A DNA stretch of 37,396 bases from Candidatus Altiarchaeales archaeon (GTDB lineage: Archaea > Altiarchaeota > Altiarchaeia > IMC4 > SCGC-AAA252-I15), in assembly GCA_011380095.1 (NCBI GenBank), contig DSAL01000063.1, positions 1-37,396 of the forward strand, read 5' to 3'. The position numbers were made by a program, and so were the translations under genes. Positions within the stretch are counted from its first letter, which is position 1. Each line of letters opens with the position of its first letter. The notes under the pieces are model-generated. The model was not told the DNA's origin. It did no database searches and worked only from the letters and a program-made list of their open reading frames with translations. Below are positions 1 to 37,396 of this stretch, one piece after another.

Positions 1-1119
1 AATTAATTCTTTGTACATATCTTTCCCCCAAGTCTCGTAGGGAAAATCTTTGATTCTTTTCAAGCCGGCTTCAACAAGCTTTCTCCTCGCTTTTTCGTCC
101 TCTAAAAGCCGTATTATTTCAGACGCAAGTTGTTTCTCATCATCCACTCTGACAACGACTCCTGCATCTCCTAAAACCCAGGGGGTCGAGCCGGAGTCCA
201 TTCCTATTATTGGAATACCGCACGCCATTGCCTCAAGATATACCATGCCAAATCCCTCGCCAACGGAAGTGAGGACAAATAGTGTCGACTTTTTCATGTA
301 GTCTAAGACCTTCTCCTTTGGAATCTTGCCGAGAAAATTGATTTTATCCCGCACTCCGAGTTTTTCGGCATAATCTTCAAGGGGTTTGGTTTCACCGTCT
401 CCGGCTAAAAACAGTCTTGCGGCGGGCTTTTTCCCGGCTACTTTGGCAAAACACTTTATCAGGTATTCCGGTCTTTTTTCAGGAGACAGTCTTGCCGCGG
501 AAAAGATGGTGTCGGGCACCCCCTCAAGTGAAATGTTTTCTTGCCGTCTGACGCGGTTGGGTATCACGATAATTTTTCTGCCGCCGAGTTCCCTGAGTTT
601 TTTTTCAAGAACCGGCGATACTGCAATATTCACGCTCGAAACCTTCATGTTTAGATGATATAAAAGTTCTGATTTTCGGGTGGAGACACACCATTGGGCT
701 GGAAATCCTATAAAAAAAGACGCATTCCGTATTTTCCTGACCTTTGCAAGAAGATTTGTGAGAAGCCCCAGAAGAAGCGGATTGAAGTTTAGCATGACTG
801 TCCCGCATTCAAGGTGTCTGGATACTGTTTTAAGATACTTTAACACGAAAAAAGTTTTCAGAAACAGAGTTTTGGGGAAACCTGATTTTTTGTAGGAGAT
901 TTTTTCAATGAGAAACTTTCCGTCTGCCGAATAGCCCGTGTTTTCACTGAAACTCCCTGAAACAACAGTAATCTTGTCAAAAAAGGGCTCCAAAACCAAA
1001 AGCCTCTCGCGTATTACTGGCGCGGGAAAAATATTTAACTTATCCCCGATCATGTCATATACGGGTATGGGCGGGATTACGAGTAGTTTCTTCAAAGCGG
1101 CATTTTTGTTTGGTTTCAC
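1..1119 (-). CDS. Glycosyltransferase, GT4/GT1-type (C-terminus runs off the window edge)
   Basis: Absent from the ORF track because it has no stop inside the window. My reverse-strand translation is open from 1119 down to 1. It reads ...FLGKIPKEKVLDYMKKSTLFVLTSVGEGFGMVYLEAMACGIPIIGMDSGSTPWVLGDAGVVV..., the typical E-x7-E C-terminal region of GT4 enzymes. Start is uncertain: GTG 1119 (GTGA overlap with the upstream stop), TTG 1095 (MKKLLVIPP...) or ATG 1053. Confidence 0.8.
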   Translation of the reverse strand, partial: MKPNKNAALKKLLVIPPIPVYDMIGDKLNIFPAPVIRERLLVLEPFFDKITVVSGSFSENTGYSADGKFLIEKISYKKSGFPKTLFLKTFFVLKYLKTVSRHLECGTVMLNFNPLLLGLLTNLLAKVRKIRNASFFIGFPAQWCVSTRKSELLYHLNMKVSSVNIAVSPVLEKKLRELGGRKIIVIPNRVRRQENISLEGVPDTIFSAARLSPEKRPEYLIKCFAKVAGKKPAARLFLAGDGETKPLEDYAEKLGVRDKINFLGKIPKEKVLDYMKKSTLFVLTSVGEGFGMVYLEAMACGIPIIGMDSGSTPWVLGDAGVVVRVDDEKQLASEIIRLLEDEKARRKLVEAGLKRIKDFPYETWGKDMYKELI

Positions 1120-2081
1120 TCAAGACCACCCAGTTGTGAAGCGAGTTTAATCCAGCCGTAGTCTAGCGAGTGCCCCCTGATTTTTTTGCGTTCGAGTTTT
1201 TCTGCTTGAAGAATGGCTTGAGCCAGTTTATCAGGCCTTGATTCTTTGATTAGTACTCCGCATTCTTCCGTCAATATTTCGGGGATTCCTCCGGTATTTG
1301 AGGCGACGACAGGCGTCCCGCAAGCCATTGATTCGAGAATCGACAGTGGTGTTCCCTCCTGTCTTGACGGCAGGCAGAATACTGATGCTTGATTGTAGAA
1401 TCCGGGCATTTTTTCGTGTTCGATATTGCCGTGGTATTTCACGCGGTCTGTTGAGACGCCCGCGGGTTCCCCGACAACATCCAAGACATATTCTTCGGGG
1501 AGATAGTCCATTGTTTTTAGGAGTATGTCGAATCCTTTGGCTTTTCCGACACGGCCGACGAAAAGAACCCTTTTGCTCGACTTCTTGCTCCCGGAAGGCT
1601 TGAACAGTCCCGTGTCAACTCCCGGGTAAGCCAGCACAAGCTTCTCTTTTTTTGAGAACCTTGAAGCGAACTTCAAAAGGCCGTGGTTGATGCAGACAAT
1701 CTTGTCCGCGAAGATGAAGTCGAATAATTCGAGGATTGAGTCAAAGAAAGTGAACGGGAAAAACATGGTGGAGGGATGTTTGAAGATTCTTTGAAGCCCC
1801 GAACCGTGGAAAATAGAGACGACCTTTTTCGTCCGTAAAATTGGCCTGAAGCTGTGGCTGTTGGAGATGACCAGGTCGAAGCCGGAAAGGTCGCGTGGCG
1901 TGATGGAAAACAGTATCATGTTCAATGTCGACTTCAAGTGCCCTGAAAGCTTTTTCCCGGTGGAAATGTATTCAACCTCATGGCCAATCTCTTCAAATGC
2001 AGAACCAAGATTCTTGAGGTAGTTTTCAACCCCGCCAGTATTCTTGAACGGGTCTGAATGATTTAGCAACGCAATCTTCAT
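1116..2081 (-). CDS. Glycosyltransferase, GT4/GT1-type
   Basis: 321-aa ORF. N-terminus is MKIALLNHSDPFKNTGGVENY. C-terminal motif is FCLPSRQEGTPLSILESMACGTPVVASNTGGIPE. It has a 4-nt overlap with the upstream gene (2078-2081). Confidence 0.85.
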   Translation of the reverse strand: MKIALLNHSDPFKNTGGVENYLKNLGSAFEEIGHEVEYISTGKKLSGHLKSTLNMILFSITPRDLSGFDLVISNSHSFRPILRTKKVVSIFHGSGLQRIFKHPSTMFFPFTFFDSILELFDFIFADKIVCINHGLLKFASRFSKKEKLVLAYPGVDTGLFKPSGSKKSSKRVLFVGRVGKAKGFDILLKTMDYLPEEYVLDVVGEPAGVSTDRVKYHGNIEHEKMPGFYNQASVFCLPSRQEGTPLSILESMACGTPVVASNTGGIPEILTEECGVLIKESRPDKLAQAILQAEKLERKKIRGHSLDYGWIKLASQLGGLE

Positions 2082-3184
2082 TGATCACCACCGTAAGCGT
2101 TCAACAGATTTTTGGAAATCGACTTCCAGCCGTACTCGTCTTCGGCGCGTTTTCTCGCCAAAGACGCCTTATGCCCGGCATCTTCAGGATTCTCGTGAAT
2201 CTTTCTGAAAGCCTTGGCCAAAGCCTTCGGGTCGCCGGGCGCAACCAGGTATCCTGTTCCCCCAAGGATTTTGGGGAGGTCGCCGACAGATGATGCGACA
2301 ATCGGCTTTCCCAAACCCATGTACTCGAAAATCTTCATGTTGCATTGGTATCGAACGCCAGGCAGGTCCTCGAATGGAGCCGTCAAGACATCCGCCAACG
2401 CCAGTACTTTAGGAAGGTCATCATGAAACACCCGGCCCTTGAAGTCAAAGAAGTCTTCCAGTTTTTTCTCTGCCACAATAGACTTGAGTTTCGCAAGACC
2501 GTCGCCTGAGCCGACGATAATGCATTTTATTTTGGGGATGTCTTTTCGGGCAAGAGCGACCGCGGCAACTATCGGGAGTATATGCCTGTACTTTTGTATC
2601 ATGCCGAGAAACAAGATGTTAAACCCCTCGTGTTTTTCACTCGACGGCCTGAACTTCTCCAAGTCCACGCCATTCGGGACGTAAAAACACTTGCCGTGGT
2701 ATTTTCCCGCAATTTTCTCCTTCAAAAGAAGATGGTTGGCGTAGAGTATCGCATCAGAGAATGCTGACCCGATTTTCGTGAAAATTTGCGAAACAAGAAT
2801 CTTGAATGCCGACTCCCCGTTATCGTTCAAAGTGTAGGGGTCCCACTCGTCGCAGTCGAAGACAAGCCTGCAACCGGAAGTCCACTTGTAGACCAATGCG
2901 GGAATCAGTGTGAAGGGGTGAGGCTTCAATGCGTGGACGACGTCCGGCCTGAAGTTCCTCAAAAACTTTAAAGTATTCAAGGTCCAGGCCGGAAGTTTCA
3001 GCAAAGACTTGTCTTCCAGAGGAAAGAAAAGATGCGTATCTTCCGGCGACCCGCCATACCTGTCGTTTTTCGGAAGAATAATAACCCAGTCTAAACTGGT
3101 CTCCTTCACAAGGTCGCGAAGGCGGGTCGAACCCCCGCCAGACATTGAAAACGGTGAGATTAATGCGGCTTTCACTTTAAACAA
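2078..3184 (-). CDS. Glycosyltransferase, GT4/GT1-type
   Basis: 368-aa ORF. The C-terminal half, ...FLGMIQKYRHI...VGSGDG...KIFEYMGLGKPIVASSVGDLPKIL, fits the Glycos_transf_1 fold. Same strand and operon as the flanking GTs. Confidence 0.8.
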   Translation of the reverse strand: MFKVKAALISPFSMSGGGSTRLRDLVKETSLDWVIILPKNDRYGGSPEDTHLFFPLEDKSLLKLPAWTLNTLKFLRNFRPDVVHALKPHPFTLIPALVYKWTSGCRLVFDCDEWDPYTLNDNGESAFKILVSQIFTKIGSAFSDAILYANHLLLKEKIAGKYHGKCFYVPNGVDLEKFRPSSEKHEGFNILFLGMIQKYRHILPIVAAVALARKDIPKIKCIIVGSGDGLAKLKSIVAEKKLEDFFDFKGRVFHDDLPKVLALADVLTAPFEDLPGVRYQCNMKIFEYMGLGKPIVASSVGDLPKILGGTGYLVAPGDPKALAKAFRKIHENPEDAGHKASLARKRAEDEYGWKSISKNLLNAYGGDQ

Positions 3185-3208
3185 AATGGGATTAGACGGT
3201 TAAAGTCT

Positions 3209-4339
3209 TTATTTCACAAGACTTTCGTACTCTTCCTTGATTTTCCCGCAGACCGCATCTGCCGTGAAAAGCTCTTCCACACGCCTCCTGCCTAAAACAC
3301 CATCATCGACCGCCAGCTCCTCATCCGACAATAGTTTGATTAAAGCTTCTGAAAGCGCCTTCGGATTTCTCGGCTCAACAGTCAAGCCGGCTTCCCCCAC
3401 CACATACGGCATCCCTGAAATGTTGGTGGTGACCGTCGGCTTCCCGCACGCCATGGCTTCCGCCAAAACAATCCCGAACGCTTCGGCGCGGGTGACGGAT
3501 GGAAGCGCGAAAACATCGCAGGCCGCATAATACTTCGCAAGAGAATCATCTCCAACACGCCCTGCGAAAACGACACTGTCATCCAAACCAAAACCTGAAA
3601 CCTGTTTTTTCAACTTTTCTTCGAGTTCTCCGCTTCCAACCAATACAAGTTTCGCGTCAACCTGTTTGTCCAAAATAATCTTGAATGCGTCAATCAAGTA
3701 TTCCAAGCCCTTGTAGGGGACGAACCTTCCTACGAACAAGATTATTTTTTCTCCGCCTGGCGCCAGCTTCTTTCTCAAATCCTTCGCGTCGATTTGCGGA
3801 TTGTATTTTTGCGGGTCAACGAAATTGGGGGTAATCTTAATTTTGCCACGATACCGCTTCAAAGTCTTTGAGGATTCAGCATAGTCGGGGCTTGTCGCGA
3901 AAATTATTTTAGCTTTCCACAATACGAGTCTTTCGAAAAACCGGTAGAATAGTTTGAATGGAATGTGATACCACCTGTCTTTCACTATGTCGGCGTGATA
4001 TGTGACCGCCATTGGCTTTCGCTTCAAGACGCTCGCAATCAAAGCAGAGATGCTGTTGACGGGGTCCGGAAGATTGACGTCGATCAAGTCGTAGTCTTTT
4101 CGCAAGAGATTCAAGAGTATTCCCGGGGAAAACAGGGCGTTGAATACATCAAGAAATACGCTTGAGCGGTATACTTTAATCCCGTCGATGTCTTCAAACG
4201 AGGACGTCTCTTTTTCATGCGATGTGAAAACCAGGACTTCAACGTCATGCTTTGCAAGCCAGCGGGACAAGTCCAAAACCCGATATTCCAAACCCCCAAG
4301 ATACGGGTAGAAGTGTTTGGATACCATCGCCACCCGCAT
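3209..4339 (-). CDS. Glycosyltransferase, GT4/GT1-type
   Basis: N-terminus MRVAMVSKHFYPYLGGLE is a classic GT4 start. C-terminal motif is FALPSVTRAEAFGIVLAEAMACGKPTVTTNISGMPYVV. The ORF track starts at 4357; I prefer ATG 4339, 3 nt after the upstream stop. Confidence 0.85.
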   Translation of the reverse strand: MRVAMVSKHFYPYLGGLEYRVLDLSRWLAKHDVEVLVFTSHEKETSSFEDIDGIKVYRSSVFLDVFNALFSPGILLNLLRKDYDLIDVNLPDPVNSISALIASVLKRKPMAVTYHADIVKDRWYHIPFKLFYRFFERLVLWKAKIIFATSPDYAESSKTLKRYRGKIKITPNFVDPQKYNPQIDAKDLRKKLAPGGEKIILFVGRFVPYKGLEYLIDAFKIILDKQVDAKLVLVGSGELEEKLKKQVSGFGLDDSVVFAGRVGDDSLAKYYAACDVFALPSVTRAEAFGIVLAEAMACGKPTVTTNISGMPYVVGEAGLTVEPRNPKALSEALIKLLSDEELAVDDGVLGRRRVEELFTADAVCGKIKEEYESLVK

Positions 4340-4341
4340 TG

Positions 4342-5301
4342 CTACACCACGCTCCAAACGGCAATTACCGCGAAAACAATCTCTATCCCAAGAATCGTCA
4401 AAACCAGCCGGGTTTCTGTTATCCCGCCGCTCAAGTACATGACAAGCCGTCCAAGACCGTAGACTTCACTTTTTTTATTGCAGACAAGTTTTCCTCCCTC
4501 AACCCCGCAAAACGACGGCATCCGGAATTTTCCGCGAACCTTCAAAAACAATTCCAAGAAGAATGGGATTATCAGGATTGCTCCAACACGCTCTATGTCG
4601 CCGATGATGACGGATGATGCGACTACCGCGCCGATTGAAAGAGTCCCGGAGTCTCCGATAAATATTTTCGCGGGATTCCAGTTGAAGAAGAGAAATGCCA
4701 GCAGTGCCCCCGCCATGGCGGCCGAAAGTATGAACGCCTCGCTCTCCCCGACAATGATTGAGACGAACGCTATTGTAGCGCACATTATGAGTCCAATGCC
4801 GGCTTCAAGACCGTTGAATCCTGCGAGCATGTTGCATGCGTTGGCAGCGCCCGTTATTGCTATTGGAATAAGGAGAAGCGGATAGAGTATTCCAAAGTCC
4901 ACCGGACCGATGACTGGGAACGTCATCGTGGTTACTCCCGCCTTGACCGCGACAAGCGGGAGCGCCGCGAAAATCGGGAGCAATGCTTTCGTGGATTGTC
5001 GGACATAGATTAGGTCGTCGATAATCCCGATGATTGATATTATCAACACGACGCTCAAGCCTGAAAGAAGAAGCGTCATGTCGAAAGAGCCGTTGCCCAA
5101 CGCGATTGAAAACAATACTGCGACGACAAAGCCGGCTACAATAGAAAGTCCGCCCATCTCCGGAACGTCCGGCTTAGACGCTTTGTTCATGTCTTTGACA
5201 GTCAGGCCGGCGTCGGAAAGCCTTCTGATAAACCATGGTGTCGCCAAAAGCGTGAATGCCATCGCGACAAGGGGTATGAAGACGTATTCCGGCTCTATCA
5301 T
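4342..5301 (-). CDS. Polyprenyl/dolichyl-phosphate N-acetylhexosamine-1-phosphate transferase (MraY/WecA/AglH family)
   Basis: 319-aa multi-pass membrane protein. Family motifs are GIIDDLIYVRQSTK, NACNMLAGFNGLEAG and FIGDSGTLSIG. It is the first gene of the GT operon. Confidence 0.85.
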   Translation of the reverse strand: MIEPEYVFIPLVAMAFTLLATPWFIRRLSDAGLTVKDMNKASKPDVPEMGGLSIVAGFVVAVLFSIALGNGSFDMTLLLSGLSVVLIISIIGIIDDLIYVRQSTKALLPIFAALPLVAVKAGVTTMTFPVIGPVDFGILYPLLLIPIAITGAANACNMLAGFNGLEAGIGLIMCATIAFVSIIVGESEAFILSAAMAGALLAFLFFNWNPAKIFIGDSGTLSIGAVVASSVIIGDIERVGAILIIPFFLELFLKVRGKFRMPSFCGVEGGKLVCNKKSEVYGLGRLVMYLSGGITETRLVLTILGIEIVFAVIAVWSVV

Positions 5302-5386
5302 TGTCGTGTAATAAATCTAAAAGACGGTTAAAAACAGGAGGGTGTGGGGCGTTTAAATAAGAGTTTTCATTTATTGTATTTGAGAG

Positions 5387-5551
5387 ATGGATTTAACTAG
5401 GATTCCCGTATGGGAGTTGGCGTTGATGGCGGCGGCGGGCGTTGCGGTAGTAATCGTATTCATGCTCTGGTGGTTCCTCGGCTACGACCTGGCTGTCGTA
5501 GCCAAAGCCGGAGCCTCAATGCAGGCGGGTCTTGCGTCAATTCTAGTTTAG
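5387..5551 (+). CDS. Small hypothetical membrane protein (54 aa, below the ORF-track cutoff)
   Basis: Hand translation gives MDLTRIPVWELALMAAAGVAVVIVFMLWWFLGYDLAVVAKAGASMQAGLASILV*. It has one clear TM helix. A TTTAAATA TATA-like box at 5352-5359 lies about 30 nt upstream of the ATG. The 3-prime end overlaps the convergent PadR gene by 9 nt. Confidence 0.3.
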   Translation: MDLTRIPVWELALMAAAGVAVVIVFMLWWFLGYDLAVVAKAGASMQAGLASILV

Positions 5552-5872
5552 GCCGGATTGCCTAAATAGTTTTTTTGTGAGGAGTTGAACGTATTTTTCG
5601 CCTTTTTTCAGAAGATTCTCGCCTTCTTCGGTTATCGTATAGTATTTCCTCTTCCTGTTTTCGATGGTCTCCCACTGGGCTTTCACGAATCCGTCGCGCT
5701 CGAGCTTGTATAATACCATGTAGGCTGTAACCTGCCCTATCTTGAAGCCTGACTGGCTTTCAAGCTTTTCCCTGACTTCATAGGCGTAGAGTGGCTTGTC
5801 CTTCATGAGCGAGAGGATATGAATCCAAAGGCATTCGATTGTCGTCTTTCTCTTAAGCCTCTCCAACGGCAT
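5543..5872 (-). CDS. PadR-family winged-helix transcriptional regulator
   Basis: 109 aa. The stretch YAYEVREKLESQSGFKIGQVTAYMVLYKLERDGFVKAQWETIENRKRKYYTITEEGENLL matches the PadR wHTH signature. Confidence 0.8.
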   Translation of the reverse strand: MPLERLKRKTTIECLWIHILSLMKDKPLYAYEVREKLESQSGFKIGQVTAYMVLYKLERDGFVKAQWETIENRKRKYYTITEEGENLLKKGEKYVQLLTKKLFRQSGLN

Positions 5873-5952
5873 TGTTTTACACCCGTAAAATAATTTATTA
5901 ACTATTGAACCTATTGTTTTACAGTTATAAAATAAGAGATGGTGTTTGGATT
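5873..5952. promoter_or_regulatory. Divergent promoter region between the PadR and inositol-phosphate synthase genes
   Basis: AT-rich 80-nt spacer. A TTATAAAATA TATA-like element at 5925-5934 lies 19-28 nt upstream of ATG 5953. TAATTTATTA at 5891-5900 could serve the minus-strand PadR gene. Confidence 0.4.
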
Positions 5953-7038
5953 ATGGGCAGAATCAAGATTGCACTGGTCGGAGTTGGAAACTGCGCCTCA
6001 AGCCTCGTGCAGGGACGCGAATACTACAAGAACATTGACGGAAACGACCCGCTCGTGCCGGGACTAATGCACAACGTGGTCGGCGGATACGCGATAAAAG
6101 ACATCGATTTTGTCGCCGCATTCGACATAGACAAAAACAAGGTGGGAAAAGACTTGGGCGACGCTGTTTTCTCAAAACCAAACTGCACTACAAAATTCAG
6201 TGACGTCCCGGAATGGAAGGTTGAAGTCAAAAAGGGCCCGGTCCTCGACGGAGTCGGCGAAACCACGAAAGACAAGTTCCTGGTGGACCCAAGCCAGACG
6301 CCGGTTGATGTCGCAAGAGAACTCGAAGACTCTGGAGCCGAAATCCTCATGAACTACCTGCCGGTAGGCTCGGAAAAGGCCGCAAGATTCTACGCGGAAG
6401 AATGCCTGAAAGCCGGAGTCGCATTCATCAACGCCATGCCAGTCTTCATAGCATCAACCAAAGAGTGGGACGAGCGTTTCAGGCAGGCGGGAGTCCCGAC
6501 AATCGGCGACGACATCAAAAGCCAGCTTGGCGCAACAATCGTACACCGCGTCCTGACAAAACTTTTCGTCGACAGGGGAGTGAAACTCGACCACACATAC
6601 CAGCTGAATGTCGGCGGAAACACCGACTTTCTGAACATGCTCGAACGAACCAGACTAAAAAGCAAGAAAATCAGCAAGACGCAGTCCGTCCAATCACAGC
6701 TTCCAACAAAACTCGCGCCAGAAGACATACACATCGGTCCGTCAGACTACGTCCCCTGGCTGAACGACAACAAGCTCTGCTTCATCAGGATGGAGGGCAG
6801 GAAATTCGGCGACGTCCCCCTAAACCTCGAGTTAAGGCTTTCGGTTGAAGACAGCCCTAACAGCGCGGGAGTCATGGTTGACGCGATAAGGTGCGCGAAA
6901 CTCGCACTCGACCGAGGAGTATCAGGAACTCTCACAAGCCCGTCAAGCTATTTCATGAAAAGCCCGATGATACAGTACAGTGACGACGTGTGCAGAAATC
7001 TTGTGGAAGAATACATCAAAGGCGAAAGAGAAAGATAG
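5953..7038 (+). CDS. ino1: myo-Inositol-1-phosphate synthase (actinobacterial/Thermotoga-type Ino1)
   Basis: The ORF aligns end to end by eye with M. tuberculosis Ino1. Matching stretches include [91 protein letters not shown] and FGDVPLNLE. The track starts at TTG 5905; ATG 5953 ([13 protein letters not shown]) is preferred. Confidence 0.93.
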
Positions 7039-7088
7039 TGGATTAATGCAGGAGGTAAAAAAACCCCACCACCAAACACTTTTCCAAG

Positions 7089-7096
7089 TTTTTTAA
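7089..7096 (+). promoter_or_regulatory. TATA-like box (TTTTTTAA) inside a 16-mer shared with the C/D sRNA promoter
   Basis: TTCCAAGTTTTTTAAG at 7082-7097 is identical to 36372-36387. It lies about 35-40 nt upstream of ATG 7131, implying a short leader or none. Confidence 0.4.
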
Positions 7097-7130
7097 GGGC
7101 GTAAAAGAAAGTTTGTTTCAGGCAAAAAAA

Positions 7131-7742
7131 ATGTTGAAGTCAAGCTTTGGAAGACAGGTCGAATGGATTAGCGTGAAAATAGGGATAGTTTTCGCAAGAC
7201 TCAGAATTCCACCGAACATTTGGACTATACTCGCGCTCGCCCCCGCCATAATCGGACTCTACGCACTATACCAAAAAATGCTTTTTGAGGCGGTAGTCCT
7301 CTTCTTCATATCAGGCTTCATCGACGCGATAGACGGCGCGGTCGCGAGAGTCACAGGGTCGGAGAGCGCGATTGGAGCGTTCCTAGACGGCGTCGTCGAC
7401 AGGTATGTGGAAATATTTCTCTACATAGGACTCCTAACCTATCTTTCAGGGACTGCCACGCCGATAATCCCGCTTGAGGCCTGGATTATCGTGCTCGTAT
7501 TCGGGGCTCTCATGCCCTCCTTCATAACGGCGTACGCAGACCACAGGGGCGTCATAACAGAGCCTGAAAAGCTTAAGAGGATGGGTGGCCTGATAGAGCG
7601 TGCGGAACGCTTGAACATACTCTATCTCGGAATGATTTTAGGGATATTTGATGTAATTTACCTGGTATATGCTGTGGTCGGAGTCGCAGTACTGGCTAAT
7701 CTGACGGCATTACAGCGGACTGCGTACGTCCTCAGGCACTAA
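7131..7742 (+). CDS. CDP-alcohol phosphatidyltransferase, likely archaetidylinositol-phosphate synthase
   Basis: The motif DAIDGAVARVTGSESAIGAFLDGVVDR matches D-x2-DG-x2-AR-x8-G-x3-D-x3-D. Multi-TM protein. Adjacency to MIPS suggests an inositol-phosphate acceptor (inference). The track starts at TTG 7113; ATG 7131 is preferred. Confidence 0.75.
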   Translation: MLKSSFGRQVEWISVKIGIVFARLRIPPNIWTILALAPAIIGLYALYQKMLFEAVVLFFISGFIDAIDGAVARVTGSESAIGAFLDGVVDRYVEIFLYIGLLTYLSGTATPIIPLEAWIIVLVFGALMPSFITAYADHRGVITEPEKLKRMGGLIERAERLNILYLGMILGIFDVIYLVYAVVGVAVLANLTALQRTAYVLRH

Positions 7743-7835
7743 AGACCCTTGAAACATTCGGCCTTATCAGATATTTGATATATATACTTGTATTATACTT
7801 TTTTAGGGAATAGTACCTTAATTGTAGAAGGCAAT

Positions 7836-8180
7836 ATGGAAGAGCAGGAGCCGGTGATGGAGGAGATAACGCCAAGACAGCTTGTAGAGAGGCTTATCGA
7901 AAAGCACGACCGCTTCATCAGCGACTATGAAAACAGCGTTGAGGGAGCGAAAAGACTGCACATTCTCAGGGAAAAGAAAGACCAGCTTGAACACTGGGTG
8001 GCGGACGGCGGAGGCGAAATGTTTGAGAAGCAGTTTCAGGCCACCGTGAAAGAACTCGCAGACCTTGAGAAATCCATGATTTCAACAGAGTTAAGCCAAG
8101 CCCAGATGACGGCGCGACTGGACGACCACAAGGGCGCCAAGAAATATTGGGTGAAAAAGCTGGAGGAGATGGGGCAATGA
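7836..8180 (+). CDS. Hypothetical helical/coiled-coil protein
   Basis: MEEQEPVMEEITPRQLVERLIEKHDRF...; charged and helical with no motif I recognise. Its stop overlaps the next start (ATGA at 8177-8180). The track starts at TTG 7788; ATG 7836 is preferred. Confidence 0.6.
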   Translation: MEEQEPVMEEITPRQLVERLIEKHDRFISDYENSVEGAKRLHILREKKDQLEHWVADGGGEMFEKQFQATVKELADLEKSMISTELSQAQMTARLDDHKGAKKYWVKKLEEMGQ

Positions 8181-9130
8181 GCGACGAGGACATCGAAGAA
8201 AAGATAGGCCCCACCATGGAAAAGATCGAGTCAAGCGAGAAGGGGATTTTCGAGATAGTCAAGAAAGTCAGAAAACTCCAGTCCGAAGCCAAAATCCTAA
8301 AGGAAAAACGCGACCGCCTCAACAACCAGTGCAAGACCATCGCGGACGAAGCGCGCGGTTTCCGGGAAAAACGGGATGAGCTGAACAATCAGATAACAGA
8401 ATTGAAGAAGGAGCGTGAAGTCCACAACAAGCTCGCCAAAGAGAAGAGCGGCGAGATTGAGGGGAAGAAGAAGGAGCGCGACAGGCTGAACGAGTCGGCG
8501 AGAGGCACCGACAAACGCCTTCAAAAGCTTTACGAAAAGAATGTTAAAAAGATTCTGGAAAAGGACCTTCCGCTCGACGACGAGAAGAAATTGTTTAAAA
8601 GCATTTTCGAGCTGGACGCGAGAATAAACGACGCGAAAAAAGCCGACGAACTCCACACTGAAGTCGTCGGGAAATACAATGACCTGAAGACCATCGACAC
8701 AAAAGTCGACGAGCTGAGCGGGAAGATCAGGGAGATAGCCAACAAGTCCGAAGAGCATCATCTTGAAGCCGTGAAACGATACGAGCAGCTTGACAAGCTG
8801 AGCGGCGAGGCCGACGAGCATCACGAGGCGTTAATCAAAAAGTACGGGGAAATCAACGAATTGCGCAAAAACATTGACGCCATCAAGGAAGACATTTCAA
8901 AGCTTCGGGAGGATATTGCCCCATACACTAGCGAGCTTGAATCCATTGAGAAGAGCAGGCGCGAGCTTGACTTGAAAAAGAAGGCCGACGAGGCGAAGGG
9001 GAAGCTTAGGGAGGGCAAGAGGCTTAGTTTCGACGACTTCAAGTCGCTTTTAGAAGGAGACGAAGACTTCCTAAGCGACGACGAATCGCAGGAAGATGCT
9101 GCAAAAGCGGATTCCCAGCAGTCAGCTTAA
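8177..9130 (+). CDS. Archaeal coiled-coil protein (COG1340-like)
   Basis: About 317 aa of K/E/R/D-rich heptad sequence, e.g. KEKRDRLNNQCKTIADEARGFREKRDELNNQITELKKEREVHNKL. It resembles the uncharacterised archaeal coiled-coil family COG1340. It has an acidic C-terminal tail. Confidence 0.6.
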   Translation: MSDEDIEEKIGPTMEKIESSEKGIFEIVKKVRKLQSEAKILKEKRDRLNNQCKTIADEARGFREKRDELNNQITELKKEREVHNKLAKEKSGEIEGKKKERDRLNESARGTDKRLQKLYEKNVKKILEKDLPLDDEKKLFKSIFELDARINDAKKADELHTEVVGKYNDLKTIDTKVDELSGKIREIANKSEEHHLEAVKRYEQLDKLSGEADEHHEALIKKYGEINELRKNIDAIKEDISKLREDIAPYTSELESIEKSRRELDLKKKADEAKGKLREGKRLSFDDFKSLLEGDEDFLSDDESQEDAAKADSQQSA

Positions 9131-10255
9131 GATAAAGTCCACCTCTTCTTTTTCAAGACCATAGTCTTCGAAGTCTTTATCAGTAATCTTCTTTTTCTCG
9201 TATAGCGTCTTGAAGAGGGGAATGTATTGTCTTGCGATAACAGTGCTTGACGCGTGAAGGAGCGGGGCGAGTTTTTCCCCAATCGACTTTTTCATGTTTT
9301 TCGCGGTTTTCGCCCGAGACATTGAAATCCATGCTGACGGAAACTTGTATTGAACGTAGTTTACTTTGTCGGGCCTTGAAAGGTTTACTCCACCTGTCAT
9401 CAGCGGGTTTGCGTATCTGAGGAAACCCCAGTACTGGCGGTTTTGTATTCTGCCAAGGAAGATGTCTGCGCGGGAGAGGTGTTCAAACGCCCGCGTCCTC
9501 GATTCTTTTGAAGAGTATAGGAGTGGCGTATTTTCCTCAATCCAGTACAAGACGTCTTTGGGCTGTTCGCCTATATTCCACGTGGATTCCACAACCTCCT
9601 TCAAGTCTCTTCCGCCGAACACCGTGCTCATGCAGGCGTAAATGTCTTTTTTCACGTCGCGGGGGTAAAGTTGTTCTAAATCCTTTTCCGTGATTTTTTT
9701 GGAGCCTGCCGATAATGCTTCAAGGTCGTGGAGTGCGGCGCGGTAGTCGCCCCCGGCATTCTTGCCGAGCTCCTTCAAAACGTCCTTTTCAGCCTCGATT
9801 CCCTCGGCGTCGCACACGGTTTTTAGAAATGCGCCAATTGACGCCGCCATCGGTTTTCTAAGCTGGAGTTCCCCGCACTTTTTTTTCAGAGTTGACAGTT
9901 TTCGCGAAGAATAGTCGCGGGTGGTCATGATGAGCGGGTTCTTGCACACGTTTATGAAGTCTGCGAGCTTTGTCGTATTCTGCTCGTCAACGTCTTCAAC
10001 TAGGAAGAGTTTCCTGCCCCCGAAAAGGCTTTTTGTGGCTGCGGAATTTTTCAGAACGTCAATGTTGTCTGAATCTACCTTGACGATATCCCATCCTTTT
10101 TCAACGGCAGTCAGCTCTGCTAGGAGTGTCTTTCCGACTCCGGTCTTCCCGTGTATTATAAGTGGACTGCCGTCCCACGCCGTCATGAATTCAACCGCCT
10201 TCGGAGTGCCGTGGAATTCACTGAGGCTTTTTGGCTTGTGTTTCACGCTCCACAT
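9122..10255 (-). CDS. rfcL: Replication factor C large subunit
   Basis: MWSVKHKPKSLSEF matches W.EKYRPK.L.E. Walker A is GKTGVGKT and Walker B is LFLVEDVD. NPLIMTT and GDYRAALHDLEAL correspond to NPIIM and GDLRAAINDLQ of Pyrococcus RFC-L. ATG 10255 is preferred over the track start at 10297. Confidence 0.85.
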   Translation of the reverse strand: MWSVKHKPKSLSEFHGTPKAVEFMTAWDGSPLIIHGKTGVGKTLLAELTAVEKGWDIVKVDSDNIDVLKNSAATKSLFGGRKLFLVEDVDEQNTTKLADFINVCKNPLIMTTRDYSSRKLSTLKKKCGELQLRKPMAASIGAFLKTVCDAEGIEAEKDVLKELGKNAGGDYRAALHDLEALSAGSKKITEKDLEQLYPRDVKKDIYACMSTVFGGRDLKEVVESTWNIGEQPKDVLYWIEENTPLLYSSKESRTRAFEHLSRADIFLGRIQNRQYWGFLRYANPLMTGGVNLSRPDKVNYVQYKFPSAWISMSRAKTAKNMKKSIGEKLAPLLHASSTVIARQYIPLFKTLYEKKKITDKDFEDYGLEKEEVDFILS

Positions 10256-10354
10256 GACTGGTAAAGTATTCGGAGAATTTTGATATAAACAGTGCAAGAG
10301 CGGGTGAAAACTGGATTTATATGTTGTTCAAACCATTTAGAATAAGGTTGTTTT

Positions 10355-11548
10355 ATGAAACCGTATAAAGTCATAAGAGACCCAATCCACGGCAACATAG
10401 GGCTCAGCGAGCTTGAAGTCGAACTTATAGACACAAGGCAGATGCAGAGGCTTCGGAACGTGAAGCAGAACGGCCTTTGCTACCTTGTTTATCCGGCGAT
10501 GAACTCCACCAGGTTTGAGCACAGCCTCGGGGTAATGCATCTTGGAGGCGTTTTGGCGGAAAATCTCGAGCTCGGTGAAGAAGACGCAAAAACCGTGCGG
10601 TGCGCGGGCCTCCTGCACGACATAGGGCACGGCCCGTTCTCGCACACCACCGAATTCGCTTGGAAGAAGACTGGGGCGGACCACGAATATTATTCTGAAA
10701 AAATCGTCCGCTCAGACGAGATATCAAAAATACTCAGAGAACATGGCGTAAAGCCAAAGAGGGTTTGCCAGCTCATAAAGGGTGTTGGAGCGCTTGGAGG
10801 GGTAATATCATCTCCAATAGACGTGGACAAGATGGATTATCTAATCCGCGACGCGTATTACGCTGGCGTAGCCTACGGAATCACAGACGTTGAGCGGGTG
10901 CTTCAAAGCATCAGGATTTTCGGCGACGAGATTTCGGTCGACGAGGACGGCCTTGAAGCGGTTGAAAGCCTGCTTGTCAACCGGAACCTGATGTATCAGA
11001 CAGTATACCGGCATCACGCGAAAAGAATCGCGGAAGCCATGTTTAGGAAAGCCCTCCAGAAGATGGTTGAGGAAGGCTTTAACCCCGAAAGCCTTGTTGA
11101 ATTCGACGATGTTGAAATGCTTTCGATAATGAGGGGGCATGGAGGCTTCGTCTCAGACATGATAAGACGCCTTGAAGCGAGGCGCCTGTACAAGAACGTT
11201 TTCAGGGAAAATCTGGTTGGCCTTGACAAAGACTTCAAAAAAGAGGTTTCAAGAAATCCGGACGAACTTGAAGAGCGGATAGAGGTGGAGCTTGGCCTGG
11301 ACGAAGGCTCTGTCATCGTCGACTATCCTGAAGTGCAGATGAGCGAGTTCAAGGTTAAGATACTGTCAAACGGAAAACTAAAGCCGATAGACGACATGTC
11401 GACTATCGCTAAAAACCTCGAACAGTCCGACATGGAAAAACTATGCCTAAACATTTACTGCGAGACCGGCATGCTTGAAAAAACAGGTGGATTCAACCCG
11501 AAAAGGTATGTCAAATACTCGCAGACTCATATCGACACTTTTATATAA
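10355..11548 (+). CDS. HD-domain phosphohydrolase (COG1078, SAMHD1/dGTPase-like)
   Basis: Motifs are VIRDPIHGNI, RLRNVKQ, TRFEHSLGVMHL, LLHDIGHGPFSH and DVDKMDYLIRDAYYAGV. Confidence 0.85.
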   Translation: MKPYKVIRDPIHGNIGLSELEVELIDTRQMQRLRNVKQNGLCYLVYPAMNSTRFEHSLGVMHLGGVLAENLELGEEDAKTVRCAGLLHDIGHGPFSHTTEFAWKKTGADHEYYSEKIVRSDEISKILREHGVKPKRVCQLIKGVGALGGVISSPIDVDKMDYLIRDAYYAGVAYGITDVERVLQSIRIFGDEISVDEDGLEAVESLLVNRNLMYQTVYRHHAKRIAEAMFRKALQKMVEEGFNPESLVEFDDVEMLSIMRGHGGFVSDMIRRLEARRLYKNVFRENLVGLDKDFKKEVSRNPDELEERIEVELGLDEGSVIVDYPEVQMSEFKVKILSNGKLKPIDDMSTIAKNLEQSDMEKLCLNIYCETGMLEKTGGFNPKRYVKYSQTHIDTFI

Positions 11549-11585
11549 GGGTTTTCAATAATTTCCTTGAGGTGTTATTTTAACA

Positions 11586-11702
11586 ATGGGCGAGAAAGAA
11601 TCTGCCAGCATGGATGCAGAGCAAAAAAAGAAGGACAATATGATGATGATTGGAATGGCCATCGCAATGGCCCTGATAATCTACTTCCTCTGGTTCAGGT
11701 AG
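11586..11702 (+). CDS. Small hypothetical membrane protein (38 aa)
   Basis: Hand translation gives MGEKESASMDAEQKKKDNMMMIGMAIAMALIIYFLWFR*. It has a charged N-terminus and one TM helix. GAGGTG lies about 12 nt upstream of the ATG. It is a better candidate than the overlapping 72-aa track ORF at 11567-11785. Confidence 0.3.
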   Translation: MGEKESASMDAEQKKKDNMMMIGMAIAMALIIYFLWFR

Positions 11703-11710
11703 AAAAAAAC

Positions 11711-12274
11711 CTATTTTATTTTTTCCCAAACTATTTCTCTTATTTTTTCCCTTGTTTCCCCGAAACTCCTGCCGGAGTCCACTGAAACCATGTCGCCGAA
11801 TTTATAATAGTTTTCCCGTACTTTCGCGAGAAACTCCCTCTTCTCGAAAATCTCGTCTCCCGAATAGCGTGAAACCGCCGCATCAAGGGGGATGTCCAAA
11901 AGGATTGTCAAATCCGGCTTTGGCGCGAACTCGTTTATTTTCACAAGCCAACTCCAAGAGACGCCCTGCGCCGCCTGATAGGCGATTGTACTATAGTAGT
12001 ATCTTTCGCAAACCACAATCTTTTCGGAGTCGAGCGCCGGGAGTATAAGGCTTTTGACGTGCTGGCTTCGGTCTGCCGTGAAAAGAAGCGCGAGCGTTTC
12101 GGGGTCTGCGGTTGCTTTCCCTCCGAGAACCTCACGAATCCACATTCCGGTTTTGGAGTTGGTGGGCTCCGCGGTCAAGACAACGTCAAAGCCTTTTTCC
12201 CCAAGCCACTTTCCCAAATCTTTCGCGTGAGTCGACTTCCCGCAACCGTCAATCCCTTCCAAAACGATAAACAT
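11711..12274 (-). CDS. tmk: Thymidylate kinase
   Basis: MFIVLEGIDGCGKSTHAKDL carries the P-loop. DRY-like ERYYYSTIAYQ is present. 187 aa. Confidence 0.9.
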   Translation of the reverse strand: MFIVLEGIDGCGKSTHAKDLGKWLGEKGFDVVLTAEPTNSKTGMWIREVLGGKATADPETLALLFTADRSQHVKSLILPALDSEKIVVCERYYYSTIAYQAAQGVSWSWLVKINEFAPKPDLTILLDIPLDAAVSRYSGDEIFEKREFLAKVRENYYKFGDMVSVDSGRSFGETREKIREIVWEKIK

Positions 12275-12353
12275 TTTCTTGCCTTAAGAGATTAGGCTGG
12301 AGGCTAAATAATCGGAAGGATTTAAGTAGGTACTTCCTTTAGAAACTGCAGTA

Positions 12354-13244
12354 ATGGAAGCTGAAGAAGAGAAAAAGATTTTGAAGGCCGGCGAGATTTC
12401 CGGAAAAGTCCGGGAGTGGAGCAGGAAGCTCGTGAAGCCCGGCGCAAAAATAGTCGAAATCGCCGACGCAATCGAGGCCGAGATAAATAAGGAGGGGGGG
12501 AGACTCGCATTCCCCGTCAACGTCTGCATAAATGACGTGACCGCCCACTACGCACCTAAATTCAACGACGAAACAGTTCTTGGGGAAGCCGACGTCGTCT
12601 CAATTGATTTGGGGGCGCACGTCGACGGGTATATCGGCGACACCGCATACACCATAGACTTGGGCGGGGAATACGGCGATTTGCTTGAGGCTAACGAGAG
12701 GGCTCTTGAAGAGTCGCTTAAACTCGTGGCTCCCGGCGTCTCTGTTTCCGAAATCGGCAAGACAGTCCAGGAGATACTGGAGGACGCGGGATTCAAGCCT
12801 ATTGAAAACCTTTCGGGACACGAGATAGGGCAATACAATCTTCACGCGGGCCTTAGCATTCCAAACATCAAGGTTCCATACGACTGGAGGGTTGAGGAGG
12901 GCATGGTGTTGGCTTTCGAACCGTTCGCGACAAACGGTTATGGCAGGGTTATCGAGAGCGCGCAGGCCGAAATATACGGCATGGACGAGGGCGTGAAAGT
13001 CCGCGACCGAGAGGCCAGGAAGATTCTGCGGGAGATGGAAGAGCGTAAAGGACTGCCTTTCGCAGTGCGCTGGTACGCGGAAAAGATGAGTCCAGTCCGT
13101 CTTGGAATGGTCTTGAACCAGCTCTCGCAGCAGGAAATAATAAAGAGATACCCGCCGCTCCACGAGAAGGAGAAGGGCATTGTCTCGCAGTTCGAGCACA
13201 CAGTTATTGTTACGGAAGACGGGTGCAAGATAACGACGAAATAA
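12354..13244 (+). CDS. map: Methionine aminopeptidase, type 2 (archaeal)
   Basis: 296 aa. Matching stretches are KAGEISGKV, AFPVNVCINDVTAHY, DLGAHVDGYIGDTA, SGHEIGQY and FEHTVIVTEDGCKITT. Confidence 0.9.
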   Translation: MEAEEEKKILKAGEISGKVREWSRKLVKPGAKIVEIADAIEAEINKEGGRLAFPVNVCINDVTAHYAPKFNDETVLGEADVVSIDLGAHVDGYIGDTAYTIDLGGEYGDLLEANERALEESLKLVAPGVSVSEIGKTVQEILEDAGFKPIENLSGHEIGQYNLHAGLSIPNIKVPYDWRVEEGMVLAFEPFATNGYGRVIESAQAEIYGMDEGVKVRDREARKILREMEERKGLPFAVRWYAEKMSPVRLGMVLNQLSQQEIIKRYPPLHEKEKGIVSQFEHTVIVTEDGCKITTK

Positions 13245-13276
13245 TTTTGTCCAGATGATTTTTCTTGCGCAAACTA

Positions 13277-13290
13277 TTTTTTTATTTTTT
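13277..13290 (+). terminator. Oligo-T tract (T7-A-T6) downstream of map
   Basis: T-runs at 13277-13283 and 13285-13290, about 33 nt after the map stop. Archaeal terminators are oligo-T tracts. The tract overlaps the 3-prime end of convergent hmgA. Confidence 0.3.
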
Positions 13291-14535
13291 CGAAAGAATT
13301 TCCTTCGCCCTGTCGACTCGAACGTCTTTTTCCAAAACCATTTGTCTGACAACGTCCTCGATTTCCCCGGGTTTTGCGCCCGCCTGGATTGCGATGTTTT
13401 TCGCGTGAAGCCTCATGTGGCCCCGCTGTATCCCCTCAGTCGCCAGCGCCTTCAATGCCGCAAGATTTTGGGCTAAACCCACGGACGCTGTCACCTGGGC
13501 GAGCTCTTGCGCGGTCTTGACTCCAAGTATTTTAACGCACGTTTTTGCGACGGGGTGTGTTTTCGTGGCGCCTCCAACCAGACCTACCGCCAAGGGCATT
13601 TCGATTTCGCCGACCAGGTCGCCGGCACTGTTTTTAGAGTATTTCGTCAAAGGCTTGTATGAGCCGGACATTGAAGCGTATGCGTGGGCTCCAGCCTCGA
13701 CCGCGCGCGTGTCGTTGCCGGTTGCGGCGACAACCGCCGTGATGCCGTTCATAACGCCCTTGTTGTGCGTCACAGCGCGATACACGTCGGCGTCCGCAAA
13801 CGCGTATGCCGAGATGATTGCGTCCACAACTTCGGCGCCACCCAACTCTTCTTTCGGGAAAACGGCTTTCGCGGTGACGATGCGCTTTACCGCGTAGTTT
13901 GAGAGTATGCGCAAAAGCACTTTCCCGCCCGTCATCTCCTCTATCAATGGAGCGCAGGCTTCAGCCATTGTGTTGACCGCGTTCGCGCCCATGGCGTCAC
14001 GCACGTCGACTTCAAGATGCACTATGAGCATTTCGCCTGCGGACGTCTTGATTATCCCTGACTCTATGTTGCGGCATCCCCCCCCGAACTTGACGAGTGT
14101 CGGGTCACGGCTGTTGGCAAGTTCTATGATTTTCTCTTTAGCAGAATCCACTGCTTTTTTGCCGGCTTTTGCATCGCAGTCTGTCACCTGTATTTGGGAT
14201 ATCATGACCGGTTCTGTGGAGGTTGTCTTGAATCCGCCGCCCGCTCTTGCAATCTTTGCGGCGTTGCTTGCTGCGGCGACGACCGACGGCTCTTCCGTCG
14301 CCATTGGAATCAGGTAGTCTTTGCCATTTATCAGGAAGTTTACGGCTACTCCGATAGGGTATTGCGTCATTCCTATGACGTTTTCTATCATGCCGTCCGC
14401 CTGCCGTATTGAAAGGCCTTCGTTCAGTATCGTGACCTCCGAATCGGAGAGGCCTGCCTCTTTCGCAACGACTTCAAGCCTTTTTTTCACGTCAAGCCTG
14501 TAAAATCCGGAGATTTTAGAGTTTACCATCTTCAA
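13282..14535 (-). CDS. hmgA: HMG-CoA reductase, class II-type
   Basis: 417 aa. Matching stretches are GMIENVIGMTQYPIGVA.NFLINGKDYLIPMATEEPSVVAAASNAAK, DAMGANAVNTMAE, GGATKTHP and RGHMRLHAKN. These resemble the Pseudomonas mevalonii/Archaeoglobus class II enzymes. Confidence 0.9.
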   Translation of the reverse strand: MKMVNSKISGFYRLDVKKRLEVVAKEAGLSDSEVTILNEGLSIRQADGMIENVIGMTQYPIGVAVNFLINGKDYLIPMATEEPSVVAAASNAAKIARAGGGFKTTSTEPVMISQIQVTDCDAKAGKKAVDSAKEKIIELANSRDPTLVKFGGGCRNIESGIIKTSAGEMLIVHLEVDVRDAMGANAVNTMAEACAPLIEEMTGGKVLLRILSNYAVKRIVTAKAVFPKEELGGAEVVDAIISAYAFADADVYRAVTHNKGVMNGITAVVAATGNDTRAVEAGAHAYASMSGSYKPLTKYSKNSAGDLVGEIEMPLAVGLVGGATKTHPVAKTCVKILGVKTAQELAQVTASVGLAQNLAALKALATEGIQRGHMRLHAKNIAIQAGAKPGEIEDVVRQMVLEKDVRVDRAKEILSKK

Positions 14536-14607
14536 AGCATACTAGGAGTTGTGCGATAAAAAAGACCGTGGAATGTTTTTCGTCGAGCGTCGAATATGCC
14601 GGCTGTT

Positions 14608-14997
14608 TTAGTTGCTTTCGTACTCGCTCTCGTACTGTTCGTAGTCGTCTATCCCGTAGTCGTCGCCGCGGTAGTCTGTAAGCTCTATCGTGGATTTCGC
14701 AAGGTCTTTGGCGAACTCGTAGGTGCATGAGCCGCCCCAATAGTAGTCGCAAAACTCGCAGCATTTCCCCTTATCCGTACATATCTTGTAGTCCTGACAG
14801 TGCTTGCAGCATTTTACAGCTTTGGGGAACTTGCTTTTTTCGGAAGGTGATTTGGATGTTTTTTCTGCTTTCGCGGCCTTCTTTTTCACAGGCTTCTTCT
14901 TGGCAGCCTTCGTTTTAACGGTTTTTTTCACGGCCTTTTTAGTAATGGTTTTTTTCGCCGCCTTCTTCTTGACAGGTTTTTTCTTGCTTTCAGCCAT
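14608..14997 (-). CDS. Small protein: Lys/Ala/Pro-rich basic tail + 8-Cys module + acidic Tyr-rich tail
   Basis: 129 aa. The first ~60 residues (MAESKKKPVKKKAAKKTITKKAVKKTVKTKAAKKKPVKKKAAKAEK...) are histone-H1/Hc1-like. The middle is CCKHCQDYKICTDKGKCCEFCDYYWGGSC. The C-terminus is DDYGIDDYEQYESEYESN. No family recognised. Confidence 0.6.
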   Translation of the reverse strand: MAESKKKPVKKKAAKKTITKKAVKKTVKTKAAKKKPVKKKAAKAEKTSKSPSEKSKFPKAVKCCKHCQDYKICTDKGKCCEFCDYYWGGSCTYEFAKDLAKSTIELTDYRGDDYGIDDYEQYESEYESN

Positions 14998-15058
14998 TCA
15001 ACCACTCTCGGAGTGAGGAAAATGTTTTAATTTAACTACAGTATCCTATAAAAATGAG

Positions 15059-15475
15059 ATGGACGGTTTGGCGGGATACTTTGACATGCTCTACAAGTTA
15101 AGTGTGATGTTGGGATTCACGATTTTTTTGATTAAGCTTCCCGCCTGGATAACCTGCTTCAGGCTTGGAGCCAAAAAGGACTTGTTTGAATGCCGGATGT
15201 GCGGGAACTGCTGCCGATTCAATATAATAGATGTGAACAAGAAGGATGTTGAAAGGTTTCGGGCTGACGGATACTCCGAGTTCACCGATGAAAATGAGAA
15301 GATGATGAAGCGGGTGAACGGCAGATGCATTTTTCTTGAAGACGACAAGTGCAGCGCCCACAAGTCGAGGGGGAAGGTTTGCAGGGAGTTTCCCTTCCAG
15401 CGGATTTACGGGAGATGGTTCTGCCAGGAAGTGCAGTTCTGTCCCGGCGTTGATGATTTGAAGAAGAAGCTATGA
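15059..15475 (+). CDS. YkgJ/UPF0153-family cysteine-cluster protein (CxxCxxCC)
   Basis: Motifs are CRMCGNCCRF and GRCIFLEDDKCSAHKSRGKVCREFP. The start could instead be ATG 15086 (MLYKL), given the TATAAAAA at 15046-15053. The stop overlaps the next start (ATGA). Confidence 0.75.
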   Translation: MDGLAGYFDMLYKLSVMLGFTIFLIKLPAWITCFRLGAKKDLFECRMCGNCCRFNIIDVNKKDVERFRADGYSEFTDENEKMMKRVNGRCIFLEDDKCSAHKSRGKVCREFPFQRIYGRWFCQEVQFCPGVDDLKKKL

Positions 15476-16251
15476 ACGGCGGGGATTTGACTGAACGGTT
15501 TGTGGAGTCCATAAAATGGATTCGCGAAATTTTTCTGCCCATGGACGATATCGCAAATCCCGTCATGGGCATAAGGGAATGGGATGATTCCGTCTGCATC
15601 GAATTTTGCGGAAGGCTTTTAGCCTCCTGCGACGGACCCTACACTAAACGGTTGGTGATGAAGAGCGCGCTCGTACACGCCGCAACAGACGTTGTCGTCA
15701 AGGGCGGAAAGCCCTTGTTCGCCCTTGACTGCGTGATAGGGGGGCGGCCTGATGTGGAGGAGATGATTGATTCGCTTAATATTCAGGCCCTGTCCTTGGA
15801 TATTCCGATTCTTGGCGGAAACACTCTTTTTGAAGATGTTGAGCCAAGAGCCAGCCTGACTGTTGTCGGAGAGCTTTTGCTGGATGCTCCGATACGCGAT
15901 TCCACCGCGGTTTCAGGCGACTTGATAGCGCTTTTGGGCGAACCGGTCTGGGGGGAGCGTGTGGAGCGGCTTGAGATTGCGAAGCGGATGTTTGAAGCCT
16001 GGTTCAAGATTATTGAAGAAGTGGAAATCAATTCCTCAAAAGACGTCACGAAAGGCGGTCTTTCATCATGCATCGCAGAGATGGAGGAGAAGTCCGGCAA
16101 GAAATTCAAGTTGATTGGTAATATCCCGTATCCTTTGGGCCGGAACCTCGACAACTTTTTGGTGACGCTTTCAGAAAAAGAGTTTGAGAAGTTGAAGGAA
16201 GTCTGCGGGGAAAACAAGTGCCGGCTGGAAAAAATCGGTTTTGTGGAATAA
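15472..16251 (+). CDS. PurM/AIR-synthase-related protein (COG2144-like), paralog 1
   Basis: Matching stretches are DDSVCIEF...ASCDGPY, VHAATDVVVKGGKPLFALD, SLDIPILGGNT and ASLTVVGEL. These are the PurM-superfamily N-domain motifs. It is clearly paralogous to 36486-37373. Confidence 0.7.
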   Translation: MNGGDLTERFVESIKWIREIFLPMDDIANPVMGIREWDDSVCIEFCGRLLASCDGPYTKRLVMKSALVHAATDVVVKGGKPLFALDCVIGGRPDVEEMIDSLNIQALSLDIPILGGNTLFEDVEPRASLTVVGELLLDAPIRDSTAVSGDLIALLGEPVWGERVERLEIAKRMFEAWFKIIEEVEINSSKDVTKGGLSSCIAEMEEKSGKKFKLIGNIPYPLGRNLDNFLVTLSEKEFEKLKEVCGENKCRLEKIGFVE

Positions 16252-16252
16252 C

Positions 16253-17455
16253 CTATCTTAATCCGAGGAAGAAGAGTATTGTTGGAATTATCAGCACCCC
16301 CATGAGATGAGTTCTGGATACTCCCGCATTCGGGGGCATGAACCCCATGACGGTTGCTAGCGCGAGTATGAAAAGACCGGCAAAACCAGTCAGAAGGAAT
16401 ACGAGAAGCGTCATGAAGACGACGACCAAAAGCGACACCCTGACGTAGTCTATTTTAGAAAACAACTGCATTGCGCGCCGTCCAAGCCAAAGATGAAGTG
16501 TTGTGGCGAAAAACGCGGTCGACGCCATGACGCCTACAAAAAGCATGAGGGTCGGCCAGTCCAATTCAAGTATTTTCGAAAGCATTACAGCCACCCCGCT
16601 TCTCGGGTTTCCGATGGCGTAAAGTGATATTAGGCTGTAGATTGCGTCAGACGTGTTGATTGCGGAAACGGAGACGAGGAAACGCTGGACGCTTCCGCCG
16701 TATAGATGGCTCATCAAAACCCCCACCTGGCTTGGAGAAAGCGAGGGCAGCACTCCGACCGTGATTCCGCCGAACGAGCCGGCAAGGCCTGATGTGAAAA
16801 GCCCCCGGTCGTATTCCAACACCGCATATTCTTTTTGCGGGATGTTTTTGGGTTTTGAATTGATGGATAAAAGTATGGTGCTCAATCCGAAAAGCCCGGT
16901 GAAGGCCGGAAACAAGACTTGTGTAGACGAGAGTATGTTTAAGTGGAGTATCTCGTATCCGAACCATCCGGCGCAGGCGAATATGAAGGCGGCCTTTATG
17001 AAGCCGGATTTGCCTTCTCGAAGTATCAGGATGATTGATACTGCGGCGATTACGTAGACTACGACCTCCCGGATTGAGGTGTAGAGAACTGGGAGGATGT
17101 ATAGCGCTGGCAGGAGGAACAATAGCGCGCTAGTCAACCCAATCAGGCTTCCGAACGCCGTTAGCTTGACCGCCTCATACGATTTCCCGTCCATCAGAAG
17201 ACGGTGCAGTGGCAGGACCGTCAGCGCGGTCTCCTCTTCCGGAACACCCAAAAAGATTGCGGGAATGAAGTCGAGGAAAGTGTGTGTGACGCTCATCGCC
17301 ACCATCACAACACCGAATTCCGTGGCGGCAATCCCAAGGCGCGGGTAGACTGTCAAGCCCAGTATGCAGACGGTGTTCACGTGCAGTCCCGGAGTCAATC
17401 CAGTTAAAACGCCGAGCAGGCAGCCCAAAAGCGTGTATGCCAGATAGCTTATCAT
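16253..17455 (-). CDS. Integral membrane protein, TctA/DUF112-like (COG1784)
   Basis: 400 aa with about 10 or more TM helices. The N-terminal GVLTGLTPGLHVNT and C-terminal THLMGVLIIPTILFF resemble the archaeal DUF112 family. The assignment is from memory. Confidence 0.5.
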   Translation of the reverse strand: MISYLAYTLLGCLLGVLTGLTPGLHVNTVCILGLTVYPRLGIAATEFGVVMVAMSVTHTFLDFIPAIFLGVPEEETALTVLPLHRLLMDGKSYEAVKLTAFGSLIGLTSALLFLLPALYILPVLYTSIREVVVYVIAAVSIILILREGKSGFIKAAFIFACAGWFGYEILHLNILSSTQVLFPAFTGLFGLSTILLSINSKPKNIPQKEYAVLEYDRGLFTSGLAGSFGGITVGVLPSLSPSQVGVLMSHLYGGSVQRFLVSVSAINTSDAIYSLISLYAIGNPRSGVAVMLSKILELDWPTLMLFVGVMASTAFFATTLHLWLGRRAMQLFSKIDYVRVSLLVVVFMTLLVFLLTGFAGLFILALATVMGFMPPNAGVSRTHLMGVLIIPTILFFLGLR

Positions 17456-17566
17456 TTCATGATGAGCCGCCCGTGAATGTTAAAGGTATTGACGGTATTT
17501 ATTTTCCACCGGATTCGGTGTTAAGGCTTTTAGCCTAGTAAACGTAATTTTCTATCCGGCCGGAAG

Positions 17567-19324
17567 TTGTTGTTTTGGTTGGGGAGCGTGGAGTATCTTG
17601 TGGAAGTCCTAAAACACGGCGGCAGCCTGTCCGAATTTGACAAGGGCAAGATTGTTAAAACCTGCATGACCGCGGGCTGTTCACTGGATTTGGCTTCAAG
17701 GATTGCGGGGGAGATAGAGTCGATATGCTATCCGGGCATGCCGACCATCGAGATACGCGAGAAGGTTTACGGCATGCTCTGCGACATCGACAAAGAACTT
17801 GCCGAAAAATACTTGTACCGCACCAACCTTCGGGTTAGGACTTCAGACTACCAGCTGAAGAAATTCAACGGGCAAAAGATTACCGACTCTCTTGTGACGG
17901 AGACTCTTGTTGACGAGGAGTTCGCCTCCCAAATCGCCAAGGCCGTCGAAAAGGAGCTGGCGAAACTCAAGCTCGATTATGTGACGGCACCCCTCATCCG
18001 CGAGATTGTGAACGTCAAGCTTTTGGAGGAGGGCATGGAGAGCGTCCGCGCCAAATACACAAGACTTGGAATGCCGGTATATGACGTGAAAGAGCTTTTC
18101 AGGGGCGTCGGGCTTGAGGGAGGATTCTGCCCCCAACGGATTAGGGATGCGATGGCTGAGCAGATAATAACCGAATACACCCTCCTTAACATCCTGCCTC
18201 CGGCTCTCGCCGACAGCCATCTTAAGGGGGATTTGAACATACACTACATCCGCGATTTTCCGCTGAAGGCGGAGTCTTTCAGCCATCCCTTGAAAATATT
18301 TCTGGAAAAAGGGTTGGACTGGAATGGGACTGAAACGTTCGTCTTGGAAAAGCCTGCGAAAACAGGAGGCGATTTCGTGAGGCATTTGAGAAAGATTTCA
18401 TACTCGGCAGGGCTTGAATTGAGCGGACTGCAGGTTTTCCCGGGCATTTTGGAGTTAGCTAAAAAGTTCGCGAGAAAAGACGCGGAAAAATTCGTGAAAG
18501 AAATGGTTTCCGAACTGTCCTACGCAAGCAGGATAACGGAGAGCGGGAGGGTGATGCTGTCGCTTGAAGACGTGGGCGATTTTTCAAAAAGCCTTGTCAA
18601 ACCGCTTTTGGAAAACAGTGGTGACGCCAACGGCCTTGTATTTTGGATTGACGCGAAAGATGCGCAAACCCTGAGGACTGCGGTAGGGAGAAAACCGTGG
18701 GGCGCGCAAATAATTTTGGGGAAGACTCCGGCATATTTTGAGCCGGAGATGGGTGTCGCCCAGACCGTCTGCATAAACCTCGCCCACGCCGAAAGCCTTG
18801 AGGGGGAGGTGGAGTCTGTGCAAAGGCTTTTGAAGGACGCTAAGGAAATCCTGATTTTCAAGAAGAAGATGCTGCAGGAAAACCACAGGAAGGGTTTGTG
18901 GAGCTATCTCGGCCAAATGCAGGAGGGGACGGCGGTTTACGACCCGCTTAAACAGGAGTATGTGATATCTTTCTGCGGGCTTGAAAGCGTTTCGGAAAAA
19001 GAGTTGGGGGAAACACAGGTTCTTGAATCAATGCGAAAATACGTCAACAGCCTGAAGAAGAAGAGCGGCATGCGGTTCATGCTCAAAAAGTGCGGTTGCC
19101 CGGAATGCTGCGCCAGGTTTGCGCGGATTGACGGAAAACGCTCCTGCAAAAATAAAGTTAATCTGCTGGAAGAGTTTGGCGAGGTTGTCGAACGCTGGAA
19201 CATGATTTCACGATACGCCGACAGTCAAAGCCCGATTGAGGTTGACGGCGGGAAAGCCTCCAAAAAGATTATTGAAGCGTGCACGGGTTTATTGGAGCGT
19301 GGAATACCAATACGATTTGTTTAG
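17567..19324 (+). CDS. Double ATP-cone protein with class III RNR (NrdD)-like body, apparently lacking radical motifs
   Basis: There are two ATP-cone-like segments: VEVLKHGGSLSEFDKGKIVKT... and LRVRTSDYQLKKFNGQKITDSL.... The body shows NrdD-like stretches: SHLKGDLNIHYIRDF, EKPAKTGG and VAQTVCINLAHAE. The C-terminus has a CGCPECC..C cluster but I see no RVCGY-type glycyl-radical motif. The start is probably GTG 17588 (VEYLVEVLKHGG) rather than TTG 17567. Confidence 0.55.
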   Translation: MLFWLGSVEYLVEVLKHGGSLSEFDKGKIVKTCMTAGCSLDLASRIAGEIESICYPGMPTIEIREKVYGMLCDIDKELAEKYLYRTNLRVRTSDYQLKKFNGQKITDSLVTETLVDEEFASQIAKAVEKELAKLKLDYVTAPLIREIVNVKLLEEGMESVRAKYTRLGMPVYDVKELFRGVGLEGGFCPQRIRDAMAEQIITEYTLLNILPPALADSHLKGDLNIHYIRDFPLKAESFSHPLKIFLEKGLDWNGTETFVLEKPAKTGGDFVRHLRKISYSAGLELSGLQVFPGILELAKKFARKDAEKFVKEMVSELSYASRITESGRVMLSLEDVGDFSKSLVKPLLENSGDANGLVFWIDAKDAQTLRTAVGRKPWGAQIILGKTPAYFEPEMGVAQTVCINLAHAESLEGEVESVQRLLKDAKEILIFKKKMLQENHRKGLWSYLGQMQEGTAVYDPLKQEYVISFCGLESVSEKELGETQVLESMRKYVNSLKKKSGMRFMLKKCGCPECCARFARIDGKRSCKNKVNLLEEFGEVVERWNMISRYADSQSPIEVDGGKASKKIIEACTGLLERGIPIRFV

Positions 19325-20581
19325 ATGGAAGGAAGTGACGTACGCTGCAAGATTACTAAGGCGATGAAGGAGGCCCGTCCGATGAGCAGGCAACTGTGCC
19401 TCTCATGCAAGGGGGGCAGGCTCTTGTGCGGGATGTCGAGTTGCCCTCTTTTGAAAAAGCTTGAAGTCCAAGCACCCCTAACTGAAAGGATTGGGCGCGA
19501 TGTTGACGGCCCGAGCCCCTCAATCTTTGTCGGATGGGGAGGGTATCCCCAAGTTAGCGTGGGGCAGCTGACGTCTTTCAGCCCGGACACCGCCTCCGCA
19601 TCAGATAATCCCGGAGGATGGTACGGCCTCGGCTTCGAAGACATCATCGCCTACAGGTCCAGCCTTATTCGGAGCAAGAAAAAACAGGGTGTTTTCAAAA
19701 GGAACGGTTTCATAGACGACTTGCGGGAGATTGCCCTTTCAGTAAATCCTGTTGAGGTTGAAGCCCGCTACAAGAACCCGCCGAAATTCAGTCTCGAGTT
19801 TAATCCCGTGTCTCAGCCGATGGGTCCGAGCGGGGTTTTGGAGAAGATGGATTTGACCGGCAATCCCAAGATTCCGAGGAGGGTTGATTCGGTTGTGAAC
19901 GACGATTTGAAGTCTCAGACGCAGGTCGGAATGCTTTATGAAAGCGATTTTGACGTCTATTATTTGAGCGGGGTTTTGTCGTCCGGAATCTTGGGCTTGG
20001 AAGACAAGCAGAAGATGGTGCCCACCCGCTGGAGCATCACCGCAATCGACGGCATGCTCGCTAAAAAGATGATGGAGGAAATCCGCGGTTGCCCTCAAAT
20101 CAACGAGTTTTTGGTTTTTGAAAACACTTATCTCGAGAACCATTTCGAGATAATTTTGATGCCCGGCGCCTGGGAGTTCGAATTGTTTGAAGCCTGGAGT
20201 CCAAACACGCTTTGGACGATGAATGAAAGTGAGCCGGTGATACAGGTGGAATACGAGGGGCATGATGGGAGGACCAAGTACGCGTTCAACGAGGGCGGGG
20301 GCTACTACGCCGGAAGGCTTGCGGTGGCCGAATACCTTTCGAAAATCCGAAGGCAGGCTCGTGCAATAGTGTTTAGGGAAATCTATGAGGGTTATGTCGT
20401 GCCGGTCGGAGTCTGGGAGGTGCGGGAGAACGTCCGCCACGCATTCACTAAAAAACCAAAACGATTCCAGAGCATGAGGGAGGCTTTATCCGACATCGAA
20501 ACGAGACTGAGGATTCCGGTGAGAAATTATACCGACAAGAGCCGGATACTCGCGCAAAAAAGGATTACAGACTACTTCTGA
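19325..20581 (+). CDS. nreA: NreA-family DNA repair protein (COG1602) with C-terminal PIP box
   Basis: The N-terminal Cys motif is LCLSCKGGRLLCGMSSCPLL. 418 aa. The protein ends in QKRITDYF*, matching the PIP consensus Q-x-x-[ILM]-x-x-[FY]-[FY] (20555-20578). Its ATG follows immediately after the upstream TAG. Confidence 0.75.
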   Translation: MEGSDVRCKITKAMKEARPMSRQLCLSCKGGRLLCGMSSCPLLKKLEVQAPLTERIGRDVDGPSPSIFVGWGGYPQVSVGQLTSFSPDTASASDNPGGWYGLGFEDIIAYRSSLIRSKKKQGVFKRNGFIDDLREIALSVNPVEVEARYKNPPKFSLEFNPVSQPMGPSGVLEKMDLTGNPKIPRRVDSVVNDDLKSQTQVGMLYESDFDVYYLSGVLSSGILGLEDKQKMVPTRWSITAIDGMLAKKMMEEIRGCPQINEFLVFENTYLENHFEIILMPGAWEFELFEAWSPNTLWTMNESEPVIQVEYEGHDGRTKYAFNEGGGYYAGRLAVAEYLSKIRRQARAIVFREIYEGYVVPVGVWEVRENVRHAFTKKPKRFQSMREALSDIETRLRIPVRNYTDKSRILAQKRITDYF

Positions 20582-20589
20582 AAATAGTG

Positions 20590-20596
20590 TTTTTTT
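20590..20596 (+). terminator. Oligo-T tract (T7) after nreA
   Basis: TTTTTTT lies 9 nt after the nreA stop, in the 19-nt gap between the convergent nreA and trkH genes. Confidence 0.3.
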
Positions 20597-20600
20597 AAAT

Positions 20601-22094
20601 CTAGCCCCTCATCTTGTTTTTTCGCCTGACGAGCGGGCGCAGGAGAAGGAGTATGGGGAAGACTTCAAGCCTCCCAATCCACATCAAAAGCGCCAAAACG
20701 ATTTTCCCGGAAGACACCATCTCAAACCAGCGGGCGCCTGTCACAAACACTATTCCGACGTTGCCCATCGCGGAAAAGCTCAACTCGACGCCCTCCATCC
20801 CGGTGAATCCTAAAGACATGAGGAGTATCGCGCCAACAAGCGAGATTATCAAGTATATCATCGAGAATCCGAGTACGTAGAGCAGGTCTGCGAAATCAAT
20901 GTTTTTCTCGCCGAGCTTGAATGCCACAACCGCGTTCTTCGGAAGCATCATCCGCTTGAAGACGTAGTGTATGGACTTTACTATTACGGCAAGCCTCAAA
21001 AGCTTTATTCCGCCGGCGGTCGAGCCGTAGAATCCTCCGGAATACATGAGCATTATCAGGACTGTTTGGGCGAGCTCCGGCCACTGGCCGGTGTCACTTG
21101 TTCCAAAGCCAGTGCACGTTATCGCGGAAACAGTCTGGAAGGCGCTTTTGCGAAGCGATATGGCGGGGGATGCAGAATTGAAGTCTGGTGCGGAGTTGAA
21201 GACGCTCGCCCAGACGACGAGGGTTGATGTGAGGATTAGGAAGAACATGAATTTCGACTCAACATTTGATAGGAGAGACTTCACGTCGCCTGTGAAAAGC
21301 CGATAATGCAGGAGGAAGCTTACGGCGCCCGCAAGCATGAGAAGGATTGTGATGACTTCGATTACGACGGAATCGAAGTGTCCGATGCTTTGAGAGTGGG
21401 TTGAAAATCCGCCTGTCGCTATGGCCGCCCAACTGTGGTTTAAAGCGTCGAAGAATGACATTCCCGCGATGAAGTATAGGATGGTTCCGGCGAACGCGTA
21501 GAGCATGTAGATTTTCCATGTTTCCACAACAGTACCCCGTATCCCCGGCTTGATGCGCTGGACTCCCACCTCGCTCCCATAGTATTCCGCCGCAGCCTTT
21601 CCCGTGTTCAGAAATACTACAAGGCCGAGGGCGATGATTCCGACGCCTCCCACAAGGTGCGTGAGGCTTCGGTAGAGAAGTATGTCTTTATCGATGTTTT
21701 CAGGATACTCTATCATCGTCATCCCCGTAGTCGCCCAACCGCTCATCGACTCGAAGAAGCTGTCTACCGGGCCGAGCGTTCCGCGAACGAGAAACGGCAG
21801 CATGCCGACGATGGCGATTATCATCCAGGCGACGACCACGGTCGTTAGGGCGTGTGAAGTACGCGTCTCCGTCTTCGTCTTGCCCGCCTTTTTGGATAGG
21901 GTGTAGAGCATGTAGAACACGAGGGAGGGAAGCAGGAACGCGAGCATCTCGTGAAACAATTCCGTCTTGGACTGTGCGCTGGTGTAGAATACTGTGGCCG
22001 CAACCGGCACGAGCATGACGATTGACAGGACCTGAAGAATTCCGGACAAGTCCCTTAAGGTGACTTTAAGGTCGTCCAGCGTGAACGAATACAT
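20601..22094 (-). CDS. trkH: TrkH/KtrB-family potassium transporter membrane subunit
   Basis: 497-aa polytopic protein. It has repeated pore-loop-like segments (MSGWATTGMT, ATGGFSTH, ITCTGFGTS, MGNVG) and sits immediately downstream of trkA. Confidence 0.85.
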   Translation of the reverse strand: MYSFTLDDLKVTLRDLSGILQVLSIVMLVPVAATVFYTSAQSKTELFHEMLAFLLPSLVFYMLYTLSKKAGKTKTETRTSHALTTVVVAWMIIAIVGMLPFLVRGTLGPVDSFFESMSGWATTGMTMIEYPENIDKDILLYRSLTHLVGGVGIIALGLVVFLNTGKAAAEYYGSEVGVQRIKPGIRGTVVETWKIYMLYAFAGTILYFIAGMSFFDALNHSWAAIATGGFSTHSQSIGHFDSVVIEVITILLMLAGAVSFLLHYRLFTGDVKSLLSNVESKFMFFLILTSTLVVWASVFNSAPDFNSASPAISLRKSAFQTVSAITCTGFGTSDTGQWPELAQTVLIMLMYSGGFYGSTAGGIKLLRLAVIVKSIHYVFKRMMLPKNAVVAFKLGEKNIDFADLLYVLGFSMIYLIISLVGAILLMSLGFTGMEGVELSFSAMGNVGIVFVTGARWFEMVSSGKIVLALLMWIGRLEVFPILLLLRPLVRRKNKMRG

Positions 22095-22101
22095 GTTAAG
22101 A

Positions 22102-22506
22102 TTACTCCCAGGTTATTTTGCTGGCGATGTCCATCGCAGCCTGCTTTTCGGGGCTTATTATCGCATCCACTCCAAGCTCCTGGAAGAGCGGTATGAACTC
22201 GGGCTCCTTCACTCGGGAAACCGCCTTCCTCCCGCTTTTTTTCGCGATGAGCGATAGGAACAGGTTGACTTGGTCGTCGTGGGTTACCGCGATGAAGACG
22301 TCCTGTTTTTCAAGGTTCGCCTCCTTCAGGACGTACCTTTTGCTGGCGTTGCCCTCGATAATCTTGAAATTCTTCCTCTTCCCGAAATCCTGAGACAGCG
22401 CCTTAACCTTTTGTGCGTTCACTTCAATCAGGGTTATGTCGTGTTCTGGAAGCGCCTCAACCAGTTCTCTTCCAAGCGTCCCGCCTCCCGCAATCAGTAT
22501 CTTCAT
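22102..22506 (-). CDS. trkA: TrkA-N (NAD-binding RCK) domain protein, N-domain only
   Basis: MKILIAGGGTLGRELVEAL is the Rossmann GxGxxG motif. At 134 aa it has no RCK C-domain. It lies 8 nt upstream of trkH. Confidence 0.8.
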   Translation of the reverse strand: MKILIAGGGTLGRELVEALPEHDITLIEVNAQKVKALSQDFGKRKNFKIIEGNASKRYVLKEANLEKQDVFIAVTHDDQVNLFLSLIAKKSGRKAVSRVKEPEFIPLFQELGVDAIISPEKQAAMDIASKITWE

Positions 22507-22584
22507 CTTGAATCCTCCTCCTAAAAAAACATTATTGTTCTGGAATTAATAATAGGAGGTATTTATAATATAGTTGGAGGAAGA

Positions 22585-23382
22585 ATGCCGGTAGTAGAAT
22601 ATCAGCTGAAAGACCTTTTGGAGTTGATGGGGGCGGGCTATAGCGAGCGGGAGCTTTCCGTGGCGATACCAATGATGGGGACCGACCTTGCCGGCATAAA
22701 AGACGGCGTGATTACCGTTGAAGTCTTCCCGAACCGCCCTGACATCCTCAATATCGAGGGTTTCGCCCGGGCGCTCAAAGGTTTTATGGGCGTTGAAGGG
22801 GGGCTTGCGAGATACGGCGTGTCGCCGTCCGGCATGGAACTTCTCGTCGAGAAGAAGAATGTTGAGGGCATCCGCCCGTTCATTTCGGCCGCAATCGTCA
22901 AAGACCTTGAGTTGAGCGAGGACGGCGTAGTCTCTTTGATGAACGTTCAGGAGAAACTCCACATCACCCACGGCCGGAACAGGCGGAAGGTGGCCATAGG
23001 CGTCCACGACCTCGACAAGATTAAGGGCCCGTTCACATACACCGCGAAAAATCCTAAAGACGTCTCGTTCATCCCGCTCGACATGAATGAGAAGATGAAC
23101 TTGCAGCAGATACTTTCAAGACACCCGAAGGGAAGAGACTACGCGTGGACTGTTGAGGGATTCAAAAAGTATCCGGTAATCTTTGACTCAACCGGCGAAG
23201 TCCTCTCGTTCCCGCCCATCATCAACGGAGAATACTCCCGTGTCGGCGACAATACAAGAAACATCTTCATCGAATGCACGGGCACAAGCCAAAACGCATG
23301 CGACATCGCAGTCAACATAATTGTTACAGGACTCGCAGACCGGGGCGGAAAAATACAGAGCATAGAAGTCAGCGAGAAATAG
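22585..23382 (+). CDS. pheT: Phenylalanyl-tRNA synthetase beta subunit, N-terminal B1 + B3/B4 portion only (truncated or split)
   Basis: It is collinear with the archaeal PheT N-half. Matching stretches are MPVVEY..DLLELMG, FPNRPDILNIEGFARALKGFMG, EKLHITHGRNRRKVAIGVHDLDKI, PPIINGEYS and IVTGLADRGGKIQSIEV. It stops at 265 aa, whereas archaeal PheT is about 550 aa by my recollection. A good SD (GGAGG) lies upstream. Confidence 0.75.
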   Translation: MPVVEYQLKDLLELMGAGYSERELSVAIPMMGTDLAGIKDGVITVEVFPNRPDILNIEGFARALKGFMGVEGGLARYGVSPSGMELLVEKKNVEGIRPFISAAIVKDLELSEDGVVSLMNVQEKLHITHGRNRRKVAIGVHDLDKIKGPFTYTAKNPKDVSFIPLDMNEKMNLQQILSRHPKGRDYAWTVEGFKKYPVIFDSTGEVLSFPPIINGEYSRVGDNTRNIFIECTGTSQNACDIAVNIIVTGLADRGGKIQSIEVSEK

Positions 23383-23390
23383 AAGAAAAT

Positions 23391-23398
23391 AAAAAAAA
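23391..23398 (-). terminator. Oligo-T tract (T8 on the minus strand) after the DUF4870 gene
   Basis: An A8 run on the + strand lies 22 nt downstream of the minus-strand stop at 23420-23422. Confidence 0.3.
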
Positions 23399-23419
23399 GA
23401 AGAATGGAAAAGATGTTGT

Positions 23420-23806
23420 CTACATCTTTTCCGCTACAAGGTCTCCGATTAAAGCGTACCTGAAGTCCTCGCCCCGGAACGTCTTGTACGCACCAATGAG
23501 GGCGTAGATTAGTGCTGCAAGAGCCAGTAAGAGTACGACTGGTATCAGCAGGAAGCCTACCACCACAAAAGACAGTATTATCGCCGCAAACCAGAGTACG
23601 ACTAATACAACGGTTACTGCAAGCTGGTATGCGAGCGCCTGGAGCGCCTGGAATTTCACTACCTTGCTCTTGTCCTTGTACATCAGCCAGATAATCAATG
23701 GCACGATTACCGGCATTATTATCACGGATGCGTGCGATATTGCGGCCATAATGTTGTCGTCGTTTGAGCCCTTGGATTTCGCCTTTTTAGATTCTCCTTC
23801 AACCAT
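23420..23806 (-). CDS. DUF4870-like membrane protein
   Basis: AAISHASVIIMPVIVPLIIWLMYKDKSKVVKFQALQALAYQL matches the DUF4870 pattern. ATG 23806 (MVEGESKK) is preferred over the track start at 23881. Confidence 0.6.
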   Translation of the reverse strand: MVEGESKKAKSKGSNDDNIMAAISHASVIIMPVIVPLIIWLMYKDKSKVVKFQALQALAYQLAVTVVLVVLWFAAIILSFVVVGFLLIPVVLLLALAALIYALIGAYKTFRGEDFRYALIGDLVAEKM

Positions 23807-23907
23807 TTTTGGGTCCACCTTTTTCTTGGAAAAATTAGAGTGTATGAGTGTATATATACGGTATGTTAAATAACTAAACAAGTATTTTAGAGGTGTTTTA
23901 CGTTAAA

Positions 23908-24390
23908 ATGAATATTGGGAAAATGATTATGCCCGCGATAATCGTGGGGGTGCTCGTAGCAGTTTTGAATGGCGTGTTAAGCCTTGTTTCGATAATACCG
24001 TTTTTAGGTTGCATTGTCGCTCCTTTAAACCTTTGTCTTTGTTTTGTCCTGCCGGTAGCCGGGGGAATGGCGGCTGCAATGTTATACGGCCGGGGGGCTT
24101 CGCTTGACGTGGTTTCGGGTGCTGTGGTCGGCGCGCTCGCCGGAATAGTCGGCGGAATACTGTCCCCCATCGTGGGCTTCTTGGTCGGACTGCTCAACAA
24201 CGCGCTTGGCGTCGGCATGAGCGCGGTCCAGGGCGCCGCCGCAGAAGACCTTTTAGCACAGGCCGGAGTCGGGCTTGCTGCCGGAATCGGCGGCGCATTG
24301 CTTGGAATAGTTGTCGGAGTGTTCCTTGGAGCAGTTCTTGGAGCGGTCGGCGGCGCGATAATGGGCGCCGTGGGCGGGGGAAAGAAATAA
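23908..24390 (+). CDS. Gly/Ala-rich (glycine-zipper) membrane protein, paralog A
   Basis: MNIGKMIMPAIIVGVLVAVLNGVLSLVSIIPFLGC... is followed by long GxxxG arrays (GAVVGALAGIVGGIL, GIGGALLGIVVGVFLGAVLGAVGGAIMGAVGGG). The N-terminus aligns with the next gene. The track starts at GTG 23893. Confidence 0.65.
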   Translation: MNIGKMIMPAIIVGVLVAVLNGVLSLVSIIPFLGCIVAPLNLCLCFVLPVAGGMAAAMLYGRGASLDVVSGAVVGALAGIVGGILSPIVGFLVGLLNNALGVGMSAVQGAAAEDLLAQAGVGLAAGIGGALLGIVVGVFLGAVLGAVGGAIMGAVGGGKK

Positions 24391-24421
24391 TCCCCCAAAT
24401 ATTTTTCGAGGTGAATTCAAG

Positions 24422-24916
24422 ATGAGTTTCGGAAGAATGATTATTTCAGGGATAGTAGGGGGAATCGCAGCAACCGTATTAAGCCTTGTTCCAATCGTCA
24501 ACTGGTGTGAAATGTGCTTTCTCATAAGCGTGTTCGGTGGATTCATAGCCGCGTGGTTTTACGCTAAAAAATGCGAGGTTTCGATTGTAAGCGGGATTTT
24601 GGCTGGAGCATGGTCCGGAATATTCAAGACGCTTTTGATAGGGATAGTATCTCTTGCAATAGCGGCTTTATTAGGCTCCGGCGTCGGAATCATGGGGATT
24701 TTCGCCGGCGCGAACGTCACAGAGCTTGTCGCAATGACAGGCATTGCTGTCGGCACAAGCGTTGCCGCAACAGCCATAGCAGTCCTTTTGATTGCGGTTA
24801 TCTCCGCGGTTGCGGGGGCGGTCGGAGGCGCGATATACGCCGCGACTTGCGTGAATAAGCCTTCGTCCGGCGGGAAGAAGACTGTCGTCGTTAACGCGAG
24901 CGGCCAAGTGCAATGA
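24422..24916 (+). CDS. Gly/Ala-rich (glycine-zipper) membrane protein, paralog B
   Basis: MSFGRMIISGIVGGIAATVLSLVPIVNWCEMC... resembles paralog A in its N-terminus, Cys positions and small-residue TM repeats. Its stop overlaps the next start (ATGA). Confidence 0.65.
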   Translation: MSFGRMIISGIVGGIAATVLSLVPIVNWCEMCFLISVFGGFIAAWFYAKKCEVSIVSGILAGAWSGIFKTLLIGIVSLAIAALLGSGVGIMGIFAGANVTELVAMTGIAVGTSVAATAIAVLLIAVISAVAGAVGGAIYAATCVNKPSSGGKKTVVVNASGQVQ

Positions 24917-25395
24917 ACAAGTATTTCGGCGGATACCTTGTTTTGTCCGCCGTCTTCCTCCTTATTTTCCTGTTGGTAATCGCGCCACCATTCCTGGACA
25001 AGTACGGGCGTGAGAATCTTTTGGGGCTTGACTATCTCGTCTTCAGCGGATACTGCCACCAGCTCGACTACCGAAGCCTTCACTTGTGGGGTGTGAAGCT
25101 TGCGGTATGCGCCCGCTGTACTGGAGTTTATCTTGGATTCCTTATTGGAACATTAGCATACCCCTTCTTCCGAAAGCTCGATTCGGGGGAGAAGCCGCCG
25201 GTTTGGCTGATAGCTGTTGCGGTTTTTCCCATGGTCTTGGACGGGGGAACCCAGCTTATTGGACTTCGGGAGAGCAACAACATGCTTCGGCTTTTCACGG
25301 GACTGTTGTTCGGCGCCTGCATCGCGCCCTATCTTGTTTTTACCATGTCAAGGCTTGTTGAAGAGGTTGCGGTAAAATTCAGGCGTTCTGATTGA
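24913..25395 (+). CDS. DUF2085-family membrane protein
   Basis: SGYCHQLDYRSLHLWGVKLAVCARCTGVYLGF matches the DUF2085 signature CHQ..RS...G...CARCTG.Y.G. Confidence 0.8.
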   Translation: MNKYFGGYLVLSAVFLLIFLLVIAPPFLDKYGRENLLGLDYLVFSGYCHQLDYRSLHLWGVKLAVCARCTGVYLGFLIGTLAYPFFRKLDSGEKPPVWLIAVAVFPMVLDGGTQLIGLRESNNMLRLFTGLLFGACIAPYLVFTMSRLVEEVAVKFRRSD

Positions 25396-25439
25396 GTTGG
25401 AGTTAAATTTAAGCGTGTGGACTGAATTTCTAAACTGAC

Positions 25440-28157
25440 ATGAGAATCAAACGCTTTGAGACTAAAGCCTACGTCCTGTCTGACGCTGACGTGAATGCGG
25501 CTGAAAAATATTTTCAGGACCGTGCAAGGCATTATTCAAAGCAGTTGAAAAAGCAGGTTAGGACGGTTGTCGAGAGGGGTTATGCACCGGTTCTTGTTCT
25601 TGCCGCAATAAGGATGGATGATTCTGGAGAATACGCCAGAATCGAAAGCCTATTCCACGTAGACCTCAATAGCGGCGGACTGTTATACGGAAAGAATGCA
25701 GGAGGCGGGGGTTTTTTAAAGAATATTTTTTCTGGACCAAAACTTTTCGACATTCAAAACGACACAGTACTCCTGGAATTGCGGGCTCTGACTCCAGCAG
25801 CCTTAAAGGCTTTGGGAGACCTGATTATGAGGGGAACCCGCCAGTGGGAGATGCTTGACGCGCCGACCCAGAAGGCGTGCACGGAATTGATAGGCAGGAA
25901 GTTCGCCGAAAAATGGAATCCGAAGGATACTGAAAGCGATTTAACTTCAGTGTTTAGGGAGCTTGCCGAAATGAAGCGCGTCTCAAACGTCTTCTACGTC
26001 CGTCCGACGCTTAAAATCCCGAAATTCAACAGCGTAGAGTATAATATTTCCCGCGGACTGCAAAAGACCAAGACTGTTGAAGGCGACTATGGACGGCTTC
26101 CGATAAATCACGCTCCGGAAAAGCTTGAATACCTTTTAGGAACCTTGTTTTCATGCCAGCTTGTGGAAAAAGACATAATCTACCTTCCATACATCAAATG
26201 CACTTTCATGTTTGAAGGCGGAGTCGAGGTTGAAGTAAAGCATCCGCTCCGGCAGCGTGGCGGGAAGATAAAGAAGTATCAAAACCCCCAGCGCCTCAAA
26301 GACGTGAATATCGGAACCAGGGGGCACGGCCTAGAATCCACGCCAATAGAGTCGGTTTCCATAAACTTCAGCAACGTCGGGGGGATGGACGAGTTGAAGG
26401 AGGAGATAAAATCCGCCATAATCTATCCGCTAACGCATCCCGAACTCTCTGAAGAATACGGGAAGGCTGGAGGTGGTGGAGTATTATTCTACGGCCCGCC
26501 AGGGTGCGGAAAAACATATATTGTCCGGGCGACTGTGGGCGAGACGGGATTCAATTTTTTCGCGGCAAGCATACAGGATATTGTCGGTCTTGGGGCGGAC
26601 GCCGGCTCAAAACAGTTGAACGAGATATTCAACGAGGCTAGGAGGAGCGCCCCCTCAATACTGTTTTTCGACGAGATTGACGCTTTGGGTGGACGGCGGG
26701 AGGCTAAGAAGGCGGGGGGCGAGAGGATGGTGATAAACCAGTTCCTGACGGAAATGGAGGGTATTGGAGAATCCAATAGGAATGTTTTGGTAATCGGGGC
26801 GAGCAACGCTCCATGGGATATTGACCCGGCACTACGGCGTGCCGGACGTTTCACGAAACAGATTTTCGTTCCACCGCCGGACGGGAAGGCGCGGGAGACT
26901 TTGTTCAAGATTTACTTGAAGGACAGGCCGGTCGACAAAAAAGTCGATTTTAAAAAGCTGGTTGATATGAGTGAGGGGTATTCTTCCGCAGACATCACGG
27001 CAATATGCGAGGATGCGGCGAAGATCCCATGGAATGAGTCCGTGCACGGGGGGGCGAGACGACCGATAAACATGGACGATTTCGAGCTCGTGTTCAAACA
27101 GCGGGACAACTCGCTTACGGCATGGCTTCGTCTTGCGGAAAAGGAAATACGAAAAAGCGGGGAATACGACGTTTACCCCCGGCTTTCCGAATATGTTTTC
27201 AAGCGGGCTGGCGGCGTTGAGGCGGCGGAAACCCCCAATCTGTCTTTCAAGGATGTTGCCGGCCTTGAGGACGTGAAGGAGGTGATTCGCGAGAAAATCA
27301 TCTATCCGCTCGTGAACCCGGAGCTTGCGAGCGAATACCAGCAGGATGTTTCCGGCGGAATATTGTTGTACGGGCCGCCCGGCTGCGGTAAAACATATAT
27401 AAGCCGGGCGAGCGCAGGGGAATGCAAGTCGAATTTCTACAACATCAGGCTGACGGAACTACTCTCTTCCGAGGAGGGTGAGAGTGAAAAGCAACTGGCG
27501 GCGATATTTGAGCGCGCCTCGAGGAACACTCCCGCAATAATATTCTTCGACGAGATTGACGCGGTCGCAAGCACGCGTTCAAGCAAGAAGTCTGGGATGG
27601 AGAGGCGTCTTGTAAACCAGCTTCTCACAGAAATGGACGGTTTCGAAAAGAATCATGGAGTAGTCGTCATGGCTGCGACGAACACGCCATGGGACATTGA
27701 CCCGGCGTTGAGGAGGGCTGGAAGGTTTTCCTCAAGAATCTATCTTCCGGAGCCTGATTTTGAGGCGAGGAAGGCGATGATAAGCATTTACTGCCGTGGG
27801 AAGCCGGTTTCCAAAGACTTGAATATTGATGAGATTGCTGGGTTGACGGAAGGGTTTGCTTCGGCGGACGTCGCCCTTTTGGTGAATGACGCAGTGAAGG
27901 TGGCGTGGCGTGAGGCAATGAACGGGAAGCCAAAACGGGATGTGGTGACACAGGACTTTTTGAATGTCTTGAAAGACCGTGAGAGTTCTCTTGGACCATG
28001 GTATGCCCAAGCCGAGAAGGAGCTGGCTGAATCGGGGGAGGGTGAGAATTATCCAGAACTTTCCAATGCAATCAAAAGGAAGAAGAGTAGCGGGTGGAAG
28101 CCCAATAGAAAGCCTCAAACAGTAAAGAGTATTGGGGTGGAAGAGGAAAGCTGGTAG
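25440..28157 (+). CDS. Tandem AAA+ ATPase (Vps4/katanin-like modules) with an unrecognised ~320-aa N-terminal region
   Basis: There are two modules. Each has Walker A GPPGCGKTY and Walker B (ILFFDEIDAL, IIFFDEIDAV). Each also has N(A/T)PWDIDPALRRAGRF and a similar C-terminal helical extension (NSLTAWLRLAEKEIRKSGE / SSLGPWYAQAEKELAESGE). I recognise no domain in the N-terminal 320 aa. Confidence 0.85.
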   Translation: MRIKRFETKAYVLSDADVNAAEKYFQDRARHYSKQLKKQVRTVVERGYAPVLVLAAIRMDDSGEYARIESLFHVDLNSGGLLYGKNAGGGGFLKNIFSGPKLFDIQNDTVLLELRALTPAALKALGDLIMRGTRQWEMLDAPTQKACTELIGRKFAEKWNPKDTESDLTSVFRELAEMKRVSNVFYVRPTLKIPKFNSVEYNISRGLQKTKTVEGDYGRLPINHAPEKLEYLLGTLFSCQLVEKDIIYLPYIKCTFMFEGGVEVEVKHPLRQRGGKIKKYQNPQRLKDVNIGTRGHGLESTPIESVSINFSNVGGMDELKEEIKSAIIYPLTHPELSEEYGKAGGGGVLFYGPPGCGKTYIVRATVGETGFNFFAASIQDIVGLGADAGSKQLNEIFNEARRSAPSILFFDEIDALGGRREAKKAGGERMVINQFLTEMEGIGESNRNVLVIGASNAPWDIDPALRRAGRFTKQIFVPPPDGKARETLFKIYLKDRPVDKKVDFKKLVDMSEGYSSADITAICEDAAKIPWNESVHGGARRPINMDDFELVFKQRDNSLTAWLRLAEKEIRKSGEYDVYPRLSEYVFKRAGGVEAAETPNLSFKDVAGLEDVKEVIREKIIYPLVNPELASEYQQDVSGGILLYGPPGCGKTYISRASAGECKSNFYNIRLTELLSSEEGESEKQLAAIFERASRNTPAIIFFDEIDAVASTRSSKKSGMERRLVNQLLTEMDGFEKNHGVVVMAATNTPWDIDPALRRAGRFSSRIYLPEPDFEARKAMISIYCRGKPVSKDLNIDEIAGLTEGFASADVALLVNDAVKVAWREAMNGKPKRDVVTQDFLNVLKDRESSLGPWYAQAEKELAESGEGENYPELSNAIKRKKSSGWKPNRKPQTVKSIGVEEESW

Positions 28158-28168
28158 CGGGTGAAAAA

Positions 28169-29170
28169 TTAGGGGTGGTAGGGGAGTGTTTGCAGTCCCT
28201 CCGTCTCGCCATACCCCATCATCAGATTCATGTTTTCGACAGCCTGGCCTGACGCGCCCTTTATGAGGTTGTCTATGCTTGAGACGACGACAAGCCTTTG
28301 TTTTTCATTGTCGTAGAAGACTGCTATGTCGCAGTAGTTGCTGAACGCAACGTTCTTGACCGTGCTTTCCGAAACAACACGGACAAAAGGTTCTTTAGCA
28401 TACTTCTTTTCGAATATTTTCACTGGATCGTCTATTTCGCCGAATATATGGATTGTCTCCTGGATGCCCCGGCTGAATGGCGCGAGAGTCGGCGTGAAAT
28501 TCACCGACGCATTCGGATTCAACCCTTGGAGTATGAAGTCTATTTCAGGCTGGTGCCGATGTCCTATAACTTTATAGGGCTTTAGGTTGTCTGCCACCTC
28601 GGATGCGTGCAGGAATTGCGTTGGCTTGACTCCCGCCCCGCTTGTGCCGGATTTCGCGTCAACTATGATGTGCTCGAGGTCGAGTTTTTTCTCTCCCATG
28701 AGAGGTATGAGTCCGAGTAGCGCCGAGGTCACATAGCATCCGGGATTGGCGATAAGACTTGCTTTTTTGATTTTAGCCCTGTTGAGTTCCGGCAGGCCGT
28801 AGACTGCCTTTTTCAAGAGTTCGGGATTCTTGTGTATGCAATAGTATTTCTCGAAAACCTGCTTGTCTGAAATCCGGTAGTCTGCGCTCAAGTCTATGAC
28901 CTTTACGCCCGAATTCAAAAGTTCTGGAACCGCCTCCATCGATTTTGTGTGTGGAAGGCATAGGAATACTATGTCTGCGTCGCCCGCGCCCTTGTATTGC
29001 CTGAATTTTCCATTTAAAACTTTAGTGAGGTTTGGGTGCGCTTCAGGTATGTCCCTACCCTCGTAAGTTCTGGAGGTCGCTGTGACTTCATCCACTTTCG
29101 GGTGAAGCGACAGTATTCTCAAAAGCTCGCCCCCAGTATATCCGGAGCCTCCGACTACAAGCGCCTTCAT
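28169..29170 (-). CDS. argC: N-acetyl-gamma-glutamyl-phosphate reductase (ArgC/LysY family)
   Basis: MKALVVGGSGYTGGELLRIL is the N-terminal Rossmann motif. The catalytic-Cys motif is NPGCYVTSALLGL. The C-terminus is DNLIKGASGQAVENMNLMMG. Confidence 0.85.
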   Translation of the reverse strand: MKALVVGGSGYTGGELLRILSLHPKVDEVTATSRTYEGRDIPEAHPNLTKVLNGKFRQYKGAGDADIVFLCLPHTKSMEAVPELLNSGVKVIDLSADYRISDKQVFEKYYCIHKNPELLKKAVYGLPELNRAKIKKASLIANPGCYVTSALLGLIPLMGEKKLDLEHIIVDAKSGTSGAGVKPTQFLHASEVADNLKPYKVIGHRHQPEIDFILQGLNPNASVNFTPTLAPFSRGIQETIHIFGEIDDPVKIFEKKYAKEPFVRVVSESTVKNVAFSNYCDIAVFYDNEKQRLVVVSSIDNLIKGASGQAVENMNLMMGYGETEGLQTLPYHP

Positions 29171-29174
29171 CTTT

Positions 29175-30239
29175 CTAATACACCTCCAGGTCTGAAATCA
29201 TCTTCTCCCGGTTTGCAGTCCTCCTCTTCCTTGCCGCGGGAGGCTTCGGCTTTTCACTCTCCTCTGACACGAGTCTTACGTCAGGATCGAAGTATTGTAT
29301 GAAGTAGATGCTGTAGAGCCTCAAAAATACGGGTATTGGAAGAGTCAGCACGATTGTGACGTATCCCGTGAAAATCATCAGGAGCATCAGGAGGATTATC
29401 CCGAAGAATATTGCGACAAGGAGTATTGGGGAAAGAGCCGGGAACGCTCCGACCGCCAGAAGAAGTATGGCTGCGACACCGAAAACCGCGATTGCGGCAA
29501 TTACTATGACTACCAATATTACGACTATTCCTATTACGCCGGAGATGACAGATGTGATCAGTGTTAGTATTATCTTCAAGAGCAGGTAGACTATGAATTC
29601 ACCGGGATTCTCCCTAACAAGTTGTATTATCCGGCTCCAAGCCTCAAGTATTCCGAGTCTCCTGCCGAGCATGAGTGGCATCGCAAAGTCCGTTGTGAAG
29701 GAGGAGATTAGGGAGGAGAGTATGGCGAGCGCGAAGATTGCGGTGAAAAAGAGTGTCGCAAGGAGTATGGTGACCGCGGCATTCTCGAAATAAAACACTA
29801 TGCCGAAGAATAGGACTGCGAGAATCACCATGGAAAGTATAAGCACCAGGTCTATCGCGATGGTGAACAGGAATAGTGCAAGACCACGCTCCATGTTCCC
29901 GCGAAACCATGCTATGAAGCGGACGTCCTCTTTTGAAAGCGACTCTATGAACATGAACTTGAAAACCGACGAGAGGTATTGGAACGTCAGGCTGAGCGCA
30001 ATCAAAAACAAGGCAACAAAGATTACGACTATCAAAACCTCCGTCGTTATGTTGAAGTTTAAGTCCTCGTGGGGGGAGGACAAGTTCTGTCCGAAACCGC
30101 TTCCGCCAAGAGTGAAATTCGCGATAAGCAGGACGAGGGCGAGCTTCAGCCAGAAGTATGGGTTGAATTTCGTGAAAAGTATTTCCGCCGTCTTCCTAAG
30201 GGACGCGTTTAGCGCCGCAACAGCCTTATAGTCGCCCAT
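29175..30239 (-). CDS. Hypothetical polytopic membrane protein
   Basis: 354 aa with about 7-8 hydrophobic helices and a basic C-terminal tail (KPKPPAARKRRTANREK). It lies 4 nt upstream of argC. No family recognised. Confidence 0.6.
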   Translation of the reverse strand: MGDYKAVAALNASLRKTAEILFTKFNPYFWLKLALVLLIANFTLGGSGFGQNLSSPHEDLNFNITTEVLIVVIFVALFLIALSLTFQYLSSVFKFMFIESLSKEDVRFIAWFRGNMERGLALFLFTIAIDLVLILSMVILAVLFFGIVFYFENAAVTILLATLFFTAIFALAILSSLISSFTTDFAMPLMLGRRLGILEAWSRIIQLVRENPGEFIVYLLLKIILTLITSVISGVIGIVVILVVIVIAAIAVFGVAAILLLAVGAFPALSPILLVAIFFGIILLMLLMIFTGYVTIVLTLPIPVFLRLYSIYFIQYFDPDVRLVSEESEKPKPPAARKRRTANREKMISDLEVY

Positions 30240-30252
30240 ATTGTAAAACCCG

Positions 30253-31152
30253 TTACCTTAATTTGTTATACCTTTCTAAAACCTGCTCCATCGACGGCAG
30301 GTTCGTCTGGCACCCCCAGCTTTCCACGATAAAGCTTGCGGTGCTGTTACCAATAAGAGCCGAGTCATAAATGTCTTTCCCCCGGGCGTATCCAGCCAGA
30401 AAACCCGCGTTAAATGCGTCTCCAGCCCCGGATTCGTCGGCGACTTTCGTCTTGAACGTCTTCAAGTCGACTTTCGTGTCTTTCGCATAGACCGAACATC
30501 CTTCCGAACCCCGGGTTTCTATGAAGAATTCCGGACCTCTCGTAAAGTCAATCCTGAACCCGATTTTCCTAAGATGCGCGAGCTCGTGGTGGTTGACAAT
30601 CAAAATGTCTGTACTGCGCAAGACTGTCTTGAATTCGGGAGTGATTTCGCGGAACTTGAATATGCCGTACCCGGGATTCCAGACGATGAAAGACTTCTTG
30701 TACTCCTTAACAACCTTCTTGTGCAAGCCCATGTAGGTTCTTGCAAGATACACGGACTTAACGTCCCGCACAAGATTTTTCCCGAACTCTTTCACAGGGT
30801 CGAGGTCGTCGAGCTTCTCGGTCACCCCCTTTTGGAAGAAGCTTATCTGGTGTCCGTTGTTTTTGAAGAACATGCTTTTGGTGGTGTCGCCGAAAATGCT
30901 CTTCAACATAAGTTTAATCCCCTGACTTTCCATGTATCTGCGGTAATCCTCGGCATCCGTTCCAATGACGCTCACAAGCCCGCAATTCAAGCCGAGATTG
31001 TTGGCGACCACTACAGTATTCGCGCCCATCCCGCCGTAAAACCTTCTGGCGCTCGTGATGTCAGACGCCTGGTTCAACTCCGGAAGCTTCCCTACCCCGT
31101 AGAAGTAGTCAACTGCCGTATCGCCGAACACTAGAAGATCAAGATTTGGCAT
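30253..31152 (-). CDS. PfkB-family (ribokinase-like) carbohydrate/nucleoside kinase
   Basis: MPNLDLLVFGDTAVDY is the N-terminus, and the C-terminal motif is VADESGAGDAFNAGFLAG. ATG 31152 is preferred over the track start at 31170. Confidence 0.85.
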   Translation of the reverse strand: MPNLDLLVFGDTAVDYFYGVGKLPELNQASDITSARRFYGGMGANTVVVANNLGLNCGLVSVIGTDAEDYRRYMESQGIKLMLKSIFGDTTKSMFFKNNGHQISFFQKGVTEKLDDLDPVKEFGKNLVRDVKSVYLARTYMGLHKKVVKEYKKSFIVWNPGYGIFKFREITPEFKTVLRSTDILIVNHHELAHLRKIGFRIDFTRGPEFFIETRGSEGCSVYAKDTKVDLKTFKTKVADESGAGDAFNAGFLAGYARGKDIYDSALIGNSTASFIVESWGCQTNLPSMEQVLERYNKLR

Positions 31153-31208
31153 GAAAAATCCCCACAACAAGTAGGTTATTAGTCTGGCATCTTAATTAAT
31201 ACTCCCAA

Positions 31209-31883
31209 ATGAAAATCGTTTTCTCATACGGCGGAAGCATACTCGCCCAAGAAGGGACAGGCAAAAACTTCATCGAAAAAGTCGCTGGCATGCTCGAAGA
31301 ATTCTCGCAAAACCACAAGATTGCAGTGGTTGTAGGTGGTGGGAAGCCGGCGCGAGACGCAATCAAGATTGCGCGAGACAATGGCGAGAGCGAGGCGGCA
31401 TGCGACCACATAGGAATACTTGCAACACGAGACAACGCTCAACGGTTCTTAGATGTCTTGGGGGACTGCGCGCTCGACGTCATCCCGGAAACACTAGTGG
31501 ACGCGAAAAACCTGTTCGGCGAGAAAATCCTTGTGATGGGGGGGACTGAGCCGGGACACTCAACAGACGCGGTGGCCGCGATTTTAGCGGACTGGATTAA
31601 GGCCGACATTCTCATAAAGGCATCAAACATCGACTATGTCTACGACAAAAACCCGAAAATCCATTCCAACGCGAAGCCAATCAAACACATCAGCCCGAAA
31701 GAGGTGGTGTCGATGGTCGCCCACATGGAGTCCGGCGCCGGACAATACGCCTTAATCGACTTGGTTGCGGCTAAAGTCATAGAGCGTGCGAAAATCAAAA
31801 CAATTGTCTTGGACGGGCGGGATTTAGACAACATCAAGAATGTCGTAGCTGGAAGACCGTTCAAGGGAACGACAATAGAATAG
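31209..31883 (+). CDS. pyrH: UMP kinase (archaeal type)
   Basis: 224 aa. Matching stretches are MKIVFSYGGSIL, VVVGGG, VMGGTEPGHSTDAVAA and VYDKNPK. Confidence 0.9.
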   Translation: MKIVFSYGGSILAQEGTGKNFIEKVAGMLEEFSQNHKIAVVVGGGKPARDAIKIARDNGESEAACDHIGILATRDNAQRFLDVLGDCALDVIPETLVDAKNLFGEKILVMGGTEPGHSTDAVAAILADWIKADILIKASNIDYVYDKNPKIHSNAKPIKHISPKEVVSMVAHMESGAGQYALIDLVAAKVIERAKIKTIVLDGRDLDNIKNVVAGRPFKGTTIE

Positions 31884-31932
31884 ATGAAAAATGTTTTGAA
31901 AACAGTTCTCCTGATGCCAAAAACTAGTCAGC

Positions 31933-32664
31933 CTACATCGATTCTATTCTTGGCGCAAGATAATAGACCAGTTTTGAATCCCCGATTGAATACGAGATTT
32001 GCAGCGGCGCGTCAGTCCTAAGTTTTACCTGAACTATGGACGGAGGCTCTGCCTCCTTCAAAATGTTGTTCAAGTGGTCGAGGCTGAATACCGCGCGGGA
32101 AGCGCTCTTCTTCTCAAGCGAGAGGAGTTTTTCCTCTGGAAGCCTGATTTCAACGCTTCCGGTGTCGCCGTCGCAGGCTATGTTGAATCCGTCGTCAATG
32201 CTTAATGCGACGTGGTTGCTGACAAGCTCCGCGTCCTTCAAAGCCTCCTTGATTATTGCGGGCGGAATCTTCGCGCTTGACGTGAACTCAATCTGAGGCT
32301 CTTTGGGTGGGGACGAGTGAGCGTCGATTACAGCTATCTTGAAGCTTCGGGTAGTGTCGCCCTTGAATGTCATTCCAAGCCTCTTGTCCAGGCTCAAATG
32401 AATCTTGTCTTCCGCCTTGACGCGCTTTGTAATCTTGCTCATTTCGGCAAAATCGATTCCAATGTCGATCGGCCTGTCAAGTTCAAAGCTTTCAAAAGAT
32501 GATGCGGGTAGGTTAAAGTCGAGCATTGCAATCTGGCTCGGATCCATGGCCCTCAAATGCATGCCGTCGGAGTCAATTATAAAGGTGCCCTCGTCGAGTA
32601 TGGAAGCGATAGCGTCGATGCTGCTCTTCCAGTTCCTGGTGTCACTAATCACGGCTTTGAACAT
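31933..32664 (-). CDS. pcn: DNA polymerase sliding clamp (PCNA)
   Basis: 243 aa. Matching stretches are MFKAVISDTRNWKSSIDAIASILDEGTFIIDSDGMHLRAMDPSQIAMLDFNL and the terminal LVYYLAPRIE. Confidence 0.92.
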   Translation of the reverse strand: MFKAVISDTRNWKSSIDAIASILDEGTFIIDSDGMHLRAMDPSQIAMLDFNLPASSFESFELDRPIDIGIDFAEMSKITKRVKAEDKIHLSLDKRLGMTFKGDTTRSFKIAVIDAHSSPPKEPQIEFTSSAKIPPAIIKEALKDAELVSNHVALSIDDGFNIACDGDTGSVEIRLPEEKLLSLEKKSASRAVFSLDHLNNILKEAEPPSIVQVKLRTDAPLQISYSIGDSKLVYYLAPRIESM

Positions 32665-32741
32665 AATACATCACCAACCAAGGTATTGCTAAAGTATTAG
32701 AAACCAAGTTAATAAGATGGCGGCGGAGTTTTCCAAAACCA

Positions 32742-34277
32742 TTATTTAAAGCATTCCCTAACATGGTTTCTGTCTAACGTTAAAAGGAGGGCTGCGGCCT
32801 TTGGACCCTTTTCCTTTCCAATGAGTGTGGTGTAGATTGCCTTGAATAGTTGGGGGGGTTTCAGGTCATTCGCTCTTGCAGTATTGTAAATTGTCTTGTG
32901 GAACTCCTCCGCAGTCTGCGGCTTGTCCAGTTGTTTTGAAAGCTCCCGCAAACACTTTTTCTCAACGTCTGTGAGTTTGGAAAATTCTTTCCTCGCCCCG
33001 TCAACCGTGTTGAGCGTGAAAGTCAATTGCTCCGGCCCATACTGCCTAACCCAGTTTCCGGCGACCCGCACGCGCTCGACCAAACGCTCCGCATCGAAGT
33101 CACAGTATCCTGAAAAGTTGGCGCGCTCGACAATCACGCTATCGTCAAGCTCTGGAACAACTTGTGCAAGTACTGCGCAGAACGTGTAGGGCACATTCAG
33201 TTTTTTCGGCTCCCCCACTTGGGAGAGGAGATACTGGAGTGACTCATCGCTTCCCGCGCTTGAAAAGTATTGTGCTTCCGCCTGGTCGTATTCGTCAGCC
33301 ATCGGGGGAATCCTTGATAAATCTATGTCGCGCTGTTTGTTCAGCTTCTTGTACATGAAATAGTTCAAGACTTCGGGCTCGGCTATTTCAAGCCAGCCTG
33401 CAGGAGTTATCACGTTGCCCTTGCTCGAACTTATCTTCTCCCCGTTCAAAGTCAAAAACTCGTAGATGACCGGGACCGGAGCATCACGACCGAAGATGTT
33501 CTCGATGATTTTCTTGCTCGTCCAATAAGAGCCTCCCGCCGACGCATGGTCTTTTCCGAAAGGCTCGCACGTAACCTTGAAGTGGTTCCAGCGTGACGCC
33601 CACTCGACCCGCCAAGGCATCTTGCCCATGCCGTCTTTTATGTCTGAAACTCCCTGGTGGCCGCATCCCGCGACTTCCCCGCCCTTAACTTCAGCGCCTT
33701 CGCAGACGTAGGAGACTTTGTCGCCGTCAACGGCAGTCGCGCGCGTACTTGAAATCTTACCGCACTTCTCGCAAATCGGAGTCCAAGGAATCCAGTCCGC
33801 ATCCAACGGCGTGTCACGGAACTCGTTGAGGATGGAGATGATTTCAGCTCTGCGCTCAATCACAATCCTAATCTCCTCAAGCAGTTGTCCCGAGCGGTAG
33901 ATTTCGGTTCCGGAATAGACTTTCGGCTTTACTCCGAATGATTTGAGGCTTTCGAGGAAGGGTTTTGCGAAATGTTCGACGAAATTGTCGTGGCAGCCGT
34001 CTGGGTCTGGAATGTCTTTCACGGGATAGCCGAGATATTCCTTCAAGGATTCCATGCCCTTCGGAACGCTCCTGAACGGGTCTGAATCGTCCGCAACCCA
34101 GACTAGTTCCGCCGGATATCCTGAGCGCTCGACCGCCTTCCTAACGCATTCTCCCCGTATGATGTCGCTCGCGTTCCCAAGGTGGGGGATGCCCGAGATG
34201 CTTGTGCCCGTTTCAATTACGACCTTCTTGTCGCCTCTTGAAACACACTCCTCGGCGGTCGTAGTACTCCAGTGCAT
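32742..34277 (-). CDS. lysK: Lysyl-tRNA synthetase, class I
   Basis: MHWSTTTAEE is the class I LysRS start (MHWAD...). GTSISGIPHLGNASD is the HIGH region and KISSSKGN is KMSKS-like. The track starts at TTG 34298; ATG 34277 is preferred. Confidence 0.92.
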   Translation of the reverse strand: MHWSTTTAEECVSRGDKKVVIETGTSISGIPHLGNASDIIRGECVRKAVERSGYPAELVWVADDSDPFRSVPKGMESLKEYLGYPVKDIPDPDGCHDNFVEHFAKPFLESLKSFGVKPKVYSGTEIYRSGQLLEEIRIVIERRAEIISILNEFRDTPLDADWIPWTPICEKCGKISSTRATAVDGDKVSYVCEGAEVKGGEVAGCGHQGVSDIKDGMGKMPWRVEWASRWNHFKVTCEPFGKDHASAGGSYWTSKKIIENIFGRDAPVPVIYEFLTLNGEKISSSKGNVITPAGWLEIAEPEVLNYFMYKKLNKQRDIDLSRIPPMADEYDQAEAQYFSSAGSDESLQYLLSQVGEPKKLNVPYTFCAVLAQVVPELDDSVIVERANFSGYCDFDAERLVERVRVAGNWVRQYGPEQLTFTLNTVDGARKEFSKLTDVEKKCLRELSKQLDKPQTAEEFHKTIYNTARANDLKPPQLFKAIYTTLIGKEKGPKAAALLLTLDRNHVRECFK

Positions 34278-34307
34278 GGAGTATTTAATTGTATTCAAAG
34301 ATAATTA

Positions 34308-36257
34308 ATGTTTAGAATGGCGCAAGAGTTGGGTTTCAGACGGCTGGCTTATGTCGACGTGTTTCGCGGGTTCGCCCTACTCTACATGGTAGTCTGCCAC
34401 CTCTTCACATACTTCTCGGACAAGAGCGTCTACACTTCAAAACCATACTACATTCCCGCGCTAAACATTCCGACACTGCTTCCGCCACCCTACATGTTTT
34501 TCGTGGTCGCCGGAATGAGCGTCTGGCTCATGCTGGAAAAAAGAAGGGATGAAGGATGCTCGGGGATTACGTTGGCGTGGAAAGGAATCAGAAGATACGG
34601 CATATATGTTTTGATCAGCCTGCCTTTCACATGGTTCATGTTCGGCCTAAACGCCTATTTCACGTGGGCTGAGGCGATACAAGGGATAGGACTTGCGGCT
34701 GTAGTCATAGCATCAATACTTTCTTTCAAAAGATTCAAGTCAGAAACGCTTCTTCTCGCGTCAATCATCATCTACTCGCTAAAAGACGTTTTGTCTTCAA
34801 CATCGATTGCGTGGAGCGTTCCCTACAATCTTGAAGGCGGAATAACCGCCTCAATCCTCGGCCTGCTATTCAACATGACGTTCCGCGGATGGTTCAGTCT
34901 CGTGAGCGCGGCCCCCATGCTTTTGGCGGGCGTCGCATTCATCCAATGGTTCACGCGCGGAGAATCCAAAAAAGTTTTTCAGGCTGGAGTCTTGTTTTTC
35001 GCAACAGCAATGCTCCTGCAGATAATCGGGTTTCCTGCGAATTATTACGAGAGAAACTGGCCGACGATATTTTACATAATAGGGATATCGGCTCTCGCAT
35101 GCACTCTGCTGCACCATCTTGTGGAGGAGAAAAACTGGGGTGGGAAACTAAAGCCCGTGAGCCTGTACGGATTCTTCAGCCTCTACATCTACCTCGGCCA
35201 CTTCCTGTTCATCGTAAAACCGCTTGAGATAACAGGAATGCTCGGCGCCTTCAACGAGATTTCAGGATGGATTCTGGCCGCGATGGCGACAACACTTCTT
35301 TACGCGCTCGCCGAAGTCTACACCGCACGTAAAAAGAAAGTGGGTTTCAAACTGTTGAATACTTTAGATTTTCTGCAGGCGACCATAGTAGTAGTAGTCT
35401 TGATTTATGCTACCGGATTCGTCCTAAACGGCTTTTCGACCGGCGAAAAAATCCTTGTTGTCTGCGCCCACCCGGATGATGAGACGTTCGGCGCTGGTGG
35501 CGTGATAATCAAAAACGTGCTGGCTGGAAATCATGTGAAGATTCTGATGTTCACGGACGGTTCGCCCTCAGAATTCGGGGGAACACGAGAATACGCAAAA
35601 CAGAGGCGGATGGAATTGGAGAAGGCAATGTCTGTTGCGGGCGTCGCCAAAAGAGACATAGTATATCTCGGCTATGACGACCTCAACTTCATCTTCGAGC
35701 TCGGAAAAACTGGAATTGACGAAAGCGTGGGGAGGATCGCAGATATTATCCGAGACTACAAGCCAGACAAGATTTACGTCCACGCCTACGACCACGGAAA
35801 CCTCGACCACGACTCCGTCAACTACATCACAGTCCGCGCCATCGAAAAAACAGGCGTTATGGGAATCAAACTCTACGAGTTCACGCAATACACAAAATTC
35901 GGCTACCACACTCCGATTCCGAAAAAATTAAGCGTCGTCGACCATGAAAAATACCCTGTAGTCGAACTCAAGATGACTGCCGCCGAAGAGGATTTGAAGA
36001 AAAAGATGGGGGGCTACTACGTCTCCCAAGACCAGTACGGCGTATGCGACCTCACAACCGACTGGCCAGAACCACGCAAAGAATGCGCAGACTCCATAAA
36101 CAAATTCTTCTACCACAAAGACCTGATACGAAAATACCCGGGCTACGACTACACAAAAAGCCCATGCCTAAACGACTCCTGCAGGCATGTGGAAATCCAT
36201 GGAGGAGTAAACTGGAGCGGATGGTACAGTATAATCCAAGAATACGAAAACCGGTAG
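34308..36257 (+). CDS. Fusion protein: DUF1624/HGSNAT-like acyltransferase-3-clan membrane domain + PIG-L/LmbE-family deacetylase
   Basis: The N-terminal ~370 aa are polytopic and open with RRLAYVDVFRGFALLYMVVCH, like R..S.D.FRG.A...MV of HGSNAT/DUF1624. The C-terminal ~270 aa carry KILVVCAHPDDETFGAGG and HAYDHGNLDHD, the PIG-L metal-site motifs. It is one uninterrupted ORF. Confidence 0.75.
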   Translation: MFRMAQELGFRRLAYVDVFRGFALLYMVVCHLFTYFSDKSVYTSKPYYIPALNIPTLLPPPYMFFVVAGMSVWLMLEKRRDEGCSGITLAWKGIRRYGIYVLISLPFTWFMFGLNAYFTWAEAIQGIGLAAVVIASILSFKRFKSETLLLASIIIYSLKDVLSSTSIAWSVPYNLEGGITASILGLLFNMTFRGWFSLVSAAPMLLAGVAFIQWFTRGESKKVFQAGVLFFATAMLLQIIGFPANYYERNWPTIFYIIGISALACTLLHHLVEEKNWGGKLKPVSLYGFFSLYIYLGHFLFIVKPLEITGMLGAFNEISGWILAAMATTLLYALAEVYTARKKKVGFKLLNTLDFLQATIVVVVLIYATGFVLNGFSTGEKILVVCAHPDDETFGAGGVIIKNVLAGNHVKILMFTDGSPSEFGGTREYAKQRRMELEKAMSVAGVAKRDIVYLGYDDLNFIFELGKTGIDESVGRIADIIRDYKPDKIYVHAYDHGNLDHDSVNYITVRAIEKTGVMGIKLYEFTQYTKFGYHTPIPKKLSVVDHEKYPVVELKMTAAEEDLKKKMGGYYVSQDQYGVCDLTTDWPEPRKECADSINKFFYHKDLIRKYPGYDYTKSPCLNDSCRHVEIHGGVNWSGWYSIIQEYENR

Positions 36258-36378
36258 ACTCTAGTATATCACATATTTTAAAGCTAAAGCGTGTAACATT
36301 TCACTCAAACTGTTAACATAGTTTGTATCATGTAGTGTGTTTCGTCCAGCTTCGCGGGACTCAAGCACACATTCCAAG

Positions 36379-36386
36379 TTTTTTAA
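36379..36386 (+). promoter_or_regulatory. TATA-like box (TTTTTTAA) for the C/D box sRNA
   Basis: It lies within the 16-mer TTCCAAGTTTTTTAAG (36372-36387). It sits about 24-30 nt upstream of the predicted sRNA 5-prime end near 36410, which is typical archaeal TATA-to-TSS spacing. Confidence 0.45.
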
Positions 36387-36409
36387 GCCTCGTGGCGTAA
36401 CATTAAACT

Positions 36410-36465
36410 GCTTGTGATGATTGATGGGCGAACTGATTCGTGATGATGCGAACAACCACTGAAGC
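36410..36465 (+). ncRNA. C/D box sRNA (2-prime-O-methylation guide)
   Basis: The architecture is canonical. C box GTGATGA is at 36414-36420, followed by a 12-nt guide TTGATGGGCGAA. D-prime CTGA is at 36433-36436, followed by the 3-nt spacer TTC. C-prime GTGATGA is at 36440-36446, followed by a 12-nt guide TGCGAACAACCA. D box CTGA is at 36459-36462. GCT (36410-36412) and AGC (36463-36465) can form the terminal stem. The element is intergenic. Confidence 0.8.
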
Positions 36466-36485
36466 AAAAAAAATAGTCTAAAAAA

Positions 36486-37373
36486 ATGAAGTATGATATC
36501 GAACGGAGCCTGAACCATATCGGCGAGACGAACGCCATCCGCAAACTACTCTGGAGGATGGACGAGAAGGTCGACAAGCTCAGCTTTGGAATACAGCAGG
36601 GCGACGACTGCATCGTAGTCGACGACATGGTATTCAACATGGAAGGACCATACCCCATGAAGATCGGCAGGAAAACCGGCCTCGTCCACAGCTGCAGCGA
36701 CATCGTAGTCATGGGGGGCCGTCCGCTTTTCGCCCTCAACTCCATGCAAGTCGATTCTCTTGAACAGGCTTCGGAAGTCGCGGAAGACATCAAAAAACAA
36801 AGCGAACGCTTGGGCGTGCCCATGGTCGGGGGAAACACCCAGCTTGAAAATGACATTATACCATGCGTCTCGTTCACGGTAGTCGGACGGCTCGTCGGAA
36901 AACCAATAGCCGACGGAGGCGTGCAAGACGGCGACAAGATAATAATGCTCGGAGAAGTCGTGGAAGGCGACATCGGGGAACGATGCTATCGGGCGAAAAC
37001 CAAGTTTGAGACATTCCTCGACATACTCGAAAAAGGCGTTGAAGTCCATGCGGCAAAAGACGCAAGCCGGGGAGGCTGGTTCGGAAACCTGACTGAAATG
37101 CTATTGAAAAGCCAGATGGGAGTCAACGTGACAAGCATCCCATACCCGGACATAAGCCGCTACATGGGCAACTACCTGATAGCGCTTCCCGCCGGTGAAG
37201 TTGAAAAAGTCGTGGGGATAGCCGCCAAACACAAGTGTCCGGTAGTCGAAGTCGGAACCGCGACAAAAAAACAGGAGATATTCTTGGGCGGGGAAGTAGT
37301 GGTGGACGAGAATAAATTCATGGAGTTAATCAAAAACACACCCTACAAAAAACCAAGGACAAAAAAAGAATAA
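36486..37373 (+). CDS. PurM/AIR-synthase-related protein (COG2144-like), paralog 2
   Basis: Matching stretches are QQGDDCIVVDDMVFNMEGPY, VHSCSDIVVMGGRPLFALN, RLGVPMVGGNT, VSFTVVGRL and HAAKDASRGGW. It is paralogous to 15472-16251. Confidence 0.7.
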   Translation: MKYDIERSLNHIGETNAIRKLLWRMDEKVDKLSFGIQQGDDCIVVDDMVFNMEGPYPMKIGRKTGLVHSCSDIVVMGGRPLFALNSMQVDSLEQASEVAEDIKKQSERLGVPMVGGNTQLENDIIPCVSFTVVGRLVGKPIADGGVQDGDKIIMLGEVVEGDIGERCYRAKTKFETFLDILEKGVEVHAAKDASRGGWFGNLTEMLLKSQMGVNVTSIPYPDISRYMGNYLIALPAGEVEKVVGIAAKHKCPVVEVGTATKKQEIFLGGEVVVDENKFMELIKNTPYKKPRTKKE

Positions 37374-37396
37374 AAAAAATAATTGTATGTTATACC

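What the first reader, a model, noticed from the sequence alone, without database searches (positions are those of the whole stretch)
17567..20581. Apparently radical-less NrdD-like double ATP-cone protein abutting the PCNA-binding repair gene nreA
The 585-aa ORF begins with two consecutive ATP-cone-like segments. It then aligns by eye with the N-terminal half of class III ribonucleotide reductase. SHLKGDLNIHYIRDF aligns with E. coli NrdD AHERGDIHYHDLDY. EKPAKTGG aligns with EPPKSIST. VAQTVCINLAHAE aligns with LGVISLNLPRIALE. Where NrdD carries the thiyl-radical cysteine (MGCRSFLG), my alignment gives WGAQIILG. The C-terminus has a CGCPECC...C cluster but no RVCGY-type glycyl-radical loop. Its TAG (19322-19324) is followed directly by the ATG of nreA (19325), and the NreA product ends in a canonical PIP box, QKRITDYF. 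My inference is a catalytically dead RNR relic kept as an ATP/dATP-sensing module and co-expressed with a PCNA-dependent repair factor. That would link nucleotide pools to DNA repair, a coupling I do not know to be described.
Basis: partly seen in the sequence, partly recalled or inferred. Interest (0 to 1): 0.7.

Follow-up and report, generated by a model that had tools for sequence, protein, structure and literature searches.

The report
Dead NrdD relic keeping ATP-cones
This archaeal gene descends from an anaerobic ribonucleotide reductase that has lost every catalytic element but kept its two nucleotide-sensing ATP-cone domains intact, and it sits in a conserved operon with the DNA-repair gene nreA, which points to an undescribed group of non-catalytic RNR-derived proteins in archaea.

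Summary
ORF 17567-19324 encodes two ATP-cones followed by a class III RNR (NrdD) core that lacks every catalytic hallmark. The NxN flap is gone. HxHD reads NIHY. There is no beta-A Cys. The thiyl-radical finger loop is deleted. The Zn ribbon and glycyl-radical domain are absent. Its TAG abuts the ATG of nreA, whose product has Nre_N and Nre_C domains, a Cys4 motif and the PIP box QKRITDYF.

The contig is from an Altiarchaeota-like archaeon. The locus tctA(-)|nrdD-x|nreA|trkH(-) is conserved across that phylum. It holds a genuine NrdD in some genomes and dead NrdD derivatives in others. The dead types B and C evolve at the same rate as nreA (dN/dS about 0.1-0.2), and nreA lies directly downstream in 14 of 16 of them. 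The nearest relative of the window has nothing at this position.

The window copy is the most eroded member. It keeps 41 of 41 family-conserved cone positions but only 37 of 80 in the core, while its coding signal stays normal.

My reading is a non-catalytic ATP-cone protein co-expressed with NreA. Its target (NreA or a real RNR) is unproven. I found no published description.

The parts
17456..17566 (.). Intergenic region shared with the divergent tctA. It presumably holds the promoter for nrdD-like/nreA; AT-rich TTTATTTT lies at about 17499-17506.
   Evidence: Sequence read. The promoter assignment is inference only.
17567..19324 (+). NrdD-derived, non-catalytic double ATP-cone protein (585 aa from TTG 17567). 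Alternative starts are GTG 17588 (578 aa, the gene callers' choice) and GTG 17600 (where homologues start, with GGAG 6 nt upstream).
17600..17824 (+). ATP-cone 1 (residues about 12-86). It carries the signature K..(x11)KI...T.E.....KY.
   Evidence: Pfam reports 2 stretches. AF2 gives E13-15, E21-23 and 4 helices at pLDDT above 90. All family-conserved columns are kept.
17825..18091 (+). ATP-cone 2 plus linker (residues 87-175), of the VRTS...APLIREIVNVKLLE...YTRLGMPVYDV type. This is the best-conserved part of the whole family.
   Evidence: Pfam best stretch is 89-165. Identity to real and dead homologues is 65-69%, the same as between subfamilies. Invariant columns are listed.
18092..18505 (+). 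N-terminal part of the NrdD core (residues 176-313). It comprises the long dimer/specificity-site helix, a degenerate HxHD (NIHY, residues 224-227, nt 18236-18247), a lost beta-A Cys (KAESFSHP), and the GPAK hairpin (EKPAKTGG). The NxN flap is lost (GLEGGF).
   Evidence: Pfam NRDD covers residues 189-313. Motif definitions come from PMC11226230. 22 of 42 conserved columns are kept.
18506..19321 (+). Eroded remainder of the barrel (residues 314-585). It has an 8-aa deletion of FNxxLAPY and about 22 aa of the GGQ..FSSI strand are missing. The finger loop is deleted between residues about 386 and 396 (nt 18722-18754). The NLP strand is kept (N404). TPAES is replaced by CGCPECC (nt 19091-19111). 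YYTNS is deleted. There is no Zn ribbon and no glycyl-radical domain.
   Evidence: AF2 gives low pLDDT for 316-390 and 527-534 but 80-97 for 391-525. 15 of 38 conserved columns are kept. Coding potential is normal except in the last 90 codons.
19322..19327 (+). Stop/start junction TAG|ATG, indicating translational coupling of nrdD-like and nreA.
   Evidence: Homologous junctions span -38 to +79 nt.
19325..20581 (+). nreA (418 aa), with an N-terminal Cys4 (C25, C28, C35, C40; nt 19397-19444) and a C-terminal PIP box QKRITDYF (nt 20555-20578).
   Evidence: Pfam Nre_N and Nre_C. Regex check. The PIP definition Qxxhxxaa and the function of NreA come from PMC4929162.
16253..17455 (-). tctA-family membrane protein, the upstream synteny anchor of the locus.
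   Evidence: It lies upstream of real and dead nrdD in about 28 Altiarchaeota loci.
20601..22094 (-). trkH, the convergent downstream synteny anchor. It is followed by trkA, a pheT-like gene, mamF-like, DUF2085 and CDC48.

Best explanation
The gene is the positional orthologue of the Altiarchaeota class III ribonucleotide reductase gene nrdD. It has lost catalysis completely and survives as a non-catalytic ATP-cone protein.

Shown:
- It lacks the substrate-binding, radical-transfer and radical-storage elements.
- Its two ATP-cones and the cone-core linker are under the same constraint as in working enzymes, while the barrel is eroding.
- It is translationally abutted to nreA in an operon arrangement that is conserved for dead NrdD homologues across Altiarchaeota.

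Inferred:
- The cones still bind ATP/dATP. As in NrdD and NrdR, nucleotide binding would then change the oligomeric or conformational state of a dimer held together by the retained N-terminal NrdD helices.
- That state is read out by a partner protein. I weakly favour the co-translated PCNA-binding repair factor NreA (about 0.3), over a genuine RNR encoded elsewhere in the genome (about 0.25).

The window copy is the most reduced member of this lineage and is dispensable, because the nearest relative lacks it.
For: Catalytic death:
- Pfam NRDD covers only profile positions 9-130 of 562 and scores 59 bits. Dead types B and C score 257 and 339 bits, and a real neighbour-clade NrdD scores 522 bits.
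- The NCBIfam NrdD equivalog scores 48.7 against a cut-off of 326.
- NxN, HxHD, the beta-A Cys, the finger loop, TPAES, the Zn ribbon and the GRD motif are all absent.

Fold:
- The AF2 model has pLDDT 78.5. Foldseek top hits are all NrdD (E 7e-15 to 1e-9, TM about 0.5).

Selective retention of the cones:
- 41 of 41 conserved columns are kept in the cones, 22 of 42 in the N-terminal core and 15 of 38 in the rest.
- Region identities tell the same story.

A translated gene rather than a pseudogene:
- The ORF is intact over 585 codons.
- Codon log-likelihood is 0.25-0.54 across the ORF, against a window mean of 0.36 (SD 0.11).
- Identical sequence appears in three assemblies.

Family context:
- Dead types B and C evolve like the adjacent nreA. 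Amino-acid identity is 0.54-0.73 against 0.57-0.75, and dN/dS is 0.06-0.23.
- nreA lies directly downstream in 14 of 16 of them.
- The same tctA|nrdD-x|nreA|trkH locus holds a real NrdD in L086 and other loci.

TAG|ATG junction.
Against: - No experiment or structure shows nucleotide binding. In both cones the canonical KRDG is altered (KHGG and RTSD), although this is also true of the real enzymes of this clade.
- The nearest relative (L084) has tctA-nreA-trkH with no trace of the gene.
- No other sequence closer than about 37% identity exists among 5.8 billion clusters or 1.8 billion representatives. Selection on this particular lineage therefore cannot be measured, and the core has evolved far faster than in types B and C.
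- The nreA adjacency is ancestral synteny shared with catalytic nrdD.
- Dead NrdD-like genes in Hydrothermarchaeota-like genomes lie in RNR clusters, not next to nreA.
Confidence: 0.55

Rival explanations
1. It is a regulatory or structural partner of a genuine RNR, and the nreA adjacency is only inherited gene order. The dead subunit would heterodimerise with a catalytic NrdD paralogue through the retained dimer/specificity-site helices, or otherwise tune RNR activity or expression according to ATP/dATP. The yeast Rnr2-Rnr4 pair, in which an inactive subunit pairs with an active one, is an analogy.
For: - Type D dead homologues are the last gene of RNR clusters. L091 reads AsnC|NrdD-NrdG-x-NrdJ-CobA-dead, and L087 reads AsnC|NrdJ-NrdJ-dead.
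- L065 has a real NrdD 3.4 kb upstream of a dead one.
- Altiarchaeota carry NrdD paralogues in tandem (L032, L034), so one copy could lose catalysis.
- PcNrdD works with only one active monomer per dimer (PMC11226230).
- The long core helix and the GPAK hairpin are retained in the window protein.
Against: - No RNR or NrdG gene lies in the 37-kb window, and the rest of the genome is unavailable.
- The window protein has lost about half of the conserved core positions, including parts of the interface region.
- In Altiarchaeota the dead copies are tightly operonic with nreA and not with an RNR.
Confidence: 0.25
2. It is a decaying relic with no function of its own. The ORF is a late-stage remnant of nrdD on its way to deletion. 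It stays open only because of its recent history, or because ribosomes must traverse it to reach the abutting nreA start codon.
For: - The core is extremely diverged, at 9-33% identity against 40-65% between subfamilies.
- There are several internal deletions.
- The lineage is a singleton.
- The gene is completely absent at the same locus in the nearest relative.
- The weakest coding signal is in the last 90 codons.
- One assembly shows a frameshift (P0122 plus P0124).
- nreA has no obvious Shine-Dalgarno sequence of its own in front of its ATG.
Against: - 41 of 41 conserved cone positions are kept against 37 of 80 elsewhere. At the core's retention rate, the chance of this is about 1e-14.
- There is no stop codon in 585 codons despite saturating divergence.
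- Codon usage is normal.
- AF2 models residues 391-525 confidently as NrdD-like strands and helices.
- The sister lineages B and C are clearly under purifying selection.
- The frameshift occurs in a G-run in only one of four assemblies and is likely an assembly error.
Confidence: 0.12
3. It is an ordinary but very divergent NrdD whose catalytic residues were missed by misalignment.
For: - Public pipelines label many homologues 'anaerobic ribonucleoside-triphosphate reductase'.
- Pfam NRDD passes its gathering threshold.
Against: - The following hold independently of any alignment: no Cys in residues 189-401, no R..G[YFW], no HxHD and no NxN.
- The protein ends before the Zn ribbon and GRD.
- The NCBIfam NrdD equivalog scores 48.7 against 326.
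- Only about 11 residues lie between the strand at 383-384 and the NLP strand at 396-404, too few for a finger loop.
Confidence: 0.01

Closest known systems
Class III (anaerobic) ribonucleotide reductase catalytic subunit NrdD, double-Cys (MCCR/NrdD2-like) type of Altiarchaeota and Archaeoglobus
   Same: Common ancestry and the same chromosomal locus. The N-terminal architecture is identical: ATP-cone 1, ATP-cone 2, then a highly conserved linker. The long core helix, the GPAK hairpin and the NLP strand are shared. Foldseek top hits are NrdD structures 8p2c, 9d3x, 4con and 1h7b.
   Different: The window protein lacks the NxN flap, HxHD, the beta-A Cys, the finger-loop Cys pair, the TPAE loop, the Zn ribbon and the glycyl-radical motif. 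It is about 150-200 aa shorter. No NrdG or redoxin gene is adjacent.
Dead NrdD-like proteins of Altiarchaeota, informally types B (728-745 aa) and C (687-697 aa). They are unnamed in databases; NCBI calls one of them an 'ATP cone domain-containing protein'.
   Same: These are the best sequence matches (36-37% identity, E 1e-89). They occupy the same locus and have the same tight operon with nreA. The beta-A Cys is lost in all, and the finger loop is deleted in type B as in the window protein.
   Different: Types B and C keep HxHD and most of the barrel. Type B also keeps the Zn ribbon and a modified Gly loop (SRDTGH[IL]QN). Both evolve as slowly as nreA. The window protein has lost these parts, and its core evolves much faster.
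NrdR (Zn-ribbon plus ATP-cone transcriptional repressor of RNR genes)
   Same: It is a non-catalytic protein whose function rests on ATP/dATP sensing by an ATP-cone with nucleotide-dependent oligomerisation (PMC9110341 abstract). It is the likely functional analogy.
   Different: NrdR has one cone and a DNA-binding Zn ribbon, has no RNR barrel, and is mostly bacterial. The window protein has no recognisable DNA-binding domain. Only the Bathyarchaeia type E relatives carry an ArsR-type HTH.
Catalytically inactive RNR subunit homologues kept for other roles: betaherpesvirus R1 homologues M45/UL45 and yeast Rnr4 (from my own knowledge, not tested here)
   Same: They set the precedent that RNR subunits can lose their catalytic residues and persist as structural or regulatory proteins.
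   Different: They belong to class I RNR in eukaryotes or viruses, and ATP-cone retention is not the point in those cases. There is no evolutionary relation to this case beyond the RNR superfamily.

Membership tests
NrdD (class III RNR catalytic subunit; PF13597 / TIGR02487) | Homologous alpha/beta-barrel core detectable by profile and by fold | tested here: met
   Pfam NRDD scores 59 bits (gathering threshold 26.2) but covers only residues 189-313, matching profile positions 9-130 of 562. Foldseek hits NrdD structures at E 7e-15 with TM about 0.5.
NrdD (class III RNR catalytic subunit; PF13597 / TIGR02487) | Passes the curated equivalog threshold used to name NrdD | tested here: not met
   TIGR02487 scores 48.7 bits against a cut-off of 326.35. 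All other NrdD equivalogs score far below their cut-offs.
NrdD (class III RNR catalytic subunit; PF13597 / TIGR02487) | C-terminal glycyl-radical motif (R-[VI]-x-G-Y) preceded by a Cys4 Zn ribbon | tested here: not met
   The protein ends before this domain, and there is no R..G[YFW] anywhere.
NrdD (class III RNR catalytic subunit; PF13597 / TIGR02487) | Thiyl-radical Cys on the finger loop (MGCR/MCCR motif) | tested here: not met
   The loop is deleted. There is no Cys in residues 189-401, and only about 11 residues link the flanking strands. The motif definition comes from 10.1101/2022.04.23.489257.
NrdD (class III RNR catalytic subunit; PF13597 / TIGR02487) | Beta-A cysteine (RPFCFSHD in the real enzymes of this clade) | tested here: not met
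   The window reads KAESFSHP.
NrdD (class III RNR catalytic subunit; PF13597 / TIGR02487) | HxHD motif that binds the substrate triphosphate | tested here: not met
   The window reads NIHY at residues 224-227. The motif is defined in PMC11226230.
NrdD (class III RNR catalytic subunit; PF13597 / TIGR02487) | NxN flap between the ATP-cone linker and the core | tested here: not met
   Real enzymes read ENANLQ and the window reads GLEGGF. There is no N.N in the whole protein. The motif is defined in PMC11226230.
NrdD (class III RNR catalytic subunit; PF13597 / TIGR02487) | Cognate radical-SAM activase NrdG in the genome | not testable with these tools
   None is present in the 37-kb window. The rest of the genome is not available, and the species is not in genome contigs.
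ATP-cone domain (PF03477) | Profile match above threshold, and the fold of a beta-hairpin plus four helices | tested here: met
   The score is 50.8 bits (gathering threshold 25.8) in two stretches. AF2 shows two such units at pLDDT above 90. 41 of 41 family-conserved columns are kept.
ATP-cone domain (PF03477) | Binds ATP/dATP | not testable with these tools
   Only sequence signatures are available: K..KI, T.E and KY are present in both cones, while the R of KRDG is replaced by H or T, as in the real enzymes of the clade (residue roles are from my own knowledge of E. coli NrdA).
NreA (archaeal PCNA-dependent repair factor), for the downstream gene | Nre_N plus Nre_C domains and a C-terminal PIP motif Qxxhxxaa | tested here: met
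   E values are 3.6e-89 and 4.6e-36. QKRITDYF occupies the last 8 residues. The definition comes from PMC4929162. The haloarchaeal equivalog NF041387 scores 302 against a cut-off of 700, as expected for a non-haloarchaeon.
NrdR-like DNA-binding nucleotide sensor | DNA-binding module (Zn ribbon or HTH) fused to the ATP-cone | tested here: not met
   Pfam and NCBIfam find no HTH or Zn-ribbon domain in the window protein. An HTH is present only in the distant type E relatives.

The most novel reading that the evidence does not exclude
Archaea harbour an undescribed family or families of NrdD-derived pseudoenzymes that have become ATP/dATP sensors. In Altiarchaeota they would form a two-gene module with NreA that gates PCNA-dependent DNA repair by the state of the dNTP pool. 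In Hydrothermarchaeota-like genomes they would regulate the RNR cluster they belong to. In Bathyarchaeia, fused to an ArsR-type HTH, they would act as an archaeal functional analogue of NrdR. The window gene would be a minimal version in which essentially only the cones and a dimerisation scaffold remain.
Probability: 0.2. Interest if true: 0.8.

Novelty: new variant of a known kind. Interest (0 to 1): 0.6.

Why it matters
RNR regulation by ATP-cones is a textbook case of allostery. Archaea mostly lack NrdR, and how they couple dNTP supply to replication and repair is poorly known. A conserved set of catalytically dead NrdD proteins that keep their ATP-cones under purifying selection would give concrete candidates for such regulators. 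These proteins are operonic with nreA in Altiarchaeota, embedded in RNR clusters elsewhere, and HTH-fused in Bathyarchaeia. The nreA operon would also give NreA, whose biochemical function is still unknown, a first genomic partner other than SplB-like radical-SAM genes. There is a practical point too: many of these proteins are annotated as functional 'anaerobic ribonucleoside-triphosphate reductase', and that inflates metabolic reconstructions of uncultured archaea.

Tried and rejected
- A single-sequence phmmer search against PDB gave nothing. A profile search was needed.
- dN/dS could not be computed on the window gene. All cluster members and loci L001-L003 are 99.9-100% identical, so they come from the same population.
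- No closer relative was found by the word-indexed search or the exhaustive search.
- The NJ tree places the window protein on a very long branch next to other dead groups. I regard this as long-branch attraction and did not use it. The affinity to type B rests on best hits and the shared finger-loop deletion.
- I could not look for a genuine RNR or NrdG in the same genome.
- I considered CGCPECC as a remnant Zn ribbon or metal site. It aligns with the TPAES loop and is unique to this sequence, so it is probably incidental.
- I considered an assembly artefact or a frameshifted pseudogene. Three assemblies agree, and one has a frameshift in a G-run.
- Literature searches used NrdD/ATP-cone/archaea/inactive, RNR pseudoenzyme, NreA/PCNA, Nre/SplB and Altiarchaeota/RNR. 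They found no description of dead NrdD-like proteins or of an nrdD-nreA link.
- tRNA and Rfam scans of the window found nothing.
- The sigma-70 promoter scanner was not used because it does not apply to archaea.


Full report
**1. What is there.**
ORF 17567..19324 (+) is the longest reading of a gene that public gene callers start at GTG 17588. Homologues suggest it starts at GTG 17600. Its TAG is immediately followed by the ATG of a 418-aa gene at 19325..20581.

Pfam finds two ATP-cone stretches (E 2.5e-13). It finds the NrdD family only for residues 189-313, which match profile positions 9-130 of 562. The NCBIfam NrdD equivalog scores 48.7 bits against a cut-off of 326.

The downstream protein is a full NreA. 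It has Nre_N and Nre_C domains, an N-terminal Cys4, and QKRITDYF as its last eight residues. That sequence fits the PIP consensus Qxxhxxaa (PMC4929162).

The same DNA was assembled by at least three pipelines at 99.9-100% identity. One assembly has a frameshift in a G-run.

**2. It is catalytically dead.**
I aligned 94 homologues (A2) and read the motif columns.

Genuine NrdDs of the neighbouring clade carry these elements:
- the NxN flap (ENANLQ)
- HxHD (HIHD)
- a beta-A Cys (RPFCFSHD)
- the double-Cys finger loop (FACYQCCSFLMP)
- TPAES
- a Cys4 Zn ribbon
- the glycyl-radical motif WSRITGYYQN

The roles of NxN, HxHD and the Gly-Tyr pair are taken from the P. copri NrdD structures (PMC11226230). 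The finger-loop classification is from 10.1101/2022.04.23.489257.

The window protein differs at every one of these:
- GLEGGF replaces the NxN flap.
- NIHY replaces HxHD.
- KAESFSHP replaces the beta-A Cys segment.
- The finger loop is missing entirely.
- CGCPECC stands in place of TPAES.
- The protein ends before the Zn ribbon.

Independently of any alignment, residues 189-401 contain no Cys, and the protein contains no R..G[YFW], H.HD or N.N.

The AF2 model (pLDDT 78.5) has two confident ATP-cone folds and a partial NrdD barrel. Only about 11 residues sit where the finger loop should be. All top Foldseek hits are NrdD structures, with E 7e-15 to 1e-9 and TM about 0.5.

WGAQIILG aligns with the strand before the finger loop, not with the loop itself. 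The conclusion was right.

**3. Where it comes from.**
NreA's best relatives, at about 60% identity, are from Altiarchaeota. The gene order tctA(-) | nrdD-like | nreA | trkH(-) | trkA(-) | pheT-like | mamF-like | DUF2085 | CDC48 is shared with an Altiarchaeales MAG (L085).

A scan of species-representative genomes gave 80 loci, which I classified:
- **Type A:** real enzymes, with the CC finger loop and the GY motif.
- **Type B:** 728-745 aa. The finger loop is deleted, the beta-A Cys is lost, and the Zn ribbon is kept with SRDTGH[IL]QN.
- **Type C:** 687-697 aa. The finger loop has no Cys pair, and there is no Zn ribbon or GRD.
- **Type D:** 643-673 aa, from Hydrothermarchaeota-like genomes. 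The loop is deleted and there is no GRD.
- **Type E:** from Bathyarchaeia. It has an ArsR-type HTH, one cone and a dead core.

A divergent tctA lies upstream of the gene in about 28 Altiarchaeota loci, whatever the type. One locus with a real NrdD reads tctA | NrdD | thioredoxin-like | two genes | NreA ... trkH (L086). The dead genes are therefore positional orthologues of a catalytic nrdD, and the linkage with nreA predates the loss of catalysis.

nreA follows directly, with a gap of -38 to +79 nt, in 14 of 16 type B and C loci. It follows a real NrdD in only four loci, at distances of 249 to 1706 nt.

**4. Are the dead proteins functional?**
Types B and C evolve at the same pace as the adjacent nreA. 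Pairwise amino-acid identity is 0.54-0.73 against 0.57-0.75, and dN/dS is 0.06-0.23. In the one unsaturated pair the values are 0.17 for the dead gene and 0.25 for nreA. These are maintained proteins, not pseudogenes.

The window protein is different. Its NreA is about 60% identical to theirs, but its NrdD-like protein is only about 36% identical.

By region, the cones are as conserved as they are between subfamilies. Cone 1 is 0.38-0.45 identical, and cone 2 plus the linker is 0.65-0.69. The core is far more diverged, at 0.31, 0.16, 0.33 and 0.09 across its regions, against 0.2-0.65 between subfamilies.

Of the columns at least 85% conserved across all homologues, the window keeps 41 of 41 in residues 1-175. 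It keeps 22 of 42 in residues 176-313 and 15 of 38 beyond that.

Codon-usage log-likelihood is normal along the ORF, at 0.25-0.54 against a mean of 0.36 (SD 0.11) for other genes. It dips only in the last 90 codons, to 0.17.

So the ATP-cone module is under strong purifying selection in this lineage, while the barrel is relaxed.

Two facts weigh on the other side:
- The closest relative I could find has 66% identical NreA and the same CxxCxxCC-AIRS-tctA ... nreA-trkH synteny. It has no nrdD-like gene and no remnant of one.
- No sequence between 37% and 100% identity exists in either large protein collection.

**5. How it most likely works.**
Shown:
- The protein is a non-catalytic NrdD derivative.
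- Its cones are conserved.
- It abuts nreA translationally.
- The operon is conserved among its dead relatives.

Inferred:
- The cones bind ATP/dATP. Both carry the K...KI / T.E / KY signature. The Arg of KRDG is replaced, but this is also so in the real enzymes of the clade.
- Binding shifts the oligomeric or conformational state, as in PcNrdD and NrdR.
- A partner protein reads out that state.

I weakly favour NreA as the partner because of the tight, conserved operon. A genuine RNR is nearly as likely, because type D dead genes close RNR clusters. These read AsnC|NrdD-NrdG-x-NrdJ-CobA-dead and AsnC|NrdJ-NrdJ-dead. Altiarchaeota also carry tandem NrdD paralogues.

A pure relic kept open only for translational coupling is hard to reconcile with the 41-of-41 retention, but it cannot be excluded.

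**6. Comparison and novelty.**
The closest known family is NrdD. Membership as an enzyme fails on every catalytic criterion, and only the fold and ancestry remain. The functional analogy is NrdR, a non-catalytic ATP-cone sensor.

Inactive RNR subunits have precedents, such as yeast Rnr4 and betaherpesvirus M45/UL45. I cite these from my own knowledge.

I found no paper describing dead NrdD-like proteins or an nrdD-nreA link. The NreA review mentions only SplB-like radical-SAM neighbours.

I rate this a new variant of a known kind. It is moderately interesting for the window gene itself, and more so for the family-level pattern it exposed.

Noticed in passing
L091:1268-10022 and L087:3302-9932 (Hydrothermarchaeota-like metagenome contigs): Dead NrdD-like genes of 643-673 aa, with no finger loop and no GRD but HxHD kept, are the last gene of co-oriented RNR superclusters. 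L091 reads AsnC(-)|NrdD(MCCR)-NrdG-x-NrdJ-CobA-dead. L087 reads AsnC(-)|NrdJ-NrdJ-dead. Each is followed by a small conserved ORF of 111-121 aa.
   Followed up: partly
L088:8001-10220, L089, L090 (proteins P0098-P0118): Bathyarchaeia-type proteins fuse an ArsR-type HTH/DUF7347 to one ATP-cone and a dead NrdD core. The finger loop has no Cys pair, the Zn ribbon is kept, and there is no Gly motif. They are stand-alone genes and are candidates for an archaeal functional analogue of NrdR.
   Followed up: partly
L032:3617-8430 and L034:2180-7023: Two genuine NrdD paralogues (finger loops LSAYQCCAYLMH and FACYQCCSFLMP) lie in tandem downstream of tctA in some Altiarchaeales. This gives the redundancy that could have allowed one copy to lose catalysis.
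   Followed up: partly
L084:3031-3381: In the nearest relative (NreA 66% identical) the tctA-nreA spacer is only about 350 bp. It carries a 73-aa minus-strand ORF call and no remnant of the nrdD-like gene.
   Followed up: yes
window 9122-12274 and 31933-32664: Other replication and DNA-precursor genes lie on the same contig. They are the RFC large subunit (9122-10297, -), an HD/HD_assoc_2 protein with weak dGTP-triphosphohydrolase similarity (10355-11548, +), dTMP kinase (11711-12274, -), and PCNA (31933-32664, -). PCNA is the expected binding partner of NreA.
   Followed up: partly
window 19091-19111 (residues 509-515): A dense Cys cluster, CGCPECC, plus C527, replaces the conserved TPAES substrate-phosphate loop. 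It is unique to this sequence, and a possible adventitious metal site was not tested.
   Followed up: no
window 22585-23382: A 265-aa ORF matches only the N-terminal half (positions 1-264 of 551) of archaeal PheRS beta, above the NCBIfam cut-off. The same half-size gene is conserved in synteny in L001, L003 and L085.
   Followed up: no
protein cluster of the window gene (P0122 + P0124, ENA contig of 35366 bp): One public assembly splits the gene into products of 418 and 168 aa through a frameshift at SLEGE (it reads SLEGGGGV). This is probably a homopolymer assembly error rather than a real pseudogene allele.
   Followed up: partly
window 1116-7742: A cluster of three GT4 glycosyltransferases, a family-4 glycosyl transferase (GT family 4, PF00953), myo-inositol-1-phosphate synthase and a CDP-alcohol phosphatidyltransferase. 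This is probably inositol-phospholipid and glycan synthesis, unrelated to the finding.
   Followed up: no
one search hit list: Many catalytically dead homologues (types B, C and D) are annotated by JGI or NCBI as 'anaerobic ribonucleoside-triphosphate reductase' or 'ribonucleoside-triphosphate reductase (formate)'. This is likely systematic misannotation.
   Followed up: no

Follow-up and report, generated by a model that had tools for sequence, protein, structure and literature searches.

Why should a single archaeal polypeptide carry both a membrane domain of the type that transfers acyl groups and a domain of the type that removes them? To acylate and deacetylate one and the same position would achieve nothing, unless different acyl groups or different positions are involved. 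The question is posed by an ORF in a 37,396-nt contig of a Candidatus Altiarchaeales archaeon (DSAL01000063.1, assembly GCA_011380095.1), which was analyzed over its whole length and is called the window here. An earlier note had read the ORF as a fusion of an acyltransferase-3-clan membrane domain with a PIG-L deacetylase. It had proposed consecutive steps of a GPI-like lipid pathway for it, with acetyl editing of surface glycans as the fallback. The ORF and its parts are as follows.

34308..36257, + strand: whole fusion ORF, 649 aa plus stop codon, ATG start (from the ORF list)
34308..35336, + strand: ten-helix membrane domain, aa 1-343, Acyl_transf_3/HGSNAT clan (from Pfam, AF2 helices and fold match)
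34341..34400, + strand: TM1 motif R12-x4-D17-x2-R20-G21...M27...H31 (from the profile alignment to HGSNAT chains and family conservation), lying within RRLAYVDVFRGFALLYMVVCH, aa 11-31
34593..34601, + strand: R96-Y97-G98, of which R96 aligns with HGSNAT R345
35337..35441, + strand: linker, aa 344-378, containing an 11th transmembrane helix (AF2 helix 349-375, from AF2 secondary structure)
35442..35852, + strand: PIG-L/LmbE (CE14) deacetylase core, aa 379-515, predicted extracellular (from Pfam, PDB profile search and fold)
35466..35483, + strand: A-H388-P-D390-D391-E motif (AHPDDE, aa 387-392)
35781..35813, + strand: H-A-Y-D-H-G-N498-L-D500-H501-D (HAYDHGNLDHD, aa 492-502)
35853..36254, + strand: family-specific C-terminal extension, aa 516-649 (from alignments and cysteine positions)

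Both of the earlier domain assignments were borne out by matches above the Pfam gathering thresholds: HGSNAT_cat (PF07786) at aa 12-220, with 27.1 bits (cutoff 22, E 3.8e-6), and PIG-L (PF02585) at aa 383-511, with 82.2 bits (cutoff 28.2, E 6e-23). Pfam searches with each half alone gave the same matches as the whole protein. The AlphaFold2 model of the fusion protein (mean pLDDT 86.9, pTM 0.74) found the human HGSNAT cryo-EM structure 8vlv as its best PDB match in Foldseek (E 5.4e-6, ~434 columns), and the subsequent matches, to the C-terminal half, were MshB, diacetylchitobiose deacetylase, LnmX and BC1534 (probability 1.00). The single ORF is genuine and not an assembly artefact joining two genes, since an identical ORF is present on the independent metagenome contig L017 and the same two-domain architecture recurs at 42-55% identity in separate samples (P0002, P0003, P0004, P0006 and P0159). 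An alternative in-frame ATG at 34317 would give a 646-aa form, as in the public record P0001. The linker helix is conserved too in the alignment of full-length relatives. Altogether the architecture spans about six diverged lineages, and the labelled records are Altiarchaeales (two labelled relatives). Word-indexed protein searches returned 5, 12 and 15 matches; the family was revealed by an exhaustive HMMER search. At the level of sequence it is thus confirmed that this archaeal ORF truly fuses a predicted membrane acyl-transfer domain to a predicted sugar deacetylase. Literature searches yielded nothing relevant on an AT3/PIG-L fusion or on DPANN polysaccharide deacetylases.

The clan to which the earlier note had assigned the membrane domain is also the one indicated by its relatives: among 36 family members, 22 match Acyl_transf_3 (PF01757), 18 match HGSNAT_cat and a few match OpgC_C or DUF418. 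The window protein itself has no PF01757 match at E<=1. It does have R20-X10-H31, which fits the 'R/K-X10-H' motif known to be essential in AT3 proteins (PMC9558356). The family profile matches HGSNAT chains (E 1.5e-5), and in the profile alignment R20, M27 and H31 are the equivalents of HGSNAT R275, M282 and N286. In HGSNAT, R275, R345, M282 and N286 make the contacts to CoA (diphosphate and cysteamine) and to the acetyl carbonyl, R345 being the second arginine at the diphosphate (PMC11199644). The corresponding positions R20, R96, M27 and H31 are nearly invariant across the family. Position 96 is R in 29 of 35 members and K in five, and position 31, a conservative but non-identical substitution relative to N286, is H here and Q in most DPANN members. 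From these contacts it appears probable that the membrane domain uses acyl-CoA. The catalytic dyad of HGSNAT, H297/D307, is not conserved, in that I49 and P59 align there in a loop where the alignment is of low confidence, and no conserved His was found in the TM1-TM2 loop across the family. With the dyad missing, the membrane domain may not be able to finish the transfer unaided.

In the C-terminal half, the PIG-L metal-site and base residues H388, D390, D391, D500 and H501 are all present in the alignment. The A-H-P-D-D-E motif is nearly invariant in 19 family members and aligns with the HPDD of Dac and BC1534; by analogy with MshB, we take H388 and D391 to be metal ligands and D390 to be the general base. 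The second motif aligns with the canonical H-P-D-H, with H501 as the third metal ligand. The first His of H-P-D-H is replaced by Asn498 in the window protein (N498-L-D-H501), where most relatives have H-I-D-H; P0019 and P0066 share the Asn at this position, and P0063 has Ser. This replacement could make the deacetylase slower or altered. When the PIG-L domain was searched against PDB profiles, diacetylchitobiose deacetylase was matched at E 1e-14 and MshB at E 6e-7, with BC1534 also found, so that the nearest solved relatives are chitobiose deacetylases rather than MshB. Against the NCBIfam equivalog models (BshB, MshB and Mca), the window protein scored far under every cutoff (e.g., 54 vs 182 for BshB1). 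Beyond the core, aa 516-649 are spanned by no Pfam family. This extension is marked by the conserved motif R-x2-P-x-YDY-x2-SPC-x-NDSCR and by four cysteines that are likewise conserved (C580, C593, C620 and C625), and it is common to the exported stand-alone homologues of this PIG-L subfamily as well.

The side of the membrane on which the deacetylase lies can be predicted from charge and from the linker. Under a ten-TM model with both termini inside, the loops of the 36 family members have ~19 K+R inside vs ~6 outside, compared with 14.6 vs 9.8 under the alternative topology model. The 11th helix occurs only in the fusions and is preceded by a K/R-rich stretch, ARKKKVGFK, on the cytoplasmic side; the stand-alone membrane proteins stop after TM10 with a K/R-rich tail. 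In AT3-SGNH enzymes, an 11th helix likewise puts the C-terminal domain outside (PMC9558356). The charge counts and the 11th helix together place the PIG-L domain extracellularly, and the membrane core is thus predicted to have ten TM helices with both its N- and C-terminus in, the PIG-L domain of the fusion facing outward. Every stand-alone homologue of this PIG-L subfamily has a signal peptide or lipobox at its N-terminus, and one of them has a weak, sub-threshold match to a PKD domain.

In DPANN archaea the membrane domain also stands alone. The N-domain ORFs found fall into 25 clusters at 90% identity, made up of four PIG-L fusion clusters and 21 stand-alone ones. Directly adjoining 18 of the 21 stand-alone clusters, on the same strand, is a CE4 gene (Polysacc_deac_1), upstream in 17 cases and downstream in one, with a gap of -59 to +74 bp. 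The exceptions are L010, which lies at a contig start with the upstream side unreadable; L037, on a 1.6-kb contig with 481 bp readable upstream and no CE4 match in them; and L013/L014, where there is a weak CE4 match downstream only. In P0057, the membrane domain, one TM helix and CE4 are fused directly in one chain. N-terminal signal anchors are present in the CE4 partners, whose TFDD, HxxxH, PYG and LxxH motifs are intact. The membrane domain thus pairs with deacetylases of two unrelated folds, CE4 and PIG-L. Seven DPANN loci have, within 3-6 kb, a membrane GT2 that carries D, D, D and QRxRW motifs, and in six loci S_layer_C proteins are encoded near the stand-alone membrane gene. A split version of the window fusion was also looked for with a core-column PIG-L HMM, and no PIG-L gene was found near any stand-alone membrane gene. 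The exported PIG-L genes P0063 and P0019 have unrelated neighbours, with no stand-alone membrane gene adjoining.

The fusion is best read as the Altiarchaeal fused form of this DPANN two-gene module, in which an exported CE4 deacetylase accompanies the same membrane protein. On balance, it is probably a self-contained enzyme embedded in the cytoplasmic membrane, at whose outer face it edits the acylation of an amino-sugar glycan. The ten-helix domain would be a divergent AT3/HGSNAT-type transmembrane acyltransferase that binds cytoplasmic acyl-CoA in its pore and presents the acyl thioester at the pore's outer mouth. The 11th helix would return the chain across the membrane to a metal-dependent PIG-L (CE14) domain outside, which would strip N-acetyl from GlcNAc-type residues. 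Acylation and deacetylation would act on one shared polymer or oligosaccharide. The freed amine might be re-acylated with a different acyl group, or de-N-acetylation might go together with O-acylation, the scheme proposed for PNAG and IcaB/IcaC. A glycan as the substrate, and the order and chemistry of both steps, are what we infer; the glycan-synthase context is limited to the DPANN CE4 modules, the Altiarchaeal fusions lying among housekeeping genes. The order LysRS - fusion - AIRS-like gene is conserved in three lineages, two further fusion lineages have unrelated housekeeping genes as neighbours, and no processive GT2 synthase was found in the window or on the fusion contigs. 'Sulfatase' genes upstream of the L001 orthologue were considered as a heparan-like SGSH/HGSNAT link and rejected, being without C/S-x-P-x-R and found at one locus only.

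The alternative advanced by the earlier note is a GPI-like pathway, in which PIG-L would de-N-acetylate a GlcNAc-archaetidylinositol and the membrane domain would then acylate the inositol, as PIG-W/GWT1 does. The genes to which it had pointed do occur in the window:

1116-4357: three GT4 genes
5905-7038: MIPS
7113-7742: CDP-alcohol phosphatidyltransferase

The presence of MIPS and of the phosphatidyltransferase is what speaks for this pathway, together with the fact that the deacetylase family has PIG-L as its founding member. Moreover, the Pfam clan of the membrane domain also includes GWT1, whose acylation takes place on the luminal face, which makes an outward-facing enzyme conceivable. 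However, GWT1 (PF06423) was matched neither by the window protein at E<=1 nor by any of the 36 family members at E<=0.1. The MIPS, phosphatidyltransferase and GT4 genes lie 26.5-33 kb from the fusion (the inositol genes ~27 kb off), with unrelated housekeeping genes between, and there is no adjacent PIG-A-like glycosyltransferase. The co-occurrence of fusion and inositol genes that the note had proposed to survey was also not seen, as neither MIPS nor phosphatidyltransferase genes were found at the other fusion loci with readable flanks, on contigs that are short. The PIG-L domain, as noted above, is nearer to chitobiose deacetylases than to MshB, and its exported homologues are soluble proteins or lipoproteins, one with the weak PKD match. 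DPANN archaea, the hosts of the stand-alone membrane domain, are largely without lipid synthesis. Their copies of the domain have CE4 polysaccharide deacetylases as partners, and processive GT2 synthase and S-layer genes frequently lie in the vicinity, which suggests glycan substrates and not inositol lipids. A literature search on glucosaminyl archaetidylinositol found nothing relevant. Since a lipid-linked substrate on the outer face would be compatible with the topology, we regard the lipid idea as very unlikely rather than refuted; the fusion gives no evidence of an archaeal GPI-like pathway. What stands of the earlier reading is thus the two domains, the clan and the fallback of surface-glycan editing, which is favoured by the exported PIG-L subfamily, the CE4 pairing and the GT2/S-layer context, and what is left unsupported is the GPI-like lipid pathway.

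Other than lipid modification, the pairing could serve uptake, with the outside deacetylase converting an N-acetyl sugar (such as GlcNAc or chitobiose derived from glycans of a host or the environment) and the membrane domain acting as its importer. TfMurT, a distant relative of the membrane fold, is a proposed N-acetylmuramate transporter (PMC9007349). The nearest solved PIG-L relatives work in archaeal chitin catabolism, which would also suit scavenging. DPANN archaea are, in general, reliant on scavenging. Nevertheless, the most conserved positions of the family are those that contact CoA in HGSNAT (the two arginines, the Met and polar 31), which would be unexplained in a sugar transporter, and the neighbours are S-layer and GT2 synthase genes rather than catabolic ones, with no adjoining kinase or deaminase genes; we consider uptake unlikely. 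Another potential role is that of an antagonistic switch, in which one domain would remove the acetyl that the other adds, so that surface-glycan acetylation would be tuned dynamically. Operons with opposing acetylation and de-acetylation activities exist, and the peptidoglycan O-acetylation cluster, with PatA/PatB and the Ape esterase, works in this manner. HGSNAT and NagX, which N-acetylate GlcN, perform the exact reverse of PIG-L chemistry. However, a 1:1 covalent fusion would burn acetyl-CoA unless it were regulated, no regulatory domain was seen, and the HGSNAT dyad needed for N-acetylation is absent, which makes a switch decidedly unlikely. It is also conceivable that the two domains form a composite site, the membrane domain delivering the thioester and the deacetylase fold binding and activating the acceptor amine for a joint N-acyl exchange or N-acylation. 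This would suit a membrane domain that is without HGSNAT's acceptor-activating His-Asp dyad and hardly ever occurs without a deacetylase partner outside, and AT3-SGNH enzymes do require their outside domain for the final transfer (PMC9558356). On the other hand, metal-dependent deacetylases form no covalent acyl-enzyme intermediate, a transferase role in vivo is known for neither CE4 nor CE14 folds, and productive docking would be required of each of two unrelated folds; such a hand-off is accordingly a long shot. Equally speculative is its bolder form, in which the membrane domain, its dyad lost, would be an acyl-CoA conduit only, the outward-facing metallo-deacetylase (PIG-L here, CE4 in DPANN archaea) would hold a newly deacetylated, metal-bound amine at the pore mouth and the pair, as one composite active site, would exchange N-acetyl for a different acyl group extracellularly. 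If true, this would be an undescribed transmembrane N-acyl-exchange machine, leading to a modified amino-sugar polymer in the DPANN/Altiarchaeota envelope.

Returning to the editing of an amino-sugar glycan, which we prefer, its interest lies in the organisms concerned. The DPANN archaea and Altiarchaeota have not been cultivated or grow only with difficulty; their life is spent in biofilms or on hosts to which they attach, and their envelope chemistry is poorly known. A module conserved in 18 of 21 clusters and fused in two independent ways suggests that a partly deacetylated, acylated amino-sugar glycan is made or remodelled by these cells. The bacterial parallel of such a glycan is PNAG, a driver of adhesion. 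Whether AT3-type domains need an outside partner is an open question of the AT3 field (PMC9558356). The outside partners known so far for AT3/HGSNAT domains are SGNH and alanine racemase, and the metallo-deacetylase partner is new; it provides a natural test of whether these domains need an outside partner to complete the reaction.

Among known systems, the CE14 enzymes (the diacetylchitobiose deacetylase of Pyrococcus/Thermococcus, BC1534, MshB, BshB and eukaryotic PIG-L) share with the C-terminal half its fold, the AHPDDE motif and the D-H metal site. Characterised PIG-L/LmbE members are cytosolic or cytosol-facing, whereas the PIG-L domain of the fusion is predicted to be extracytoplasmic and membrane-tethered, and differs further in its family-specific, Cys-containing C-terminal extension and in Asn498. 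HGSNAT and NagX (PF07786) provide the best Pfam and fold matches for the membrane domain, with the contacts to the CoA diphosphate, cysteamine and acetyl carbonyl kept, and NagX has the size of the stand-alone prokaryotic membrane protein, ~340 aa. The His297-Asp307 dyad, which is kept in NagX, is however absent from the fusion family, which is found in archaea only and has a deacetylase as its obligate partner, encoded alongside or fused. The AT3-SGNH enzymes OatA, OafA and OafB have the layout predicted for the fusion: an Acyl_transf_3-clan domain of ten helices is followed by an 11th, beyond which the C-terminal catalytic domain lies outside the membrane. They also share the R/K-X10-H on TM1 (R20...H31 in the fusion) and, presumably, a cytoplasmic acyl-CoA donor. 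There the outside domain is a Ser-His SGNH transferase rather than a metal-dependent PIG-L deacetylase, and the window protein scores best with HGSNAT_cat and not with PF01757, the RxxR motif not being clearly present. A further parallel can be drawn with the staphylococcal icaADBC operon for PNAG. The window enzyme differs from this system in having PIG-L instead of CE4, in being one chain and in lacking an adjoining synthase gene, but in its DPANN relatives an outside CE4 protein adjoins an AT3-clan protein just as IcaB (CE4) accompanies IcaC (AT3), whose roles have been described, the activity of IcaC itself being unproven (PMC9558356). A processive GT2 synthase is often near the DPANN modules as well, and by the same logic the parallel extends to NodC/NodB/NodA.

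The ORF at 34308..36257 on the forward strand (ATG start, 649 aa) carries the two domains that an earlier note had read from it, each above its Pfam gathering score: HGSNAT_cat (PF07786) scores 27.1 bits over aa 12-220 (gathering score 22), and PIG-L (PF02585) scores 82.2 bits over aa 383-511 (gathering score 28.2). Searching each half by itself against Pfam gave the same two matches, and the quoted motifs lie at aa 11-31, 387-392 and 492-502. Starting from another in-frame ATG, at 34317, the protein would have 646 aa, as in public data (P0001), where the protein is named 'hypothetical' or 'PIG-L family deacetylase'. The suspicion that the single ORF might be an assembly artefact is removed by an identical ORF on an independent metagenome contig (L017) and by full-length relatives of the same architecture (P0002, P0003, P0004, P0006 and P0159; 42-55% identity), in which the linker between both domains is also conserved. 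The fusion is rare: among 1.84 billion representative proteins, searching with a profile returned only two full-length clusters at the 50% identity level, and both organism-labelled records are from 'Candidatus Altiarchaeales archaeon'. A confident AlphaFold2 model (19-sequence alignment, mean pLDDT 86.9, pTM 0.74) has human HGSNAT as its top PDB match (8vlv, E 5.4e-6), followed by MshB, diacetylchitobiose deacetylase, LnmX and BC1534.

In the deacetylase half, H388, D390, D391, D500 and H501 are all present; in the alignment with diacetylchitobiose deacetylase and BC1534 they fall on the HPDD and HPDH motifs of these enzymes. The nearest solved relatives are archaeal chitobiose deacetylases (E 1e-14), with MshB at E 6e-7; NCBIfam models for BshB, MshB and Mca are matched at sub-threshold level only. 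A caveat for full activity is Asn498, which replaces the His of most relatives and of the canonical motif; two other members also have Asn there, and one has Ser. Among other homologues of this domain, P0043, P0047, P0048, P0051, P0052, P0058 and P0060 are exported proteins of 725-805 aa with an insertion of ~450 aa, without a Pfam match, between the deacetylase core and a conserved C-terminal 'IRxLPxYDY'. A separate combination, unrelated to the membrane fusion, is P0106 (684 aa), which joins a GT4 glycosyltransferase to a PIG-L domain and combines PIG-A-like and PIG-L-like function in one chain.

The most telling evidence comes from the wider family. Exhaustive searching found ~40 clusters of stand-alone proteins matching the membrane domain only (320-365 aa), which belong to DPANN archaea (Woesearchaeota, Nanoarchaeota, Aenigmatarchaeota and 'Nanoarchaeia'), and ~15 clusters matching only the PIG-L domain and its C-terminal extension. 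When the membrane-domain ORFs of all collected loci were clustered at 90% identity, 25 remained, 4 of them PIG-L fusions and 21 stand-alone. A polysaccharide deacetylase gene of the CE4 family (Polysacc_deac_1), a fold unrelated to PIG-L, directly adjoins 18 of the 21 on the same strand; it precedes the membrane gene in 17 of them and follows it in 1, and the gap ranges from -59 to +74 bp. The exceptions are L010, where the membrane gene sits at the contig start and the upstream side is unreadable; L037, with no CE4 match in the 481 bp upstream on a 1.6-kb contig; and L013/L014, with a weak CE4 match in the downstream gene. In P0057 the membrane domain, an extra helix and a CE4 domain form one protein. 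That one membrane domain is coupled to two unrelated deacetylase folds, by fusion or in a tight operon, argues for a functional link to deacetylation chemistry itself. An exception to this pairing is P0040 (511 aa), a homologue extended by additional helices, in which a C-terminal domain rich in beta structure and without a Pfam match takes the place of a deacetylase.

Both kinds of partner appear to be extracytoplasmic. The CE4 proteins carry a signal anchor at the N-terminus and keep their motifs intact (TFDD, HxxxH, PYG and LxxH), and all stand-alone homologues of the PIG-L subfamily start with a signal peptide (for example, MNNKLLLIVIFVCLLSVTAQA|KEVLVFAAHPDDE) or a lipobox, one of them with a weak, sub-threshold PKD-domain match. 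Across 36 members of the membrane-domain family, Lys and Arg counts per loop are ~19 inside versus 6 outside for a model in which the core has ten helices and both termini inside, or 14.6 versus 9.8 when the short helix 179-193 is also taken to span the membrane. The stand-alone proteins have a basic tail after TM10 and end there; in the fusions another helix follows (349-375 in the AlphaFold2 model), preceded by ARKKKVGFK. This is like the AT3-SGNH enzymes, in which an 11th helix places the partner domain outside (PMC9558356), and an outward-facing PIG-L domain is predicted for the fusion. Four conserved cysteines in the extension after the PIG-L core (C580, C593, C620 and C625) are compatible with disulfides.

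Pfam assigns Acyl_transf_3 to 22 of the 36 family members, HGSNAT_cat to 18, and OpgC_C or DUF418 to a few. Aligning the family profile to human HGSNAT, for which cryo-EM structures are available (PMC11199644), placed the following residues of the fusion on ligand contacts of that enzyme.

R20, equivalent to HGSNAT R275, which contacts the CoA diphosphate
R96, equivalent to HGSNAT R345, which contacts the CoA diphosphate
M27, equivalent to HGSNAT M282, which contacts cysteamine
H31, equivalent to HGSNAT N286, which contacts the acetyl carbonyl

The family hardly varies at these four positions, with Q, H, N or E at position 31, and R20-X10-H31 agrees with the AT3 'R/K-X10-H' motif. The positions aligned with the HGSNAT catalytic dyad H297-D307 are I49 and P59, and the family has no conserved His in the TM1-TM2 loop, unlike NagX, where a dyad of this type is kept. 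From these residues we infer that the membrane domain would still thread acyl-CoA through the membrane; activation of the acceptor would have to differ from that in HGSNAT, possibly with help from the partner.

The gene's immediate neighbours are housekeeping genes, two of them at the following positions.

32742-34298, class I LysRS, divergent from the fusion
36486-37373, AIRS-like gene

PCNA, amino-acid kinase, PfkB, aspartate-semialdehyde dehydrogenase and Cdc48 genes are also among them. The order LysRS, fusion, AIRS-like gene is common to the window, L001 (the closest orthologous locus) and L043, which suggests that the window is of Altiarchaeota-related origin; the place of the AIRS paralogue just downstream of the fusion is kept, and a second AIRS/AIRS_C paralogue lies at 15472-16251. 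The longest ORF calls leave only 9 bp between the divergent LysRS and fusion genes, but translation of LysRS probably begins at a Met further downstream, since orthologues have 512 aa versus 518 aa in the window; a short AT-rich promoter region shared by both genes (34270-34330) would then remain. In L001 (3865-9983), LysRS and the fusion are separated by four inserted genes, the end of the fourth lying 18 bp upstream of the fusion gene. They encode two exported 'sulfatase'-superfamily proteins without the C/S-x-P-x-R motif, a 685-aa spermine synthase-like membrane protein and a radical SAM protein whose N-terminus is Tat-like, and may be further envelope-modifying enzymes. Elsewhere in the window, a 585-aa ORF with an ATP-cone (17567-19324) matches the anaerobic ribonucleotide reductase model (NRDD) over positions 9-130 of its 562 only, and is either truncated or highly divergent.

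The earlier note had proposed consecutive PIG-L and PIG-W-like steps in a GPI-like lipid pathway, pointing to inositol and GT4 genes in the same window. These genes do exist.

1116-2081, reverse strand, GT4 gene
2078-3184, reverse strand, GT4 gene
3209-4357, reverse strand, GT4 gene
4342-5301, reverse strand, PF00953 transferase, polyprenyl-phosphate HexNAc-1-P transferase-like
5905-7038, forward strand, MIPS
7113-7742, forward strand, CDP-alcohol phosphatidyltransferase

They lie at least 26.5 kb from the fusion, with thymidylate kinase, HMG-CoA reductase, TrkH and other unrelated genes between, and no inositol genes were seen in the other fusion loci, whose contigs are short. The cluster at 1116-7742 could be an archaetidylinositol or glycolipid locus in its own right, independent of the fusion. 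With no GWT1 match among the 36 family members in Pfam and no conserved link to inositol genes, we consider a GPI-like lipid route very improbable.

The most likely function, which we favor with modest confidence, is that of an extracytoplasmic glycan editor, because the fusion is conserved, the deacetylase partners of two folds are exported and the CoA-contacting residues are retained. The PIG-L domain would de-N-acetylate a GlcNAc-type surface polymer or oligosaccharide, and the membrane domain would transfer an acyl group to that same molecule from cytoplasmic acyl-CoA. The conserved CoA contacts weaken the idea of an uptake module, which we hold to be rather unlikely. Slightly less probable is an antagonistic acetyl switch, as opposing activities in a 1:1 fusion would waste acetyl-CoA; an N-acyl exchange at a composite site of membrane domain and deacetylase is just as doubtful, for it agrees with the absent HGSNAT dyad but is without precedent for CE4 or CE14 folds. 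The GPI headline falls away, and what is left is an envelope module, shared by DPANN and Altiarchaeota archaea, that is tightly conserved and directly testable.

A hint to the glycan comes from seven DPANN loci, where a membrane GT2 with D, D, D and QR(V/E)RW, the signature of processive beta-glycan synthases, is encoded no more than 3-6 kb away. Its Pfam matches are Glyco_transf_21 and Glyco_tranf_2_3, with a faint Chitin_synth match, and S_layer_C proteins are found near the CE4 and membrane-acyltransferase pair in six DPANN loci. The loci concerned are as follows.

L015, 2545-6772
L042, 3539-10112
L009, L024, L027, L030 and L036

Neither the window nor the surroundings of the Altiarchaeal fusions have such a GT2 synthase, and the hint may be carried over to the window protein through 31-36% membrane-domain identity and the analogous partner. 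The DPANN arrangement of GT2, CE4 and membrane protein resembles IcaA/IcaB/IcaC, whose roles for PNAG are summarised in PMC9558356, and by its logic NodC/NodB/NodA; it appears to be a polymer system of the Ica or Nod type, of a kind not known to have been described in archaea. The literature searched holds no description of the membrane-domain/PIG-L architecture, which is a variant, itself new, of the known theme of an AT3 domain with a partner domain outside.
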